Origin: Gammaproteobacteria bacterium
Lineage (GTDB): Bacteria > Pseudomonadota > Gammaproteobacteria > Ga0077536
Reading direction: 5' to 3'
Length of the DNA: 64,000 nt
NCBI GenBank assembly: GCA_963662545.2
Contig: CAXXLL010000003.1
Coordinates: 2,624,001 to 2,688,000, forward strand
Shown here: piece after piece, positions 1-64,000 of the stretch
How the letters are laid out: each line of letters begins with the position of its first letter
Position numbering within the stretch: position 1 is the stretch's first letter
Made by a program: the position numbers and the translations under genes
The notes under the pieces: generated by a model
The model's database searches: none
Seen by the model: only the letters and a program-made list of their open reading frames with translations
Told to the model about the DNA's origin: nothing

Positions 1-338
1 ATTTTCCTCAGGTTGGGGACGCCGAATTATGCCGTTCATTCGGCTGCCAGGGCGTCGACATTCAGCTTACGATATTTCGCCGACACCGGTTGGTCCATGC
101 ACGCCGGCACTTGGTCTTCATCCAATAGGCGGGCTGGGTGGCTATCGAGATCCTTGCATTGCTATACTCTCAGGACCGAAATACATAGATCTGCAGACTT
201 CGAAAAGGGTGCGTATTTTCGCTGAAGCGGACCGGATACCAGGGTGCGCTGGCGTCCTTTTGCTGATACCCCACCATCGCTAGGGTGGACATCCGTTCAG
301 ATCGCAACGACTAGACAACTACTGGAAAGAATCCCGTT

Positions 339-1019
339 ATGGCTCGTTACAACCCGATCCTCAAGCTGTTCGGTACCTCACCGGTCCGCCCGCTTCAGCG
401 ACACATGGCGAAAGTGATTGAATGCGCACAAGAGCTGTTGCCACTGTTCGAGGCCGTGATCGCTCGCGACGAAAATGGCATCGACGCGGCGCAAGAGAAG
501 ATCGCGAAGCTCGAGAACGAGGCGGACGATCTTAAGCGCGATCTGAGACTGAATCTGCCGCGCACACTGTTTCTCCCCGTTGAGCGGCGGGACCTCCTGG
601 AAGTGCTCACGATGCAGGATAAGATCGCCAATTGCGCCAAGGACATCGCGGGTCTGATTCGCGGTCGCAAGATGTCGCTGCCCGACGAGTTCGGACCGCG
701 GTACCTGGATTTCGTGAAGCGGAGTATCGACGCCTGCACGCAGGCGCAAAAAGCCATCAACGAGCTCGATGAACTGGTGGAAACCGGTTTCAGAGGTTCG
801 GAGGTAACGCTCGTACAGGCACTGATTACCGAGCTGGACCGGATCGAAAAGGATACCGACGTGATACAGGTCGAAATTCGCACAGCCCTGTTCGCGATAG
901 AACGCAATCTCCCCCCCATCGATGTGATGTTCCTCTACCGACTCATCGATTGGACAGGTGACCTCGGGGACCGCGCGCAGCGCGTCGGCAGTCGCCTGCA
1001 ACTAATGCTCGCCAAATAG
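339..1019 (+). CDS. DUF47/TIGR00153 family phosphate transport regulator (PhoU-like)
   Basis: 226 aa; motifs SPVRPLQRHM, LENEADDLK, FLPVERRDLL, D..QRVGSRL; directly upstream of a PiT gene. Confidence 0.92.
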   Translation: MARYNPILKLFGTSPVRPLQRHMAKVIECAQELLPLFEAVIARDENGIDAAQEKIAKLENEADDLKRDLRLNLPRTLFLPVERRDLLEVLTMQDKIANCAKDIAGLIRGRKMSLPDEFGPRYLDFVKRSIDACTQAQKAINELDELVETGFRGSEVTLVQALITELDRIEKDTDVIQVEIRTALFAIERNLPPIDVMFLYRLIDWTGDLGDRAQRVGSRLQLMLAK

Positions 1020-1026
1020 TCCGTAA

Positions 1027-2280
1027 GTGGAACACGAGATCCTCTATCTCGTGTTGGCGGGTCTGTTCGGCCTGTTCATGGCCTTTGGTATTGGGGCCAA
1101 CGACGTCGCCAATGCCATGGGAACCTCCGTTGGCGCGGGCGCCCTGACCGTCAGACAGGCGGTTATCATCGCGGCGGTGTTCGAGTTTAGCGGCGCGGTG
1201 CTGGCCGGCGGCGAGGTCACGGCCACCATCCGCAAGGGGATCATCGACGTGGGACTATTGTCGGGGACCCCCGATCTGCTCGTCTACGGCATGCTCGCCT
1301 CGCTTCTCGCCGCCGGGACCTGGCTTCTGGTTGCGTCCTATTTCGGCTGGCCCGTGTCGACAACCCACTCCATCGTCGGCGCCATCGTGGGCTTCGCGAT
1401 CGCCGCTATCGGCGTCGAGGCGGTCGAGTGGGGGAAGGTGGGGTACATCGTCATGAGCTGGGTGGTGTCGCCAATCCTGGCGGGCACGATTTCCCTTGCG
1501 TTATTCGCGACCGTGCGGCATTTGATACTGGATACCGACGACCCGTTTCGCAACGCCAAGCGATACGTGCCCTTTTATATCTTCCTGGTCGGGTTCATCA
1601 TTGCGTTGGTGACCCTGCTCAAAGGGTTCAAACACGTCGGCCTGTCCATTTCGACCGGAGCGAGTTACGGCCTAGCCGCGCTTTTCGGACTGCTCGCCAT
1701 GGGGATTGGCGCGCTTATAGTAGGTCGCATTCACCTTGATCCCGCCGCCGACCGCGAGTTTCACTTTGCGAATGTGGAGAAGGTGTTCGCGGTGCTGATG
1801 ATGACCACCGCGTGCGCGATGGCGTTCGCGCACGGATCCAACGACGTCGCCAATGCTATCGGTCCGGTCGCGGCCATCGTGGGCGTGGTCCAAAGCGGCG
1901 GTGACGTCGCCCAGCAATCTGGTCTCCCGTTGTGGATTTTATTGATCGGAGCGGTCGGAATCGTGGCCGGTCTCGCCATGTTCGGACAGAAGGTGATGGC
2001 AACCATAGGTTCGGGAATAACCGCGCTCACCCCGAGCCATGGGTTCGCCGTCGAACTCGGCGCAGCCAGTACCGTGGTGCTCGCTTCCAGTATCGGCCTG
2101 CCCATCTCAACTACGCATACGCTCGTCGGTGCCGTTCTCGGGGTGGGGTTCGCGCGGGGAATCGCTGCGATCAACCTCCGGATCGTGCGCACGATCTTCA
2201 TTTCGTGGATCGTCACGCTCCCGGCCGGTGCTTTCCTCGCCGTGGTCTTCTACTTCGTGCTGAAAACAATCCTTGGCTAA
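1027..2280 (+). CDS. Inorganic phosphate transporter, PiT family
   Basis: GANDVANAMGT and AHGSNDVANAIGP signatures, PVSTTHS/PISTTHT repeats, many transmembrane segments. Confidence 0.95.
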   Translation: MEHEILYLVLAGLFGLFMAFGIGANDVANAMGTSVGAGALTVRQAVIIAAVFEFSGAVLAGGEVTATIRKGIIDVGLLSGTPDLLVYGMLASLLAAGTWLLVASYFGWPVSTTHSIVGAIVGFAIAAIGVEAVEWGKVGYIVMSWVVSPILAGTISLALFATVRHLILDTDDPFRNAKRYVPFYIFLVGFIIALVTLLKGFKHVGLSISTGASYGLAALFGLLAMGIGALIVGRIHLDPAADREFHFANVEKVFAVLMMTTACAMAFAHGSNDVANAIGPVAAIVGVVQSGGDVAQQSGLPLWILLIGAVGIVAGLAMFGQKVMATIGSGITALTPSHGFAVELGAASTVVLASSIGLPISTTHTLVGAVLGVGFARGIAAINLRIVRTIFISWIVTLPAGAFLAVVFYFVLKTILG

Positions 2281-2467
2281 CGTATTTCTCCACTACTGAA
2301 TCGCGGCGAAACGTCGGTTCGCCGGCGAATTCCGCCGATTCGAGCAGATTAAGAGCCACGGCAGTTGAGGAACGACGGATCGTTCAATTCTCGTCTTTTG
2401 CGGCGCGGCACCAACGATCGCTTTCGTGTTGCTGATGTCACGAGCGACGGAGTAAGCGTCGCAGCGT

Positions 2468-2866
2468 TCAGCTTTCCTTGTAGAAGGTGAATTCCATTTC
2501 CACCGCGGCGTGGAGCGGTAATGCGGTCACGCCCACCGCCGTTCTCGTCGGCAGGTGGCCTTCGGCCGTGAACACAGAATCCCACGCCGCGTTGATCGCC
2601 GGGAAGTTGTCGAATTCAGTGGTGAAAATACGCGCCGACACCATATCGTCCAAGGACAGACCAAAATCCGGTAGAGCGGCTACAAGGTTCTCCAGGATCT
2701 TGACGGTCTGTGGCCCCGCGCCGCCGGGTTCGAGCTGGCCCGAGGTCTTGTCGAGCGCGATCATGCCCGCGGTCTGATAATTCGGCCCTGCCTTGACCAG
2801 TGGACTGTAGCGGAAACGGGGCGCCGGAAGGTTGGCGGAACTCAGCGTTTCGATCATTTTTTTCAT
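2468..2866 (-). CDS. RidA/YjgF/UK114 family protein
   Basis: YSPLVKAG, FPAINAAW, PTRTAVGVTALPLHAAVEMEF; start placed at ATG 2866 (ATG 2857 also possible). Confidence 0.9.
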   Translation of the reverse strand: MKKMIETLSSANLPAPRFRYSPLVKAGPNYQTAGMIALDKTSGQLEPGGAGPQTVKILENLVAALPDFGLSLDDMVSARIFTTEFDNFPAINAAWDSVFTAEGHLPTRTAVGVTALPLHAAVEMEFTFYKES

Positions 2867-2966
2867 CACCTGCTTATTCAACAACTTTTTAAGGGCCGCG
2901 ACCGCCCTCGTGCAATTGGCGAACTATTCTGTTCGCAATCGATCGGAGCCGCTCGAAGACTAGAAC

Positions 2967-4601
2967 CTATTCCTGCTCGAGCACGAGTTCGATCACCGCC
3001 GCGGTCCCCGCCGCCATCGCCTTATCCAGAGTATCGTCGAAACCATCATTGGCCTCGACCCGCGCGCCGAAAAGGCCGAAAGATTGCGCGAACGCCGCGA
3101 AATCGGGATTCACAAGATCGTTGCCGATGCGCCGCCCGGGATAGCAGCGGTCCTGATGCGCTTCGATCGTGCCGTATTTACTGTTATTAAATACGAGCAG
3201 AAGCGGCGTCGCACCGTATTTGGCGGCCGTCGCAAGTTCCATCCCCGTCATCAGCATACCGCCGTCGCCGACGAAACCCACCACCCTGCGGCCGGGAAAT
3301 GCCAGCGACGCGCCAATGGCCGCCGGCACCCCATAGCCCATCGCGCCGTTGATCGGCGCGAGCAGACGGCCCGGACGGCGATACTCGCGGTAGCGTTGCG
3401 GCCACAGCGTGAAATTTCCCGCGTCGAGCGTGACGATAGCATCGTCCGGCAGGCGCGCGTTGAGGCTCGACATGACCCGGCCAGGATCGAGCCGCGCATC
3501 ATTCGAAGGCGGCTTCGACGCGGTCACGTATGCCGCGCGCAGGCGTTTACACCAGGCTTTACGGTTTTCCCTGTCATCGAGTTCGATCGAGCTAAGCGCT
3601 GCGGCGGCGGCCGCGACATCGGCGCACAGGCTCAAATCGGTATCGTAGTTGAGCCCGAGTTCGGCGCGGTTTGGATAGATCTGTATGAGCACTCGGGATA
3701 TGCCGTTCCTGAATGCGGTATAGCCGCGCGTCGTCGGTGCGTCGAGACGGGCGCCCAGTACGAGCAAGCAATCGGACTGTTCGGCAAAGTCCCACAGATC
3801 GGCATGCGTACTGAGACCAAGATAGCCGACGTACGACGGATGCGTGTTGTCGAAATGATCCTGGCGGCGAAAAGACACACAGACGGGCAACGCATTGCGG
3901 CGCGCAAATCGTTCGATTTTCTGAATGACGGCGTCGTCGACGGCGCCGCCGCCAAGGATGATGAGGGGCCGCTCGGCGCCGTTCAAACGGTTTTCTATAT
4001 CGTGGAGTTCCGTTTGGGTGAGTCCATGGCGCACCAAGGGTTGCGGCATTTCGGTCGCCGCTGCGACCTCCTCGCCGAGGACGTCTTCCGGAAACACGAG
4101 CACGACTGGACCGGGTCGGCCGCTCTGCGCCTGGTGAAAAGCGCGGGCAAACGCACCCGGAATGGCTTCCGCACGGTTGACCTGCTCCACGTGCTTCACC
4201 AGCGGTGTGAAGAACGCTTCGAAATCGATTTCCTGAAAGGCATCGCGGCCGAGATCGCCGCGTGCCACCTGACCGACGCCGAGCACCATTGGTATCGACG
4301 CCTGACGCGCGATATGCAAGGCGATCGAAGCATTCGTCGCGCCGGGTCCCCGCGTAACGAAACACGCGCCGGGCCTCCCTGTGAGCTGCGCTTGCGCGGC
4401 GGCCATCATGGCCGCGCCGCTTTCGTGGCGGCAGGAGACGAGGCGCACGCGATCCGTCTCGTCGTACAGCGCATCGAGTACCGGCAGATAGCTTTCACCG
4501 GGGACACAGAATAACGTGTCGACGTCGTGCATTAGCAGGGCGTCGACGACCAGGCGGCCACCGGTGGTCTGCGCCTTCGTTAAAGCCCCTGCCCGCTTCA
4601 T
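2967..4601 (-). CDS. Thiamine pyrophosphate-dependent enzyme (acetolactate synthase large subunit-like)
   Basis: FCVPGESYL, CRHESGA, TRGPGATN, GAMGYG and GDGG...NN TPP motif; start uncertain (4601 or 4661). Confidence 0.9.
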   Translation of the reverse strand: MKRAGALTKAQTTGGRLVVDALLMHDVDTLFCVPGESYLPVLDALYDETDRVRLVSCRHESGAAMMAAAQAQLTGRPGACFVTRGPGATNASIALHIARQASIPMVLGVGQVARGDLGRDAFQEIDFEAFFTPLVKHVEQVNRAEAIPGAFARAFHQAQSGRPGPVVLVFPEDVLGEEVAAATEMPQPLVRHGLTQTELHDIENRLNGAERPLIILGGGAVDDAVIQKIERFARRNALPVCVSFRRQDHFDNTHPSYVGYLGLSTHADLWDFAEQSDCLLVLGARLDAPTTRGYTAFRNGISRVLIQIYPNRAELGLNYDTDLSLCADVAAAAAALSSIELDDRENRKAWCKRLRAAYVTASKPPSNDARLDPGRVMSSLNARLPDDAIVTLDAGNFTLWPQRYREYRRPGRLLAPINGAMGYGVPAAIGASLAFPGRRVVGFVGDGGMLMTGMELATAAKYGATPLLLVFNNSKYGTIEAHQDRCYPGRRIGNDLVNPDFAAFAQSFGLFGARVEANDGFDDTLDKAMAAGTAAVIELVLEQE

Positions 4602-4895
4602 CGAGTCACCACTTCGAGCATTCGCTTTCGAGCGCGAGCCCTTGGAGCCCGCCGTAGCCATGCAGAATAGTCGCGTTCCACCCGCGTCCCCCAGTTTCCG
4701 CTTCACGTAGGCGCCAGTATATCCGCGACGCCCCGAAACCGACGATGCGTGGTCCAAGGCGCGCCCGGCAATCACGAATCCTGTCGTGCTGGCCGGCGAA
4801 TGTTTCCTGCGCCCCAATTAAGACGCCCTATCATCGGGATTATCGAATATAAAATAGCGCTACAAGATCACACGAAATCGAAAGGCCATACCACA

Positions 4896-5486
4896 ATGAA
4901 CCGCACCCAACTCAAGGTCTTCTTCAACTTCCGCAGCCCTTACTGCTATCTCGCCTCTCGTTCTCTGTTCGAGCGGCTTCGAGCCTATGATATCGAGATC
5001 GAATGGCGATCACTGGGAGGCTGGGACGGACGCTCGGCACCGGAGCGCGCCAAGGTCAAGGTGCCGCTCACACGCCAGGACGTCGCGCGCTGGTGCAAGC
5101 ACCTCGACATCCCCTTCACACCACCGCCGATCACGACGGATCCGACCCCCGCCGGACTCGTCTCCTTCGCCGCCGAAGACGCCGGCAAGCTCGAAGACTA
5201 CGTGGTCACGGTTATGTGGGCGGAGTGGGCCGAAGGGCAGGACATCGGTCAAGTCGAGGTTCTCGAAAAAGTCGCTGGCGCGATCGGTCTGGATACCAAG
5301 CGGGTCAAGGCCGCCATTGACTCGCGCGATTATGAGCTGCGGCTACAGGACAACTGGGCCGAAGCCTTATCGCTCGGCGTCATCGGCGTGCCGAGTTTCG
5401 TGGTGGGCGACCAGATCTTCTGGGGCAACGATCGCGTCGATTTCCTGGAGGATCATCTTGTCGAACTGGGCTTGAAGATAGCGTGA
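4896..5486 (+). CDS. 2-hydroxychromene-2-carboxylate isomerase / DsbA (GST-kappa) family protein
   Basis: FNFRSPYCYL and GVIGVPSFVV...FWGNDR motifs. Confidence 0.88.
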   Translation: MNRTQLKVFFNFRSPYCYLASRSLFERLRAYDIEIEWRSLGGWDGRSAPERAKVKVPLTRQDVARWCKHLDIPFTPPPITTDPTPAGLVSFAAEDAGKLEDYVVTVMWAEWAEGQDIGQVEVLEKVAGAIGLDTKRVKAAIDSRDYELRLQDNWAEALSLGVIGVPSFVVGDQIFWGNDRVDFLEDHLVELGLKIA

Positions 5487-5735
5487 GAATGCAAGGAGAC
5501 TCCGTCGTCCAATGGGTTCGGTAGGTGAGTGGTCTCCGTCGATAGCGCGGGAGAAAAGCCGCAGACGCTCCCAGCGCAGCATTAGCGATTCGACAGTTGG
5601 GTTATTTCAACGAGACCTCAGAACCGGCCCGATAAATCAACAAGTTAAGCTACCGGCCGGATTGACTATACTTGAGGGAAGGCTGTGGAGGCTGGTGGAC
5701 ATCGCTCACTAATCGGAAGGCCTAGGAGGTGCAAC

Positions 5736-6245
5736 TTGGCTAATATTCTCGACACGATTGCGCTCGAACGCGCCTATATCGCGCGGATGATCGACTTGCT
5801 CGATGAACAACTGGACATACTGCGTGATCCCGCACGCGATCCGGACTATCACCTGCTGCGGGAAATCGCACGGTATTTTTGCCACTATCCCACCGCGATC
5901 CACTACCCGTTTGTCGACACGTTGTTCGAATATCTGGCCGAACTCGAAGACGACTTGAAACCCCAGGTTGGGGAAATGAAACGCAGGCACGATCGTCATT
6001 CTCTTCTGGTCGATGAAGTCTACGCGTTGTTAGACGGTGCCTGTTCCGGGCACATGATCCCGCGGGACCGCCTTTTGAAAGAAGCCACAGCCTATGTTGC
6101 GCTGCATCGAGAGCATATGACGCCCACCGACACCGAGCTGTTCGAACTTGCGACCGAACGTCTTTCAAGTGAAGATCTCGAGAAGATTGAGAATCAGTTA
6201 TATAAACATTTCCCGTCATCTATCTCAATCCATCTGGTTCAATAA
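5736..6245 (+). CDS. Hemerythrin (HHE) domain protein, possibly 3'-truncated at the island junction
   Basis: TTG start after AGGAGGT; DPDYHLL..Y..YP..IH, H, HREHM pattern; atypical AT-rich C-terminus. Confidence 0.7.
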   Translation: MANILDTIALERAYIARMIDLLDEQLDILRDPARDPDYHLLREIARYFCHYPTAIHYPFVDTLFEYLAELEDDLKPQVGEMKRRHDRHSLLVDEVYALLDGACSGHMIPRDRLLKEATAYVALHREHMTPTDTELFELATERLSSEDLEKIENQLYKHFPSSISIHLVQ

Positions 6246-6320
6246 CCGGTTAATTATTAGATAGATTAAATCTACTTACCTCCACTTGCATCAAGGGCGT
6301 TCGACGGGTATCTTGGCGCT

Positions 6321-6344
6321 GGGGTGACATAGTGGTGATGTAAA
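6321..6344. other. Putative integrase arm-type sites (attL side)
   Basis: GGGGTGACATAGTGGTGATGTAAA (tandem GGTGA) just upstream of the integrase; 19/24 identical to 55112-55135. Confidence 0.55.
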
Positions 6345-6377
6345 TAGACGGTGTCACCCCTCAACCAGGAGGACGCC

Positions 6378-7541
6378 ATGCTGAGCGAACTTAAGATCCG
6401 GAATGCCCGACCCGAGACTAAGACCCGCATCCTGTGGGACCAGCAGGTGAAGGGCTTAGGCGTCCGCATCACGCCGAAGGGCACCAAAGCCTATGTGCTC
6501 GACTATCGAATCAACGGCCGCCGTCATCGTGTGGTGCTGGCGCGAACGGCCGAGATATCCCTGGAGGAAGTTCGCAAGCGCGCCGGTGCCGAGCGGGTGC
6601 GGATCCGCGCCGGCGAGAGCGATCTGCTGACGCGGCGGCGCGAGGCGCGTGCGTCACCCACGGTGAACGAGGGATTGGAGCGGTTCTTCGCCGAATATGT
6701 GCCGACGCGGCTGGCAGCGGGCCGCATGGCTCAGGGCACGGTGGACGGCTATCGCCGACAAGCCGCCCGTCATCTGCAGCCTGCCCTCGGCCGGCAGCGG
6801 ATCGCCGACATCACGCGCCACGACATCGAGCGCATGGTGGCGCCGCTCGCGACGGCCGCCCCGGTACAGCGCAACCGCGTGCTGGCGTTCACGAGCCGGC
6901 TGTTCCGGCTGTTCGAAGATTGGGAGTTGCGCCCGCAGCACACGAACCCCACCCGGGGTATCGAGCGGGCGCGTGAGGAAGCACGCGACCGGGTGCTCAC
7001 GCCGTCGGAGATGACGGCACTCGGTGCGGCGCTGGCACGCGCGGAGAAGGACAAGCCCGCGGCCGTGGCGGCGATCCGGTTGGCGGCCCTGACGGGTCTG
7101 CGCATTGGCGAGGTGCTGGCGATGCGCTGGGAGCACTTAGACACTGAACACAAAGCCGTGATGCTGCCCCACACGAAGACTGGGCGGCGCGTGCACGGCC
7201 TGCCCGCGGCGGCGCTGGAACTGCTTGCGGACCTGCCGCGCATCAACGGCTATGTGTTCACCACTGGGCGCGACACGGCCATCTCGTATCAGACGGTCCA
7301 CGCCGCCTTCGCAACCCTGACGCGCGAGGCCGGCCTGCGGGACGTGTGCCTGCACGACCTGCGCCGCACGGTCATGACGAGTGCAGCGCGCGCTGGGGTC
7401 GGCACCCATGTGCTGCGCGACCTGCTCGGGCACAAGACCACGGCGATGGCGGACCGCTACATCCGTCATGCCGGCGCGGCGGTTCACGAGGCCCAGGAGC
7501 ACATCGGTGCGGCCATCGACGCGCAGTTGCGGGGCTTATGA
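6378..7541 (+). CDS. int: Tyrosine integrase with N-terminal arm-binding domain (P4-like/DUF4102)
   Basis: WDQQVKGLGVRITPKG N-terminus; catalytic residues TGLRIGE, HTKTG, HDLRR, LLGH, RY all intact; AGGAGG RBS. Confidence 0.93.
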   Translation: MLSELKIRNARPETKTRILWDQQVKGLGVRITPKGTKAYVLDYRINGRRHRVVLARTAEISLEEVRKRAGAERVRIRAGESDLLTRRREARASPTVNEGLERFFAEYVPTRLAAGRMAQGTVDGYRRQAARHLQPALGRQRIADITRHDIERMVAPLATAAPVQRNRVLAFTSRLFRLFEDWELRPQHTNPTRGIERAREEARDRVLTPSEMTALGAALARAEKDKPAAVAAIRLAALTGLRIGEVLAMRWEHLDTEHKAVMLPHTKTGRRVHGLPAAALELLADLPRINGYVFTTGRDTAISYQTVHAAFATLTREAGLRDVCLHDLRRTVMTSAARAGVGTHVLRDLLGHKTTAMADRYIRHAGAAVHEAQEHIGAAIDAQLRGL

Positions 7542-7572
7542 TGGCGCCCGATGCACGACGGAGGACCATTCG

Positions 7573-8349
7573 ATGAGTGAAACGGAGACCCCGTCCGAGC
7601 CGACCGAACGGTGCCCGCAGTGCGGTTTGCCAGTGACGGCACCGAGGAACCCGCCGATGAGCGTGGAGGTCGGCGTCTGCTCGGCGTGTGGGCAGGCCCC
7701 GCTGGCGGCGGATGTTCAATCCCTCTACGGCCCGGACACAAATCCGGGCAAACATCGAAGGAAGCTTATCGAGTACCGGTTGGAACTGGCAAGGCTCCAA
7801 GAGCGCCTGAGAGAGGAGGGTCTGTCCCCATCCTATCAAGAGGCCGTGGATCTCGTGCAGCTGTATCCCTGGCCCGACCCTGAAGACCCTGAGGCTTGGG
7901 CCACCTTTGGGCTCGTCTTAGACTGTGTGGAGGAGGAGGATGGGCGGCAGGTGCTGATAGAAGAGCACGTCCAGAAATGGCTTGAAGTCTGGCAAGACGA
8001 AAGCGAGCGGAAGTGGGATCGATTTTGGGTGCAGGAGGCGCTCGAAGAAAGCGCAAGGCGGGTACCGGATCATCCACTCGCCACCGAGATCTTAGAACGG
8101 CTGGAGAGCGGGCGCCTGAACCGCCCGAGTGGTCGGTACGATCCGCGCAAAAATGAGGTTCGCGACGTGCATATTCTCAAAGTGCTCGACAATTTGGTGG
8201 GCCTTGGCATGAACCCGACGCGCCACCTGTGGGGTCCAAAGGAAGAATCAGCATGCGACGCGGTCGCGACGGCGAGGGGACTCTTCTTGTCGTACACGGG
8301 GGTCGAATCGGTTTGGAAGCGGCGGCCACACACGGAAACCAGGCGCTGA
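7573..8349 (+). CDS. Hypothetical protein with N-terminal Zn-ribbon
   Basis: GGAGG RBS; CPQC and CSAC pairs; possible C-terminal HTH-like segment. Confidence 0.65.
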   Translation: MSETETPSEPTERCPQCGLPVTAPRNPPMSVEVGVCSACGQAPLAADVQSLYGPDTNPGKHRRKLIEYRLELARLQERLREEGLSPSYQEAVDLVQLYPWPDPEDPEAWATFGLVLDCVEEEDGRQVLIEEHVQKWLEVWQDESERKWDRFWVQEALEESARRVPDHPLATEILERLESGRLNRPSGRYDPRKNEVRDVHILKVLDNLVGLGMNPTRHLWGPKEESACDAVATARGLFLSYTGVESVWKRRPHTETRR

Positions 8350-8373
8350 GAGGCGACCCCAAGGAGCAGCACG

Positions 8374-9360
8374 ATGGGACATGACCTTTTCCAGGGCGGC
8401 ATGGCGTTCGTGGGCGAGACACCGTGGCACCGTCTCGGCACGGCGGTTGAATCACACATAACAGCGGAGCAGATGATGTGCGCGGCCAATTTGGACTGGC
8501 GCGTTCGAAAGCAGCCCGCCCCCGGCGCTCGGCTGCTCGATGCAGGCAGGAAAGTCTATGACCGGTACATCGTGCTGCGTGACCCGGTGGGTGACGAGAC
8601 CGAGGCGGTCGCGCTCGCCATCGTCGGCAAGGATTACGAGTCGCTCCAGAACAAGGATGCGTTCACGTTCTTCGAGCCCTTCATTGACAATGGCTGGGCC
8701 GAGTTCCACACAGCGGGCGCGTTGGGCAACGGCGAGCGGGTTTGGGCGCTGGCGCGGCTGTCGGAACAAATGGTCATCCATGGGGACGACCCTGTCGATC
8801 GCTTCCTGTTGCTGTCCAACTCCCATGACGGGTCGAGCGCCGTCACCGTGCGGTTCACGCCGGTCCGAGTCGTCTGCCAAAATACGCTGAGCCTCGCACA
8901 GGCGGGCGGGACGGGGGTCGTGTCCGTCCGTCATACCCGAAAGATTCGCCACAATCTGAAAAAAACCCAGGCGCAAGCATTGAAGCGTCTCTCCGATGCG
9001 GTATTTGCTGAGGCCGGATCCCTGTTCGCTTGCATGGCAGAGTGCAGTGTGGCGCCCGCAGCGGTAGACGGTTATCTAGAGACGCTGTTTCCGAGGACTC
9101 GCCGGCAGAAGACCCAAGGTCTGGAACCTGAGCGGTGGGCACGCGTGAAGCAGATCCTTGGCGACGAAGCCGTCACGCCGTCCGCGACACGCGAGACGCT
9201 GTGGGCGCTCTACAACGCGGTCGTTCGGGATGAAGACTACCGCCGCACCCGTGAAGTGACCGCAGATGCGCGTTTGGAACGGGTGTGGTTCGGGCGCGGA
9301 TATGGCTTGAAACGCAAGGCGCTTGAAACGGCCCGAGTACAGTTGGATAGCGCCGCCTGA
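8374..9360 (+). CDS. DUF932 / TIGR03299 phage-plasmid protein
   Basis: ETPWHRLG, Y..LQN..AF.FF, TAGAL..G.RVW, LLLSNSHDGS, TPVRVVCQNTL, TLWALYNAV. Confidence 0.9.
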   Translation: MGHDLFQGGMAFVGETPWHRLGTAVESHITAEQMMCAANLDWRVRKQPAPGARLLDAGRKVYDRYIVLRDPVGDETEAVALAIVGKDYESLQNKDAFTFFEPFIDNGWAEFHTAGALGNGERVWALARLSEQMVIHGDDPVDRFLLLSNSHDGSSAVTVRFTPVRVVCQNTLSLAQAGGTGVVSVRHTRKIRHNLKKTQAQALKRLSDAVFAEAGSLFACMAECSVAPAAVDGYLETLFPRTRRQKTQGLEPERWARVKQILGDEAVTPSATRETLWALYNAVVRDEDYRRTREVTADARLERVWFGRGYGLKRKALETARVQLDSAA

Positions 9361-9559
9361 ATCGCTAGGCTGAACACGCGCGAGGCCGAGTACTACGCTC
9401 CACCACGGGCCCCCGAGGGCGATTCCATCGCAGGCCTTTCGACGGACAACGCCCGGCGCTGAGGCGGGGTGACCGCGTCCCGCCGTTGGGAGTCCCCTTT
9501 GCTATCACCCTGGCGGTGGACCTCCCTTCGATCCGTCTTGCAATACCCGAATCGCCCTA

Positions 9560-9800
9560 GGCCGTCTACGTGCGGGTCTGCCGAATTCTTCGATGAAAGC
9601 GGGCTTACCAGTCAAGTTGACAAAGCGCCGGAGACGCTGGGAACCGGATGGCCGGTGGCGGCGCCCCCGACGCTCAGCCGCACCCGGAAGTGGGTGTTCA
9701 ATTGCGCCCATTGCGTCCATTACGCCCTAAGCGCTCCAAACGGTGTCGATGATGGGCGCAATATGGACGCACGGTTGCAAGCCTTCCCGCGCCCGGCAAA
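9560..9800 (+). pseudogene. Relic 3' end of a satellite ATPase/helicase gene with iteron-like repeats
   Basis: Translation LTSQVDK...GWPVAAPPTLSR resembles LTGPVDK...GWPVNAQTLSR of the 11422-13128 protein; 9-bp repeats follow. Confidence 0.5.
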
Positions 9801-10183
9801 AAGCTGCTCGGCCAATGTAACCAGACGGCTCCGGGCGACCATCACGAGTCTCCGAGCAGATCAAGGGCCGCCTTCCAGCCGCGGTTGCACTCTGCGGTGA
9901 GTCCGCCTGACACACGGGCAGTGAGCAGGGCGTGCTGAAGACCCTCGATCCTCCGTTCAACCACCGGAACGTGTCCCATACACGGGGCGCACACCGGCGA
10001 GGAGCGTAACGCCCACTGCAAGAGACTCTATCGGTGCATCCGGAAACACCAATCCCGTCGGCTTTCCGACGCGCGACCGAGTCCCGCCATAGTGGGGCAC
10101 CATGCCGGAAAAAGTTGTGCCCAACAATTCATGTTGGATGTCTTCCATGCTGCGCGTTTCATCATGACAGCAGGAGAACCACC

Positions 10184-10486
10184 TTGGATGAGTATAACGT
10201 ACATCGTTCCGAAGGCGGACCGTCCGCGCGCTTCGAGGCTCACCGCTACTACCGGCCGGGCGACCCAGCCCTGTCCGTGATCGCCTCGCGCGGCACGCTG
10301 GCGACATGGCGCTGGCAAGGCCGCGGGCCGCGTTATACGAAGTTCGGCCATCGCATTCTGTATTTAGGCGCCGATCTCAATACGTGGCTGGATGCGCGCG
10401 TGGTCGAACCGACGATCCGGATAGCCGAGGATGGGGGGACGCCGCGAGGGGCCCGCTGCTGGTCAGACGGCGGGGTGAGCACATGA
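10184..10486 (+). CDS. Xis/AlpA-like helix-turn-helix DNA-binding protein
   Basis: TTG after AGGAG; TLATWRWQGRGPRYTKFGHRILY..DL..WL; stop overlaps the primase ATG. Confidence 0.8.
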   Translation: MDEYNVHRSEGGPSARFEAHRYYRPGDPALSVIASRGTLATWRWQGRGPRYTKFGHRILYLGADLNTWLDARVVEPTIRIAEDGGTPRGARCWSDGGVST

Positions 10487-11425
10487 CCGGTCCGGTCGCG
10501 GTGACAGACTGGGCCGCGGTGATGGGCGACGTGGCGATTGCCTTGCTGGGCGAGCCGAACGCGGCACTCTCGAGTGAGCGCGAGTTGCGCTACGGGCACC
10601 GGGGCAGCCTAGTGGTGCACATCGCGGGCCCGTACGCCGGCTGGTTTCGCGACCATGAGGCAGGCACGGGCGGCGGTGTGCTCGACCTCATAGGGCGTGA
10701 ACGCGGTGGCGCTCGGCACGAAGCGTGGGCTTGGCTTTGCGCACACGGTTTTCTGTCCGAACAGACCGTTCCCATACGGGAGCGCCGCCCACGAACCGTC
10801 ACGACGCATGGCACTGATGCCCAAGAGACGAGCGGCAAGCGAGCTTGTGCGCGCGCAATCTGGAAGGAAGCCCTTCCGTTGAGAGGTTCGCTCGCCGAAG
10901 CCTATCTGCACAGGCGCGGTGTGGCGGTGGCCGACGCGCCGGCGCTGCGATTCCACCCGCGACTTCGACATCCGCGCGCGCCCTATTCGTTTCTCCCCTG
11001 TCTGGTGGCGTGCGTGCAGGACTGTGGAGGGCGATTTCTCGGGATCCAGCGCACCTACCTGGAGGGCCCGGACAAGGCCCCCGGTCCAGCCGGTTCGCGC
11101 GAGTCTCGGGCGGCTCACGGGTGGTGCGGTTCGACTTGCCGAGCCGGCGGACGAGGTGCTGCTCGTCGGCGAGGGCATCGAGTCGGCCGCAGCGGCCATG
11201 CAGCAGTTCGACCTGCCCGGCTGGGCCGCGCTCGGGACCGCTGGGCTGTGTGCGCTGGTCGTGCCCGAGGCCGTCCGCGAAGTGATCATTGCCGCCGACC
11301 GCGATGCGCCCGGACTCGAAGCGGCGGCAGCGCTCGCCGAGCGGCTGGAGGCCGAGGGGCGGCGCATCACGATCGTTGCGCCCCGTGCCGGCGGTGACTT
11401 CGCCGATAAGGAGGATGGTCGATGA
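10483..11425 (+). pseudogene. Toprim-domain primase (DUF7146-like + Toprim), frameshifted
   Basis: Frame 1: ELRYG..GSL, AEAYL..RG, GIQRTYL. Frame 2: GGAVRL, VGEGIES, IIAADRD..G, GDFAD. An extra C in the C5 run at 11078-11082 breaks DKAPVQPVRASLG. Confidence 0.82.
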
Positions 11426-13128
11426 GCAGGTCAACGAAGGATGTCGGCATCCTGAACATATTTGAGGCGAAGCGCGAGGCGGCGATCCTCAGGCAGTTGC
11501 CTGAAGACTGGGTGGCGCTCGTCGAGCGTTCAAGACTGGACCCGGGCGCGCCGTTGGAGAAACCGGCCATTAAGCGTCTCAAGACACTACGCGCCGAGGA
11601 CGCGCCCACTTGGGCGCGACTGCGGCAACTACTCAAGGCTCTCAATGTGCCGGTCACGGAGCTTGACCGCCAGACCCGCCTGGCCGAGCCGGGCCACAAG
11701 GGGGGCTCAGCGCAAGTCCGTCGCTTGCTCGACATGGTCGAACGCGACTGCACTCTGTTTCACTGCGGAGATGAGGCGTTCGCCGAGTTCGAGCACGACG
11801 GGCACCGTCAATCGTGGCCGGTGCCCTCGCAGGGCTTTAGCGCGTGGCTTCGGGCGCGATACTTCGAAGCATCCGACGGCGGCGCGCCAAACAACGAGGC
11901 GTTGCAAACGGCGATCGGCACGATCGCGGCACGGGCGCAGTTTCGAGGCCTGGCGCGCGAGGTCTATCGTCGTGTCGGCTCGGAGGCCGGCCGGCTTTAT
12001 CTCGACCTCTGCAATGACGCCTGGCAGGCCGTCGAGATCGACGCGACCAGGTGGCGCTGCGTTGACCGTCCGGCGGTGCGGTTTATCCGCACGCGGCACA
12101 TGCGCGCACTGCCCGAGCCCAAGCGCAATGGGCAGATCGAAGCCCTCCGAGCGTTTCTCAATCTGGCCGGCGATGACGACTTCAACCTCGCCGTAGCTTG
12201 GCTCTTGGCGGCACTCCGCCCGACCGGCCCGTATCCGGTGCTGGTGCTGACGGGTGAGCAAGGGTCGGCCAAGAGCACGTGCGCACGGATGCTGCGTGCC
12301 CTTGTCGACCCCCATGAGGCGGCGCTGCGTGCACCGCCGCGCAATGAACACGAACTGTTCATCGCAGCGCGCAACGCACACGTGCTGGCGTTCGACAACC
12401 TGAGCACGGTCTCGCCGTGGCTGTCGGATGCGCTATCCCGGCTCGCAACAGGGGCCGGGTTCGCTGCGCGCAAGTTGTACACCGACGACGAGGAGAACGT
12501 GATCAGCGCGGAACGCCCCACGATCCTGAACAGTATCGATGCCGTCGTGACGCGAAGTGATTTGGCAGACCGGGCACTTGTCCTGACGCTCGAGGCCATC
12601 CCGGATACGCACCGCAAGCGGGAATCCGTTTTGTGGGCCGACTTCGAGCGAGCGCGCCCTCACATCCTCGGTGCCCTGCTCGATGCGATGGTGGTGGGGC
12701 TGAATCGGCTTGAGGAGGTGCGGCTCGACGAGCTACCGCGGATGGCGGACTTCGCCGAGTGGGCGGTGGCGTGTGAGCCCGGGATGTTCGACGAGGGCGC
12801 GTTCCTGCGTGCGTATGCACTTAATCGCAAGGGCGCCGTCACGACCGTGATGGATGCCAGCCCGGTCGCTAGCGCGATCTGCGACCTGATGCGAAAGAGG
12901 CGAGGTCAGGTCTGGGAAGGGACAGCGACCGAGCTGTACCGTGAACTAACCGGGCCCGTCGATAAGCGCGTGATGAAAACTCCGGGATGGCCCGTCAATG
13001 CACAAACGCTGAGCCGGTGTCTGAACACCGTCACCTCGGCGCTGCGGCCGGTCGGGATCACGGTCGGCCGACAGAAGAGCGGCCAGCGTTTGATTTGGCT
13101 ATCCGGCTCACCGGAAGGGAAACACTGA
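11422..13128 (+). CDS. P-loop ATPase / putative replicative helicase of the satellite
   Basis: Walker A GEQGSAKS, Walker B LAFDN, RKLYTDDEE, DLADR, LPRMADF; ATGA overlap with the primase. Confidence 0.85.
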   Translation: MSRSTKDVGILNIFEAKREAAILRQLPEDWVALVERSRLDPGAPLEKPAIKRLKTLRAEDAPTWARLRQLLKALNVPVTELDRQTRLAEPGHKGGSAQVRRLLDMVERDCTLFHCGDEAFAEFEHDGHRQSWPVPSQGFSAWLRARYFEASDGGAPNNEALQTAIGTIAARAQFRGLAREVYRRVGSEAGRLYLDLCNDAWQAVEIDATRWRCVDRPAVRFIRTRHMRALPEPKRNGQIEALRAFLNLAGDDDFNLAVAWLLAALRPTGPYPVLVLTGEQGSAKSTCARMLRALVDPHEAALRAPPRNEHELFIAARNAHVLAFDNLSTVSPWLSDALSRLATGAGFAARKLYTDDEENVISAERPTILNSIDAVVTRSDLADRALVLTLEAIPDTHRKRESVLWADFERARPHILGALLDAMVVGLNRLEEVRLDELPRMADFAEWAVACEPGMFDEGAFLRAYALNRKGAVTTVMDASPVASAICDLMRKRRGQVWEGTATELYRELTGPVDKRVMKTPGWPVNAQTLSRCLNTVTSALRPVGITVGRQKSGQRLIWLSGSPEGKH

Positions 13129-13208
13129 AGGGCGTCCCCATGCGCGCGGGGCGGTGGTGGAGAGACACGTGCACCCATCCCTGAACGAACACCATAGGAG
13201 CACCATTG

Positions 13209-13742
13209 ATGAAGCACACCGAAATGATGGCCTTGTCAAATCGGGGGGGCACACGCACCGCGGTGGAACGCGCGAGCGCGTGGCTGCTGTCGCACTTGGA
13301 GGCGGGCAGCTGCTTGGACGCCGCCGGCTGGGTGTCGGCACGCGCGATTGAGTTGGCGCGTTCGAAGACCGGCGTGAGCCGTGCCGCGCTGAACAAGGCG
13401 CGCCGATGGTTACAGCAAACCGGAGACATCGAGAAACGGCGTCGCGGCTTTCAAGGTCCGTGGATGTATCGCGTGGTGGCCTCGAAGTCCAGGCACTGTC
13501 CGGTGTGCGGTGCGGTCAACGGTGTGCCGGCCCCGGCCCCTGCCGAGCCGGTGTCGACCCAGCCTGCGGTGGCGATCCGCTACCTTGGTCGGCGGTCCTG
13601 GTACGCTGATGGATTGTATGGGACCGGCCTCATATGGCACGGCCCCGGTGACATCCAGCCGCTCGCCGACATAGACAAGGCACGGCGCATGGCCCGGAAT
13701 CACCCGGATGCCTATGAGCTCGTCGAGGTCGAGTCCGACTGA
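13209..13742 (+). CDS. Hypothetical protein (wHTH-like + CxxC + phage-type C-terminal domain)
   Basis: AGGAG RBS; GVSRAALNKAR, CPVC, IRYLGRR..DGLYGTGLIW. Confidence 0.65.
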   Translation: MKHTEMMALSNRGGTRTAVERASAWLLSHLEAGSCLDAAGWVSARAIELARSKTGVSRAALNKARRWLQQTGDIEKRRRGFQGPWMYRVVASKSRHCPVCGAVNGVPAPAPAEPVSTQPAVAIRYLGRRSWYADGLYGTGLIWHGPGDIQPLADIDKARRMARNHPDAYELVEVESD

Positions 13743-14317
13743 CCGCGTTCAGGCGCCTGAGCCAAGGCAAACAAACGGCGCACAAGACCTGTTCCAACTG
13801 CCAACCGCTGAAACGCAAAGAGTCACCAAGACCGTAACAAACAGCGTCGCACCTGCGGTCCGGTTGCCTCGTTGGGCCCACCTCCAGCGGAAAACGAGGG
13901 CAATATTGCTCAGCATGAAGAAGCGACCTTCAAAGCCGGTTGACACACTCGCGGCTGCCAACCTTTTGCGTCACCGTTGACAAAGTGACCACTAAGCACC
14001 CATAGCCGTTGTCGTTTATTCGTCAACACCTATATACGATTGACGATCTCAACGTCGCTATAGCACACCGCCCACCGTGACAACTCATGTGGTCCGCCCT
14101 GTCGGGCCACCCGCTGAACACAACAGCTGTTCAATGCAGCGCTGGGTAGCTCCCGGTGCTGGGCGAATAAGCGGGACTTTCCGGGATCACGTGGGTTGTC
14201 GAGAGCTTAACCTACAGGTTCAGCCGCTCCAACGCGTCTCGCGACCGCCCCCACCACGACCGCGCTGTAGTCAGTGCACTCCGCGCCCGGCGTGCCCGAC
14301 CTCGCTTTCAGACAATT

Positions 14318-15034
14318 TCATGCGGCCACCTCACACGGCCCCAAGCGAAGCTCCGCCAAAATCAAATTGTCTTTGAACACGTTCACCTCAACCGTCGAGG
14401 AGGTAAACCGTGGGGGCAGCCGCGTTTCCGAGGATACCGTAACTTGGTAGGAGGACGGCCAACTTTCCCCCGATGCAACGACCTCATGCACGGCGCCGCA
14501 CAAGGCGATACTAAGAACGCGCCCGTCGAAGTTGAACGTCATCTCGGCCTCCCCGGCAATCTCGGACAGAGCAGCTTGCAGCTTACGCCGAAGGGGGCGG
14601 GCATACTCCCGGTCGATGAAACACTTAGGGCTTGCTTGGTAGGCCGCCCGGTAGGCCTCTAACCTTTCCTGACTCGCCTGTTCCTCTCGGACGGCCGGCA
14701 CGAGGTCCCAGTGGCGTTCTCCCTCCAGAAACCAAGCTGGCAAGGGCTCTAGATCGGACCGGTCCGATTTGAGAACGTAGCTTACCCAGGCCGCGGCTTC
14801 CTGAGGGGTCCCGAGACTTGCCGGAAGGTGGTGCTCTATTTGGCTCAGAGTACGCCCGGTATTGAGAACACCGTTGAGAAGCACCTCGGGCTGAAAATAC
14901 CTACTTATTGTGGCGGAGGCCTTCAAGTCGAGATAGCGAAACCGATAGCCGACGGTTTCCATGCCGAATTCGGGCTCCCGGTGCTCAAAGCCGAGCGCGA
15001 CCAAGGCGTCTAGGGTTGGGTATTTGTCGCTCAC
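14318..15034 (-). CDS. Hypothetical protein translationally coupled to an hsdS remnant
   Basis: 238 aa; GTG start overlaps the hsdS stop (GTGA). Confidence 0.75.
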   Translation of the reverse strand: MSDKYPTLDALVALGFEHREPEFGMETVGYRFRYLDLKASATISRYFQPEVLLNGVLNTGRTLSQIEHHLPASLGTPQEAAAWVSYVLKSDRSDLEPLPAWFLEGERHWDLVPAVREEQASQERLEAYRAAYQASPKCFIDREYARPLRRKLQAALSEIAGEAEMTFNFDGRVLSIALCGAVHEVVASGESWPSSYQVTVSSETRLPPRFTSSTVEVNVFKDNLILAELRLGPCEVAA

Positions 15035-15300
15035 GCCGCGGCCTCCACGGCTTCTTCGGCGTTCGACAGGCTAATTTCGCCCCCGATGAGTTTTGGGAAG
15101 AGCGTTTGACGAAGCTGGGCAAGCGTGCGGCCCTTCGGTGTATTGGCGACTGTTCGATCCAATAGCGACTCTGCGATACCGGCGAAGATACTCAACAACG
15201 CTTGGCCCGGTTGGAGCATTCGAAACGTGTCGGTACCCAACCTTCCGAAATGGCTCACAGCCGTTCCAACCTTACCGAGTTCAAAGAACCGGAGTTATCC
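15031..15300 (-). pseudogene. hsdS: Type I restriction-modification specificity subunit, C-terminal fragment
   Basis: KVGTAVSH...TLAQLRQTLFPKLIGGEI..AEEAVEAAA matches the LRDTLLPKLISGE end motif; upstream part degenerate or missing. Confidence 0.75.
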
Positions 15301-15662
15301 ACTCAATCCGTCCCGTAATGGCTGACGCCCGACAGAAGAAAACTGAACTGGCCAGATGCTGACCCTCAGGCTGGACCATCTAAAGGACCCCGGCCGACCC
15401 AACCGGCGGTAAACAAAGCCGCAATGTTCACCGATGCAAAATAAAAATCACGTGTCATCTTTTTGCACTCGACCGGGCACAAATTTTCCCCGATATCCGC
15501 GCCGCTCCCAATTGTCACATGACAGCATAACCTCATGACACTCGCCGATCGTGTCCATCCAGATGGTCGGCTGGTGTACTTCGAACTCGTAGCGAATGGA
15601 TCGGGCACGGGATGCGCGTACCACAGCCCGCGCGACGCTTCCTGGCGGCGGCTTCCTGTTCG

Positions 15663-16100
15663 CTACCACTCGAGGAAGGGCGTTTCGGCAATCACCTGAT
15701 CGACGATGGCTTCGGCTTTCGGCCCCATCGGCATCGATGGCTGGAAGGTCGGCCGAAGCTTTCCTTTGAAAGGCGGCGGAATGAATCCCGTGCGCGAAAG
15801 TTTTGCCTCGCGTACACCCCATTCTTCCCCGTCCGTCAGCGTAATGAGGATTTCCGTCACCATATATTCCTTGCCATGGATATGGATATAGCCGCCCTGG
15901 GGCGCAAACCGAAGCGCGTCCACGCGCAACTGTTCCCTTTTCCGCAGTGTTTCTGGATTAAAGGCGAAATAGTGGCTGGTGGTTCCCCAGTTGAGGCTAT
16001 CCGTTTCGTGGGTCACCAAGACATGAACGACACGGCGTCCGTCCGCCATCCATCTCGCCGCTTCTTCATCTTCCCGCGCGACCGCGTAGAGTGTGTGTTC
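15663..16100 (-). pseudogene. Hypothetical protein, 5'-truncated by IS6
   Basis: Frame stays open from the IS6 end at 16100 (EHTLYAVAREDEEAARWMADG...) to the stop at 15663. Confidence 0.55.
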
Positions 16101-16813
16101 GGCATTGTCAGACTAACTGGGTCGGACCGGTAGAACCTGCAATCGAGGCCTTTTAAGCTGTAAGTTGACACCACTCAGCCAGGGCAGCGGCTCGAGCTTG
16201 TTTGAAAATAGCGCGGCGGTTGAGGTGGCGTTGGTGGTTGAAATGGTTATAGATCGAGGCATGGACGGCGGCGAATTTCTGTAGGGTCTTGATGTCTCTG
16301 AAGCGCGCCATTGCCCCTTCCCGCCTTCGAAAGGGCTGATGTGAGTTTTCTGCCCGGTTGTTCAGCCAACGCCCGGTCTCTTGGCAACCTTCGTTGCCGA
16401 GCACCTTCATCGCAGCACGGTATGACGGTAGCCTATCCGTGACGATCGAAGCCGGCCGGCCATAACGCTTCATCGTGCCCTTCAGGAACTCAAGCGCAGC
16501 CTTGCGGTCCCGCCGTTTCGTCACAAAACCCTCAAGGACTTCGCCTTCATGGTCAACGGCACGCCATAGGTAATGTGTCTTGCCGTTGATGCGGACAAAC
16601 ACTTCATCAAGGTGCCAGCGCCAGTTCGAATAGGATCCATGATGAACACGGCGTGTCCGGATCTCCGCGGCAAACAGCGAACCAAAGCGGTTCCACCAAT
16701 ACCGCACGGTCTCATAGCAGATCTCGATGCCGCGCTCGAACAGGAGATCTTCGACCTGTCTCAGCGACAAAGGGTATCGGACATACAACATCACCGCGAA
16801 GCGGAGTAACCGG

Positions 16814-18397
16814 TCAAACGGCGGCGTCTGGTAATTGATCTCGTGTTGCGGTAACGACGGCCAAGTTAGAACGCAGCGGTTGGGTAGCGAACAATGTCTT
16901 CCACACCCGAGGCGTGAGTTGTTCCACTGCGCTATCCGGATGGATCGCGATCCTCTGGAGTACATCAACCAGGTAGGTGTACGGATTAATGCCGTGTATT
17001 CGGCAAGTACAGATCAAACTTTGTATGATCCCAACGTGTTCAGCGCCCACCTCAGTCCAACAGAACATCCAATTCTTTCGGCCCATCGGAATGGGTCTCA
17101 GAGCGCGCTCTAAATGATTCGTGTCGATCGCGACGCTCGCATCCGATAAGTAAACACGTAACGCGCCCTCACGCTCGGCTGCATAGGCCAGCGCCTTCGT
17201 AAACGGCTGACTCGGTAATAAACCCATGCACTGGCGTTGCTCGTCAAGCCAGGCAAAAAATGCATCAACCGCAGGCAAGGCGTACCGGCTGCGGTAGGTC
17301 TGGGTCGCCGCTTCATCCATTGCCTGGTCACGGATGGTGGCCTCAACGGCATACAGTGCCGCGATCAAATCAAGTGCCTGCGCCGCACTTTGTGGCCTAT
17401 CGGATAATGCCCTTTCGAACTGACGACGCGTGTGCGCCCAGCATTGCGCATGCACGACTTCATCGCCGCGATCGGCGGCAAAACGCGCATAAGCCGCGGC
17501 GCCATCGGTTAGTAAGGTGCCTTTAAAGTCCACCAACGTTTTGTCGATGTGCGACCGCGCCTTGGTTCGCGCAAACGTGAACGCAATCTCATCCGCTTCG
17601 CCATAAATTGGCCAATACCACGCCGCGTTCATCTTGCCCTTGCCCGAGCGACCCGCCTTAATCGGCGTTTCATCCATCGCCAGCGTCTTCGATAACAAGA
17701 TATGCCGCAACTGCGCCAGATAAATCGGCTTCAACAGGTCACTTGCCTTCTGCACCCAGTGCGTCAGACTCGACCGCGCCACGGTAATGCCGTTCAGCCC
17801 CATTCGTTGATGTTGACGGTACAGCGGCAGGTGATAAGCGAACTTATCAACCAGCATCCCCGCAACCACACTCACATCCGCCAATGAGCCGGACCACAGA
17901 CCATCGGGCGCCGGGATCGTGAAGATCTGACCGTCGCTTTTGCGCTTCACTACCGGTTGGATGTACTTCAAGACCACATAGGCCGCCGGCCGTTGCGCTA
18001 AACGATAGGTGATCTTTTCACTGCTCGCTTCAAACGCATCCGCGACATCTTCAGGTACCGACAATTGGATGCATTCAATCGGCACCGAGTCATCGAAACG
18101 TAACCCTTGATCAGTCACACAATCATCGCCACGGCGCTTTCCTTTGCGCCGCTGATAAGTGATCGTTTCTTTCTCAACCGCCGCCGTCGATGACGACTCA
18201 TCCTCGAAGCCATTGAGTAACCGTTGATCGGGATTGGGATCAATCAGCCGCCGTTCAGACTTGCGACCGAACAGTTGGCGTTTGAACCAGTCGAGTTGTT
18301 GGGTGAGTGTGGCGACCTGCGTTTTGAGGGCTGTGTTTTCCGCTTGTAACACCGCCGCATCAAGTGATATTTCCGGCGTTGCATAACCCCCATTCAT
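16814..18397 (-). CDS. tnpC: IS66 transposase TnpC
   Basis: LFGRKSE, HLPLYRQ, MDET, LLTDG, CWAHTRR, NHLERALR, GRKNW. Confidence 0.93.
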   Translation of the reverse strand: MNGGYATPEISLDAAVLQAENTALKTQVATLTQQLDWFKRQLFGRKSERRLIDPNPDQRLLNGFEDESSSTAAVEKETITYQRRKGKRRGDDCVTDQGLRFDDSVPIECIQLSVPEDVADAFEASSEKITYRLAQRPAAYVVLKYIQPVVKRKSDGQIFTIPAPDGLWSGSLADVSVVAGMLVDKFAYHLPLYRQHQRMGLNGITVARSSLTHWVQKASDLLKPIYLAQLRHILLSKTLAMDETPIKAGRSGKGKMNAAWYWPIYGEADEIAFTFARTKARSHIDKTLVDFKGTLLTDGAAAYARFAADRGDEVVHAQCWAHTRRQFERALSDRPQSAAQALDLIAALYAVEATIRDQAMDEAATQTYRSRYALPAVDAFFAWLDEQRQCMGLLPSQPFTKALAYAAEREGALRVYLSDASVAIDTNHLERALRPIPMGRKNWMFCWTEVGAEHVGIIQSLICTCRIHGINPYTYLVDVLQRIAIHPDSAVEQLTPRVWKTLFATQPLRSNLAVVTATRDQLPDAAV

Positions 18398-18415
18398 GGG
18401 TACGTATTGTACCGT

Positions 18416-18784
18416 TTACACTGCTGACCGTCGATCGTTTTCCGGTAATCGAAACCGTTTTAATCGACGCACTGAGCGTAGATCGATCCCTTCAATAATG
18501 CACTGCCATTCGCTGCGTTGCAGCCGCTGTTTGACCTCGCTATTCCACCGAACCTGGAACTGACCGCGTTCGAGTTTCTTACTCCACAGACAATATCCGT
18601 CCGACTCAAAGTACAGCGCTTTTAATAACGTACGCCGGCGATTGACGAAAACGTACAGTGCCCCATCGAGGGGCTCCTCGTGTAACGCCTGCCGCACCAA
18701 CGCCGATAAACCATGGAACGATTGACGCATATCAGTCGGTGCCCGACATAACCATATACGCAAACCCGATGGGGGCGACCACAT
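18416..18784 (-). CDS. tnpB: IS66 accessory protein TnpB
   Basis: PTDMRQSFHGL, FVNRRR, KKLERG. Confidence 0.92.
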   Translation of the reverse strand: MWSPPSGLRIWLCRAPTDMRQSFHGLSALVRQALHEEPLDGALYVFVNRRRTLLKALYFESDGYCLWSKKLERGQFQVRWNSEVKQRLQRSEWQCIIEGIDLRSVRRLKRFRLPENDRRSAV

Positions 18785-19074
18785 CAGTGCCGTGACACAC
18801 GTAGCACGATGTCATCACCGAGCGCTAACTCGATATCCCATTGTGCATTGGTTAATGGTTGTAACGGGGCCAACTCGACGAAACGTGTTTCCGCCTTCCC
18901 TATCTGAGCGTCCCTCGCTGACCTCGACTTCCTTTTACTGAACGTCGAATATCCAATTCCTCGCTCAGCACAGAATGCGCGGATCGATGAACCGCTTTGT
19001 GCCTGCTCCGCTAATAGGCCACGCCACTCATCCGCACTACGTCGTTTGTTCCGAGGTTTTCCGTGATCATTCAT
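18784..19074 (-). CDS. tnpA: IS66 accessory protein TnpA (HTH)
   Basis: EWRGLLAEQAQSGSSIRAFC, FVEL; first gene of the IS66. Confidence 0.85.
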   Translation of the reverse strand: MNDHGKPRNKRRSADEWRGLLAEQAQSGSSIRAFCAERGIGYSTFSKRKSRSARDAQIGKAETRFVELAPLQPLTNAQWDIELALGDDIVLRVSRH

Positions 19075-19441
19075 TTACCAAGCTCCCGATTGACTGGGAA
19101 ACCTGGCAAACTAAACCATCTGCCCGAGACCGTGAATAACGGCCTGGATTGACCGGTTACGAAGCGGATCACTTCGGGCGAACTGTTGAAATAACGGAAA
19201 GGATTGTGCATCACCGGAGGCTACGAGGCCTTACTTTTCAGCTCAAGCCTATTTACTCTGACAATGCGATCATCCGTGCACCCGCCGCGATGAGCAGTCC
19301 TTCGACCGCCGCCCATTAAGGGAACGGCTCGTTGCGAAGCTCGCCCCATAAGCACACTCTTTCCTATTCTTCGGCCCTGTAGTCCTCGGTTCTGCCCTTC
19401 CCGTCGCCGATTACCGCCGGTCTCCAGGTGACGGCGCCGCG

Positions 19442-19651
19442 TTGACCGTTGCGGCGCCCTCGTCCATGTTCCCGACCACATTCCGAGTGTTCGGCTGGCT
19501 CGCGATCGCGGCGGCAGTCGCTCTGCCGTTCGTGGGCAGGGTGCGCATCAACGCGCTGCTTGGCTGGTTCGAAGGGAAGCCAACGTTCTTGATCCGGATC
19601 TGGTTAATCTTCGGCGTCGCGGTCGGCGCGTTCCTGGTTCACGCCGTCTGA
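19442..19651 (+). pseudogene. Membrane protein C-terminal fragment
   Basis: Two hydrophobic helices; no convincing start or RBS. Confidence 0.45.
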
Positions 19652-19662
19652 TCCAGATTGAA

Positions 19663-19800
19663 TCAAGGGCGGCACGGCGCCGGGCGCCAGTTCGAGCCGT
19701 CCGCCTCGCGCTTGAAGTTCGAGCTGATGATGAACGGCTCCGTCAGATAGGTCGGGTTGCGGAGTCCAAATGCATCCCAGTCATCGTGAAGTTCGGAGCA
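19663..19800 (-). pseudogene. C-terminal relic of a conserved hypothetical protein
   Basis: PTYLTEPFIISSNFKREADGSNWRPAPC reads like a natural C-terminus; no plausible 5' part. Confidence 0.35.
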
Positions 19801-19876
19801 TGCCTGACCACGCACGTGTTCCGTAGACAGAGCGTCATGCCGTCCCTTAGAAACAGATGACGGAACAGGCACTCAA

Positions 19877-20635
19877 CTAATGCGGCCGGTGCTTGGAATT
19901 ACTGTGTTGCGTTTCCGGCGCAAAGTCCAGCCGTATCCCCCGAGGTTTGGGTGGCGGGTCTTTTCTGGACTTGATCCAGTTTAAAAGAGGTTGCCATTGA
20001 GAGATGTCTTTGCGCGCACGGGACGACGCAAGCTCGTGGACGCCAAGCCCGCGATCGGTGGCGTGCAAGTAGTTCTGGGTGTCGCGCAAAACCGTCACCA
20101 ATTCGATGTCCAGGCTGTCCAGGAAGCTCATCAGTTTGCGGTACATGATGGTCTTTTCCCGGACTCTGTTTGCAATCACGCCGAGCTTGCCCGATGAACG
20201 GCTGACTTTGGCAACCAGCAGCAGGTCGGCCATCAGATGCGACGCGGCGTGAATGTCGGTGTCTGAGGTCAAAACCGGCACCAGAATCGCATCTGCCGAC
20301 TGGGTAAACTCGCACAGCCGCCGCACCCCAAGACCCGCCGGTGTGTCTACAATCAACTGCCTAACCTCTGCCGGTACACTGAGTTGCCAGCTACGGGTCT
20401 TGCGGGAATTGAAGTGGTAAGCGGCAATGCCGTGTATCGCCGGCCGCTCGGGTGGACGCTTGTCGAGCCAATGCATGCTCGACCCCTGAGGATCGCAATC
20501 CATCAGGGCCGGAGCGCCTTCCATCAGGGCAAAACAGCTTGCCAGATTGGTGCACAGGGTGGTCTTGCCCGAACCCCCTTTGGGGTTGAGCACGACAATC
20601 TTGAGCAGATCACGACGGCTGGGGATAGTGATCAT
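19877..20635 (-). CDS. ParA/Soj family ATPase (no parB nearby)
   Basis: NPKGGSGKTT, DCDPQGS, IVDTPAG; start uncertain (20635 or 20713). Confidence 0.88.
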   Translation of the reverse strand: MITIPSRRDLLKIVVLNPKGGSGKTTLCTNLASCFALMEGAPALMDCDPQGSSMHWLDKRPPERPAIHGIAAYHFNSRKTRSWQLSVPAEVRQLIVDTPAGLGVRRLCEFTQSADAILVPVLTSDTDIHAASHLMADLLLVAKVSRSSGKLGVIANRVREKTIMYRKLMSFLDSLDIELVTVLRDTQNYLHATDRGLGVHELASSRARKDISQWQPLLNWIKSRKDPPPKPRGIRLDFAPETQHSNSKHRPH

Positions 20636-20799
20636 TTGCCGGAAACCAGTGTATGTTTTGCCTGAGTGTTCCTGAGTATGCGCCTGGTAACTGGATTCAT
20701 CCACCCGGCTCAAGCCGATTTACTCTCTCATGTGAATAGTAAGGTCAACCCTTGACGCCAAGGACGACCGCTCGCGCCCGTGGCGCGCGGCTCCAATCT

Positions 20800-21195
20800 C
20801 ACCATGCCCCGATAACGCCATCGGCGTGTAGGTACAGCCGGACGACGGACACCGGCCGCCACCGCCAAGATTGCATCATCATCATTCCTTGCCCGCTTGC
20901 GTCGTCCGCCTTGAGAGTTCTTTGACAGCTTCGAGTTACCGGCCGGACCGGACGTCACGCGCGCTTCGGACATCGCCGAACGCCACAGTAGCGACGGGAC
21001 CGGTATTACCCGGCCATCGGCGATCGCACGTTGGAAATTTCGCACATTGTCGGCTCCATCCCTGAAGCCCATCCCGCGTACTTCGAGATCGGCCGCGGGT
21101 ATTCCGGCCTTGTCCAAAGCATCACGGAGTTCCGCTTCACGCCATCGATCCGCGACCACGACGGCCGGCCGGGCGAAGCGATCAAGCGCAGTGTC
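20800..21195 (-). pseudogene. Phage terminase large subunit, C-terminal fragment
   Basis: ADRWREAEL, RGMGFRDG, SLLWRSAMSEAR...PAGNSKLSK, R.NDD..ILAV; 5' part replaced by the repeat at 21192. Confidence 0.7.
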
Positions 21196-21372
21196 AACGG
21201 CGCCGCCGCCTCCCGCGCAGGCTCCAACAAGTGAGACTACGAGACCCATAGGTACTTAAGTCAAACGCCGACGGCGTTGGAGGATCCCCCCCCTGGTGCT
21301 TCATGCCAACGGGTCCCATCCGCGACTCTTTCCACATGCGCGGTAAACTCAATTTTCGCGCATGTGGAGCCC
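21192..21372 (+). repeat. ~180-bp non-coding direct repeat, copy 1
   Basis: Aligns with 53964-54140, e.g. CCAACAAGTGAGAC, GAGACCCATAGGTACTTAAG, CCCCCTGGTGCTTCA, GCGACTCTTTCCACATGCGCG. Confidence 0.9.
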
Positions 21373-21615
21373 GGTTAAGCTAGGAATGGCCGACGAAGAT
21401 AGCTGCCGCACGCCATCGTTGCTGCTTGCCCGGGGACAAGTTTTTCTGCGTACGGCGACGTTCGAAATTTTATAGCTCAGGCTAAGCCACGCCTCGACCG
21501 TAGCTGAAAGGGCCCGGGTTTGGCACCGATAATTAAGGGACTTATGCATTAAAATCAGCAAGCCGCCTGTTCAGGCTTCCTTCCGAACCAGCTTGTAACG
21601 ATTGGATGGTACTTT

Positions 21616-22098
21616 CTATGGCTGCTGAATCTTGCTCAAGATTTCATCACGTAATTCGACAGCCAAAACATCGAGCACGCCTTTAATTTCGATTCCGTTT
21701 TCGTATGCACACGCTTTGAAATCCGCGAGATGTTCGGCCGTTAGAACATTTTCCCCCACATAGTCGAAACAGGCCTCTTGAATTTCATAGGGTTGCTTGT
21801 TTTTGAGGGTTTCCATGAGTTCCGGGGCAAGTTTCTGTGCGAGTGCCGGGGCGTTAATTCGGATAGAAATGGATCTCCCTAAATCCGTTAACGTACGTGG
21901 GCTCGCGCCAGTGACAGGAACAGGAGGGAGGCGCCCCAAGATCTTTTTGATGTCTTCACGAATTTCCTTAATGAATTCTCCCAAGGAGGTTCTGTCGGAG
22001 TTCACCGCTCCGACCCATTTCCCAACCGCAAAAACGGCGCCGATAGCGGCAAGCGCCGAAATTACAATCACTGCTGGGTTGCTGACTCCAACCTCCAT
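21616..22098 (-). CDS. Hypothetical single-TM protein (IS1595 passenger)
   Basis: 160 aa; N-terminal TM helix, coiled segment, SPRTLTDLG motif. Confidence 0.75.
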   Translation of the reverse strand: MEVGVSNPAVIVISALAAIGAVFAVGKWVGAVNSDRTSLGEFIKEIREDIKKILGRLPPVPVTGASPRTLTDLGRSISIRINAPALAQKLAPELMETLKNKQPYEIQEACFDYVGENVLTAEHLADFKACAYENGIEIKGVLDVLAVELRDEILSKIQQP

Positions 22099-22211
22099 TA
22101 TGCAGCCCTCGTCGCGCTATCAACCGGCAAGTAGTCTACACGCTCTTTGAACAAAACTAATGGATTCAGTTGGTTGGTTATATTGTGTGTCAAAAAAATT
22201 TCAATACCACA

Positions 22212-22400
22212 TCATCTTGTGTATCTTCGACGCACCAATTTCCAGCGCCGTTCCCGTTCTTCTTTCGTAGGCTCTCGATTCTCCCTTGGCGGCGGGTCCA
22301 TACGCGCCCCTAGAACTTGGCGGATAGCCTCGGTAAACTCGTCCTCCATAATAGGATCGCGGTCCTTCGGGAGTAGTCTGGGCTTGCGCTTCATGTTCAT
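22212..22400 (-). CDS. Small basic hypothetical protein (IS1595 passenger)
   Basis: 62 aa; ATGA overlap with the protease stop. Confidence 0.6.
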   Translation of the reverse strand: MNMKRKPRLLPKDRDPIMEDEFTEAIRQVLGARMDPPPRENREPTKEERERRWKLVRRRYTR

Positions 22401-22858
22401 GGCGTACTGATAGTCACTTCGCCCGTAACCCCGTTGTACATCATTTGGAAACGCCTGAGAAATGTTCGTCCTATTAGCACAAGGTGTTGTTGGCCCCCGC
22501 CAATTAGATCGACACCAGCGAAAGAACCGTATAGCGTAAAACTCAGCGCAGGAATGTATATTTGGGCCGCGTACATATTAGCTAGATAATTCCCACTGAT
22601 CCCACCGAAATTTGAGCGATCGACGACAGGAAGCCCCAACCGCGTGGCAAGGCTCGCATCGATACAACTAATTGTCGCGCCAGTATCTATAACGGCATGA
22701 ACTTGCTGAATTAACGTTGTTGGAAGTGCAGCAGGTTTATTTGGATCGTAATTTGGGTCAAACCCAACGTCCACCAATATAGTAGGGCCGTAACCAACAA
22801 GAGAATCTTGTGCTTGGTGCCCGTTTGTGCTGACGAAGCCACAGCTAACACTAGGCAT
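22397..22858 (-). CDS. Retropepsin-like (clan AA) aspartyl protease
   Basis: AVIDTGATISCID...LGL and LIGRTFL motifs; start MPSVSC overlaps the upstream stop by 8 nt. Confidence 0.88.
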   Translation of the reverse strand: MPSVSCGFVSTNGHQAQDSLVGYGPTILVDVGFDPNYDPNKPAALPTTLIQQVHAVIDTGATISCIDASLATRLGLPVVDRSNFGGISGNYLANMYAAQIYIPALSFTLYGSFAGVDLIGGGQQHLVLIGRTFLRRFQMMYNGVTGEVTISTP

Positions 22859-23093
22859 GTATCTGTTGGTACAGTACTGAAGCTGGCAAGGATTGATTTT
22901 TGACGCCAACCTCTCGTATGAGATAAGGCCCCTTACCAAATTTCTGAGTTGCTTCGTGTGCTGCATCGTTGAACGTATCGAACGCCCCAATCATCTTCTC
23001 ATCATGGAGCAGCACCCATTTACCCATGTAATTGGTTTCAAAGTTTTCGCGCATCTTTTCAAACGCTGAAATATCTTTATCTAATGCGTCCAT
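22851..23093 (-). CDS. DUF5678-like small protein
   Basis: AGGAGAGG RBS; Y.GKWVLLHDEKMIGAFDTF..A...A...FG..PYLIREVG. Confidence 0.75.
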   Translation of the reverse strand: MDALDKDISAFEKMRENFETNYMGKWVLLHDEKMIGAFDTFNDAAHEATQKFGKGPYLIREVGVKNQSLPASVLYQQIHA

Positions 23094-23210
23094 ATCCCTC
23101 TCCTTTTGCCGCGCCGAGTCTAACTTTTTGTTTTTAGCAAGTGTATGACAACGAATTGACGTCATCTACTTCAAGTTTTACAAGGTATTAACTCCTATCG
23201 ATTAAAAGCG

Positions 23211-24155
23211 TCATGCAATCAAGGCTTTATAACTAAGCTTCCTTCCTCTGATTCCCTTTGCTAATGCGGCCATCCGATCAATCGTATCCACTTCACAGTT
23301 CCCCTCGTTCAGTCGGAAAGCCGCTTCATTGACGTAGCGGCCTAGATGCTTGTTCGATACGTGATGCCACGTGCCGATCACCGAGCGCTTGAAGACGCTC
23401 CATACACTCTCGATGCCGTTCGTGTGAATTTCGCCACGGACATACTCACCAGCGCTGTGCTTGACTGATTCGTGCTGGTATTGGTTTAGGATGGTCGGCA
23501 GGGCCGTATAAGCGCCGGCATCGTCCGTGTAGACGGTGGCCCCTTGCTCGGTATGGGCTTCGACGAAATTGATGAAGGTGCGCGCGTCAGTGGCGCTCAC
23601 GGGCTCGGCTGCAACCTTACCCCCGCGTTCCCGCGCCCCGATGATGGGTGTTTTGCCTGCGGTGCCGCGCCCAGCTTTGCGTTTCTTCGTTTCGTGCTTG
23701 TTGCGCTCTTTGCCGCCTACGTAGGTCTCGTCCACCTCTACGACATTCGCCAACTTGAAGTCCCCGCTCTTGCTCGCTTCGCGAACGCGGTGAAGCATAT
23801 GCCAAGCCGTGCGGTATTGCACACCGAGTTCCTTGCTAAGCTGCATGGCGCTGATCCCTTTGCGGCCCGTCAGGATCGAGTAGATAGCGTAAATCCAATG
23901 CTGAAGCGGTAGGGGGCTTGAATGCAGGCAGGTCCCTGTGGTTACCGTGAAATGCTTGCGACAAGACTTGCACCAGTAGTGATTCGGCTTGCTGTCTGAT
24001 GGCGGCCTGATCTCATCAACGCTACCGCAATGTGGGCAAACTGGCTGGCTGTTCCAAAGAACCTGCTCAAACCATTCGCGGCAGGCTGCGTCATCGGGGA
24101 AGCGCCGGTAAAGCTGGGGGACGCTGATAGTCTTGGCGATGCGTTTTTTCTTCAC
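23211..24155 (-). CDS. IS1595 family transposase
   Basis: CPHC/CKSC Zn ribbon, HTH (ISAMQLSKELGV), VEVDETY, VYTDD, HTNGIESVW, YVNEAAFRLN. Confidence 0.95.
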   Translation of the reverse strand: MKKKRIAKTISVPQLYRRFPDDAACREWFEQVLWNSQPVCPHCGSVDEIRPPSDSKPNHYWCKSCRKHFTVTTGTCLHSSPLPLQHWIYAIYSILTGRKGISAMQLSKELGVQYRTAWHMLHRVREASKSGDFKLANVVEVDETYVGGKERNKHETKKRKAGRGTAGKTPIIGARERGGKVAAEPVSATDARTFINFVEAHTEQGATVYTDDAGAYTALPTILNQYQHESVKHSAGEYVRGEIHTNGIESVWSVFKRSVIGTWHHVSNKHLGRYVNEAAFRLNEGNCEVDTIDRMAALAKGIRGRKLSYKALIA

Positions 24156-24990
24156 GGAGGTCTCCTATATCCTGCTTATTATGGTATAGGAGTTTCCTCG
24201 AATAATCAACTACTTTATTTCCCTGCTGATTTTAATGCATAAGTCCCATAATTAACCTAGACCCGTTCTAAGGGATCACTCCACTCGCGATCGAGCTTCA
24301 TCCAACGGTCGGTTTGCCTTTTGCAAGCACCTCAGGCGCACGACCTGCTTGCACCAGCTCAAGCCTCTGCCCGAAAAATCCCGGTGGGTAAGTTCTTCTG
24401 GTCTTTGGCATCGTCGACGTCTCTCATCGTCAAGGTTTAGATGCCCATGACAGCGAGGCAAGACCACATAGTGTTGCCTCTGCACACTACCATGAAAGCG
24501 CAATAAAATATTGCAACGTCCCATATCATCCACGACTGACTTGAATTGAACATCGAAGTTGAGCACGTCGTGGAAAAGCTAGTGAGTAGATCCAGGGCGG
24601 GCATTGTTAGGTGTGCACGCACGATTTTCGTGCTCTCTGTCGCACAGGGAACAGGGTTCGGTCATGTCTCGATGGTTGACGTATAAAAGGGGCCGTGCTG
24701 GGTGCGAGGCCGTTCCACCAGTGGTGTGTTCGCACCCGTTTGTTAGCGTGGCCCGGATTGCGTTCGGCTTGTCCTCGTTGATGGCACGCTCACGCGTGAC
24801 CTCGTATGAAAGAGTGATCCCCAATCGCAATCTCACCCAGCACAACCTCGTGTTGATATTGGGAGAAATGGAGATGGTACGCAAGACCTCAGACAGTCGT
24901 TTGTGTCTGACGTCAGCGCCTTTGGGACAAATTGAGGTAATTGCATAACGGGGGATTTCTGGCTCATCGTAGTAACCGAAGGGAACGAAG

Positions 24991-25365
24991 ATGAGACAGA
25001 AATCAATGAGCAAGAACGACCCGGCGGAGAGAACGGTTCGGGATATTCGCCGCAAGACACGCAAGCAGTATACGGCTGAGGAGAAGATCCGGATCGTGGT
25101 GTCGGGCCTGCGCGGCGAGGAGAGCATCGCCGCCTTGTGCCGCCGCGAGGGCATCGCCGAGGGTCTGTATTACAGCGGGTCGAAAGAGTTTTTGGAAGCG
25201 GGCAAGAAGCGGCTCGCCGGCGACACCGGGCGCCAAGCGACCTCGGGTGAGGTTAAAGGCCTGCGCCAGGAGATGCGCGACTTGAAGGAGTGGGTCGCCG
25301 AACTTTCGCTGGAGAACCGTCTTCTCAAAAAAAACATGATCGGGCATGGGGGCGGCGAGCAATGA
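24991..25365 (+). CDS. IS3 OrfA
   Basis: RKQYTAEEKIRIV...SIAALCRREGI HTH followed by a coiled coil. Confidence 0.88.
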   Translation: MRQKSMSKNDPAERTVRDIRRKTRKQYTAEEKIRIVVSGLRGEESIAALCRREGIAEGLYYSGSKEFLEAGKKRLAGDTGRQATSGEVKGLRQEMRDLKEWVAELSLENRLLKKNMIGHGGGEQ

Positions 25366-26342
25366 GGTATCCCGCATCCGAGAAGCTGGAGATCATCCGC
25401 CGGGTCGAGCAGTCCCACCTGGGCGTTGGGTCCACTTTGGACAAGCTGGGCATTCCGAAGACCACCTTTTATCGCTGCTACGATCGCTTTCTGGCCTTTG
25501 GCGACGCCGGTCTTGAGGATCGCAACAGCAGCCCAGGCCGGGTGTGGAACCGTATCCCGGATGATGTCCGGGGGCAGATCATCGATCTTGCCCTGGAGGA
25601 GACGCAACTGTCGCCCCGGGAACGGGCCGTCAGGTTTACGGACACCAGGGGCTACTTTGTCTCGGAAGCCTCGGTTGACCGGCTTCTCAAGGCCCACGAC
25701 CTGATCACCAGCCCCGCTTTCGTGGTCATCAAGGCAGCCGATGAGTTCCGCAACAAGACCACGGCGCCGAACCCGCTGTGGCAGACCGGCTTCACCTATC
25801 TCAAGGTCATCGGCTGGGGCTGGTTTTACCTGTCGAGCATCCTGGACGACTATTCCCGCACCATCATTGCGTGGAAGCTCTGCACCAACATGACGGCGGA
25901 CGATGTGACGGCAACACTGAAGTTGGCGCTAGAAGCCTCAGGCTGCAATCGCGCCAATGTCGTCCACAAGCCGAGGCTGCTCAGCGACAACGGCTCGTCC
26001 TATATCTCCAGCGATGTGGCTGAATGGCTCGAGGACCACGGTATGGATCACGTTCGGGGCGCACCGTATCACCCGCAAACCCAAAGCAAGATCGAGCGCT
26101 GGCATCAAACGCTGAAGAACCGGATCCTGCTTGAAAATTATTATCTACCCGGCGATCTCGAAAACCAGATCAGCGCCTTCGTCGATCACTACAACAACCA
26201 ACGCTACCACCAGAGCATCGGCAACGTAACTCCAGCTGACGCCTACTTTGGACGCCACACCGCCATCATCGAAAAGAGAAAAAAGATCAAAAAACTGACC
26301 ACCCAAAACCGCCGCTTGAACCATCAAAGCCAAGCGGCTTAA
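25362..26342 (+). CDS. IS3 OrfB DDE domain, first catalytic Asp apparently mutated
   Basis: WQTGFTY (expected WQTDFTY), LSDNG, KIERWH. Confidence 0.85.
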   Translation: MRYPASEKLEIIRRVEQSHLGVGSTLDKLGIPKTTFYRCYDRFLAFGDAGLEDRNSSPGRVWNRIPDDVRGQIIDLALEETQLSPRERAVRFTDTRGYFVSEASVDRLLKAHDLITSPAFVVIKAADEFRNKTTAPNPLWQTGFTYLKVIGWGWFYLSSILDDYSRTIIAWKLCTNMTADDVTATLKLALEASGCNRANVVHKPRLLSDNGSSYISSDVAEWLEDHGMDHVRGAPYHPQTQSKIERWHQTLKNRILLENYYLPGDLENQISAFVDHYNNQRYHQSIGNVTPADAYFGRHTAIIEKRKKIKKLTTQNRRLNHQSQAA

Positions 26343-26415
26343 CATCAAACAAAGATGAGCCAGATCCTCCCTTATGAAACACGCTCAACAGTCCCATTTG
26401 TTTTGATGACGGACA

Positions 26416-26456
26416 GCAATTACCTCAATTTGTCCCAAAGGCGCTGACGTCAGACA
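26416..26456 (-). repeat. Inverted 41-bp copy of the IS3 left end, abutting the IRR
   Basis: Exact reverse complement of 24904-24944. Confidence 0.93.
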
Positions 26457-26752
26457 GTGCGTGCATTCAGCACTACGCTCAATGCCGGTAGCGGGAGCTG
26501 GGCCGTCTGACCAGCATTTGCAGCCTGGCTTTTCGTCCTGCAGCTGCGATGCTGCGCCCTGTAGCATCTCCTTTTTTGGGGTTTGGTCACCGCCTGTTAC
26601 CGGACAGGCACAGGAAGTGCCACTTTTTCTTTCAGTCCAGTTCAACAGCGTTCGGGACATCTCCCCCCGGACAGGGCTAAAACGGCTACCACTAGCGACG
26701 GCGAATGTCGCTACGCTAGCGATTCACGCCTGCGACTCGTCTAAATCGGTCG

Positions 26753-27178
26753 TTATTGCGCAGCGGGCGCACCGCAGCGGCAGACCATCTTGGTCACCGC
26801 ATGAACCGTCACCGTGCTGCTATAACGCGCGTTATCGGGTACGTGTCTGGGCGCGGCGACGATCGATGCAAATGTCGTCGCCATGCCGGGTTCGAGTACC
26901 GCGGCGATCGATATATAGGCCGTACGGCTGTGCGTATCCGGTTGATCATCACCCGCATACGGCCAGATCCAATTGTGCCGAATCATGAGCTTGATATCCT
27001 TGATCTGCGTCTCGCTTTGATTGTGGACGAGCCCGGACACTTGTCCCGGTCCATCCTCGCGGGACTCGATGCTGATCAGGACCCGCGGGGTTTCCTTTGC
27101 CACTACAGTGTCCGCGAGCGTCGTCGAACTTGACAGGAGCAGCGCTGCGACCAATGCGGCCAGGTTTGGGATCTGCAT
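26753..27178 (-). CDS. Secreted hypothetical protein (FxLYD-like beta-sandwich)
   Basis: AAGGAGG RBS; signal peptide; VSGLVHNQS...IKDIKL, LEPG motif. Confidence 0.65.
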   Translation of the reverse strand: MQIPNLAALVAALLLSSSTTLADTVVAKETPRVLISIESREDGPGQVSGLVHNQSETQIKDIKLMIRHNWIWPYAGDDQPDTHSRTAYISIAAVLEPGMATTFASIVAAPRHVPDNARYSSTVTVHAVTKMVCRCGAPAAQ

Positions 27179-27599
27179 CGTCAGTGCCTCCTTCGAGCGT
27201 CTAAACAACTTGTTTCAGCCCCGCTTACGCGGGGCCGCGGCGCGCGCGCCCATAGGATCTCAGATCGACCCAGCTAAGCCAATACTTCGAACGAGAGCCG
27301 GGCGGCAACGCTAAACGCACCCCTGAAGTTCACGACCGAGTCATCGAAAGCATCCGGGTTGTTAATTCGCACTTAAAAGCGATCTACTTTGGGTAGGTAT
27401 TTGCACCTAATTCTGACCCACGTGTAACCCTCAGTCACGAACTTCCGCGCCAAGGGGGTCTAAATCCGCGCCGGACGAGAGCGGACACCGTATGCGCTAC
27501 TATCCATGTGCAAGCGAAATTTTTTGAATAATAAGGATGGGTTTGGGACGATTGGAGCGGCGACCCGCTCACCATCGGAAATCAATTTTTGTTTCTCCT

Positions 27600-28538
27600 A
27601 TAGATCAAGTCCGTCCGGACCAAGGACTGGGCCGATGAAGTGTACGGCGAGGACTGACGCTTCCGGTGGCGTCTTCGTGCGCCTATTATCTCGGCTGTCC
27701 GGGCATTCTGGTGAAGTCCACGTTGAAGAACGACTTCGTCAACGCCGTCAATTACGTGACCAAGGGTTCGAGCGGGGTCCACATGACACTCTCCATGACC
27801 TTCCCCGACTTGACCCTGCCGCAGTCGGTGCTCGACGGCATACGACTGTTGAACGAGGAGTTTCCGGGGCTGTTCAGGTGGATGGGGGAGGTCAACCTGG
27901 TCAAGCGGGTACTGTTCGACAACGCACATCGGGCCGTCCCCTTGGCCGCCATCACCAAGTGGGCACCGTTCATGGTTGTGTTGCGCGAACGCGGCATGCC
28001 GCTGGCGGTCCATGCGGATCTGGGCAACGATGACGCGCCGACCTAATCCCTGCCCTGGAGCGAGGCGGTGCTGCATCGATACTCGAACAACCCGATCGTG
28101 TGAATGCACATGGGTTTGTCGCGGGAACTCGTCGCCATCGAGGCGGGTGTGTGCATCGCGGTACTGGTAGCGCTGCTGAACCGCTATCCGAACCTGACAC
28201 TCGACATTTTCTAGCGGGTGATCGACGACCATTTCTTTTCCGACCCGCGGATACGGACGCAGTACGTGCCGTTCCTGAACGCGTATTCCAATCGAATTTT
28301 GCCGGGGACAGACTTCGTAGCATCCGGCGATAAGTGCTTCGAGGTGTATCGGGAGGCGCTTGAAGCCACGAGTCGGATCAACCGCCACCTGAATGATGTT
28401 GCGTTCCAGAACATTGCCCTGGGCGAGAATTACTTCAGGCTACTGAACCTGGATTACGGGGCCCCAGGGTGTGTCCTAGTCAAAGTCAACGCTGAGTGCC
28501 CGGCGCGTGTAGTCGCCGCCGCAGGGACAAATCAGTAA
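27600..28538 (+). pseudogene. Amidohydrolase-2-like TIM-barrel gene with in-frame stops
   Basis: WMGEVNL, LAVHADLG, IV*MHMG, YPNL.LDI.*, ILPGTDF, IALGENY in one frame; stops TAA 28044, TGA 28101, TAG 28212. Confidence 0.75.
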
Positions 28539-28622
28539 CCCGGTGGGGAGCTAAAACAAGGGGTATCCGATGGTCTGTGTCAGCGGCACCGTGAGCAGGG
28601 CTGCAGCACATGGGGGCGTCGA

Positions 28623-29190
28623 TCATTTTGCCGACTTCAACCATTGCGCAAGCGGTTTGTCCGGATCGGCAATCTGATCGATCGAGCCGTACCAATAGCG
28701 CTGCCAGCCGACCTCCGGCAGGCCGGTGAACAGCATCAGGTTCAGCGGATAGTCCTCGCTGTCGGTGCAACGACGAAAATCGTCCCGGAACAAAAACACG
28801 GGCTTGCCCCAGGCGATCGCCATACCCAACTCGACCATCACGCCCTCGTCCGGGGGGCAACCGTTGACCACCGCGAACAGTCCATCGGCATCCCGCACAT
28901 CGCGAAGGTCGGCCTGGCCGATCTGGTAGGCCCAACCAGGGGTTGTCTGATCGATCTGATTGTTGCGTGCGAAGGGCTCCCAAACCTCAGCGCCCACGGC
29001 TTCCAGAGCCGCCACGAGCGCCGCCAACGGCCCCTCGCTTTGCTGTAAGGAGAAGCCATACGGGTTCGCTAGATACAGGGTCTTCTTAGCCGTCGCGGTC
29101 GCGTAGCGTCCTGCTTCGCCAACCGCTCCGTCGGCGCCCACCCCACTCGAACTCACCAACGCAAGCGCGAGGCCTAAGACAACGACTTTG
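28623..29190 (-). CDS. Nucleoside 2'-deoxyribosyltransferase family protein
   Basis: LYLANPYGFS, WEPF, AD..DV..AD, DEGVMVELG.A.A, YPLNLML; start uncertain. Confidence 0.85.
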
Positions 29191-29664
29191 ACGCCACAGA
29201 CGACGCTGAAAATTTCACTTTTTTCGGTAATCAAAATACGGAATTTCCTAGCTTTTATAGTGATGCTTTGAGAGCAGCTATTTCGTCTCTGAGGCAAGCT
29301 AATCCATCGTTTTCACTCATGAGAACGCTCCCTAAGGAAACCGCTCTCCTACCGGGGGTAGCAAGAGGGCGGTTGGTCTCCGGGCCTGAGAAGCAAAGGG
29401 GAGTGTAGCTATCCCTTACCCCTGGCAGAAACTGCCCCTCTCGCAAGACGAACGAAGCCTATCCCTATGCTGCACTTTCGATCATGCTGGAGTATACGGC
29501 CAAGGACAAGAGGTATATCCACTCTATGAGTTCGCCATTGAGATAGTGGGGGCCGAGGCGCTTGAGATCGCTCTTGACGAGTTTGCCGGCCGCATCTGGC
29601 ACTTAGACTCATCCACCATTTGCGCTTGGGCAACGCTTCGCGCATCTTCCCTCCTCCCCATCAG

Positions 29665-30443
29665 TCAGTTGGACCCCTTCTGAGTGAGAATAGCGCTCAG
29701 AAAATTATGCATTAGATCTGATTTGGGATACCTCGAAAGCACATCTTCGAAACGATTGTAGAATTCCACATCTAAAGGTGAAGATGAGAACCAGTGTCTT
29801 TCTACGGAGAAATCGAGTAGCTCGAAATAGTGTTTGTACTCCGCGTAGGTAAGCTTGTTCACCCAAGCCGGTTTGCCTGACCTTCTACCGATATGCCGAT
29901 AGAACGCTTCAAACACATCATCGGTAAATAGAAGATGCGGCCAAGGGAAATACACTTCCCGATACCGATGGGATGCTTGCGGACCTCGATATAAATTCGC
30001 ATGCAAGTAGAACTTGCCGTTTTCCTTCAATAAGTGTTTGACGCCTTGCAGAGCAGAGAACGGATGTTTGATGTGTTCCCATACGGCCCACGAATAGATC
30101 CGGTCGAACTCTCCTAACTCACTACAGCCGTCTTTACTGATATCCAAGATCCGTAATTCGACGCCAGCTTGATCTAAGTACGTGTTCCACGCTTCACGGT
30201 CCTTGATATCCACGCCAACAACACTGCAATCGTAGTCTTTGGCCAAGACATAACAGACCTCGCCGCGACCACAACCAACTTCGAGCACCTGCTTTCCACG
30301 AATATCGATGAGTTCGTCAAGCCTCCCCGCGCGTTTCTCGGCTGCGGCCAACATGGCTGGTGCATGGAGCTCGCGGGGTTTAGAAACAATTGGCTTAGAT
30401 TCGTATTCCTTGTTTAATTCAAGAAACAAGTTCAAATCGAAAT
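29665..30443 (-). pseudogene. Class I SAM-dependent methyltransferase, 5'-truncated by IS3
   Basis: VLEVGCGRG, GVDI, FDRIYSWAVWEH, LKENG; visibly lower GC; frame runs into the IS3 end. Confidence 0.8.
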
Positions 30444-30497
30444 TGGAGTTGACCCGTTTTCGTGGATACCTGACCCTTTTAGAAGGAGGATTCCACG

Positions 30498-30806
30498 ATG
30501 CCCAAAACACGAACTGCCTATCCACCGGCCTTCCGGCAACAGATGATCGAACTGGTACGGGCGGGCCGCAGCCCGGAAGACCTTGCACGCGAGTTTGAGC
30601 CGACCGCACAGACCATTCGCAACTGGGTCGCGCCGGCCGACCGTGATGAAGGTCGCCGCAACGACGGTCTGACCACCGTCGAACGCGAAGAACTGCGCCG
30701 TCTGCGTCGGGAGAATCGGCGGCTACGTGAGGAACGGGAGATCCTTTCAAAAGCCACGGCCTGGTTCGCTCGGGAGACCGATTCGAGGAAATCTTCGAGT
30801 TCATGA
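30498..30806 (+). CDS. IS3 OrfA
   Basis: YPPAFRQQMIELV...LAREF...TIRNWV; EELRRLRREN zipper; AAAAG slip site near 30749. Confidence 0.9.
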   Translation: MPKTRTAYPPAFRQQMIELVRAGRSPEDLAREFEPTAQTIRNWVAPADRDEGRRNDGLTTVEREELRRLRRENRRLREEREILSKATAWFARETDSRKSSSS

Positions 30807-31651
30807 AAGTGAATCAGGCCACTTACCGGATCGCGCCGATGTGCCGGCTACTCGGTGTCTCCCCGAGTGGGTACTACGCGTATTGGACACGTGAACCCTC
30901 GGCGCGGTCGAAGCGTGACGCGCAACTCAAGGCACGTATCCAGGCCATCCACAGCTGGAGTCGAGGCACCTATGGGGCACCGCGTATTCACGCCGAACTC
31001 GCTGATGAGGGGACGCATGTGGGTCGCAAGCGTGTCGCCAGGCTGCTGCGCGAGTTAGGTTTGGCCGGGGTGAGTCGACGCAAAAGGACGCGCACGACAC
31101 GCCGCGATCACGATGCTCGCCCGGCGCCGGATCTGGTCGAGCGTCACTTTGTGGCTTCGCGGCCGGACGCACTGTGGGTTGCTGACGTGACCTACGTGCC
31201 GACGTGGGCGGGGTTCGTGTATCTGGCGGTTGTCGTTGATGCGTTCAGTCGGCGCGTTGTGGGCGGGTCGATGGCGACGCATCTGCGCACTGAACTCGTG
31301 CTCGAGGCGCTCAACATGGCACTGTGGCAGCGACGTCCAGCGTCGGTGATTCACCACTCCGACCAGGGCTGTCAGTACACCTCGTTCGCCTTTGGCAAAC
31401 GCTGCCGGCTGATGGGTGTACGACCGTCGATGGGATCGGTCGGCGATTGCTACGATAACGCGATGGCCGAGAGCTTCTTCGCGACGCTCGAATGTGAGCT
31501 GATCGACCGCCACAGTTTCAAGACGCAGGCCGAAGCGAAGATGGCGATTTTCGAGTTCATCGAAGGCTGGTACAACCCGCACCGTCGTCACTCATCCCTC
31601 GGTCAGCAATCACCGCTAAACTATGAAAATAATTATCAACAGGCTGCTTGA
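30803..31651 (+). CDS. IS3 OrfB DDE transposase
   Basis: TYGAPRI, WVADVTY, HHSDQG.QY, DNAMAESFF, YN..R.HSSLG. Confidence 0.92.
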   Translation: MKVNQATYRIAPMCRLLGVSPSGYYAYWTREPSARSKRDAQLKARIQAIHSWSRGTYGAPRIHAELADEGTHVGRKRVARLLRELGLAGVSRRKRTRTTRRDHDARPAPDLVERHFVASRPDALWVADVTYVPTWAGFVYLAVVVDAFSRRVVGGSMATHLRTELVLEALNMALWQRRPASVIHHSDQGCQYTSFAFGKRCRLMGVRPSMGSVGDCYDNAMAESFFATLECELIDRHSFKTQAEAKMAIFEFIEGWYNPHRRHSSLGQQSPLNYENNYQQAA

Positions 31652-33510
31652 AACCCAAGCGCTATACCGTCCACGGAAACGGGGCAACTCCAGCTACGGA
31701 CGAGGAGACCCTCTGGTGGGAGGTCTGGTTGCCCGTGCGACGTGATCGAGCGGCGACCACGGGCCGATTCAAACAGCTGGCAGAAGGGCTAGGGTTCCAG
31801 CTTGCGCCCGGCGAGCTCCAGTTTCCGGAACGCACCGTGTTGCTCGCGTTTGGGTCGGCGGCCCAGATGAAGCAATCCGTCCTAACGTTGAACAGCATTG
31901 CGGAGTTGCGGCGTGCGAAAGAAACGGCAGAGTTCTTCGATGCGCTGCCGCCCGAGGAGCAACCTGCATGGCTCGACGACCTGCGCGCCCGTTTGACCGT
32001 GCCTGGCCAGGACACCGACGTGCCCCACGTGTGCCTGTTTGATACCGGCGTCAATCATGGGCACCCGCTCATTGCAGCTGGCCTGGCCACCCCGGATTTG
32101 CATACCGTGGAGCCTGGCTGGGGAACGAATGATGGCGATGGCCACGGGACGGAAATGGCCGGACTCGCCCTGGCCGGCAATCTGACTGAGGCGCTCGCCT
32201 CGCAAGAGCCACTAGACGTTGCGCATCGGCTCGAGTCGGTCAAGCTGTTGCCCGCGGACGGCGCCAACGGCAACGATGCCAGGCATCACGGTTATCTCAC
32301 TACCGAGGCAGTCGCGCGTCCGGAGATAACGACGCCGCAACGCCGCCGCCTGTTCAGCATGGCCGTGACCGCCCGTGACAACCGCGATCGCGGCCGACCT
32401 TCCGCCTGGTCGGCGGCGATCGATCGGCTTGCTGCGGATTCGGAAGGACAGGGTGAGATGCCACGGCTCTTTGTCGTGGCCGCCGGGAACGTGAAAGACC
32501 CCAATGCCTGGTCAGAATATCCGGCGAGCAACACGACTGATGGCATTCATGATCCCGGGCAAAGCTGGAACGCGCTAACCGTGGGTGCTGCGACCCAGCT
32601 TGTGCAGATTACCGAACCCGATGCCGGGGGCTATCAACCCATCGCGCCGGTCGGCGGCCTCAGCCCGTTCAGCACCACTTCGGCGACCTGGCAGGCTAAT
32701 TGGCCGCTGAAACCAGATATCGTCCTCGAAGGCGGCAATGCCGCCAAGGATGCCCTGGGCGCAGTATGGATGCCGAGTCTGAGCCTCCTCACCTCGAATT
32801 CGAAACCCGAAGAGCGCTTGTTCACCACCACGAACGCGACCAGCTCCGCGTCGGCAATGGCCGCACGGATGGCGGCCCAGTTGATGGCGGAGTACCCGGG
32901 ACTCTGGCCCGAGACCATTCGCGCGTTGATCGTACATTCTGCAGAGTGGTCGGACGCGATGCGTCAGGCGTTCCTGCCCGCCAACGACCAGCCGACAAAG
33001 ATGGAAATCGCCAACCTCGTGCGCCACTGTGGGTTTGGCGTCCCCGATCTGGATCGAGCTATGTGGAGCGTGGAGAACTCGCTCACCATGGTCTGCGAGG
33101 AACAGCTGCATCCGTTCAGGCGACACGGCCGCAAGGAACCGACCTTGCGGGACATGAACCTGCATCGGCTGCCCTGGCCTCTGGAAGAACTGGAGGCGCT
33201 CGGCGAGACGCCGGTCTCGATGCGGGTGACGCTGTCCTATTTCATAGAACCCAACCCATCTGAGCGCGGGTTCTCCGGACGATACCGCTACGAATCACAC
33301 GGCCTGAGGTTCGACGCGAAGCGACCCGCAGAATCAGAGGCGGACTTCAGAGCGCGAATCAATGCGGCCGCACGCGATGAGGAGGAGCGGACGCGGAGCG
33401 GTGGCGATGATCCCGGCTGGGTAGTTGGCAAGCAGAACCGGCACAAGGGATCCCTGCATTCTGACAATTGGCTGGGAAGCGCCGCGGACCTTGCCAGTCG
33501 AGGCGTGTGA
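31648..33510 (+). CDS. S8 subtilase (IetS/Y4bN-like), truncated at both ends; start and stop supplied by IS ends
   Basis: FDTGVN..HP, GHGTEMAG, AAGN, KPDIV.EGGN, NATSSA, WPETIRALIVHSA; native part 31693-33507. Confidence 0.85.
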   Translation: MKPKRYTVHGNGATPATDEETLWWEVWLPVRRDRAATTGRFKQLAEGLGFQLAPGELQFPERTVLLAFGSAAQMKQSVLTLNSIAELRRAKETAEFFDALPPEEQPAWLDDLRARLTVPGQDTDVPHVCLFDTGVNHGHPLIAAGLATPDLHTVEPGWGTNDGDGHGTEMAGLALAGNLTEALASQEPLDVAHRLESVKLLPADGANGNDARHHGYLTTEAVARPEITTPQRRRLFSMAVTARDNRDRGRPSAWSAAIDRLAADSEGQGEMPRLFVVAAGNVKDPNAWSEYPASNTTDGIHDPGQSWNALTVGAATQLVQITEPDAGGYQPIAPVGGLSPFSTTSATWQANWPLKPDIVLEGGNAAKDALGAVWMPSLSLLTSNSKPEERLFTTTNATSSASAMAARMAAQLMAEYPGLWPETIRALIVHSAEWSDAMRQAFLPANDQPTKMEIANLVRHCGFGVPDLDRAMWSVENSLTMVCEEQLHPFRRHGRKEPTLRDMNLHRLPWPLEELEALGETPVSMRVTLSYFIEPNPSERGFSGRYRYESHGLRFDAKRPAESEADFRARINAAARDEEERTRSGGDDPGWVVGKQNRHKGSLHSDNWLGSAADLASRGV

Positions 33511-33606
33511 GAACGGCGGTGACAAATTAGTCCACGGAAGCGGCGGGATTTCCCAGCCGCGGGCGGAGTAAAACTCTGCCACCTGTAGCCTTCGATCTTT
33601 TTTGAG

Positions 33607-35120
33607 ATGGAAGGCGGGAGGATGTACACCGTGGACCTATATCTGCGCGTTCGGCTGGCCTGCCATGTTGATGGTCTGAGCCAGCGAGAGGCGGCAAGTC
33701 GGTTTGGCATTGCGCGCGAGACGGTGAGGAAGATGCTGCGGCATTCGGAACCGCCGGGATATCGGCGACGCCAGCCACCGAAACGCCCGAAACGGGCCCC
33801 CTTCACGGATATCATCGACCGTATTCTGGAGGAGGACCGAACGGTTCACCGTAAGCAGCACCACACGGCGAAGCGTATATTCGAGCGCCTTCGCGACGAA
33901 CATGGCTTCACGGGCAAAGAGACCATCGTGAAGGATTACGTTCGGGAACGGCGCCTTCGTCGGCGTGAGATGTTTGTGCCGTTGTCACATCCTCCGGGCC
34001 ATGCTCAAGCGGACTTTGGCGAGGCGGATGCGATCATCGCCGGCGTCAAGTATCGGGCGCATTTTTTCGTCATGACACTTCCCCACAGCGATGCCTGCTT
34101 CGTTGCGGCCTACCCGTCAGCGACGACGGAGGCCTGGCTGGACGGGCACAACAGAACCTTCGCCTTCTTCGGCGGTGTTCCCCGATCGATTCTCTACGAC
34201 AACGACAAGTGCCTGGTGTCGCGCATCTTGCCGGATGGCACGCGACAACGAACGCGAGCGTTCAGCGGACTGCAGTCCCATTACCTCTTCGAGGACCGTT
34301 ACGGCCGTCCCGGCAAGGGCAACGACAAAGGCAATGTTGAGGGGGTGGTTGGCTACGCCCGACGGAACTTCATGACGCCGCTTCCCCGGTTCGCGAGCTG
34401 GGACGCCTTCAACGCTTACCTGGAGGAACAATGCCGCAAACGGCAAGACGACGTCCTGCGCGGCCACCGCGAGAGCATCGGCGAACGGTTTGTGCGTGAC
34501 CGCGAAGCGTTGAAGAGGCCACTGCCGGCACCGTTCGACGCGTGCGACAAGCAGGGCACGCGGGTCAACTCGCTGTCCCTGGTGCGCTACCGGACGAATG
34601 ACTATTCCGTGCCCGTCGCCTACGGCCATCAGGAAGTCTGGATCCGTGGCTATGTCCACGAGGTGGTTATCGGTTGCGGCGCCGGGATCATTGCCCACAC
34701 CCCCGTTCCTACGACCGGGAAGATAGGGTCTTCGATCCGATCCACTACCTGCCTTTGCTGGAGCACAAGATCGGTGCCCTGGATCAGGCCGCGCCGCTAG
34801 CCGGATGGGAACTGCCTGATGCCTTCCCAACCCTGCGCCGTCTCCTGGAGGCGCGCATGGGCAAGGCCGGCAAGCGGGAATACGTCCAGGTCCTTCGGCT
34901 TCTGGAGACCTTCGATCTCGAGGTGCTTCACGGCGCGGTGAAGGACGCCCTGCGCCTGGGCGCGATCGGCTACGACGCCGTCAAACACCTTGTGCTGTGC
35001 CGTATCGAGCGACGCCCGCCCAAACTCGACCTGGATATCTATCCCTACCTGCCTCGGGCCAACGTGGCGACCACGGCCGCCGCCAGTTATATGAGCTTGT
35101 TGGGTGGAGGCGCGTCATGA
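33607..35120 (+). pseudogene. istA: IS21 transposase IstA, frameshifted
   Basis: 1-nt deletion near 34696 (GCCCACAC versus GCCCGACAC in copy 2). Confidence 0.88.
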
Positions 35121-35887
35121 CCGATACGCCGCAAGTGTTGCTGGCCCATCACCTCAAGACCCTGAAACTGCCGACGTTCCTGCGCGAATACGACAAGCTG
35201 GCCCGCCAATGCGCCACCGAGGGCGCCGACCCTGTGCGGTATCTTGTCCGTCTGACCGAGTTGGAACTGATCGACCGTGAGCGCCGCATGGTCGAGCGGC
35301 GGATCAGACAGGCCAGGTTCCCCGCCGTCAAAAGCCTCGACAGCTTCGACTTCAAGGCCATCGCCTCGCTCAACAAGATGCTGGTTCTGGAGTTGGCGCG
35401 ATGCGAATACGTAGAGCGTCGTGAGAATATCATCGCGCTCGGCAACAGCGGAACCGGCAAGACCCATATCGCCCTCGGTCTCGGTCTGGCGGCCTGCCAA
35501 AAGGGGCTCTCCGTCGGCTTCATCACGGCCGCCGCCCTGGTTCATGAACTGATGGAGGCCAGGGATGAAAAACGCCTGTTGCGCCTGCAGAAGCAACTGG
35601 CAAAGTATCACCTTCTGATCATCGACGAACTCGGCTTCGTGCCGCTCTCGAAGACCGGCGCCGAGCTGCTGTTCGAAGTCTTCAGCCAGCGCTACGAGCG
35701 GGGCTCGATCATGGTGACCTCCAACTTGCCGTTCGATGAGTGGACGGAGATATTCGGCTCGGAACGTCTGACCGGGGCTTTGCTGGACCGCCTGACCCAC
35801 CCTGTCCATATCCTGGAAATGAACGGCGAGAGCTATCGTCTCAACCAAAGCCAAAAACGGCGGAAATCCCCAAATACGCCTGCTTGA
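35117..35887 (+). CDS. istB: IS21 helper ATPase IstB
   Basis: GNSGTGKT, IIDELG, TSN, LLDRL. Confidence 0.93.
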   Translation: MTDTPQVLLAHHLKTLKLPTFLREYDKLARQCATEGADPVRYLVRLTELELIDRERRMVERRIRQARFPAVKSLDSFDFKAIASLNKMLVLELARCEYVERRENIIALGNSGTGKTHIALGLGLAACQKGLSVGFITAAALVHELMEARDEKRLLRLQKQLAKYHLLIIDELGFVPLSKTGAELLFEVFSQRYERGSIMVTSNLPFDEWTEIFGSERLTGALLDRLTHPVHILEMNGESYRLNQSQKRRKSPNTPA

Positions 35888-36087
35888 CCACCGAACTCAA
35901 GGTTGACCCGGTGGGTCCACAGGAACCTCCCACGCTGCTTCGCTCCGCGTAACGCAAGCGCTACACGAAGCAGCGCGGGTCCCTCCTATGGACTACCGGG
36001 ACAACCCCCCAACACTGCGTACCGCATAACGTTAAGTGGACTAGTTTTGCTCCGCCCGGGTGGACTAATTTTGCTCCGCCGTTGACA

Positions 36088-38288
36088 CTCGTCACCGTGC
36101 GCAGCGGTTCCTGCAGGTCGTGGGAGGCCACGTAGGCGAACTGGCCGAGCTCCTGATTGGAGCGTTCGATTTCGGCGCTCTTTTCGACGAGCCGGCGTTG
36201 CGCTTGCGTGCGTTCGGAGACCTCGCTTTCAAGCTCGGCCGTGCGCGTCTCGATCTGATTGATCATGTCGCTGAGGGCACGCGCTACGACGCCGATTTCA
36301 TCGCTCGCGGCAACCGGTAGGTCAGTTCGCCCGGATCCCTTTCCGTAGGCGGCCGATACCTGCGCGATGTGCCGCAATGGGCCGATGAGCGCACGACCGA
36401 ACCACCAGCCGATGAGAAGCGCGACACCCGTAACGATGGCGGCTGCCGTCAGTGCCTGGCGGCCGCTGGCGTGGGCACCGATCAGTGTCGATGCGGGATC
36501 TGCCGCCAGTAACAGGTGCAAGGAACCGCGACCGTTTGCAGATTCAAGTTCCACGCGGCGTTCATGCACGACCGTCGTCCGGCCATCGGCCAAATGGCGC
36601 CGTTCCGTGCTGGACGCATTGCTCGATGCGGTCTCGGTGCCGGTATGCGCCAATTGTCGAATCAATGTCGTAAGCTCGCTTTTTGACTTCGGCATGTCCA
36701 AAGGCGCCAGCAGCGCACCGTGCGCATCAAGCAGTACCATTACCACATCCGGTTGCTCGAACTGCGCGAGTTCGGCGAGCATGCGTGCGAAATCGAGTTC
36801 GATCACAATAAGCCCGGCCCAGGTCGTCGCCGCGACTTTAACCGGCAACGCGACATAGAACGCCGCCGGCGCACCCGCGGTCGGCGCGATAATGCGGAGC
36901 TCGCGCGCACCAGCCATGCTCATGTCGTCCGCCACCGCCGCCCAACGCCGCACGCTCGTGCCGCTTCCTAGCGAGCGCGTGCCGTCGGGCGATCGCGCCA
37001 CGGTCGTGAGGTTCGCCCATTCACCGTCGATTCGGCTGAACACCCGGATACTCCGGTACAAAGGGTAGACATCGAGAACGTTACGCAGCAGATCCCCAAG
37101 CAGCGTGACCTGGCGTCGCGTTTCAACGCTCGGGTATTCATCGTTCGACGCTGCCGAGACGAGATATTGGACGGGCGGCGCCGCGCCGAAATAGCGCGCC
37201 GTCGCGGTCGCTTGACCACTGACCGTCTGCAGCTCCTGGGCCACGATTCTTCCCTGCCATTCGAGTGAATGTGCGGTGTCGTTGTACAAGGCAGTACGCA
37301 AATGCACCCACACGATGGATGTCGTCACGGCCACCGCACCTACCACGATCAGCGAGATCATGAGCACGATCTGCCGGCTAATGCCGAACGAAACGTCCGC
37401 GAGCACCGCACCCTTATTCGGCGTTCCGCCAATAACGCTTGCAGGCTGCCGTCGATCGCCGCCCTGCAGGTGGCTCCATACCAGCTCGCACAGCACGCAC
37501 AAATAGCTCACCTTCTTCAGCATGTGCGCGGCGTCGAACTCGAAATCGAACAACCGCCCCGAAAAGGACATGAACACCACCTGCGCGACCAGATTGATGA
37601 TCAGTGCCAGCACCAGCCAGTGCTCGAAGACGTCGTGGCGCCAGTCGCCCTTGCGAAGGTAGCCCGACAGTGCGATGCCAAAGAAAATCGCCGGGACGAA
37701 TTCCTCGGGGCGATGAAAGAGTATTTCGGGGTAATAAGCCGGCGGCAGCGGCACCAGGGAGAAGAACAGAAAGCTGAGCAGGGTCAACGCGATGCAGCCG
37801 AGGAAAATGGTGTCGGTATCGACGCGCCCGGCGGCGCCCAGGCGCTGCTCGCGCCGCCATACCGCGATGCTCATTAACAGCAGCAATGAGAGATAGAGCC
37901 GCGAGGCGATCCAACTCCACGGGATCAACGAGGCCAGGTCGGACGGCAGGTAGTGTTTCAACGCCGCCGAGGTCACCAGTGCGTGGTAACCGTCGAGGAA
38001 TCCGGTGCCGATGAATCCGACGCCGAGGATGAGCGGCAGCGAGCCGCCGACACGGCGCCAGCGACGTAACAGTAGTAGCCCTACCGATAGGGCGAGGATG
38101 GTCGCTGCTGTTTCCATGCCCGTGTGCAAATTTGCAGTGCCCTGCCAGGTGGCGCCTCGCAGAACGGCGTATACCACCGATAGCCCTACGGCGGTCAGCC
38201 AATAGCTCAGGATCCGCCGGTGCGCGCGGGCATGGGGATTCGGGCTCGTACTGCGCGTCGCAAAGACATCCATCGCTGCGGTATTCAC
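36088..38288 (-). pseudogene. Membrane sensor histidine kinase (MASE3-like + HAMP), truncated just after the H-box by IS21
   Basis: Multi-TM N-terminus, HAMP (DEIG), FAYVASHDLQEPLR then IS21 sequence; no HATPase domain. Confidence 0.85.
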
Positions 38289-38291
38289 GAT

Positions 38292-40064
38292 TTATCCCCG
38301 CGCCTGAGCACCGACACTGACGATAGTTGGGCCCGTCGCGTCGGCATACCCGTTAGTTGGCAGGGGATCGAACGGCCCTGCCACAAGCCGGCGTTCCATC
38401 GCCTCCGGCGGCAGCGCGCGGCTGAACAGCCAGCCCTGCATCACGCGACAACCGTTATCGAGCAGGAAAGCGGCCTGCGCTTCGGTTTCAACACCTTCGG
38501 CCACGACATCGAGACCGAGGTTCTGCGTTAGACCGATAATCGCCTTGACGATGGTTTCACTTTGTTCGTCGATGCCGATGTCCTTGACAAAGGAATAGTC
38601 GATCTTGAGCGCCCGGATTGGCAGCCGGTTGAGATAGGTGAGCGAGGAATAACCGGTACCGAAATCATCCGTCACGATTATCACGCCCAATCGATCGAGC
38701 TGCTCCAGCACGGCGACCGCGTTATCTGGATCGTCCATCACCGCCGTTTCGGTCAATTCGAGTTCGAGTACATGCGCGGGCAGGCCGCTTGCCGCAAGCG
38801 CCTTCGATACGCTTTCAATTAAGCTGTCACCCTTGAGTTGTACCGCCGAGACGTTGACCGCTAGACGCGCGTCCACACCCACCAATCCTGACTGCCACCA
38901 ACGGCTGAAGTGCGTGCACGCACGCCGCAGCAGTCGATCGCCCAGCGGGATGATCAGACCGGAGCGTTCGGCTGCGGGAATGAATATTGATGGCGGATGT
39001 CGCCCCCACCGCGCCAGCGCTTCCATCCCCACAATGATGCCCGTAGCGGCATCGACTTGCGGTTGAAAATGAATCGCGAACTGGTCCTTAGCAACGTCCT
39101 CAGCAAGCGCCGCTACGAGGTCGACTGCTACCCGTGCAGCCTGCTGCATCGACGGGGCGAAAAAGCGATACGTGTTGCGTCCCTGGTGCTTGGCCTCGTA
39201 CATCGCCGTATCGGCGGCCTTGATCAATTCGGCGCTATCGCTGACGCCGTTAGGATAAAGCGCGATACCGATACTCGTCTGGGCGTGAATTTCGTGCCCG
39301 GCGATTTCGCATGGCTGCTTCAGCGCCTCGACGATATTCCGCGCGACTCGCGCCGCGTTATCCGTCGTACCGATATCATCGAGAACGATTGCGAATTCGT
39401 CACCGCCGAGTCGCGCGACCAGATCACCCGTGCGCACACAGGCCTTCAGGCGCTCGGCAACCGCGGCCAGCAATGCGTCGCCTGTCAGGTGGCCGAAGGT
39501 GTCATTGATGTATTTGAAGTGGTCTAGATCCAGAAACAGTAGTGCCAAGGGGCGCTTGCCGCGGTCTGCGCGCGCCATCGCACCGTCCAGAAAATCCTGG
39601 AACAGCACGCGGCTGGCGAGACCGGTGAGGGCGTCGTATTTCGCTAAACGCACGAGTTCGGCGCGCAAGCGGTGACGTTCCGTCGCATAGCGGACCGCCC
39701 GTTCCAGAATATTGGGACTGAGTTGATCGTTAACCAGAAAATCCGCAGCACCTGCTTCCATGGCGGCTTCATCGACCTGCCGGTCGGCCACACCGGTCAA
39801 GATAATGATCGGTAAGGCCGCGACGGCACCACCACACGCGTCGAGCAGATCGAGACCGCTGCGCCCACCGAGTCGATTATCGAGCAGACACACGTCGTGC
39901 GCAGCCGAACGAATGGCCTTGAGTCCGTCGTCGTAATCGCGTGCCCAATCGATCTCGTAGTGAACACCGGATACGTCATCGAGCATGGCGCAGGTCAACT
40001 CGTAATCGGCCTCATCATCCTCGATCAGCAGGATTCTGGTCATCTGTTCCGGCGCGGCCTGCAT
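38292..40064 (-). CDS. REC-GGDEF-EAL c-di-GMP signalling protein
   Basis: ILLIEDD/LLD receiver, RTGD I-site, RLGGDEF, EALARW, DDFGTGYSS, EGVET. Confidence 0.92.
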   Translation of the reverse strand: MQAAPEQMTRILLIEDDEADYELTCAMLDDVSGVHYEIDWARDYDDGLKAIRSAAHDVCLLDNRLGGRSGLDLLDACGGAVAALPIIILTGVADRQVDEAAMEAGAADFLVNDQLSPNILERAVRYATERHRLRAELVRLAKYDALTGLASRVLFQDFLDGAMARADRGKRPLALLFLDLDHFKYINDTFGHLTGDALLAAVAERLKACVRTGDLVARLGGDEFAIVLDDIGTTDNAARVARNIVEALKQPCEIAGHEIHAQTSIGIALYPNGVSDSAELIKAADTAMYEAKHQGRNTYRFFAPSMQQAARVAVDLVAALAEDVAKDQFAIHFQPQVDAATGIIVGMEALARWGRHPPSIFIPAAERSGLIIPLGDRLLRRACTHFSRWWQSGLVGVDARLAVNVSAVQLKGDSLIESVSKALAASGLPAHVLELELTETAVMDDPDNAVAVLEQLDRLGVIIVTDDFGTGYSSLTYLNRLPIRALKIDYSFVKDIGIDEQSETIVKAIIGLTQNLGLDVVAEGVETEAQAAFLLDNGCRVMQGWLFSRALPPEAMERRLVAGPFDPLPTNGYADATGPTIVSVGAQARG

Positions 40065-40333
40065 AGGGGGCGATCCTTGGGTTCTTTTGCCTTTTTCGTG
40101 GCTCTTAGGGGGCTCGGCGCCGAAATCCAAGGTCTGCCGGAGACATCTGCTGCATAGCTTCGCGAGGCGCACGAACCCTGTTGCTGGTTATCGGGCGGGG
40201 ACAGCATTTCTTTAGAAAATGCCCGGCCTGGCGGGCGCCGAAAATTCCGGGACAGCTAACTTTCGGGGGCGGCTAAATCGTTGTTAACGCAGCGAATTTA
40301 CTCAAACAGAGGGGGTAAATCGACGGACGCGGC

Positions 40334-42787
40334 TTAAGACTTGGTACGCTCGCTCTTCGGATCGTACATCGGCTTCAACGAGGCTTTCGCCGTGTACGTG
40401 CGGTTGGCCTGTTCGAGCGTATAGGTTCCATCGGCGACGAAGGCATCCGTCACGCCGTCCTCGTGATTGACATAGCCCATCGCCGCGCAGGCGCCGAGGG
40501 TGTGTGCATAGCCTGCCGAGGTCGTATACCCGACGCGCTCGCGATCGCGCAGGATGGGCTCGTTGTGCACCAGCATCGGTTCGGGATCGTCCAACAGGAA
40601 TTGCACCAGCCGCCGTTTGAGCGGGTTCGCTTCGCGCTCGGCGATCAATGCTTCACGCCCGATGAACCCGCCGGGCTTGTCCCAGGCGCAGGTAAACCCA
40701 AGACCGGCTTCGAGCAGGGTCTCCAGCGGTCCCATGTCATGCGCCCACTCGCGATAGGCTTTCTCGATGCGCAGGGTGTTGAGGGTGTGGTAGCCGCAAT
40801 GCTTGAGGCCCAGATCGGCACCCGCTTCGATCAGGCGGTCGTATACGGGTAACGCCATCTCAGTCGGAATGTAGAGCTCCCAGCCGAGTTCGCCCGTATA
40901 GGAGAGTCGCACAGCCATCGCCGACTGGTAGCCGATCTCAATGTGCTGCATGGTGCCGAAGGGAAATGCTTGCGCGGTGAAATCGGCACTCGAGATCTGC
41001 GACAGGAGCGCGCGAGAATTTGGGCCCTGCACGTTCAACATCGCGTAGGCGCCCGTGACGTCGGTGGTCACGCAGGCGGCATCGTCCGGAATATTCTCCC
41101 GGATCCAGGCATGGACCTGGGTGCAGGTGAACGCGGCCGTCACGACCAGGTAGCGGTCCTCGGCCAGACGCGTAATAGTCAGATCGGCCTCGACCCCGCC
41201 GCGCACGTTTAAGAACTGCGTGTAGGCGACCTTGCCGAGCGGCATCGCCATGTCGGCGGTTGCGATGCGGTTCAAAACGCGTTCAGCATCCCTTCCCTGC
41301 ACGAGGATCTTGGCGAAGGAGGTCTGCTCGAAGATGCCCACCGCTTCACGCACGGCGCGGTGTTCCTCGGCATTGTTCTCGAACCAGTTCTGGCGGCCGA
41401 AGTCGTATTCGTATGCCGGCTTCTGACCTGGTTTGGCGTACCAGTTCGGCCGCTCCCACCCGGCAGATTCCCCGAAACAGGCGCCGGCGGCCGCGAGGCG
41501 GTCGTGCAGGATAGATAACTTGATGTTGCGCCCGGTCTCCCACTGGCGGTTCGGCCAGTGCATCTGGTAGGCGATCCCGAGCGACTCCACCACGCGATCC
41601 ACCACAAAGGGCTTATTGTTATGGCAGGGCTGGATGCGCCGGATGTCGACGTCCCAGATATCCATCGGCTGTACGCCGTCGTTGATCCAATTCGCCACGA
41701 CGTAGCCCGCGCCGCCACCCGAGAGGATCCCCAGCGAATTAAAGCCGCAGGCGACGAAGAGCCGGTCGACGTACGGCGCACGGCCCATGAGGTAGTTGTG
41801 ATCCGGCGTAAAGGATTCGGGACCGCAGAAAAACTGGCGGATACCGGTGTCGAACAGAACGGGTAAGCGCTGCATGCCGCGTTCGATGTGCGGCTCCATG
41901 CGTTCCCAATCGGGCTGGATCTCGTCGAAGCAGAAATGCTCGGGGATCCCGTCGACGCCCCAGGGCGCGGCGACGGGTTCGAAGAAACCCAGCAGAATCT
42001 TGCCGGCTTCCTCGCGCGCGTAAACGCAGCGGCCCGGGTCGCGCAAGATCGGCAGCCGATTGTGCACGCCGTCGATGGGCTCCGATATAAGGTAGTAATG
42101 CTCGGCCGCCTGCAGCGGGATGTCGACGCCCGCCATCAAGCCGACCTCGCGGCCCCACATGCCGGGGCACAGCACGACGACCTCGGCGCGGACCTCGCCC
42201 TTGTCCGTTCGCACGCCGACGGCACGGCCGTTTTCGACGAGCAAGCCGGTCACCGGCGTATCCTCGATGATGTTGACGCCGTTCTGGCGCGCGCCCTTGG
42301 CGAGCGCCTGCCCTACATCGGCCGGATTGACCCGTCCGTCATCCGGAAAATAAAAGCCGGTCAAGAGATCGTCGACGTAGACCAGTGGAAAGAGTTCCTT
42401 GATCTGCCCGGGTGAGATCTCTTCGTTCTCGACGCCGAAAATGCGCGCCATCGCACAGCCGCGGCGCATCTCCTCGGCTTTCTCGGCCGTCGCCGCGAGT
42501 TGGATGGAGCCGCACTTGATGAACCCGGTCGCCTGACCGGTTTCCGCTTCCAAATCCTCGTAGAGCTTGAGCGAATACTGCGCCAGCCGGGTCTGACTCT
42601 CACTGTCCCGCAGCGTGGTGACGAGTCCGGCGGCGTGCCAGGTCGTGCCCGAACTCACCTGCTTGCGCTCGAGCACGATCACGTCGGTCCAGCCGAGCTT
42701 GGCGAGATGGTAGGCCGTCGAACAGCCAATGACGCCGCCACCGACGACGACGGCACGGGCGTGGGCCGGGACGCTGCTCGTGTTCAT
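40334..42787 (-). CDS. GcvT-family FAD-dependent oxidoreductase (dimethylglycine/sarcosine dehydrogenase-like)
   Basis: GGGVIG, GTTWHAAG, GPESFTPD, GWERPNW, GELGWEL, LRIEKAY. Confidence 0.92.
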   Translation of the reverse strand: MNTSSVPAHARAVVVGGGVIGCSTAYHLAKLGWTDVIVLERKQVSSGTTWHAAGLVTTLRDSESQTRLAQYSLKLYEDLEAETGQATGFIKCGSIQLAATAEKAEEMRRGCAMARIFGVENEEISPGQIKELFPLVYVDDLLTGFYFPDDGRVNPADVGQALAKGARQNGVNIIEDTPVTGLLVENGRAVGVRTDKGEVRAEVVVLCPGMWGREVGLMAGVDIPLQAAEHYYLISEPIDGVHNRLPILRDPGRCVYAREEAGKILLGFFEPVAAPWGVDGIPEHFCFDEIQPDWERMEPHIERGMQRLPVLFDTGIRQFFCGPESFTPDHNYLMGRAPYVDRLFVACGFNSLGILSGGGAGYVVANWINDGVQPMDIWDVDIRRIQPCHNNKPFVVDRVVESLGIAYQMHWPNRQWETGRNIKLSILHDRLAAAGACFGESAGWERPNWYAKPGQKPAYEYDFGRQNWFENNAEEHRAVREAVGIFEQTSFAKILVQGRDAERVLNRIATADMAMPLGKVAYTQFLNVRGGVEADLTITRLAEDRYLVVTAAFTCTQVHAWIRENIPDDAACVTTDVTGAYAMLNVQGPNSRALLSQISSADFTAQAFPFGTMQHIEIGYQSAMAVRLSYTGELGWELYIPTEMALPVYDRLIEAGADLGLKHCGYHTLNTLRIEKAYREWAHDMGPLETLLEAGLGFTCAWDKPGGFIGREALIAEREANPLKRRLVQFLLDDPEPMLVHNEPILRDRERVGYTTSAGYAHTLGACAAMGYVNHEDGVTDAFVADGTYTLEQANRTYTAKASLKPMYDPKSERTKS

Positions 42788-43239
42788 TGCAACCCTTAGC
42801 TCTGGTGACGGTGAATCATTTTACGATACGGCTGCGGCATATCTACTTTTCGTTGATTCGACCTTGTTCCCAGTCAGGCACCGATCCAATACACGGCCGT
42901 ATAACGATCGAAAAGCAAATGCGTCACCCGCCCATCCTTCTGCGCTGCGTAGAGGGTTGTATTCGGTGCGCGCACAATGCGATTTTTCCGACGCATGCGA
43001 CCGATACGGGCCAGCTCGAAAAGCTTCTCGTATATGAGATTACTGCGTGTGATTGCTTATGGTAGGACTAGCTGGCGCGCATTGTAAGCGCAGCTTAAGT
43101 CCACCAGCTGGAGCCGGATGACTGGACCGGAAATCTTCCGTTGCAAGTCATCGTCTTCGACACCGCCCGATACGAGTGACACCGGAAACGGGTGCGTTCT
43201 GCCGTGAGAATGCGGAGCCATCACCGCCACCGAGATGTG

Positions 43240-43271
43240 CCGGCTCCGGCAGGTCGCCCTACCGGAGCCGG
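43240..43271 (-). terminator. GC-rich hairpin downstream of the DUF1329 gene
   Basis: CCGGCTCCGG...CCGGAGCCGG; no clear U-tract. Confidence 0.5.
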
Positions 43272-43315
43272 TGTGAAACCATCTATCTTCGATAGACGTA
43301 AAGCGTGATCGTTGA

Positions 43316-44692
43316 CTAACGTCCTTCCGTCAACCGGTTCACGTCATGGGTTCGCTTAATGGTCTTGAATTCGACGCGCGGATAGCTCAAACCGCGGCAC
43401 GGAATAATCGTTGCACGCCAGTTCTGCAGGTTCACCACCTGGATCCCCTGAAACGCGCTCATCCGCGTGCCCTCCGGCGTTTCGCCAGCCCCGGCTTTAT
43501 CCTTGGCTTTGAACCAGGGATCTTCGGTCCAGACTTTCGGGATCTTCCACACCTTCCACAACTTGCCGCCTACGTCGTACGCTTCTGAATAGTAAGGCGT
43601 ACCACTCATCGCGCTAGTCATCACGATCTTGCTCGAATAGGGATGGCCCGGCGCCAAATGCGGAATGCCCTTGATGACATCCATTTCCATCAAGGCGTAA
43701 TCGTCCACCTCCTGCCAGCCGTCCGGACCACCAAAGTGCGTGTTGAGGTCCCGCGACCTCGAGATTGACAGCGTCTTGACCGTGCCCAGGAACACCCAGT
43801 CCCACTCGACGGGGCGGCCCGCAAACCCGTAAAAGTCTTCAAGCGTATCCTCTGTTCCCAACAAGACATCCGATTTAACCTCAACCGATATGCGGCGCAC
43901 GCGGCGCAAGCTCGGAATGTAGGCCCAGGAATGATCAGCTTTATGGGGATCCATGTAGCGCAGAATGAGGAAAGCCGTACCGGCGATATCGAACGGTGAG
44001 GTGAAACCCGTGTATTCCCGGAACTCCGTGTTATCGGCCCAGCGGCCGGGGATCCGGTAGCCGGTATCGGCCCGGTGTGCTAGACCATTCATGATCACTT
44101 TTTGGTACGGGCCGTACATAACGCGGCTGAACTTGCCGCCGCCACCATAGTACTTGCCGGTCCAACGCTTCATGAGTTCATGGTCGTCGTGCGTGCCGCC
44201 GCGTTCGACCCAGACCCATTCCACTTCCTCGATGCGCAGGCCATCGTGCTGCCAGCGCCAGTTGTAATTCCAAATCGCCTTATAGCCATCTTCCGTACTG
44301 CCGGGCGTAAACTTCGTCCGATCGAAGGGGCGTCCCGCGGTGTAATTCTGAAGACCACCTTTATCATCCAGCGTGGCCTGGCCCGCGAATTTCTCCGTCG
44401 CGTCCTTATAGGCCTGCGGTGGGGTGAGATCGCCCGGATCCTTGATCCGGTACTCCATGCCTTCGAAACAGAAACCGGCCTGGATCCAGCCCGGTGGGAC
44501 GAACGGCTTCAGCTCTTCGCAGTCTTCGTAGTGAATCAGATCGCCGTCGACGAATTGGAAATTGGCGTCTTGATTGGCTTTAAGCCATCCTTCGAATTCT
44601 TCGACACCAGCTGCTCTAGCCCGCTCTGAATGCACGCTTGCAATGAGGACACTACAAAAGGCGAGCGCGGCTAACCGATTAAATAGGTTCAT
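43316..44692 (-). CDS. DUF1329 family periplasmic protein
   Basis: Signal peptide; NYTAGRPF, SPFDIAG, WAYIPSLRRVRR, YDVGGKLWK. Confidence 0.88.
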   Translation of the reverse strand: MNLFNRLAALAFCSVLIASVHSERARAAGVEEFEGWLKANQDANFQFVDGDLIHYEDCEELKPFVPPGWIQAGFCFEGMEYRIKDPGDLTPPQAYKDATEKFAGQATLDDKGGLQNYTAGRPFDRTKFTPGSTEDGYKAIWNYNWRWQHDGLRIEEVEWVWVERGGTHDDHELMKRWTGKYYGGGGKFSRVMYGPYQKVIMNGLAHRADTGYRIPGRWADNTEFREYTGFTSPFDIAGTAFLILRYMDPHKADHSWAYIPSLRRVRRISVEVKSDVLLGTEDTLEDFYGFAGRPVEWDWVFLGTVKTLSISRSRDLNTHFGGPDGWQEVDDYALMEMDVIKGIPHLAPGHPYSSKIVMTSAMSGTPYYSEAYDVGGKLWKVWKIPKVWTEDPWFKAKDKAGAGETPEGTRMSAFQGIQVVNLQNWRATIIPCRGLSYPRVEFKTIKRTHDVNRLTEGR

Positions 44693-45049
44693 TGAATTCC
44701 CTCCATCAGGACGCGAATCGCGACCATAACATCGAATTATAAACAAATTAGTTAAGATGGAAGGACTTTTATTTTGTCCATTTTTAAGAATTTTCCGGAA
44801 CGCTACCGTGCCCGAAAAGGCACGGAACCGGCCCACCTCAGTCCGAATCTGGCCGCTTGAATCCGGGTCCCACGAGTGAAACTCTATGAATTCATTTGGT
44901 TTACGAGCTTCGATAATTCCCGTGGCAATTGGATCCTGGCACGTCGACGATTATGATCCTAAATTGCTTGTCGTGAAATTTATGTGAAATCCGACAGGCA
45001 CCTGCGGAACCTTTACCTGCGCGAAGCATGACCGATAAGAGGAAATAAT

Positions 45050-47113
45050 ATGCACTACGTACTGGGTGTCGATATCGGCGGCACCTTCACCGATTTCTCC
45101 CTGCTCGACAAAGACGGTCACATTGCGCTGTGGAAAGAGGCGACGACGCCTAAAGATCCCGCAGAAGCGATCCAGCGGGGGATTCGCGCTCTGGCCGAAC
45201 AGGCCGAGATGAGCCTCGACAAATTCCTCGATCGCCTCGATTTGTTCGTCCACGGTTCGACCATTGCGACCAATACGGTAATCCAACGTAACGGACCTAA
45301 GACCGCACTGTTATGCACCGAGGGATTCCGCGACGTCATTCACTTTCGCGATGGCTTCAAACCCGACCGCTACAACATCCAACTGCAACCGCCGGAAGAT
45401 TTCATTCCGCGCTACCTGCGCATTCCGATCAAGGAGCGCGTGAACTACACCGGTGAGGTCGTAGCACCGCTCGAGGAAGATTCGGTGCATGCCGCCGCCG
45501 CGAAGCTCAAAAATGCTGGTGTCGAATCCGTGGCAGTCGCCTTTTTGTGGTCGATCATGAACGCCGATCACGAGCGGCGCGTTAAAGCGATCATCGAAGA
45601 GAAACTGCCGGGCGTGCCGGTGGTGTTGAGTTCCGATGTGCTGCCGATGATCCGCGAATGGGAGCGCACGACCTGCGCGGTGTTGAGCGCCTACGTGATC
45701 CCGGGCATTGCACGCTACATGGTGGAACTCGAAGAGTTCCTGCACGGTAACGGTTTTCGTCATCCGCTCTTGATCATGCAGCTCAATGGCGGCAGCTCGA
45801 CGGTCAACAAGATTCTGCATCGGCCGATTTACACGCTGGCCTCCGGTCCGGCGGCGGCACCCATAGCCGGGCTCCATTGTTCCCAACGAGTCGGGATGGA
45901 GAATGTGATCACGATCGACATGGGCGGTACCAGTTTCGATGTCTCGATGGTGACCGACGGCACGCCGACTTTGACGCGCGAGCTTCGCGTGCACGACCTG
46001 CCGGTCGGCGTCGCCGCAGTCGACGTGCATTCCGTAGGGGCCGGCGGCGGCAGCATCGCCTGGATTGACAAGGGCGGCGCACTGCAGGTCGGTCCGCAGA
46101 GCGCGGGCGCCGAACCGGGACCGGCGTGTTACGCGCAGGGCGGCACCGATCCCACATGCACCGATGCGAACGTCGTCCTGGGTTATATCAATCCGGATTA
46201 TTTTCTCGGCGGGCGGCGCGAGATTAATGTTGAGCTCTCCGAACGTGCGATTGAGAACCTTATTGCAAAGCCGCTCGGTTTGACGGTGCCCGAAGCGGCG
46301 CACGGCATATTCCGGATCATCAACAACAACATGGTGGATGCGATCCGCGTGGTCTCGATCGAGCGTGGGATCGATCCGCGCCATTACTCGCTCGTGGTCG
46401 GGGGCGGGGCGGGCGCTATCCACGCCGGCATGCTCGGCCGCACGCTCGGCATGAAAACTGCGATTATTCCGCGCTACAGTGGCGTGTTCTGCTCCGTCGG
46501 CATGATCGTCAGCGACGTACGTCATGATTACATGCAGGCCTTCGCGACCAACACCAAGCGCTTCGATCTGGAAGGCGCGAATAAAGTCATCGCCGATCTG
46601 GAACGCAAGGCGCTCGACGATATGATCGAGGAGGGTTTTCCCGAGGGCGAGGTAACCCTCACGCGCTTCGCGGATGCCAAGTATCCGGCGCAGATCCACG
46701 AGCTGACGGTGCCGCTCAAGGCCGACGGGCCGTTGACCGAGGCGCATATCGATGAAATGGCCGAGGCGTTCCACGATCTGCACGAACGCATGTTCAGTTA
46801 CAGCGTGCGCGAGAGTTCGGTCGACTTCTTCCACTGGCGCGTGATCGCGCACCGGGCCGTGCAGTCGCCACAAACTCCCGAGCTGCCGGAGACCGGCGAA
46901 CCCGTCACCAAGGTCCAGAAAGGGACGCGTCGGGTCTATTTCGGCGATATCGACGACTATCGCGACACCAAAATTTACGACGGAGATCGGCTCAATCGCG
47001 GTATGATGATCACCGGTCCCGCCGTCGTGGAGCAGCAGAACACGACCATCGTGGTCTTTCCGGGCCAGAAGCTTGAAGTGAATGAGTACGGTGATTTCGT
47101 CCTAGAGCTCTGA
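45050..47113 (+). CDS. Hydantoinase/oxoprolinase subunit A
   Basis: GVDIGGTFTD, HGSTIATN, SGPAA, DMGGTSFD, GAGGGSIA, PGPACY. Confidence 0.93.
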   Translation: MHYVLGVDIGGTFTDFSLLDKDGHIALWKEATTPKDPAEAIQRGIRALAEQAEMSLDKFLDRLDLFVHGSTIATNTVIQRNGPKTALLCTEGFRDVIHFRDGFKPDRYNIQLQPPEDFIPRYLRIPIKERVNYTGEVVAPLEEDSVHAAAAKLKNAGVESVAVAFLWSIMNADHERRVKAIIEEKLPGVPVVLSSDVLPMIREWERTTCAVLSAYVIPGIARYMVELEEFLHGNGFRHPLLIMQLNGGSSTVNKILHRPIYTLASGPAAAPIAGLHCSQRVGMENVITIDMGGTSFDVSMVTDGTPTLTRELRVHDLPVGVAAVDVHSVGAGGGSIAWIDKGGALQVGPQSAGAEPGPACYAQGGTDPTCTDANVVLGYINPDYFLGGRREINVELSERAIENLIAKPLGLTVPEAAHGIFRIINNNMVDAIRVVSIERGIDPRHYSLVVGGGAGAIHAGMLGRTLGMKTAIIPRYSGVFCSVGMIVSDVRHDYMQAFATNTKRFDLEGANKVIADLERKALDDMIEEGFPEGEVTLTRFADAKYPAQIHELTVPLKADGPLTEAHIDEMAEAFHDLHERMFSYSVRESSVDFFHWRVIAHRAVQSPQTPELPETGEPVTKVQKGTRRVYFGDIDDYRDTKIYDGDRLNRGMMITGPAVVEQQNTTIVVFPGQKLEVNEYGDFVLEL

Positions 47114-47147
47114 AATGGGGCGTAGAGAGTAAACAGGAGGATTCCTG

Positions 47148-49061
47148 ATGAGTACTGTACAACCGGTTAAGGATTTCGATTCCCAGCACGACAAGATCCC
47201 GCTGTTGGCCGATGAAAACATCGACCCGATCACGTTTTCCGTGATTTTGAACCGCTTCAATACCATTGCGAGGGAGATGACCTTGACCTTGGAGTACACG
47301 GCATGGACGTCGATCCTGGCGCTGGCGCGCGACTTCTCCTGTGCCATCTACGACGCCAAGGCGCGACAGGTGTGCATGATGGATGCACTGCCTATCCATA
47401 CCAATTCGCTGCACGTGATTCTGCACTCCATGGTCAATGCCTTCGAGGGCAAGGTCTACGACGGCGACGTCATCGTCAGCAACGACCCCTACAGCGGTAA
47501 CACCCACGTCGGCGATTTCGTCACCGCCTGCCCCGTGTTCTACAAGGGCGAACACCTGTTCTGGGCCGTGACCAAGGGGCACCAGCTCGACTGCGGCGCC
47601 TACGAGGCAACCAGCGTCGCGCCGAGCGCCAAGAACGTGTGGCAGGAAGCGCTGCAACTGCCGCCGATCAAGTTCTACGAAAAAGGCGAGCCGCGTACCG
47701 ATGTGATCAACATGTATCTCGCCAACGTGCGTTATCGCGACCTGCTGTACGGCGATCTGATGGCGCAGCTCGGCTCCATCTGGACCGGCAAGCGGCGGAT
47801 GGTGGAACTCGTCGATGAATACGGTCCCGAAGAGCTGACCCATTACATCGACGCGATTCTCGACTACGCCGACCGGCGCACCAGCGAAGAGATCCACAAC
47901 ATACCCGACGGCAGCTATTTCGCGGAATCGTGGATCGACTCCGACGGCATGGGCAACACCAACCTCAAGGTGTGCGCCGAAGTCAAAGTCCAAGGCGATC
48001 ATATCCACGTCGATTTTGCGGGCAGCTCGCCCCAGGGCGCGGGCGGCACCAACGGCACGCAGGGCGTGATGGAGGCCTCGGCCGGAATCCCGGTGCTGTG
48101 CGCCATCGATCCCAACATTCCGCATAACGAAGGCTGCTTGAGACATATCAGTTGCGACGCCCCGGAAGGCTCGATCGTTAAAGCCAAATACCCGGCGGCA
48201 ACCGCCATGGCGACGCTGTGTCCTGCCGCTCAGGAACAGGAGGTGGTGTGGAAAGCGCTGGCGCAGGCAGTTCCGGAACGATCGTCCGCGGGTTACGGCG
48301 GATTCCACTGCGTCCCTTCAATCTCGGGCGTCGACGAGCGCGGCGACGAACCGGTGGACTGGGCTGCGATGTTCTTCAACGGGGGCTCCGGCGGCGGCGC
48401 TTCGAAAAATGCCGACGGCTGGCCCTTGATCATGCTTTCGTCTGGTCTCGGCGGCCTCAAGATCCTGAGCACCGAGATGAGCGAACTGCTCTACCCGCTC
48501 ATGATCGATAAGCATGAAATCGAGACCGATTCCATGGGTCATGGCAACACCATGGGGGGTGCCGGCATCAATATCGTCGTGCGGCCTTATGGCACGCCCA
48601 TGGATTGCCATGTGACGGGCGACGGCGCGTCGAACCCGCCCTTTGGTTTGTTCGGGGGCACGCCCGGCATCGGCGGCGGCAACTACCGCGAAAATCTGGA
48701 AGCCGGGCACCGCGATTACTGCTCGAGCAAGGGCTACATGAAAATCGAGCCCGGTGAGGTCTGGGTGGGTGTCTCTTCGGGCGGGGGCGGTTACGGTGAC
48801 CCGCTAGCTCGCCCGGCGGAAAAAGTGTGTGAACACGTGCGCGACGAGATCATCAGCTTCAAGACGGCTCGGGACAACTACGGCGTCGTAATGGATCCGG
48901 AGACCTTCCAGCTGGACGAGATCGCCACTGCAAAGCTTCGCGCCAAGATCACAGCCACAAGAGGCGAGGTACCGATGCTGCAACCGACCGAAGCCGGCGC
49001 CGCTACGTGGCTCAAAGAAAATATGCGCGAGGGCGACAGCTACCTGCTCGACCCGCAATAG
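47148..49061 (+). CDS. Hydantoinase/oxoprolinase subunit B
   Basis: RDFSCAI, NDPYSGNTH..D, H..D, GGGGYGDP. Confidence 0.93.
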   Translation: MSTVQPVKDFDSQHDKIPLLADENIDPITFSVILNRFNTIAREMTLTLEYTAWTSILALARDFSCAIYDAKARQVCMMDALPIHTNSLHVILHSMVNAFEGKVYDGDVIVSNDPYSGNTHVGDFVTACPVFYKGEHLFWAVTKGHQLDCGAYEATSVAPSAKNVWQEALQLPPIKFYEKGEPRTDVINMYLANVRYRDLLYGDLMAQLGSIWTGKRRMVELVDEYGPEELTHYIDAILDYADRRTSEEIHNIPDGSYFAESWIDSDGMGNTNLKVCAEVKVQGDHIHVDFAGSSPQGAGGTNGTQGVMEASAGIPVLCAIDPNIPHNEGCLRHISCDAPEGSIVKAKYPAATAMATLCPAAQEQEVVWKALAQAVPERSSAGYGGFHCVPSISGVDERGDEPVDWAAMFFNGGSGGGASKNADGWPLIMLSSGLGGLKILSTEMSELLYPLMIDKHEIETDSMGHGNTMGGAGINIVVRPYGTPMDCHVTGDGASNPPFGLFGGTPGIGGGNYRENLEAGHRDYCSSKGYMKIEPGEVWVGVSSGGGGYGDPLARPAEKVCEHVRDEIISFKTARDNYGVVMDPETFQLDEIATAKLRAKITATRGEVPMLQPTEAGAATWLKENMREGDSYLLDPQ

Positions 49062-49081
49062 TCGGGCAAGTCCGGATCTTT

Positions 49082-49133
49082 GGGGTCAGGTCGTTCATTG
49101 CCGTATGGTTGCGGCAATGAACGACCTGACCCC
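49082..49133. repeat. Perfect 22-bp inverted repeat (REP-like or bidirectional terminator)
   Basis: GGGGTCAGGTCGTTCATTGCCG-N8-CGGCAATGAACGACCTGACCCC between convergent genes. Confidence 0.8.
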
Positions 49134-49138
49134 CTCAC

Positions 49139-49453
49139 CTACATATCAAACGCTTCCGCAAGTTCGACCGAACCGCCCGCGCCAAGAATAGGGCACCCTT
49201 GCGCTTTTGTAACCGCGTCATCGACATCCGAAGCTTCGATTAAGCTAAAGCCACTGACAGGATTGGAACCCCCGTTATCAACAACCGAACCGTTGCTCTG
49301 CACTGTCGATGACTTGCCGACCGGATTGCCACCATCGACAACGGCACTACCCAGCGATCCAAACCACTGCCCCCAGGCGTCCATTACTTTTGCTTGATCT
49401 TCCTTCGTTTCTGGAACGCTGCCGCCGTGATACACAAATAGATATTTCGACAT
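49139..49453 (-). CDS. YciI family protein
   Basis: KYLFVY, W..W...L, GFSLIEA....A...A..CP....G.VE. Confidence 0.85.
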   Translation of the reverse strand: MSKYLFVYHGGSVPETKEDQAKVMDAWGQWFGSLGSAVVDGGNPVGKSSTVQSNGSVVDNGGSNPVSGFSLIEASDVDDAVTKAQGCPILGAGGSVELAEAFDM

Positions 49454-49651
49454 TTTTCGGATCTCCGATTTAACGAGTTGGAATGACTATCGGCCCGGCT
49501 GTTGAAACGCAGCCTTCCGGCTACTGCGGCATGACGCCTTACAGTTGCATAGGCTGATAAAACTAGAGACTATCATCAGCAGAACCCCCTGACAGTGGGT
49601 AAAGTGCTGATAAATAGCACTGCTAAATGTGTAAAGTGCACAATGAGGCCA

Positions 49652-50935
49652 ATGTCCGATTATCATACCAAGGCCCTCAATGAAGCACTGCGGAAGCTCA
49701 GCCGCAACCCACTCCTGCCGGCCGCCGCCAGGCATCTAGCTGATAATTCCGCGGCCATCAATGCCGAACAAAGCGAAGCAATCCTAGCCGCGATACCGGC
49801 ATTCTCTGAATCCAGGAACCCCGATGACCTGCCTGATCTCGCTCGGCATACGAGTGAAATGCTACATTTGCTTGGCGGCGGTCCTGTAGATACCTTCGAT
49901 TTCGTGCGCGAGCATGCCTGGCGGCTCGCTGAGCACCGTTTTTCATTGGAGGCGACGCTGCACGCGTACCGCTGCAGTCACAAGGTCTTTTCGCGCTGGG
50001 TCCGTGAGGCGATACTGGCGTTGGTATCGTCCCCGAAAGAAGCGCAGCAACTTGCCGCTGCTACTTTGGATTTCACGGTCGAATATACCGATGCGATCAC
50101 TTCGATCGCTGCGGGCGCCTATTTGTCCCAAACGCGTTTGCTCGCCGATGTCGCTGGGGACCGGCGCGCGGAGTTGCTCACCATTTTGCTCGATGGCTAC
50201 GATGAGTCGGACGGGCGCGTGGCGAAGGTATTACGCGAAGCCGGCTATCTCGACAAACGCCAGTCGTTTTGTGTGGCAATGGTGCAGCCTGTAGATCCTT
50301 CAGAAATGATCAATCTTGATCGCGCACGTCGATTGGTCGATTCAATCGATAAGATTTTGCAGAGATCACCGTCGCGTCGCCTCATCGATTTACGTCACGA
50401 CAAGGTCGCCATCGTATTTTCTGATACCTGCCGACTGTCCGGTTGGACGGCGCCGCACACAGCGCTCGGCAGACGGGTAAGGTCTGGGCTATCGATGGTC
50501 GGCAACGCGGTCCTAATCGGCCTCAGCAATGACGTGCCATCAACTTCGCAGATTCCGACAGCCTATAGAGAGGCACTGCTCGCCCTCGAACTCGCCGAGG
50601 TAACTCACCGGGTCGTACATATCGCCGAAGTACCGGCGCGGCGTCTGATGTTACATTTGGCTGGCGATGAATTGCAGCGAGTATTGCCGGCTTGGACGCG
50701 TGAGTTCTTTCTGGCTGATGACAAGCTTGGCGGCTCTCTGGTCGCGACCTTACGCGCATACGCGAACGCGGATATGAATGTATTGAAAGCCGCGCAGAGG
50801 CTGTCGGTGCACCCCAATACGATCTATTCGCGGTTGCAAAAAATCCTCAGTATCACGGGTTTGCAGGCACGGTCTTATCACGCATTGACGGAGTTGCTCA
50901 TTGTTGCCGATTGCAGGCGTCGTTCGCTCGAATAA
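49652..50935 (+). CDS. PucR/CdaR family transcriptional regulator
   Basis: C-terminal TLRAY...MN..KAAQRLSVHPNTIYSRL..I HTH. Confidence 0.88.
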   Translation: MSDYHTKALNEALRKLSRNPLLPAAARHLADNSAAINAEQSEAILAAIPAFSESRNPDDLPDLARHTSEMLHLLGGGPVDTFDFVREHAWRLAEHRFSLEATLHAYRCSHKVFSRWVREAILALVSSPKEAQQLAAATLDFTVEYTDAITSIAAGAYLSQTRLLADVAGDRRAELLTILLDGYDESDGRVAKVLREAGYLDKRQSFCVAMVQPVDPSEMINLDRARRLVDSIDKILQRSPSRRLIDLRHDKVAIVFSDTCRLSGWTAPHTALGRRVRSGLSMVGNAVLIGLSNDVPSTSQIPTAYREALLALELAEVTHRVVHIAEVPARRLMLHLAGDELQRVLPAWTREFFLADDKLGGSLVATLRAYANADMNVLKAAQRLSVHPNTIYSRLQKILSITGLQARSYHALTELLIVADCRRRSLE

Positions 50936-51054
50936 TAATTGCGGCTGATGCGGGAATCGTTTAGCGATCCGAATTCGGGCGAACCAGGGTAGCGAGGCGC
51001 TTCATCGTAAATGGGTAAGCTATCTCCTCTTTACCGAGCGTATAAGCCTGACCA

Positions 51055-51306
51055 CTACAGGCAGGACAGATTGGCTTGTTCGGCCAGCACGGAGACTTCG
51101 TCCAGACCGAGTTCGCGGCGCACGATGTTCGCGCCGCGAACCAGTGAGACCATCTTGTAGAACGCGTGCTTGCGGCTGAGCCCCTGGCGGCCGAAGCCGC
51201 AGTCGCTGCTCAGGATCAAGCGCCCGGCGTCGATGAGTTCGAGCACCCTGCGGATGTCATCGGCGACTTCTTCCGGCGTCTCGACCTGCAGGCTGCGGTG
51301 CGAGAT
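51055..51306 (-). pseudogene. Cobalamin-independent methionine synthase II-like C-terminal fragment, cut by IS21
   Basis: VETPEEVA..IRR, L.LSSDCGF, AFYKM.SLV.GA. Confidence 0.8.
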
Positions 51307-51405
51307 TGAGAACGGCGGTGACAAATTAGTCCACGGAAGCGGCGGGATTTCCCAGCCGCGGGCGGAGTAAAACTCTGCCACCTGTAGCCTTCGATCTTTT
51401 TTGAG

Positions 51406-52920
51406 ATGGAAGGCGGGAGGATGTACACCGTGGACCTATATCTGCGCGTTCGGCTGGCCTGCCATGTTGATGGTCTGAGCCAGCGAGAGGCGGCAAGTCG
51501 GTTTGGCATTGCGCGCGAGACGGTGAGGAAGATGCTGCGGCATTCGGAACCGCCGGGATATCGGCGACGCCAGCCACCGAAACGCCCGAAACGGGCCCCC
51601 TTCACGGATATCATCGACCGTATTCTGGAGGAGGACCGAACGGTTCACCGTAAGCAGCACCACACGGCGAAGCGTATATTCGAGCGCCTTCGCGACGAAC
51701 ATGGCTTCACGGGCAAAGAGACCATCGTGAAGGATTACGTTCGGGAACGGCGCCTTCGTCGGCGTGAGATGTTTGTGCCGTTGTCACATCCTCCGGGCCA
51801 TGCTCAAGCGGACTTTGGCGAGGCGGATGCGATCATCGCCGGCGTCAAGTATCGGGCGCATTTTTTCGTCATGACACTTCCCCACAGCGATGCCTGCTTC
51901 GTTGCGGCCTACCCGTCAGCGACGACGGAGGCCTGGCTGGACGGGCACAACAGAACCTTCGCCTTCTTCGGCGGTGTTCCCCGATCGATTCTCTACGACA
52001 ACGACAAGTGCCTGGTGTCGCGCATCTTGCCGGATGGCACGCGACAACGAACGCGAGCGTTCAGCGGACTGCAGTCCCATTACCTCTTCGAGGACCGTTA
52101 CGGCCGTCCCGGCAAGGGCAACGACAAAGGCAATGTTGAGGGGGTGGTTGGCTACGCCCGACGGAACTTCATGACGCCGCTTCCCCGGTTCGCGAGCTGG
52201 GACGCCTTCAACGCTTACCTGGAGGAACAATGCCGCAAACGGCAAGACGACGTCCTGCGCGGCCACCGCGAGAGCATCGGCGAACGGTTTGTGCGTGACC
52301 GCGAAGCGTTGAAGAGGCCACTGCCGGCACCGTTCGACGCGTGCGACAAGCAGGGCACGCGGGTCAACTCGCTGTCCCTGGTGCGCTACCGGACGAATGA
52401 CTATTCCGTGCCCGTCGCCTACGGCCATCAGGAAGTCTGGATCCGTGGCTATGTCCACGAGGTGGTTATCGGTTGCGGCGCCGGGATCATTGCCCGACAC
52501 CCCCGTTCCTACGACCGGGAAGATAGGGTCTTCGATCCGATCCACTACCTGCCTTTGCTGGAGCACAAGATCGGTGCCCTGGATCAGGCCGCGCCGCTAG
52601 CCGGATGGGAACTGCCTGATGCCTTCCCAACCCTGCGCCGTCTCCTGGAGGCGCGCATGGGCAAGGCCGGCAAGCGGGAATACGTCCAGGTCCTTCGGCT
52701 TCTGGAGACCTTCGATCTCGAGGTGCTTCACGGCGCGGTGAAGGACGCCCTGCGCCTGGGCGCGATCGGCTACGACGCCGTCAAACACCTTGTGCTGTGC
52801 CGTATCGAGCGACGCCCGCCCAAACTCGACCTGGATATCTATCCCTACCTGCCTCGGGCCAACGTGGCGACCACGGCCGCCGCCAGTTATATGAGCTTGT
52901 TGGGTGGAGGCGCGTCATGA
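51406..52920 (+). CDS. istA: IS21 transposase IstA
   Basis: N-terminal HTH, AQADFG, LYDN, KGNVE. Confidence 0.93.
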   Translation: MEGGRMYTVDLYLRVRLACHVDGLSQREAASRFGIARETVRKMLRHSEPPGYRRRQPPKRPKRAPFTDIIDRILEEDRTVHRKQHHTAKRIFERLRDEHGFTGKETIVKDYVRERRLRRREMFVPLSHPPGHAQADFGEADAIIAGVKYRAHFFVMTLPHSDACFVAAYPSATTEAWLDGHNRTFAFFGGVPRSILYDNDKCLVSRILPDGTRQRTRAFSGLQSHYLFEDRYGRPGKGNDKGNVEGVVGYARRNFMTPLPRFASWDAFNAYLEEQCRKRQDDVLRGHRESIGERFVRDREALKRPLPAPFDACDKQGTRVNSLSLVRYRTNDYSVPVAYGHQEVWIRGYVHEVVIGCGAGIIARHPRSYDREDRVFDPIHYLPLLEHKIGALDQAAPLAGWELPDAFPTLRRLLEARMGKAGKREYVQVLRLLETFDLEVLHGAVKDALRLGAIGYDAVKHLVLCRIERRPPKLDLDIYPYLPRANVATTAAASYMSLLGGGAS

Positions 52921-53687
52921 CCGATACGCCGCAAGTGTTGCTGGCCCATCACCTCAAGACCCTGAAACTGCCGACGTTCCTGCGCGAATACGACAAGCTG
53001 GCCCGCCAATGCGCCACCGAGGGCGCCGACCCTGTGCGGTATCTTGTCCGTCTGACCGAGTTGGAACTGATCGACCGTGAGCGCCGCATGGTCGAGCGGC
53101 GGATCAGACAGGCCAGGTTCCCCGCCGTCAAAAGCCTCGACAGCTTCGACTTCAAGGCCATCGCCTCGCTCAACAAGATGCTGGTTCTGGAGTTGGCGCG
53201 ATGCGAATACGTAGAGCGTCGTGAGAATATCATCGCGCTCGGCAACAGCGGAACCGGCAAGACCCATATCGCCCTCGGTCTCGGTCTGGCGGCCTGCCAA
53301 AAGGGGCTCTCCGTCGGCTTCATCACGGCCGCCGCCCTGGTTCATGAACTGATGGAGGCCAGGGATGAAAAACGCCTGTTGCGCCTGCAGAAGCAACTGG
53401 CAAAGTATCACCTTCTGATCATCGACGAACTCGGCTTCGTGCCGCTCTCGAAGACCGGCGCCGAGCTGCTGTTCGAAGTCTTCAGCCAGCGCTACGAGCG
53501 GGGCTCGATCATGGTGACCTCCAACTTGCCGTTCGATGAGTGGACGGAGATATTCGGCTCGGAACGTCTGACCGGGGCTTTGCTGGACCGCCTGACCCAC
53601 CCTGTCCATATCCTGGAAATGAACGGCGAGAGCTATCGTCTCAACCAAAGCCAAAAACGGCGGAAATCCCCAAATACGCCTGCTTGA
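52917..53687 (+). CDS. istB: IS21 helper ATPase IstB
   Basis: Walker A and B motifs; same protein as copy 1. Confidence 0.93.
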   Translation: MTDTPQVLLAHHLKTLKLPTFLREYDKLARQCATEGADPVRYLVRLTELELIDRERRMVERRIRQARFPAVKSLDSFDFKAIASLNKMLVLELARCEYVERRENIIALGNSGTGKTHIALGLGLAACQKGLSVGFITAAALVHELMEARDEKRLLRLQKQLAKYHLLIIDELGFVPLSKTGAELLFEVFSQRYERGSIMVTSNLPFDEWTEIFGSERLTGALLDRLTHPVHILEMNGESYRLNQSQKRRKSPNTPA

Positions 53688-53963
53688 CCACCGAACTCAA
53701 GGTTGACCCGGTGGGTCCACAGGAACCTCCCACGCTGCTTCGCTCCGCGTAACGCAAGCGCTACACGAAGCAGCGCGGGTCCCTCCTATGGACTACCGGG
53801 ACAACCCCCCAACACTGCGTACCGCATAACGTTAAGTGGACTAGTTTTGCTCCGCCCGGGTGGACTAATTTTGCTCCGCCGTTGACATCCGCCCGTCAAT
53901 ACAAGGTCGTCATGCCCGTACGCTAACCAGCCGGAGGCTTGGGCAGTACGGAAGCGTCAGGGT

Positions 53964-54140
53964 GTCAAAACCTCGGCGCCTCGCGCGCAGGCCCCAACAA
54001 GTGAGACACCGAGACCCATAGGTACTTAAGCCAAACGCCGACGTGGTTGGAGGACCCCCCTGGTGCTTCAAGCCAAAGGGTCCCATCGGCGACTCTTTCC
54101 ACATGCGCGATAAACTTAATTATCGCGTATCGGGAACCTG
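53964..54140 (+). repeat. ~180-bp non-coding direct repeat, copy 2
   Basis: Homologous to 21192-21372; contains ATGCGCGATAA-ACTTAA-TTATCGCGTAT at 54103-54130. Confidence 0.9.
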
Positions 54141-54619
54141 GTTCAGCCATGATGTGAGCGTCCGGGACGTGAGCCGGGGCCCGCGTCGACCGAGACCGAC
54201 AGGGGCCAGCAATACTGCGCACAGGGTGTCATCGAAGGGTCATGAGATTCTGCGCGCCAGGGTCGCCCGGGCCATCGCATGGGGCTATCGCCCCGCGGCC
54301 ACCGGCACGCCTTGCTCGCGGATCACGCGCTATCGCCGTCCGCTGCGAGGGCGGCTACTCGTCAAGGCGGCGCGGGAATTGCGGGGCCGTCTAGCTATGA
54401 CGGCTTTCAGCGAAGGGGTGTTGTCCGGCGTGTGCATCGACGCGCCGTTGAGTGAGCATGCACGACGGGGCGAGTATCCTGGTGGCTGGGCAGCTTCACG
54501 ACCTAAAGCATGCTCACGCATTGACCGGCTCCACTGGGGGGAGGCGGTTTGGCTGTCAATTTCAGGGCCTAAAACATTGTTAGAAGAGCTGCAACGTGGA
54601 GCCAAAACGGCGCTCACAG

Positions 54620-54680
54620 CCCAAACGGCGCCGATGAAAGACGCAATGGGCGCAATGGGCGCAATTTTGCAGGCCTTTTC
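54620..54680 (+). repeat. Iteron-like 9-bp tandem repeats homologous to 9736-9790
   Basis: AAGACGCAA-TGGGCGCAA-TGGGCGCAA preceded by CCAAACGGCGCCGATGA. Confidence 0.6.
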
Positions 54681-55111
54681 AGGGAGACAAGATAAAAGGC
54701 CTGTCAGCCGCGGTGAAGCATCATGCCCGGGCGTTGTGCCCCACGCCGCTCACGCTCTCAACCAGGATCGCATCGCAAGACTTGGCTCATCACGCCGGAC
54801 CTGCCCGCTGCCCAGCGCTCCTGGCGCGTCGGCACCCGTTGCGCAAACGCAGGCTTCAAACCCTGCCCGCACCGGCGGCAACGGTCATGCCGTTCGACAT
54901 CGCGCAGCGTCCATAGTACCGACCTCGTTGGGCACCTCAATTGCATCATCGCCCAGGGCCCGAGCGCACTGCGTCCGGGCCGCGGTACAATCCACCGCGT
55001 GCAGAAACTGCTGTCTCGCCGGGTTCCGCACCGAACGGGGTCGTCCCGATCTCGGCCCGTTGAGACATGACGCTGTGTTACCTGCGCCGTCCCCCTCAGA
55101 ATTTCGGCGAC

Positions 55112-55135
55112 GGGGTGATACATTGGTGATACAAA
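55112..55135. other. Putative integrase arm-type sites (attR side)
   Basis: GGGGTGATACATTGGTGATACAAA followed by an AT-rich tract; matches 6321-6344. Confidence 0.55.
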
Positions 55136-55210
55136 ATTTCTAGATTAACGAAGTTCGTCTCACAACTGATTGAATAATAATTTTTTTTGATACGAAATCG
55201 AATTATAAAT

Positions 55211-55564
55211 TCACTGATTATGAAACGGTTTGTAGCGCACCGTGGTCGAGCACAGGGCATTGAAAGCCCGTTGAATATCGGCAATGCAACCCGCCGAGTG
55301 CCCGCCGAAGCTTTCGATCAGGCTCACCGCTAAACGGAACGGCGTAATCTCCCGTTCACGCCGACAGAACCGCGTTGCACGCCCCAAATCGTTGAGCGTG
55401 CGCTCGCCTAGCGTGCGTTTTAACTGACGACTCACCGTGCTAATTTGTTTGTGCTCCATCCGATACTCCCAGATCATGATGTTGATTGATGTTGATTTCA
55501 TGATCTGATCGGGTGGAGCGCTTTTGGTTCCCTCTTTTCAACGGGTTATAAGATCCGACCTATG
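55211..55564 (-). mobile_element. IS4 family remnant: one end plus the transposase N-terminus (55211-55459)
   Basis: LG..T.FC.R.R.ITP..L...L, IADIQR.FN....V.YKPFHNQ then an abrupt stop; candidate end CATAGGTCGGATCTTA at 55564. Confidence 0.7.
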
Positions 55565-55572
55565 ATGGACGG

Positions 55573-56886
55573 CTAACTTCCCGGAGACGCATCCTTGCCC
55601 GGAGCTCTGCGTGCTCCGCCCGCGTCGGGCAACACGTAACGGACCTCGACATCCGGGGTCCTCACGGGCTTGCCATTGTCGATGCGCGGCCTGAATAAAG
55701 TTGCGGCCACGTGTTTGCGGGCTTTTCGCGCAATATCCTTTGAGCTGGCGGGCCTGGTTTTCACAATTTTGATGTTACGCGCTCGTCCTTTGCTGTCGAC
55801 ATCAAAGCGCGCGAGCGCATAGTTGCCCATGTTATCGAGTGTCATCAGCTTGGTCGTGGTGTCGGCGGCAGGGGTGAACTCGGGCAGCGCACGCGGCTGC
55901 AAAAATAGCGCGCTGGCAGGCTCCGCGCCGTCGGCGCGGAGCAAACGCTGCGCCTCCGCATACCGCTTTGCCGCTGTTTGAGGCCTGCTGAAGAGGAAGT
56001 GCCAGTCACCAAGCAGCGCTGCCGCGTGTGCCTCACCGCGCACATCACCAGCGCTGCGTTGTATCTCCATGGCCTCTTCCAAGGCGACGCGTCCGTCAAT
56101 GAAGCTGTGAATGAAGTGGTTCCGGCTCGAGATCGCGGCGTCGTTCTGGCGTTCGATAAATTCGCTCGTAGCCAGTTCTAAAGATGTGTTTATTCGTTGT
56201 GGCGTGCGGTTAACCATCCCATCGCTGGCGCCCGTCGATACGTATCGCACCATGTCGTAGGCGAGCGCAGCGCGCAAATTCAACATTTCCACCAGGCGTT
56301 GGTCACGTTCGCCGTAGGCCGAGGCGGCAACAACAAGTGCGTGTTCTGTGGCCTCCCAGCCCAACACGAGGTGGTCGTAGGGCGGCTGCGATGTCGGTAA
56401 CCGATGTGCTTCGCGCTTCCAGCGTGCGTAGCGCATCCAGATCTCAACCAACTGTTCGGCCATGTCGCGGGATTCGGGCGGATGCACCGACGCCAGAAGC
56501 TTGAAGTGCGCGTCAACCTGCTCCCAATTCCCCTGCGCACGGTGGCTTTCTATCAACAGGTCGATGATCGGTATCTGGCCGGGGTCATGAAGACCGAGGT
56601 GTGTGCGGCGGATCTGCAGCGCGTTCGAGAAGCTGTCTACGGCGCCGCCGTGATCGCTGGCGTTCCGTTGGGCGAGTCCGAGATCAAGCCAGTGCTCGGC
56701 GAGCGCGAAGCCGTCTCTACCGTGCTCGCCTTCGAGCTCGGCGATGTGAGCCTGATAGTCGGTGATCGAGGTGCGCGGCGCGGTATCGGACGCAATTGCC
56801 TTCCCATACGGCAACGGTTCGGCACTGGCATGCGCGGCGGCGATCAGGATGAGGAATACGGCTATTCGCGAACTCTGCTTGGACAT
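55573..56886 (-). CDS. Exported TPR-like protein with TonB C-terminal domain
   Basis: Signal peptide; helical repeats; FDVDSKGRARNIKIV...FRPRIDNGKPV. Confidence 0.82.
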   Translation of the reverse strand: MSKQSSRIAVFLILIAAAHASAEPLPYGKAIASDTAPRTSITDYQAHIAELEGEHGRDGFALAEHWLDLGLAQRNASDHGGAVDSFSNALQIRRTHLGLHDPGQIPIIDLLIESHRAQGNWEQVDAHFKLLASVHPPESRDMAEQLVEIWMRYARWKREAHRLPTSQPPYDHLVLGWEATEHALVVAASAYGERDQRLVEMLNLRAALAYDMVRYVSTGASDGMVNRTPQRINTSLELATSEFIERQNDAAISSRNHFIHSFIDGRVALEEAMEIQRSAGDVRGEAHAAALLGDWHFLFSRPQTAAKRYAEAQRLLRADGAEPASALFLQPRALPEFTPAADTTTKLMTLDNMGNYALARFDVDSKGRARNIKIVKTRPASSKDIARKARKHVAATLFRPRIDNGKPVRTPDVEVRYVLPDAGGARRAPGKDASPGS

Positions 56887-56923
56887 CGCGAGTGATTCTC
56901 TGTGTGCCTCAATTTTGACTGCT

Positions 56924-59347
56924 TCAACTACCGATCGTTCGTGTCTCGGCTTGTTCCGGTCCGAACGGCTGGAAGGTCATGATCAATACGGGCAACAGAA
57001 ACAGGTCGGCGATCAAGGCCGCGAGCACCGCGCCCGATAACAACAATCCGAAGCTGGCGAGGACGGCGAGGTCCGACCACAGATAGGTCAAAAACGCCAC
57101 GATGAGAATGATCGTGGTCGTGATCAAGGCCGGGCCGACACCCATCAATGCGCGTTTGAGTGAAACGCGGTAGTCGCCGTTGCGAGCGAATTCGACCTTA
57201 TAGCGATTGAGTAGATGAATGGTGTCGTCGACGGCAATGCCGATGGCGATGGTCGCCAACAGCAAGCGAAAAGAATCCAAGTTGATGCTCGCCAGGCCCA
57301 TGCAACCCAAGATGAAGATTATCGGTGTGAGATTGGCGATCATGGCCAGCACCCCGATCTTCACGCTGCCGTAGACCATGCAAATGAAACCGAAGATCAA
57401 AAGGAAAACCATGCTATAGCCTTGTATCTGGGACGTGCGGACATATTCGAAGATCCGCACCCACAGCACGCCTATGCCCGTCTTCTTGACTTCGACCCCG
57501 GCTACCGGACGCGCTTCGAGATAGGCGTCCAAATCGTCGAGTAATTCCCGCAGCACGCTCGAATCCGACCCTCTAATGCGTAGCTGTACGACCGTTTGCG
57601 ACGCATCGAAGTTGATGTAGTCGTTGATCTCCTCGCCGCCCGACAGCTGGTACAGGAACAAAAGCTGTGCCATCGCTTCGTGGTCGTCGGGCAGTCGGTA
57701 CCACGCGGGATCATCTTCGTGCAAAGCCTGGTTGAGGTCTCGGATAATTTCGACGATGTGCTGGCTTTTCTTCACGAGAGGTTTCGACTCGGCGTAGTCG
57801 GTAAAGTCCTCGATCAGCCGCAGCATCTGGGCGTTATTGATGCCGTCTGCCTTGCCCGTGTCAAAGATGTACACGGCGCTGATCCACCCACCCATGATCT
57901 CGTCCGCTTTCTCGATATTGCGCCGCATCTCCACGTGCGGCTTGAAATCTTCGAGCATATTGAAGTCCACGCTCAGCCGCGAGATGCCGATCAGCGAAAA
58001 GACCAAGATCAAGCACGACACCACAATCACGCCCTTGGGGTGCTCGAGATTAACTGCCACGACTTTCTCAAGGGCGCGCTCAATGACACGCACCGCGGGT
58101 TTGCTCTGCGGACTGGCGGCATCCAGGCTTCCCGGTTTTGTCAGCGCCGAATAACTGACCATCAAAGTCACGCTCAGCACGAAGGCGACGAGGACGCCGA
58201 ATCCGGCATAGATAGCCATCTCCGAGATGCCCTGCAACGATGACGTCGTCATCCCCAGCAGGCCGATGGCGGTCGTCAGCGCCGCTAGCAGGCACGGCGT
58301 ACCGACCTCCTCGATGGCCATGCGCGCGGCGGCGCTGGCGAGGTCTACGCGCCGGCGTGCGCGTTGATAAGCCAGCATGACGTGCACCGTTTGCGACACG
58401 CCAATCGCGCAGATCAAGGTGGGCACCATCATGAACATCATGCCCAGCGACCAACCCATCAAGCCGATGAACCCCACCGTCACCGCTATCGTGATCAGTA
58501 CGACCGTCAGCGGCGCGATCAAACCCGACAACGGGGTAGGGAACAGTAAGACGGCGACGAGCGCGATCAGCACGAGGGTGCCGAACGTTATGATCGGCGT
58601 ATCGAAGACGATGCGCTCGTTGTAGAGCGCATTGAACGGCACGTCGCCCGATATGTAGAACTTGATGTTGCTGTATTCGGGCCGCGCCATGATCTCATTG
58701 AGGACGTTATTCGCCGCCTGCGGATAAAGATTGTCCAGCCCGTCGCCGCCTAGTGGGTCGAGGCGGATGTCCTCCATCACGTCGGTGCTGGTCTTGGTCA
58801 TGTCGGCGATGATCGCGCCGTACTCGCCGTCGCGGCTGATCAAATTCCCGACGAACATCGGTTTTGAAAGGGCGATGTTGCGGAGCTTCACCAGCTCGTC
58901 CTGGTGCTCCGGGAAGCCGTAGAAGAGGTCGTGGATCTCGAGCAGGTCACCCGTCACTTCTATGAACTCCGTGTTGGCGAGGCTCGTAACTTTTCTCACG
59001 AACGGGACTTCGAGTTCGATGGCTTCGGTCAGCTTCGCGATCGTGCGCATCACCTCGATATCGAAGGGACCGTATTCGGTGTCGGGCGCGTGATAGAGGA
59101 TATAGATGGTTTCGTCCGAATAGAATTCTCGTTGGTACTCCATGTAGAACTGGTAAGTCGGATCGTCGTCGTTGAAAAACGAGTTCAATCCGTTATCGGC
59201 ATGCGTTTTAGACGCAAAGTAGACGCCGCCGCACGCCAGCACCACGGTCAACAGCAAGACGATCCTTTGATGCGTCGCCGACCAGGCCGCGATGTGCCCG
59301 AACTGTGTGTCGAGCCAGGTCAGGAAAGTGGTTTTTTGGTTCCGCAT
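56924..59347 (-). CDS. MMPL/RND family transporter
   Basis: Two membrane repeats; LTTAIG, IGIAVDDTIH, ADLFLLP. Confidence 0.9.
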   Translation of the reverse strand: MRNQKTTFLTWLDTQFGHIAAWSATHQRIVLLLTVVLACGGVYFASKTHADNGLNSFFNDDDPTYQFYMEYQREFYSDETIYILYHAPDTEYGPFDIEVMRTIAKLTEAIELEVPFVRKVTSLANTEFIEVTGDLLEIHDLFYGFPEHQDELVKLRNIALSKPMFVGNLISRDGEYGAIIADMTKTSTDVMEDIRLDPLGGDGLDNLYPQAANNVLNEIMARPEYSNIKFYISGDVPFNALYNERIVFDTPIITFGTLVLIALVAVLLFPTPLSGLIAPLTVVLITIAVTVGFIGLMGWSLGMMFMMVPTLICAIGVSQTVHVMLAYQRARRRVDLASAAARMAIEEVGTPCLLAALTTAIGLLGMTTSSLQGISEMAIYAGFGVLVAFVLSVTLMVSYSALTKPGSLDAASPQSKPAVRVIERALEKVVAVNLEHPKGVIVVSCLILVFSLIGISRLSVDFNMLEDFKPHVEMRRNIEKADEIMGGWISAVYIFDTGKADGINNAQMLRLIEDFTDYAESKPLVKKSQHIVEIIRDLNQALHEDDPAWYRLPDDHEAMAQLLFLYQLSGGEEINDYINFDASQTVVQLRIRGSDSSVLRELLDDLDAYLEARPVAGVEVKKTGIGVLWVRIFEYVRTSQIQGYSMVFLLIFGFICMVYGSVKIGVLAMIANLTPIIFILGCMGLASINLDSFRLLLATIAIGIAVDDTIHLLNRYKVEFARNGDYRVSLKRALMGVGPALITTTIILIVAFLTYLWSDLAVLASFGLLLSGAVLAALIADLFLLPVLIMTFQPFGPEQAETRTIGS

Positions 59348-59952
59348 TGAGCCCCCGGAACGGGAGCGTAGCGGAATCCGGGATCAAAATGCACGCAGAG
59401 GAGCGTTACTCGGTGATGTCGATGGGGATGCGAGTCACCGTAACGTCGAAAGCGATCGCTGCGTGATCTAGACGTAATGCCCGCTGGCCACCCAATTAAT
59501 TGGGCGGGTTAGAGGGTGTGGCGTAATCCGCTGTCAGGGGATCCCTTCGTCCCGGCCTGTTCGCGATGTTCCGATTGCGATCAGACGTCGAGCACCTCGG
59601 TCGGCGCGCACTTTGCAGACAATCGGTACCAAAGCGCATCGAGCGGGACATCTCGAGCGATTGGATCCATGACGATTCCTTAGATTGAAGTCTCCACCAC
59701 CCGGCGATGATACTTCGATGGTGGATTTGACCGCAGTTTTGACTGCAACCAAGAGCGATTCAGGCGTGTTTCGTGTTGTTCAAGTCAGCGTAAGGTTCTG
59801 ATTTCTAACGGTAGTGATCATTGGTGAACGCACGTGACATAATTAGAAAACCGACGATCACTGTCCCCACGCTTCGACATCGCTTCTCTCCGCGATCCGC
59901 ACCCACGGCACCAGGCTCACTACACTGACGACACCACCAAAAGGAGACCGGG

Positions 59953-61122
59953 ATGGCACTCGAGTTCGCGAGCCCCAAGGAACTTGGATTTGACGGAAGC
60001 CGCCTCGCGCTTGTCGAGGAGGCGATCGAACGCGATCTCGATGGCGAGGTTTACGACGGCGCCGCGTTGGCCGTTGGACGGCGGGGTCGCCTCGCGCTCT
60101 TCTCGGTGCAGGGCTATGCCCACCGGGAGTCTGGGCGCCGGCTGAAGGAAGACGATGTCTTTGTCTCCTTTTCCTCGGGCAAACAGTTCACCGTCGCCGC
60201 GGTCTTGGCCTTTGTGGAGCGGGGCCTGCTGCAACTCCATCAGCCGGTGGCGGACCTCCTTCCCGAATTTGCGATCAACGGAAAGCGGTCGATCTCGCTC
60301 TTCCACCTCCTCACCCACACGAGCGGGATCCCTCCGTTTCCGCCCCCGCTTCCGGGTGCCGACGCCACTCGTCTCGAAACGGTGGTGGCCGCGATCTGTC
60401 CGTGTATCCCCGAAACGCGGCCCGGTGAGGCGGTGAAGTACTCGATCCTCACCGCCCACGCACTCATGGCGGAGATGGTGCGCCGCGTCGATGGAGGCCG
60501 GCGGCGTTTTGGCGAGATTGTCCGGGAGGAGGTGTTTGCCCCGCTCGGGATGGAGGACACCGCACTCGGGATGCCCGACGCGCTGCGCGATCGCCTTTGC
60601 CCGGTGGTGGTGCGCGATCGCAGCCCGGGGCTCCTCGACCCGGATCTCGTCGAGGGCCTTGGCAACACCCTCGGTGCCGACAGTGAAGTGCCGGCCGGTG
60701 GCTATGTCACCACGCTCCGCGACTTCGCCCGGTTCGCCGAGGCGCTCCGTGGCGGTGGCGCAATCGATGGCCAGCGCATCCTCTCGCCGGCCACGCTCGA
60801 ACTCGCCACCCGCAACTGGACGGGCGCGATGCCCAATGACCTCTGGCACTACGCGGTCGATTCCAGAGGATGGCCCGTATTCCCGGCCTATCTCGGGCTC
60901 GGCTTCTTCCTGCGCGGTGAGGGCATCTTCCCCACACCCTTTGGCTCGCTGGCGACACCGCGCACGTTCGGCGGAGTGGGTGCCGGCTCGACCACCTTCT
61001 TTGTGGATCCCGTGCGCGATCTCTTCTACGCGTTCCTCTCGACGGGGCTCATCGAAGAGAGTCGCTCGATGGAACGCCACCAACGCCTGGCGGATCTGGT
61101 CCACGCCGCCGTGGTCAACTGA
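59953..61122 (+). CDS. Serine hydrolase, beta-lactamase class C/EstB-like
   Basis: AAGGAG RBS; SxxK (SSGK), LLTHTSG, PG....YS. Confidence 0.9.
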   Translation: MALEFASPKELGFDGSRLALVEEAIERDLDGEVYDGAALAVGRRGRLALFSVQGYAHRESGRRLKEDDVFVSFSSGKQFTVAAVLAFVERGLLQLHQPVADLLPEFAINGKRSISLFHLLTHTSGIPPFPPPLPGADATRLETVVAAICPCIPETRPGEAVKYSILTAHALMAEMVRRVDGGRRRFGEIVREEVFAPLGMEDTALGMPDALRDRLCPVVVRDRSPGLLDPDLVEGLGNTLGADSEVPAGGYVTTLRDFARFAEALRGGGAIDGQRILSPATLELATRNWTGAMPNDLWHYAVDSRGWPVFPAYLGLGFFLRGEGIFPTPFGSLATPRTFGGVGAGSTTFFVDPVRDLFYAFLSTGLIEESRSMERHQRLADLVHAAVVN

Positions 61123-61213
61123 GCGCGCGCCCGCGAGGCCGCGCCTGGAAGCGAGTAAGACGGTCCGCTTCGCTAGAGGGCGGAGAGCCTCATCCAAGAG
61201 CCAGCGCGATGCC

Positions 61214-61462
61214 TTAGGCGTGGACGCGGCGGCGCGAGGCGATGGCGGTGAGGCCGAGCCCCAGCAATATGGCGGTTGAAGGCTCCGGCACCACTTTGGG
61301 TGTGCCAAAGACGTCGGCTTTGCCGTCGTGGTACTCGCCGAAGCGCAGATCGACCGAGAAGGCCCCTTGGTCGGGCTGGGCCTGGGCAAAAACGACCCAG
61401 ACCATCGTCCATTCAAAGAGCAGGTCGGCCGCGACGGAGAGGTTGGTCGGCTCGTATATTTT
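61214..61462 (-). pseudogene. PEP-CTERM protein C-terminal fragment
   Basis: VPEPSTAILLGLGLTAIASRRR sorting signal; frame closed upstream by TGA. Confidence 0.7.
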
Positions 61463-61670
61463 TCACGCCGTCCATCGGCTTGCGGTCGGCTGTCGGTGGG
61501 ACTAGCGAATAGCGCCCGAACAGTATCGCGGCTTCCGGATCCACACACGCCATGGGTTCATGGCGCACCTGTCGCCGCGCGCCCGGCGCGGCGGCTGAGG
61601 GATTCGGTTTGGCCGGTGTGCGCGACAAGATTGCGCGCCGACCGGGTCAGCGGGTCGGAAGGCGCCGGTC

Positions 61671-62009
61671 TCAGGGCACCGGGCCGGGGGGGCGCGGATT
61701 CCACTCGGGGAAGCCCACCGTATCGTAGCCGTTCGGGGTCGGTACCTGACCGTAGCGTTCAATGGGAAACGATGCCTCAGTGAGCATCAGCAACAACTCG
61801 AGCAGCGTGCGATCGGACTGTGCCAAATCGTCGAGTTTCTTCGTGGCCAAATAGGCGAGCGCGCGCTCCGCGTGTTGCATCAGCTGGTCGTAGAACGACT
61901 GCAGCTCCGCCATGCTGCTTGCGTAGCGCTTCGCGTTTCTCTCAGGCCAGGTGCCGAGCGCCCAGCCCTCTTCGACCAGCGCCTCGAGCGCCGCGAAGCC
62001 GTCGGGCAA
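61671..62009 (-). CDS. Small hypothetical protein following the Rieske oxygenase
   Basis: LP.GFA.LE...WAL....R...R..SSM.EL..FYD pattern; start uncertain. Confidence 0.7.
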   Translation of the reverse strand: MPDGFAALEALVEEGWALGTWPERNAKRYASSMAELQSFYDQLMQHAERALAYLATKKLDDLAQSDRTLLELLLMLTEASFPIERYGQVPTPNGYDTVGFPEWNPRPPGPVP

Positions 62010-62040
62010 GCGCGCGGTTTCCGTTTTCTGCCCGGCCAGC

Positions 62041-63255
62041 TCAGTTCCCCTGCGTCGTAGACATCATGCGGTCCACGTGGTCATCGACCGTTTTCAGGTG
62101 ATGACGGATGCATATCTCGGAATCGCTGAGATGGATCTGGTTCACGACCGCGGTCTCGAGCCCCTTCTGCACCTGTTCGATCGCCTTTATATCCTCGATT
62201 AAGAATTCGCGCATCCACACGCGGCTGAGTTCGTTGGCAAATCGGTGGGCTGCGTTCTCAGCGGGGCGATAGTAGTTGCGGTATTCCCAGAGCGTCGTGC
62301 GGTGCGACAGCGGCCAGAAGTTGTAGGTGAAATAGGATCCACTGAAGACATCCACGAAAAAATTCGGAAAACAAATGTTGATATCGAGCGACCAGAGTTC
62401 TTCGTCCGAGGGGTTCACACCGGGGCACGCGCCGGCCCCTTCCGCGAAGGACGGCCCGTATTTGTACGAGAGTCCCTCGACCGCGCTCGGCTTGTGGTCG
62501 GGATTGTTGTACGTCGACAGCGTTCCGTGGCGTTCGCCGAGCTCGACCCAGACCGGACGGCCGAAATGGTTCTCTTTGCCGGTGATCAACGTTCCGCCGG
62601 TTTTCGGATGCACGAAGCTAAGGTGATAGACCTCGTTAAAGGCATACATCCCGGTCTTCCAGTTGGCGTTGAGCACACAGCGGTGCGAATAGTTCTCGGA
62701 CATCTCTGCAAACGGATAGTCGTCAAGCCGATCGCCGATTTCGCCTAGATATTCCCGCAGGCTCTGCGCGGGTTCGGGCATCAAGTTGATAAAGATGAAA
62801 CCATTCCAGTCGTCGACGTGGACCGCGATCAGGCCGTTGGCATCCTTGTCGACATCGTAAAACCGGCCCTCGTCCGGAACGAACTTGAGCTTACCGTCGA
62901 TCCCGTAGCTCCAGCCGTGGTTTTTGCACTTGAACGTTTGGCAGCTGCCTTGTTCGTCCCACGCGAGCTTGGTTGCGCGATGCCGGCAGACATTGTGAAA
63001 TGCCCTCAATGCGCCGTCATTCCCGCGTACGACGATGATGGACGCATTGCAGACCGCGAGATCTTTCGTAATGTAGTCCCCCGGTTCCGGGATATCCTCG
63101 ACGCGGCCGACGTTGAGCCAGCAGCGCCGGAAAACGGCGTCGCGCTCGCGCTCGAAATACGCTTCTGAGGTAAAAGCCTCCGTGCTGACCGGCCCCGTGC
63201 CAAGTTCGGGGTAATCGAGAGTCCACTTGTGCGAATACCTTTCAGGATTATTCAT
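62041..63255 (-). CDS. Rieske non-heme iron ring-hydroxylating oxygenase alpha subunit
   Basis: NVCRHR...CKNHGW Rieske ligands; NWK...NEVYH...VH and ED mononuclear iron ligands. Confidence 0.92.
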   Translation of the reverse strand: MNNPERYSHKWTLDYPELGTGPVSTEAFTSEAYFERERDAVFRRCWLNVGRVEDIPEPGDYITKDLAVCNASIIVVRGNDGALRAFHNVCRHRATKLAWDEQGSCQTFKCKNHGWSYGIDGKLKFVPDEGRFYDVDKDANGLIAVHVDDWNGFIFINLMPEPAQSLREYLGEIGDRLDDYPFAEMSENYSHRCVLNANWKTGMYAFNEVYHLSFVHPKTGGTLITGKENHFGRPVWVELGERHGTLSTYNNPDHKPSAVEGLSYKYGPSFAEGAGACPGVNPSDEELWSLDINICFPNFFVDVFSGSYFTYNFWPLSHRTTLWEYRNYYRPAENAAHRFANELSRVWMREFLIEDIKAIEQVQKGLETAVVNQIHLSDSEICIRHHLKTVDDHVDRMMSTTQGN

Positions 63256-63813
63256 GCCGTTTAAGGGTCGGTTTGATGGAGCGTAGATGGTATCGCGAGC
63301 ACGGACTGCTCCGCAACGGTCAGGAATGCGACGCGATTGACCGAGCGCGCATCTGACCCGGCGCGTCTCGGCTTCCAGCGTAACGGATTCGTGTTGCCTC
63401 GTGTGCGCGGGAATCGAATAAAGATACATTTCATGCGGGCAGATTCGAATCGAATGGAACCAACTGTAAGACAGAGTCGGAATATGTAGGCGGAGGTTGG
63501 CAGTTCAAATATAACGCGGAAATCCAATGCCAACGCTCAACGCGCTAAACTCGGCCGAGACCGAGCGTCTGGGCGACTCAAACTCGGCCTTCGCCATATT
63601 TATGCCGTCGCTTAAGAACTAACCTATGAAAGGAGATTCGACATAGCGCGTTCAAAAAAAACATTAACTAAAATCGTTTTCTATGAACCCGAAAATGATG
63701 CGGAGTTCTACAAATTATGCGGTGGGGGCATTAGCTTCCCCGCAGCAGAATCCGAATCCACCGAATACAGGGTTTATACTTCACTATACGCACTGGAACC
63801 AGGAGGATTTGCG

Positions 63814-64000
63814 ATGAACTACGTCCCTGCAAAACAAGAAGTCCAGCTCAACTATCCCAAGTACAAGACCCATTTCTCGGAGTTCATTGGGGTCGGCGCC
63901 AACGGCAACCTGTGGGTCGACGGCTGCGATTGCGAGGAGCTTGCAGAAAAGTTCGGAACGCCGCTTTTCGTGCTTAGCGAAGGCCAGTTCCGCCACAACT
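63814..64000 (+). CDS. Diaminopimelate decarboxylase-like (fold III PLP) enzyme, partial at the window edge
   Basis: AGGAGG RBS; GNLWVDG...ELAEKFGTPLFVLSE..FRHN. Confidence 0.7.
   Translation, partial: MNYVPAKQEVQLNYPKYKTHFSEFIGVGANGNLWVDGCDCEELAEKFGTPLFVLSEGQFRHN

Follow-up and report, generated by a model that had tools for sequence, protein, structure and literature searches.

A repeated non-coding DNA module with exchanged flanks, a possible att- or res-like recombination site, in uncultured Gammaproteobacteria

A 64,000-nt stretch of gammaproteobacterial DNA, referred to here as the window, contains two direct copies of a module of about 175 nt that we call R. Six DNA copies of R were collected from three genomes. 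A few related uncultured bacteria share a longer non-coding repeat of 1.2 kb, and R is the portion of it that is best preserved. We tentatively read R as an att- or res-like site-specific recombination module belonging to a small mobile or island-borne DNA family in one uncultured clade of Gammaproteobacteria, a reading to which we give somewhat less than even confidence. It is suggested because R forms a common block between exchanged flanks, because a reciprocal hybrid pair of copies surrounds an insert and because the copies share an invariant short core. Most likely, R is an added member of the known class of integrative-element recombination sites. The finding is of more interest than a chance repeat and is less exotic than first proposed.

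The repeat, its longer unit and its genomic setting

Four repeats were detected in the window by self-BLASTN. One of them pairs 21204-21380 with 53974-54147, both on the + strand (87.0% identity over 177 columns, E 1.5e-55), so that the direct repeat described in the original prediction, estimated by eye at about 80% identity, is real and better conserved than was thought. Copy 1 of R (21192..21384, + strand) is a stand-alone module with a terminase fragment, A', as its left flank and unrelated DNA, B, from 21385 as its right flank. Copy 2 (53975..54150, + strand) lies within a longer unit. The motif TGTCAA precedes both copies and, as had been claimed, both are outside any IS; an IS21-family copy has its right end (53887) 87 nt before the start of copy 2. 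Every reading frame of R is interrupted by stops in one or both copies and the substitutions show no 3-base periodicity, and a check for a coding gene therefore left R as non-coding DNA. The description of an element of about 180 bp was right in this respect and wrong in treating the element as self-contained, since copy 2 runs on into about 1 kb that is conserved in the related loci L001 to L003.

These relatives were found in a single scan of species-representative genomes using an 18-mer common to both R copies; diverged copies would be missed because the scan needed the exact 18-mer. The scan returned four loci. L001 and L002 belong to one gammaproteobacterial MAG (contigs CBDDBH010000006.1/31.1) and L003 to another (CBDCJB010000004.1). 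The fourth locus, L004, was rejected as a chance match. The genome search for homologues and the tabulation of their flanks thus placed R in two related gammaproteobacterial MAGs. By BLASTN, R did not match plasmids, and the whole unit matched neither plasmids nor any of 50,697 phage records.

The full unit, of about 1.24 kb, occupies 53903..55139 on the + strand. It consists of T-left (53903-53974), R and about 1 kb that we call "rest"; T-left is defined as the 72-75 conserved nt to the left of R in copy 2, L001 and L002a. The unit is 90% identical to L001 1889-3080 over 1248 columns and homologous to L003 985-2057 on the reverse strand. L002 contains a short copy at 1879-2122 (L002a) and a long copy at 3098-4018 (L002b), the latter, truncated where the locus ends, corresponding to R and "rest" without T-left. 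At its right end, the unit has the tandem GGTGATACA-TT-GGTGATACA (55114..55133, + strand), after which three homologues stop, diverging into unrelated AT-rich flanks. A weak likeness to this end is present upstream of an integrase gene at 6310..6345 (+ strand; nhmmer E 0.036), and the local alignment of 6310-6345 with the L001 end gave a shuffle P of 0.007. In L001, a tRNA-Thr is present, not at R but 43 nt away from the opposite end of the unit.

The unit at 53903-55139 is non-coding. It contains an unusually long ORF, 54043-55143 (366 aa; P ~0.0025 in 2000 Markov simulations), which was rejected as a gene. Its GC1/2/3 values are flat at 0.64/0.62/0.62, compared with 0.37-0.51 for GC2 and 0.68-0.83 for GC3 in a set of 12 real genes from the window, and its frame is interrupted in both L001 and L003. 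Substitutions in the unit are spread over codon positions as 26/22/21, with periodicity absent on either strand. A Pfam scan of 29 stop-to-stop pieces from three copies (29 of the 45 listed pieces of at least 45 aa, mostly the longer ones) gave none with E < 0.02. In a set of 5.8 billion proteins, two near-length and nine shorter matches to the unit's reading frame were found, and all 11 are fragments representing the same reading frames of the same element. A large structured RNA spanning the unit was also rejected, with z < -2 in two of 15 scanned segments on the + strand, one of the two being the segment with the hairpin of R, and in none of 15 on the - strand. The features of an IS or MITE were looked for as well: the unit is without inverted ends, without a convincing target duplication and without a Pfam match in any frame. 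Around L001 there is only a 12-nt repeat (11/12, P 0.047), and the window shows nothing of the kind.

The window has a G+C content of 59% and includes a genomic island that starts with a P4-type integrase gene, followed by DUF932 and DUF7146 proteins, a ParA-type ATPase and many ISs. The integrase gene (6378..7541, + strand; ORF listed as 6351-7541) has an ATG with a ribosome-binding site at 6378, encodes Phage_integrase and Arm-DNA-bind_3 domains and is the sole tyrosine recombinase gene in the window. The ISs of the window comprise an IS6, an IS66, an IS1595, two rve-type elements and two IS21 copies (33508-36087 and 51307-53887) that are 99.96% identical. The 32.8-kb block between the two R copies includes a 15-kb segment bracketed by IS21, along with many further ISs, and gives no impression of a single coherent element. 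By Pfam, the block (21385-53974) encodes transposases only, with no integrase and no relaxase. The original prediction had noted that no recombinase is adjacent, and this holds: there is none beside either R copy, and the nearest integrase gene is 13.7 kb from copy 1. Neither the 32.8-kb block nor L001-L003 contain an integrase gene. A tRNA-Thr remnant was looked for at the ends of the window's island and none was found.

A serious rival to recombination at R is that R is a passive dispersed repeat, the best-preserved piece of a decaying 1.24-kb repeat with no dedicated recombinase or function. The variety of flanks would then be due to ISs, to deletions stimulated by palindromes, and to gene conversion or RecA-dependent exchange among the copies. 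We regard this as possible, though on balance rather unlikely. The neutral look of the substitutions across the unit fits it, and so does the density of ISs in the region (IS6, IS66, IS1595, IS21 twice and rve-type). The arrangement of the copies, described below, bears on it from both sides.

Another possible explanation starts from the gene to the left of copy 1. A C-terminal remnant of a terminase large-subunit gene (20803..21198, - strand, about 135 codons) abuts R. Residues 18-149 of the ORF at 20728-21249 (- strand) correspond to residues 363-496 of a 497-aa protein with 78% identity, whose precomputed Pfam domain is PF03354. Proteins of about 500 aa match this ORF over their last 134 residues, with identities of up to 78%, and several of them have precomputed PF03354, PF20441 or PF03237 assignments, which we take to be terminase large-subunit families. 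In PHROGs, too, the fragment is named terminase large subunit (E 4e-5). Similarity to the terminase proteins ends near 21198, at the start of R, in keeping with the proposal that copy 1 begins at the cut in the terminase gene. That R itself is a piece of terminase was rejected: a TBLASTN extension to 21246 has only about three identities in 17 residues, and full-length terminases do not match the units (best E 0.35).

R could accordingly be pictured as a cos/pac packaging region common to phage and satellites, adjoining the terminase gene and having element-specific flanks. Copy 1 and L003 do abut the terminase remnant, and a shared cos site could take the form of a conserved, roughly 175-nt block whose flanks vary. 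The 15-kb island to the left of copy 1 carries the integrase and a DUF7146 protein; DUF7146 proteins, which we take to be toprim/primase-like, would suit a satellite. We nevertheless consider a packaging function very unlikely. The terminase is a 135-codon stump lacking its 5' two-thirds, and R adjoins the break and not the start of the gene. No small terminase subunit and no portal gene were found in the window, most copies (copy 2, L001 and L002) are without a nearby phage gene, and the search of phage records mentioned above was empty.

Exchanged flanks and mosaic copies

Five flank arrangements were seen among the six R copies, drawn from three left flanks, unrelated to one another, and three equally unrelated right flanks. 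Window copy 2 and L001 have the order T-left, R, rest. Copy 1 has A', R, B, and L003 has A', R, rest. The two L002 copies face each other across an insert, L002a as T-left, R, insert and L002b as insert, R, rest. Flank pairs of different kinds showed no likeness beyond that of shuffled sequences in six of six comparisons (P 0.11-0.98). The shared sequence begins at R itself in copy 1 and L003, which have a common terminase junction, and in L002b, which has an independent junction. To the right, copy 1 and L002a end 7-20 nt past the palindrome near the end of R, and the other copies continue into the "rest" of about 1 kb. Partial copies always hold the 3' part of R up to its hairpin.

Although the unit measures 1240 nt, the partial copies have two left ends, of independent origin, that lie no more than about 20 nt apart, and the same is true of two independent right ends; this clustering argues against a passively decaying repeat. 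One further combination, T-left, R, B, was predicted; it was not seen in the exact-18-mer scan, which yielded one locus from the L003 contig, and that locus stops exactly at the equivalent of 21383, where this junction would begin. No tRNA, tmRNA or gene 3' end provides a target at R, where Rfam and ARAGORN had no match, and ARAGORN found no tRNA or tmRNA in the whole window.

The sole long block that is invariant in all six R copies is the 17-mer AGACCCATAGGTACTTA (A5 columns 39-55), present on the + strand at 21242..21258 in copy 1 and at 54012..54028 in copy 2. Apart from the 17-mer, the copies are 72-90% identical overall. In a seventh copy, P0008, known from a spurious ORF only, the 17-mer is retained at the amino-acid level. 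The invariance of this block among copies that have otherwise diverged speaks against a passive repeat and makes the 17-mer a candidate crossover core.

The L002 locus shows one pattern of exchange. Its two R copies lie around a 975-bp insert that carries no mobility gene. In A5 columns 1-57, L002a has the same base as window copy 2 at 54 of 56 positions, and in columns 78-165 at only 56 of 86. L002b shows the opposite, with 22 of 39 in columns 1-40 and 80 of 86 in columns 78-165 (Fisher P 3.8e-6 for L002a and 3.5e-6 for L002b). The two copies are therefore reciprocal mosaics that switch between A5 columns 40 and 78, an interval bracketing the 17-mer. Reciprocal hybrid sites around inserted DNA, switching at a common core, are thus seen in L002a and L002b. 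Outside the 17-mer the partners are only about 56-67% identical, and DNA of such identity is a poor substrate for ordinary homologous exchange. Ordinary homologous exchange is probably not the source of the L002 mosaics for this reason, which again weakens the case for a passive repeat.

The comparison of the window with L003 gave a second sign of exchange. In the part of the terminase/ParA flank directly beside R (20935-21212, 278 nt) there are no differences, and farther out, in 19473-20733 (1261 nt), there are six substitutions and one 10-nt indel. Within R (21213-21374), 20 differences occur in 162 nt. This break in identity at the left edge of R is significant (Fisher P 9.6e-10). Next to this shared flank, the two genomes therefore have different family members of R.

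The gene order around R is also circularly permuted between the window and L003. The window has the order IS6, IS66, A', R1, B, and L003 has B, IS6 fragment, A', R, rest. In L003, the left end of the IS6 is joined to the equivalent of window position 24275, and the locus has an empty site for the IS1595 element. L003 was considered as the empty site of a 32.8-kb insertion and rejected, as its flank past "rest" differs from that of the window.

The two exchange points are not the same. The switch lies at the left edge of R, before 21213, in the window and L003, and near the 17-mer in L002; one fixed crossover does not explain both. The identity break between the window and L003 could be explained by gene conversion or homologous recombination, and it falls at a homology edge, as gene conversion would give. 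Together with the IS6-made junctions in L003, the differing exchange points and the edge position are what a passive repeat would lead one to expect.

Reading R as a recombination module, we propose that a recombinase acts on R, which could be the P4-type integrase encoded at 6378-7541 or an enzyme encoded elsewhere; the integrase is a candidate by inference only. Strand exchange would take place at or near the 17-mer AGACCCATAGGTACTTA and not at the palindrome. Other conserved blocks of R, namely the GAGACCCAT/GGGTCCCAT repeat, a C-run and the terminal hairpin-forming palindrome, may be accessory binding or architectural sites. Copy 1, flanked by island DNA on both sides, would be attP-like or else an internal junction of accreted elements, and copy 2, situated within an intact 1.24-kb unit, would be attB-like. 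Recombination of copy 1 with copy 2, direct repeats sharing the 17-mer, would be expected to delete or circularise the intervening 32.8 kb.

The assessment of an att-type site also included the setting and the sample. The island setting, with its integrase and many ISs, was counted in its support; the lack of an adjacent recombinase, the presence of only six copies and the small insert of only 975 bp were counted against it.

An extended version of the proposal is that the whole unit is a protein-free mobile element, with R as an att module at one end and the two GGTGATACA sequences as integrase arm-type repeats at the other. Such an element might be moved in trans by island integrases and might serve as a landing pad for further elements, building composite islands. 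We consider this version unlikely.

If R works as a recombination site, it would mark where islands in this gammaproteobacterial clade dock, accrete and swap segments, and metagenomes could be searched for such junctions simply, with the 17-mer core as a probe. R would, besides, exemplify an att-like site located inside a multi-copy non-coding unit and not in a tRNA or gene end. If R is a mere decaying repeat, the finding is an ordinary one. A crossover of the Xer type, discussed in the next section, is set aside either way.

The terminal palindrome

The palindromes of R were found where the original prediction had placed them, at 21336..21363 in copy 1 and 54103..54130 in copy 2 (both + strand). 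Each has 11-nt arms and a 6-nt spacer, with two arm mismatches in copy 1 and one in copy 2. The hairpin has 14 pairs in copy 1, where the stem extends to 21332-21367, and 11 pairs in copy 2. Palindromes of this 11-6-11 layout with at most two mismatches occur 20 times in the window, compared with 12.25 on average when the sequence was simulated 20 times as a first-order Markov chain. The geometry is thus near chance, and the retention of the hairpin in homologues is non-random.

From this layout, R had been taken for a Xer/dif-type site of the cer/psi kind. In this reading, which could also cover pdif modules and IMEX elements, host XerCD would act on the palindrome and cross over within its 6-bp spacer. 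R does have the Xer plan of two 11-bp arms with a centre of 6-8 bp, with the reservation that palindromes like these are near chance level in the window. The 6-nt spacing is retained in five of the six copies, copy 2 has the ATAA-N6-TTAT pattern, and the 28-mer has a low G+C content (0.36-0.46, compared with 0.59 for the window). The partial copies stop 7-20 nt past the palindrome, which would also suit a crossover there. Modules bounded by Xer sites and lacking a nearby recombinase are described for Acinetobacter plasmids in parts of PMC6449649 and PMC5790767.

The bases of the arms point away from Xer. Carnoy and Roten (PMC2731167, Table 1) list dif sites from 18 gammaproteobacteria, with TTATGTTAAAT as the XerD arm in 17 and TTATGCGAAAT in one; according to their text, conservation in dif is highest in the XerD arm, the inner arm bases and the A at position 25. 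The right arm of R is TTATCGCGTAT or TTTTCGCGCAT, which has six of 11 bases in common with TTATGTTAAAT and a G at position 25 in place of the conserved A. ATAA and TTAT occur together in only two of the six copies. The conserved part of the palindrome is instead its GC-rich outer portion (TGCGCG/CGCGYA), and the inner arm bases are the most variable, including those of P0006 and P0008, two copies known as translated fragments only. A dif-derived pattern had no match in the window at up to three mismatches, and the window is without a xer gene, whereas a Xer site would go with xerC and xerD in the genome and, for cer/psi, with PepA/ArgR/ArcA accessory sites. The inferred switch points are outside the palindrome, some 75-130 nt before its left end.

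An Xer crossover in the palindrome is hence highly improbable, and we do not retain that part of the original prediction. The original prediction had named a loss of the arms or of the 6-bp spacing in homologues as its refutation. This came out half and half: five of the six copies keep the spacing, but the arm bases that define Xer sites are not conserved. The more general idea, a recombination site accompanied by about 140 bp of conserved DNA, is supported by the exchanged flanks, the L002 mosaic and the identity break.

The hairpin also raises the possibility of a small structured RNA, in which R, alone or with T-left (about 250 nt), is transcribed from the + strand and ends in the hairpin. 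An RNA gene of this kind might be an integration target, with elements carrying a spare copy of its 3' part. Islands that restore the 3' end of their target gene offer an analogy for the partial copies of R, which always include its 3' portion as far as the hairpin. The stem has four transition differences, each of which preserves pairing, as G-U (or G-T), on the + strand and not on the other, a pattern with a chance of about 1 in 16, and in the divergent L002a the outer stem is kept through changes on both sides. For the scanned segment that covers the hairpin, the z-score is -3.9 on the + strand, compared with -0.2 for the - strand.

Covariation has weak controls. Helix 7 is 94% paired and has two pairs changed on both sides, but 21-28 of 500 shuffles reach the observed values, which lies within the false-positive range of the tool. 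R as a whole reaches z-scores of no more than -0.8 to -1.9. A search for promoter-like sites was negative, and so was one for a terminator-like site at or after the hairpin. R had no Rfam match at the gathering level in a search of the whole window, and permissive searches (E up to 10) of copy 1, copy 2 with the unit and the three loci returned chance-level matches and the L001 tRNA only. We therefore judge a structured RNA unlikely, although less so than an Xer site. The hairpin pattern fits a folded single strand, RNA or DNA, and equally a symmetric protein-binding site.

Comparison with known systems

Composite sites of Tn3-family and plasmid resolvases, called res, are about 120-170 bp long, with a crossover subsite near one end and accessory palindromic subsites beside it, and recombination between direct repeats of res leads to deletion. 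R would be alike in the length and layout of its putative composite site and in forming direct repeats. It differs in having no adjacent resolvase gene.

Some prophages carry a spare 3' end of their target gene, for example phage 21 and e14 in icd. R resembles these in that the mobile partner carries a diverged copy, of more than 100 nt, of one side of the target, so that a long imperfect repeat is present at both junctions. Unlike the prophage case, the repeat has no coding content and does not restore a gene.

With Xer sites (dif, cer/psi, pdif modules and IMEX), as presented in parts of PMC2731167, PMC6449649 and PMC5790767, R shares the 11-6-11 layout, the ATAA-N6-TTAT of copy 2 and a low G+C content. 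It is also similar in having about 140 bp of conserved DNA on one side and in that a nearby recombinase gene is not needed. R is dissimilar in its unconserved XerD arm, variable inner arms, multiple copies and switch points outside the palindrome.

The att sites of islands with tyrosine integrases are the remaining comparison. As outlined in part of PMC5704250, these sites have a common block between unrelated flanks in B-O-B', P-O-P' and P-O-B' combinations, and the five arrangements seen among the R copies would be of a similar kind. Further similarities are the reciprocal hybrid pair around an insert, direct repeats bounding a block without its own integrase, and a decayed, IS-rich island setting. 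R is unlike these sites in that its block is about 175 nt long and 72-90% identical, as opposed to a short identical core; that it has no tRNA, tmRNA or gene 3' end and no adjacent integrase; that the "target" is itself a multi-copy, non-coding unit of 1.24 kb; and that one inferred exchange point lies off the 17-mer. Streptococcal islands include CIMEs, decayed elements that lack an integrase and have att sites at both ends, and new elements can accrete into these sites (PMC5704250). Of the behaviours described, this comes closest to that of R.

Candidate boundaries of the island

The island begins with a tyrosine recombinase gene, the integrase (6378-7541, forward strand). The 36 nt just upstream of its start (6310-6345) weakly resemble the right end (55101-55137) of the unit, a non-coding repeat of about 1.24 kb, and tandem GGTGAYAYA repeats form part of this likeness. 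The nhmmer E value for the match to the unit right end was 0.036, and local alignment of 6310-6345 with the unit end in L001, a locus of a gammaproteobacterial MAG, gave a shuffle P of 0.007. Tentatively, the two segments could be imperfect direct repeats that bound an island of about 49 kb, or they could be arm-type sites of the integrase.

The 3' end of a tRNA gene is the usual side for island integration. In L001, a tRNA-Thr(CGT) gene lies on the opposite strand at 3120-3195, with its 3' end 43 nt from the right end of the unit. No tRNA-Thr remnant was found in the window.

A motif shared with the unit, and possible cargo

The 143-codon ORF at 9469-9900 had no family match, and its GC content is flat across the three codon positions (GC1/2/3 of 0.58/0.64/0.67). 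The ORF and the middle part of the unit both contain a CGCAATGGGCGCAAT-type motif (nhmmer E 5.5e-5), which in the ORF occurs on both strands at 9695-9786. This ORF probably represents non-coding DNA in which a binding motif recurs.

The stretch at 28623-33510 is low in G+C (51-56%) and contains a nucleoside 2-deoxyribosyltransferase-like gene, a SAM methyltransferase, an IS3-type fragment, and a subtilase; it could represent defence-type island cargo. At L002, two copies of the conserved module of the unit surround a 975-bp insert. Within this insert, at 2482-2900, a small ORF resembling a lipoprotein gene is accompanied by a second, degenerate version of itself; the insert contains no mobility gene.

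Insertion sequences

An IS1595-family element (21530-24254) with 31-bp inverted ends carries three passenger ORFs, one aspartyl-protease-like and two unknown. The 8-bp duplication ATAATTAA lies on both sides of the element, and L003, a locus of another gammaproteobacterial MAG, has the empty site, uninterrupted. Adjoining IS6-family and IS66-family elements occupy 16101-19472. In L003 (3571-3875), the left end of IS6 is fused to window position 24275, and a second junction joins IS6 position 16374 to 19473. These junctions are those expected of IS6-type intramolecular transposition and deletion. A rve-type IS with perfect 41-bp inverted ends (24904-26456) apparently inserted into the reverse-strand ORF 24579-25154.

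An IS21-family element (istA/istB) occurs twice in direct orientation, at 33508-36087 and 51307-53887, and its two copies are 99.96% identical. When all four flanks were compared, no matching target duplication was found. The 15.2 kb between the copies holds genes of housekeeping appearance: a sensor, GGDEF/EAL, a DAO-GCV_T oxidase, DUF1329, hydantoinase A/B, and a PucR regulator. Together, the pair and its interior have a layout like that of a composite transposon.

Follow-up and report, generated by a model that had tools for sequence, protein, structure and literature searches.

What could an IS1595-family insertion sequence gain from carrying a small gene that overlaps the gene for a retropepsin-like protease, and do the two genes belong together outside this one element? 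The locus lies in a gammaproteobacterial window of 64,000 nucleotides, by which we mean the whole stretch of DNA that was analysed. An earlier note, made from its sequence, had proposed that the two genes, together with a third gene for a small basic protein, are a candidate protease-based toxin-antitoxin (TA) or defence system.

An IS1595-family element with four passenger genes

The window contains an insertion sequence (IS) delimited by terminal inverted repeats and flanked by two copies of the 8-bp target-site duplication ATAATTAA (Table 1), a length that is usual in the IS1595 family. An automated inverted-repeat call put the arms at 31 nt (97%), an overextension into the near-palindromic target duplication. 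The transposase matches the Pfam models PF12762 (DDE_Tnp_IS1595, E = 1.2e-42) and PF12760 (E = 7.6e-9) and the NCBIfam model NF033547 (E = 1.3e-57). With its Zn-ribbon and DDE transposase, inverted repeats, 8-bp duplication and passenger genes, the element belongs to the IS1595 family, for whose transporter ISs Siguier et al. 2009 is reportedly the primary paper. The inverted repeats, the ATAATTAA direct repeat and the transposase profile matches bear out the earlier placement of the genes inside an IS1595. The GC content is about 0.44-0.52 inside the element and about 0.57-0.63 in its left flank. A search of Rfam across positions 21000-24800 returned zero matches, and a promoter scan found no sigma-70-like promoter on the gene strand.

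Table 1. Features of the IS1595-family element and its passenger genes (positions in the window).
Feature	Position	Strand	Remarks
IS1595-family transporter IS, 2,711 bp, four passenger genes	21537..24247		Terminal inverted repeats and target duplication
Target-site duplication, 8 bp, ATAATTAA, left copy	21529..21536	+	
Left terminal inverted repeat, 24 nt	21537..21560	+	Perfect match to right arm; read directly
160-aa protein	21616..22098	-	One N-terminal transmembrane (TM) segment; family without Pfam model
62-aa basic protein, pI 10.8	22212..22400	-	Family with invariant N-R-E-P motif
Retropepsin-like aspartic protease, 153 aa, pI 5.3	22397..22858	-	Catalytic D58-T-G-A; G130-R-T motif
DUF5678-like small protein, 80 aa, pI 5.5	22851..23093	-	Core residues 3-61; C-terminal tail 64-75
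Shine-Dalgarno-like AAGGAGAGG	23096..23104	-	Upstream of the DUF5678-like ATG; read directly
IS1595-family transposase, 314 aa	23211..24155	-	GTG start; Zn ribbon and DDE domain
Right terminal inverted repeat, 24 nt	24224..24247	+	
Target-site duplication, 8 bp, ATAATTAA, right copy	24248..24255	+	

A putative cytoplasmic retropepsin

The protease scores above the cut-offs of PF13975 (30.0 bits, cut-off 28.2) and PF13650 (27.0 bits, cut-off 24.3) and also matches RVP. Against the NCBIfam models TIGR03698 and TIGR02281 it reaches 21 and 19 bits, far under their cut-offs of about 57, and it therefore falls into neither subfamily. The match to PF05618 ('putative ATP-dependent zinc protease'), of which we take the bacterial proteases RimB and RloA to be members, is marginal (E = 0.14). 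Among 74 aligned proteases, D58, G60 and A61 of the active site are kept throughout, T occupies position 59 in 72 proteases and S in the other two, and the G130-R-T-F-L motif is present in all. The AF2 model (pLDDT 93.4, pTM 0.86) has 26 Foldseek matches in the PDB at E<=0.001, with retroviral and Ddi1 proteases leading; XMRV protease is the best (E = 9.8e-6, TM 0.69 by target), and further matches include the Ddi1, EIAV, HTLV and HIV proteases and the membrane-embedded APRc (5c9f). By sequence, the solved structure that matches best is a Ddi1 protease domain (E = 0.007).

The N-terminal extension of the protease contains a helix (residues 16-23) and a C-G-F motif that is nearly invariant. Hydropathy analysis detected no TM segment and no hydrophobic stretch near the N-terminus (maximum KD(19) 1.26, at residue 102), consistent with the absence of a signal peptide reported earlier. 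Together, sequence and model support a retropepsin of one domain that is located in the cytoplasm, has its active site intact and looks catalytically active. The earlier description of a single-domain DTG aspartyl protease thus holds, with PF13975 and PF13650 above cut-off, a conserved D-T-G-A and a retropepsin model; the Pfam check that had been proposed for the protease family confirms it.

A DUF5678-like protein with a conserved, putatively disordered tail

The core of the 80-aa protein is predicted to adopt a helix-strand-strand-helix-strand order. Its match to DUF5678 (PF18929) is weak (E = 0.0018, 18.5 bits, cut-off 23.2) and spans residues 21-59 only, and 32 of 74 aligned relatives match this family at E<=0.01 (best E = 1.8e-6). 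The predicted fold resembles predicted pandoravirus DUF5678 structures in BFVD (E = 1.7e-3 to 4.8e-3, TM 0.59-0.63). To our knowledge, none of the DUF5678 proteins has been assigned a function, and the Atlas look-alikes of one homologue of the small protein are hypothetical or DUF5678 clusters only. A profile of the small protein gave 0 matches among PDB sequences at E<=10; a ubiquitin-like or known antitoxin fold was considered and dropped, the best PDB fold match having E = 2.2. No DNA-binding domain was detected, either as an HTH, RHH, AbrB or Phd match in Pfam or by fold comparison with the PDB, and the 131-nt region upstream of the gene contains no inverted repeat. A longer reading of 104 aa from an upstream ATG at 23165 was rejected because the alignment of relatives begins at the ATG at 23093, and a ribosome-binding site precedes this start codon.

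Beyond the core, 74 aligned small proteins share the tail consensus P-P-x-T-L-P-A-S-V-M-Y, with L69 kept in 70, P70 in 72, A71 in 68 and S72 in 73 of them. In the predicted structure, pLDDT is 81-92 in the core and below 50 at residues 67-80; the tail is nearly invariant yet predicted to be disordered. It marks this protease-linked subfamily, and the Pfam match to DUF5678 stops short of it. Such a tail would fit a small protein that inhibits or adapts the protease, as the earlier note had suggested.

DUF5678-like units also occur in tandem, twofold in P0088-P0092 (172 aa) and fourfold in P0085-P0087 (339-340 aa), and each unit ends with a tail motif followed by a linker. Furthermore, the domain is fused to TenA (P0122), to PAPS-reductase enzymes and to DUF6998, with the tail motif missing in the TenA fusion and altered in the DUF6998 fusions. 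A 231-aa protein (P0103) was not counted as a true fusion of small protein and protease, as its junction looks frameshifted.

The tandem proteins, examined as protein sequences, would suit a protease acting as the dedicated maturase of the small protein. Modelled on polyprotein processing by retropepsins, it would cut the tail or the tandem linkers and thereby release or activate the DUF5678-like core, with the small protein as the effector. Cleavage sites are likewise conserved but disordered, the residues beyond Y75 differ in length and sequence among relatives, and the catalytic site is kept in 74 of 74 proteases. However, a protease with a single substrate leaves the recurrent carriage by ISs and the defence-gene neighbours described below unexplained, and we consider this arrangement rather unlikely.

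Linkage and distribution of the gene pair

The small gene overlaps the protease gene by 8 nt (22851-22858) on the minus strand of the window, which confirms the overlap of the 80-aa and 153-aa genes given in the earlier note. A locus search with 12 closely related protease sequences gathered 80 loci by the protease alone. By tblastn, a DUF5678-like gene sits beside the protease in 79 of them, and the sole exception (L037) is a locus cut by a contig end. The small gene is directly upstream on the same strand in 78 of the 80 loci and on the opposite strand in L022. Spacing among the 76 intact same-strand pairs is -8 nt in 27, -14 nt in 27 and -26 nt in seven, and it lies between -29 and +11 nt in 75. 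The small gene and the protease are a real conserved module, with an adjacency far beyond chance. Both the tight coupling described earlier and the co-occurrence that was to be checked are therefore general to the family, the former in the narrow range of spacings and the latter in 79 of the 80 loci.

When 4,132 ORFs from the 80 loci and the window were clustered, only the pair and its antisense shadow ORFs recurred in more than six loci. This supports a pair that is autonomous of its neighbours. Its distribution is wide but patchy and covers at least 12 named phyla. The distance matrices of the two proteins correlate (Mantel r = 0.54, with 0 of 2000 permutations as high), and mutual information between the proteins in 74 pairs gave no clear signal and none concentrated on the tail. 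In three loci (L057, L067 and L071) the protease is frameshifted and the small gene intact, and the opposite case of a broken small gene beside an intact protease was never seen among the 80 loci; this 3:0 pattern is not significant because the protease gene is twice as long.

All but one of the 80 pair loci (79/80) come from MAGs. Neither pair protein was matched by tblastn in 72,556 plasmids or 50,697 phage records, nor was the whole element matched by megablast, in plasmid and phage collections that are biased towards cultured hosts. A literature search found no work on a pair of small protein and protease, in agreement with the earlier statement that no characterised function was known for it.

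The 62-aa and TM proteins as separate cargo

Downstream of the protease, the start codon of the 62-aa basic ORF and the protease stop codon share nucleotides in an ATGA overlap, which was confirmed on the minus strand as described earlier. Both this protein and the TM protein represent real families, the former having 13 relatives (56-83 aa, E<=0.001, 1.84 billion representatives searched) and the latter 95 other proteins at E<=0.001. Together with the arrangement of all four genes on one strand inside the element, these features could indicate a three- or four-gene system specific to the window element, in which the 62-aa protein, and perhaps the TM protein, would serve as substrate, regulator or membrane effector. 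Yet neither family is found in any of the 80 pair loci (tblastn, best E = 1.1), and a profile of the 62-aa family, run over the pair loci and the window, recovered the window copy only. The pair is therefore complete without them, and a larger system as a general property of the module is largely refuted; for the window element itself we regard it as very improbable. The 62-aa and TM proteins are separate co-cargo outside the conserved module, and their absence from all 80 loci leaves unsupported the earlier proposals that the 62-aa protein is a third component and that one or the other is a substrate of the protease.

Mobile carriage and genomic neighbourhood

In addition to the window, the pair lies between inverted repeats with an IS1595 transposase in three loci (L018, L022 and L063). 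This makes at least three divergent IS1595 carriers besides the window element, and the repeated carriage substantiates the earlier view that it resides on mobile DNA. The element in L022 also holds a HicB antitoxin. The transposases that accompany the pair are 33-37% identical to each other, the proteases 48-80%. Transposase remnants were identified near the pair in four more loci (L001, L002, L015 and L080), and 73 of the 80 loci have no IS1595 transposase within 4 kb.

Carriage inside the window element and these three others, with remnants near four more loci, might mean that the pair works for its IS1595 carrier, perhaps through cleavage or control of the transposase, which the earlier note had listed as a possible substrate. 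Since a transposase of this family or its remnant lies within 4 kb of the pair in no more than seven of 80 loci, and since the accompanying transposases are as divergent as stated above and differ in orientation, a transposase substrate is not supported for the module and an accessory role in transposition is hardly credible. The divergent transposases point to repeated cargo capture and not to a shared core function.

The genes flanking the pair range from gyrase, EF-Ts and TIM to BrnA, Fic, integrase and HsdR, and many loci have housekeeping genes as neighbours. Strong matches to defence families were obtained for 8 of 145 flanking proteins in seven loci, a raw count that carries no background rate; these comprise type I R-M, MTase-HNH, Drt3b, Dsr1, SoFic, PDC-S01 and AbiEii. 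The four cargo proteins are without a match in PADLOC-DB v2 at E<=1, and PHROGs returned nothing significant.

Housekeeping neighbours would be expected if the small protein were an adaptor or specificity factor that feeds cellular substrates to a cytoplasmic retropepsin in regulated proteolysis of a housekeeping type, free of toxin or addiction and similar to RimB with RimA and RimK or to the accessory domains of Ddi1. Cytoplasmic RimB is a non-toxic bacterial retropepsin-like precedent (PMC12239564), the closest solved sequences and folds of the window protease include Ddi1 protease domains, and DUF5678-like domains are fused to the ordinary enzymes TenA and PAPS reductase. However, the pair has no conserved neighbour genes that could supply substrates or pathway partners, its patchy spread across phyla and its IS- and integrase-associated carriage are unlike a housekeeping function, and the window copy is IS cargo with a GC content below that of the left flank. 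Overall, a housekeeping adaptor appears distinctly improbable.

Proposed function of the module

The anatomy, conservation and coupling of the pair, the fold assignments, the conserved disordered tail and the IS carriage are established, and the hypothesis that we consider best is a toxin-antitoxin-like one. We propose, at a probability of roughly 0.4, that the pair is a self-contained, horizontally mobile two-gene module that acts like a type II-like TA or abortive-infection pair; binding, inhibition, toxicity and a role in addiction or defence, and with them the labels 'TA' and 'defence', are what we infer from the features above.

In the proposed mechanism, the cytoplasmic protease would be the effector, presumably as a homodimer like other retropepsins. 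The small protein would be made first from a shared message, and the protease would be translated through coupling to the small gene. The tail of the small protein may fold onto the protease, at the substrate cleft or the dimer interface, and in the cleft it would act as a pseudo-substrate or a slowly cleaved substrate. The protease would thus be restrained for as long as the small protein is neither depleted nor displaced, and a module carried by an IS1595-family element would help that element to be retained. A version of this mechanism with a cleavable antitoxin overlaps with the maturase arrangement described above.

TA pairs usually combine an acidic antitoxin with a basic toxin. Against a TA function, both proteins of the pair are acidic (pI 5.5 for the small protein and 5.3 for the protease; family medians 5.6 and 5.9, respectively). 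Furthermore, tandem-repeat and enzyme-fused DUF5678-like domains are no less compatible with a general accessory or substrate domain than with an antitoxin.

A more far-reaching proposal, possible but on the doubtful side, is that the pair would represent the first module of TA or abortive-infection type with a retropepsin-like effector and a partner that restrains it by inserting its tail as a pseudo-substrate, captured repeatedly by divergent IS1595-family ISs for their retention. DUF5678-like proteins would in that case be portable regulatory domains that are also paired with other effectors, as in the DUF6998 fusions.

Bacterial retropepsin-like proteases are numerous, and few were found to have been studied in the literature (RimB, RloA and APRc). 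Two unannotated gene families here become one defined and testable module, an obligate pair with conserved coupling, the L-P-A-S tail as a candidate interaction element and D58N as a catalytic mutant. If the protease is a toxin, it would add a new enzymatic class to TA and defence biology, and its partner would be a protein that naturally inhibits a retropepsin or serves as its substrate.

Comparison with known systems

Like type II TA modules, the pair is an operon of two genes, the small one lying upstream and overlapping the larger effector gene behind it, and its genes are bicistronic, tightly coupled and travel together. Variable contexts, a patchy spread across phyla, TA and defence genes as neighbours and carriage by transposable elements are further shared features, and the disordered, conserved C-terminal segment of the small protein resembles the tails with which antitoxins neutralise toxins. 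Classical type II antitoxins usually, though not universally, have a DNA-binding domain. In contrast, the small protein has no detectable one and its fold lacks a solved relative; the acidity of both proteins and the lack of a PADLOC model for the pair are further differences, and a literature search found no aspartic protease toxin.

Among characterised bacterial retropepsin-like proteases, RimB and RloA are encoded in rimK/rlo operons and cleave polyglutamate tails, RloA being secreted and RimB cytoplasmic (PMC12239564; see also PMC11957791), and APRc is a retropepsin-like protease of Rickettsia (PMC4140852). The window protease shares with them the clan AA fold in a single domain and the D-T/S-G active site. 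Unlike the window protease, none of the three is described with a DUF5678 partner in the available portions of these sources. Retroviral and Ddi1 proteases are closest in fold, but identity is 17-20%, and the window protease stands outside a polyprotein or UBL/UBA architecture and has its own N-terminal extension.

The carrier resembles IS1595-family transporter ISs with passenger genes, a concept cited in PMC3129680, in its transposase type, inverted repeats, 8-bp duplication and cargo without a transposition function. TA gene pairs are also carried by Tn3-family transposons (PMC7157771). The pair described here is likewise a candidate addiction-type pair that is an integral passenger of a transposable element. 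It differs from the Tn3-family examples in that its carrier is an IS1595-family IS, its components are unrelated to known TA families and most copies (73 of 80 loci) have no IS1595 transposase nearby. If the pair is an addiction module, its repeated carriage by divergent IS1595 elements would extend the stabilisation of transposons by such modules, as reported for the Tn3 family, to simple ISs.

Organization of the IS1595-family element

The window contains an IS1595-family element with five genes in succession on the minus strand, from the transposase to the 160-aa gene (Table). The 80-aa DUF5678-like gene and the gene for the 153-aa retropepsin-like protease (the pair) overlap by 8 nt, the stop codon of the latter overlaps the start codon of the 62-aa gene (ATGA), and AAGGAGAGG is located five bases ahead of the ATG of the 80-aa gene. 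A 104-aa reading of the small gene was rejected, as the alignment of its relatives begins at the ATG of the 80-aa version. The element is bordered on both sides by the 8-bp direct repeat ATAATTAA and has a GC content below that of its left flank. The layout of three small genes inside an IS1595, as described in the earlier note, is thus borne out by the overlaps, the inverted repeats and the direct repeat, and the element is an IS1595-family 'transporter IS' (a concept cited in a passage of PMC3129680) with four passenger genes.

Table. Coordinates of the IS1595-family element and its genes in the window.
Feature	Position	Strand	Description
IS1595-family element	21537-24247		2,711 bp; perfect 24-nt terminal inverted repeats
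IS1595-family transposase	23211-24155	minus	314 aa; matches DDE_Tnp_IS1595 and its zinc ribbon (Pfam)
DUF5678-like small gene	22851-23093	minus	80 aa
Retropepsin-like protease gene	22397-22858	minus	153 aa
62-aa basic gene	22212-22400	minus	no Pfam/NCBIfam match
TM-protein gene	21616-22098	minus	160 aa; no Pfam/NCBIfam match

The neighbourhood of the element is rich in mobile and partition functions, because a ParA/MinD-type ATPase gene (19877-20713) and IS3-type OrfA/OrfB (24991-26342; HTH_Tnp_1 and rve) flank it on opposite sides. A repeat in two copies 17.8 kb apart (33508-34993 and 51307-52793; sampled 300-nt stretches 100% identical) is probably another multi-copy mobile element. Just left of the IS1595-family element, positions 21204-21385 recur 32.8 kb away at 53974-54152 with 81-90% identity, and overlap an unannotated ORF of 173 aa (20728-21249; no Pfam match) at its start.

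Conservation of the pair

Relatives of the window protease comprise 79 proteins of ~150 aa (E ≤ 0.001). Scanning a single genome for each species identified 117 stretches encoding such a relative, the best 80 of which, with 4 kb of flank on either side, constitute loci L001-L080; L004 and L005 are two ends of one contig, leaving 79 independent places. At these ends of the 40-kb Nitrospinota contig, identical sequence including the pair is inverted, which reflects misassembly or else a large inverted repeat.

The co-occurrence of small gene and protease on which the earlier note depended was confirmed, with tblastn matches to the window 80-aa protein in 79 of the 80 loci (E ≤ 2.3e-18), directly upstream and on the protease strand in 78. 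In L022 the small gene is located directly downstream on the opposite strand, convergent and overlapping the protease end by 4 nt, and in L037 the contig ends where it would be expected. Both frames were called in 76 same-strand pairs, whose spacing is most often -8 or -14 nt (27 pairs each), then -26 nt (seven pairs), and falls between -29 and +11 nt in all except L071, which encodes a frameshifted protease. The protease is frameshifted next to an intact small gene in three loci and the reverse was not seen, which, given the gene lengths, is not statistically meaningful. When every ORF of ≥50 aa in the loci and the window (4,132 in total) was clustered, the pair and the antisense shadow ORFs overlying it were the sole widely recurring clusters, the next being a tyrosine-recombinase family (six loci) and the IS1595 transposase (five loci and the window). 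Pairwise distances among the small proteins correlate with those among the proteases (Mantel r = 0.54, reached by 0 of 2000 permutations), and the two are therefore jointly inherited. The loci belong to Acidobacteriota, Pseudomonadota, Chloroflexota, Latescibacterota, Bacteroidota, Verrucomicrobiota, Nitrospinota, Patescibacteria, Planctomycetota, Spirochaetota, Binatia and Gemmatimonadota, including a single cultured isolate, a Granulicella. The small gene and the protease gene make up a robust, widely distributed and previously uncharacterised two-gene module.

The 62-aa protein, proposed earlier as a third component, did not hold up as such, since for it and for the 160-aa protein no tblastn match in L001-L080 improved on E = 1.1, and with a profile of the 62-aa family the window copy alone was recovered. 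Both are real genes and separate cargo of this IS1595 element, and may form a separate pair of their own. The 62-aa family is rare, a search of 1.84 billion representatives yielding 13 relatives (56-83 aa, E ≤ 0.001). It carries an invariant N-R-E-P...E...R motif close to the C-terminus, and most relatives begin at the third residue of the window protein. The 160-aa protein contains one N-terminal TM segment (residues 8-26) and belongs with 95 further relatives that are similar in length.

Features of the two proteins

The identification of the 153-aa protein as a single-domain aspartyl protease is supported by two gag-type aspartyl protease families of Pfam, PF13975 (30.0 bits, cut-off 28.2) and PF13650 (27.0 bits, cut-off 24.3); the cut-offs of two NCBIfam clan AA subfamilies were not reached. 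In 74 aligned sequences, the catalytic D58, G60 and A61 are conserved throughout, T occupies position 59 in 72 and S in the other two, and the G-R-T-F-L motif (130-134) never varies. The same is true of C65 and H125, and C6 is present in 67 of the 74; judging from this conservation, the three residues could form a metal or redox site separate from the catalytic triad. The AlphaFold2 model (pLDDT 93.4, pTM 0.86) matches best, among PDB folds, the XMRV protease (E = 9.8e-6, TM 0.69 by target), followed by Ddi1 protease domains, the EIAV, HTLV and HIV proteases and the Rickettsia retropepsin-like APRc; by sequence, the Ddi1 protease domain (E = 0.007) comes nearest among solved structures. The protease is read as putatively cytoplasmic because hydropathy revealed no hydrophobic N-terminal segment and its N-terminus belongs to the confidently modelled fold. 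In L069, from a Cyclobacteriaceae MAG, the gene directly upstream of the pair codes for a second, different aspartyl protease (2703-3320, 206 aa, PF13975 at 56 bits).

Of 74 aligned small proteins, 32 match Pfam DUF5678 at E ≤ 0.01; the match of the window protein itself is weak and below the cut-off (E = 0.0018). The latter match spans residues 21-59 only and therefore does not cover the C-terminal L-P-A-S-containing tail. The mean pairwise identity of the 74 sequences is 54%, and the tail (consensus P-P-x-T-L-P-A-S-V-M-Y) is among the best-conserved parts (L69 in 70, P70 in 72, A71 in 68 and S72 in 73). In the AlphaFold2 model, an N-terminal helix (3-21) is followed by a pair of strands (26-30 and 33-38), a second helix (41-52) and a third strand (58-61), all with pLDDT 81-92, and residues 67-80 have pLDDT <50. 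A tail that is conserved yet predicted to be disordered would be expected of a segment that binds, or is cut by, a partner. No solved structure proved related to this fold, as a PDB profile search returned no hits at E ≤ 10 and the best Foldseek match there had E = 2.2; predicted structures of pandoravirus DUF5678 proteins and some phage proteins do match.

Mobile and defence-related genomic context

The location of the pair on IS1595-type mobile DNA extends beyond the window to L018, L063 and L022, where the pair and an IS1595-type transposase lie between inverted repeats of 25-30 nt (83-90% complementary). The four transposases, counting that of the window, are only 33-37% identical and vary in position and orientation, while the proteases share 48-80% identity, so the same cargo was acquired by divergent elements. 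The 4.4-kb L022 element (918-5360) holds, in addition to the pair with its inverted small gene, a HicB-family antitoxin gene preceded by a 90-aa gene, a 183-aa ORF and a LuxR-type HTH gene; that of L018 also encodes a P63C-domain protein. Transposase remnants or partial copies occur within 4 kb of the pair in L001, L002, L015 and L080.

The 72 upstream neighbours scanned are very mixed (gyrase, EF-Ts, TIM, RtcB; BrnA, Fic, integrase, HsdR). Of the 145 genes directly adjoining the pair, 72 on the upstream and 73 on the downstream side, 14 matched PADLOC (E ≤ 1e-10), a raw count that represents an association with defence genes and not proven enrichment. Eight of these matches, in seven loci, were judged to be strong as well as specific (type I R-M subunits, MTase-HNH, Drt3b, Dsr1, SoFic, PDC-S01 and AbiEii).

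Putative function of the pair

The most likely mechanism, to which we assign a probability of about 40%, is a toxin-antitoxin-like pair in which the conserved disordered tail of the small protein would engage the cytoplasmic retropepsin. This agrees in outline with the protease-based toxin-antitoxin or defence system suggested earlier. Several observations count against it: neither protein matches PADLOC or was found in 72,556 plasmid and 50,697 phage records, no DNA-binding domain is recognisable in the small protein, both proteins are acidic and housekeeping genes surround many loci. Covariation between the two proteins was uninformative. The main rival, that the small protein is the dedicated substrate of the protease, is considered less likely.

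Longer proteins carrying the DUF5678-like domain bear on both readings. Tandem proteins comprise two units (five clusters, 168-172 aa) or four (three clusters, 339-340 aa), every unit closing with a tail motif and a linker. Those designated P0085-P0092 look like polyproteins because two tail types, L-P-A-S-V-W and I-P-R-Y-I-V, alternate with linkers between them. In four clusters (P0111, P0112, P0114 and P0116) the domain is joined at its tail to DUF6998 (PF22522, E = 9.1e-35), the D...E-x-K pattern of which, by eye, may recall PD-(D/E)xK nucleases. Fusions to an unnamed domain of ~120 aa and C-terminal fusions to TenA (53 member sequences, without the L-P-A-S tail) and a PAPS-reductase domain were also found. 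A 231-aa joint protein of small protein and protease was not counted as a fusion, as its junction appears frameshifted. The fusion and repeat forms fit a modular, partner-switching domain of antitoxin-like or regulatory type as well as a substrate or accessory domain.

The literature searched, which excludes most subscription journals, contained no prior work on the pair. Papers naming DUF5678, or an aspartyl protease together with an antitoxin, were unrelated, and none named DUF6998, PF22522, PF18929 or TIGR03698; an earlier computational mention of the pair may exist. The studied bacterial retropepsin-like proteases in the literature found are RimB, RloA and APRc only. Prokaryotic single-domain clan AA peptidases are described as little known in a passage of a 2009 survey (PMC2642776), and an unrelated small retropepsin-domain protein is located near archaeal type III CRISPR loci, according to an excerpt of PMC3973734.
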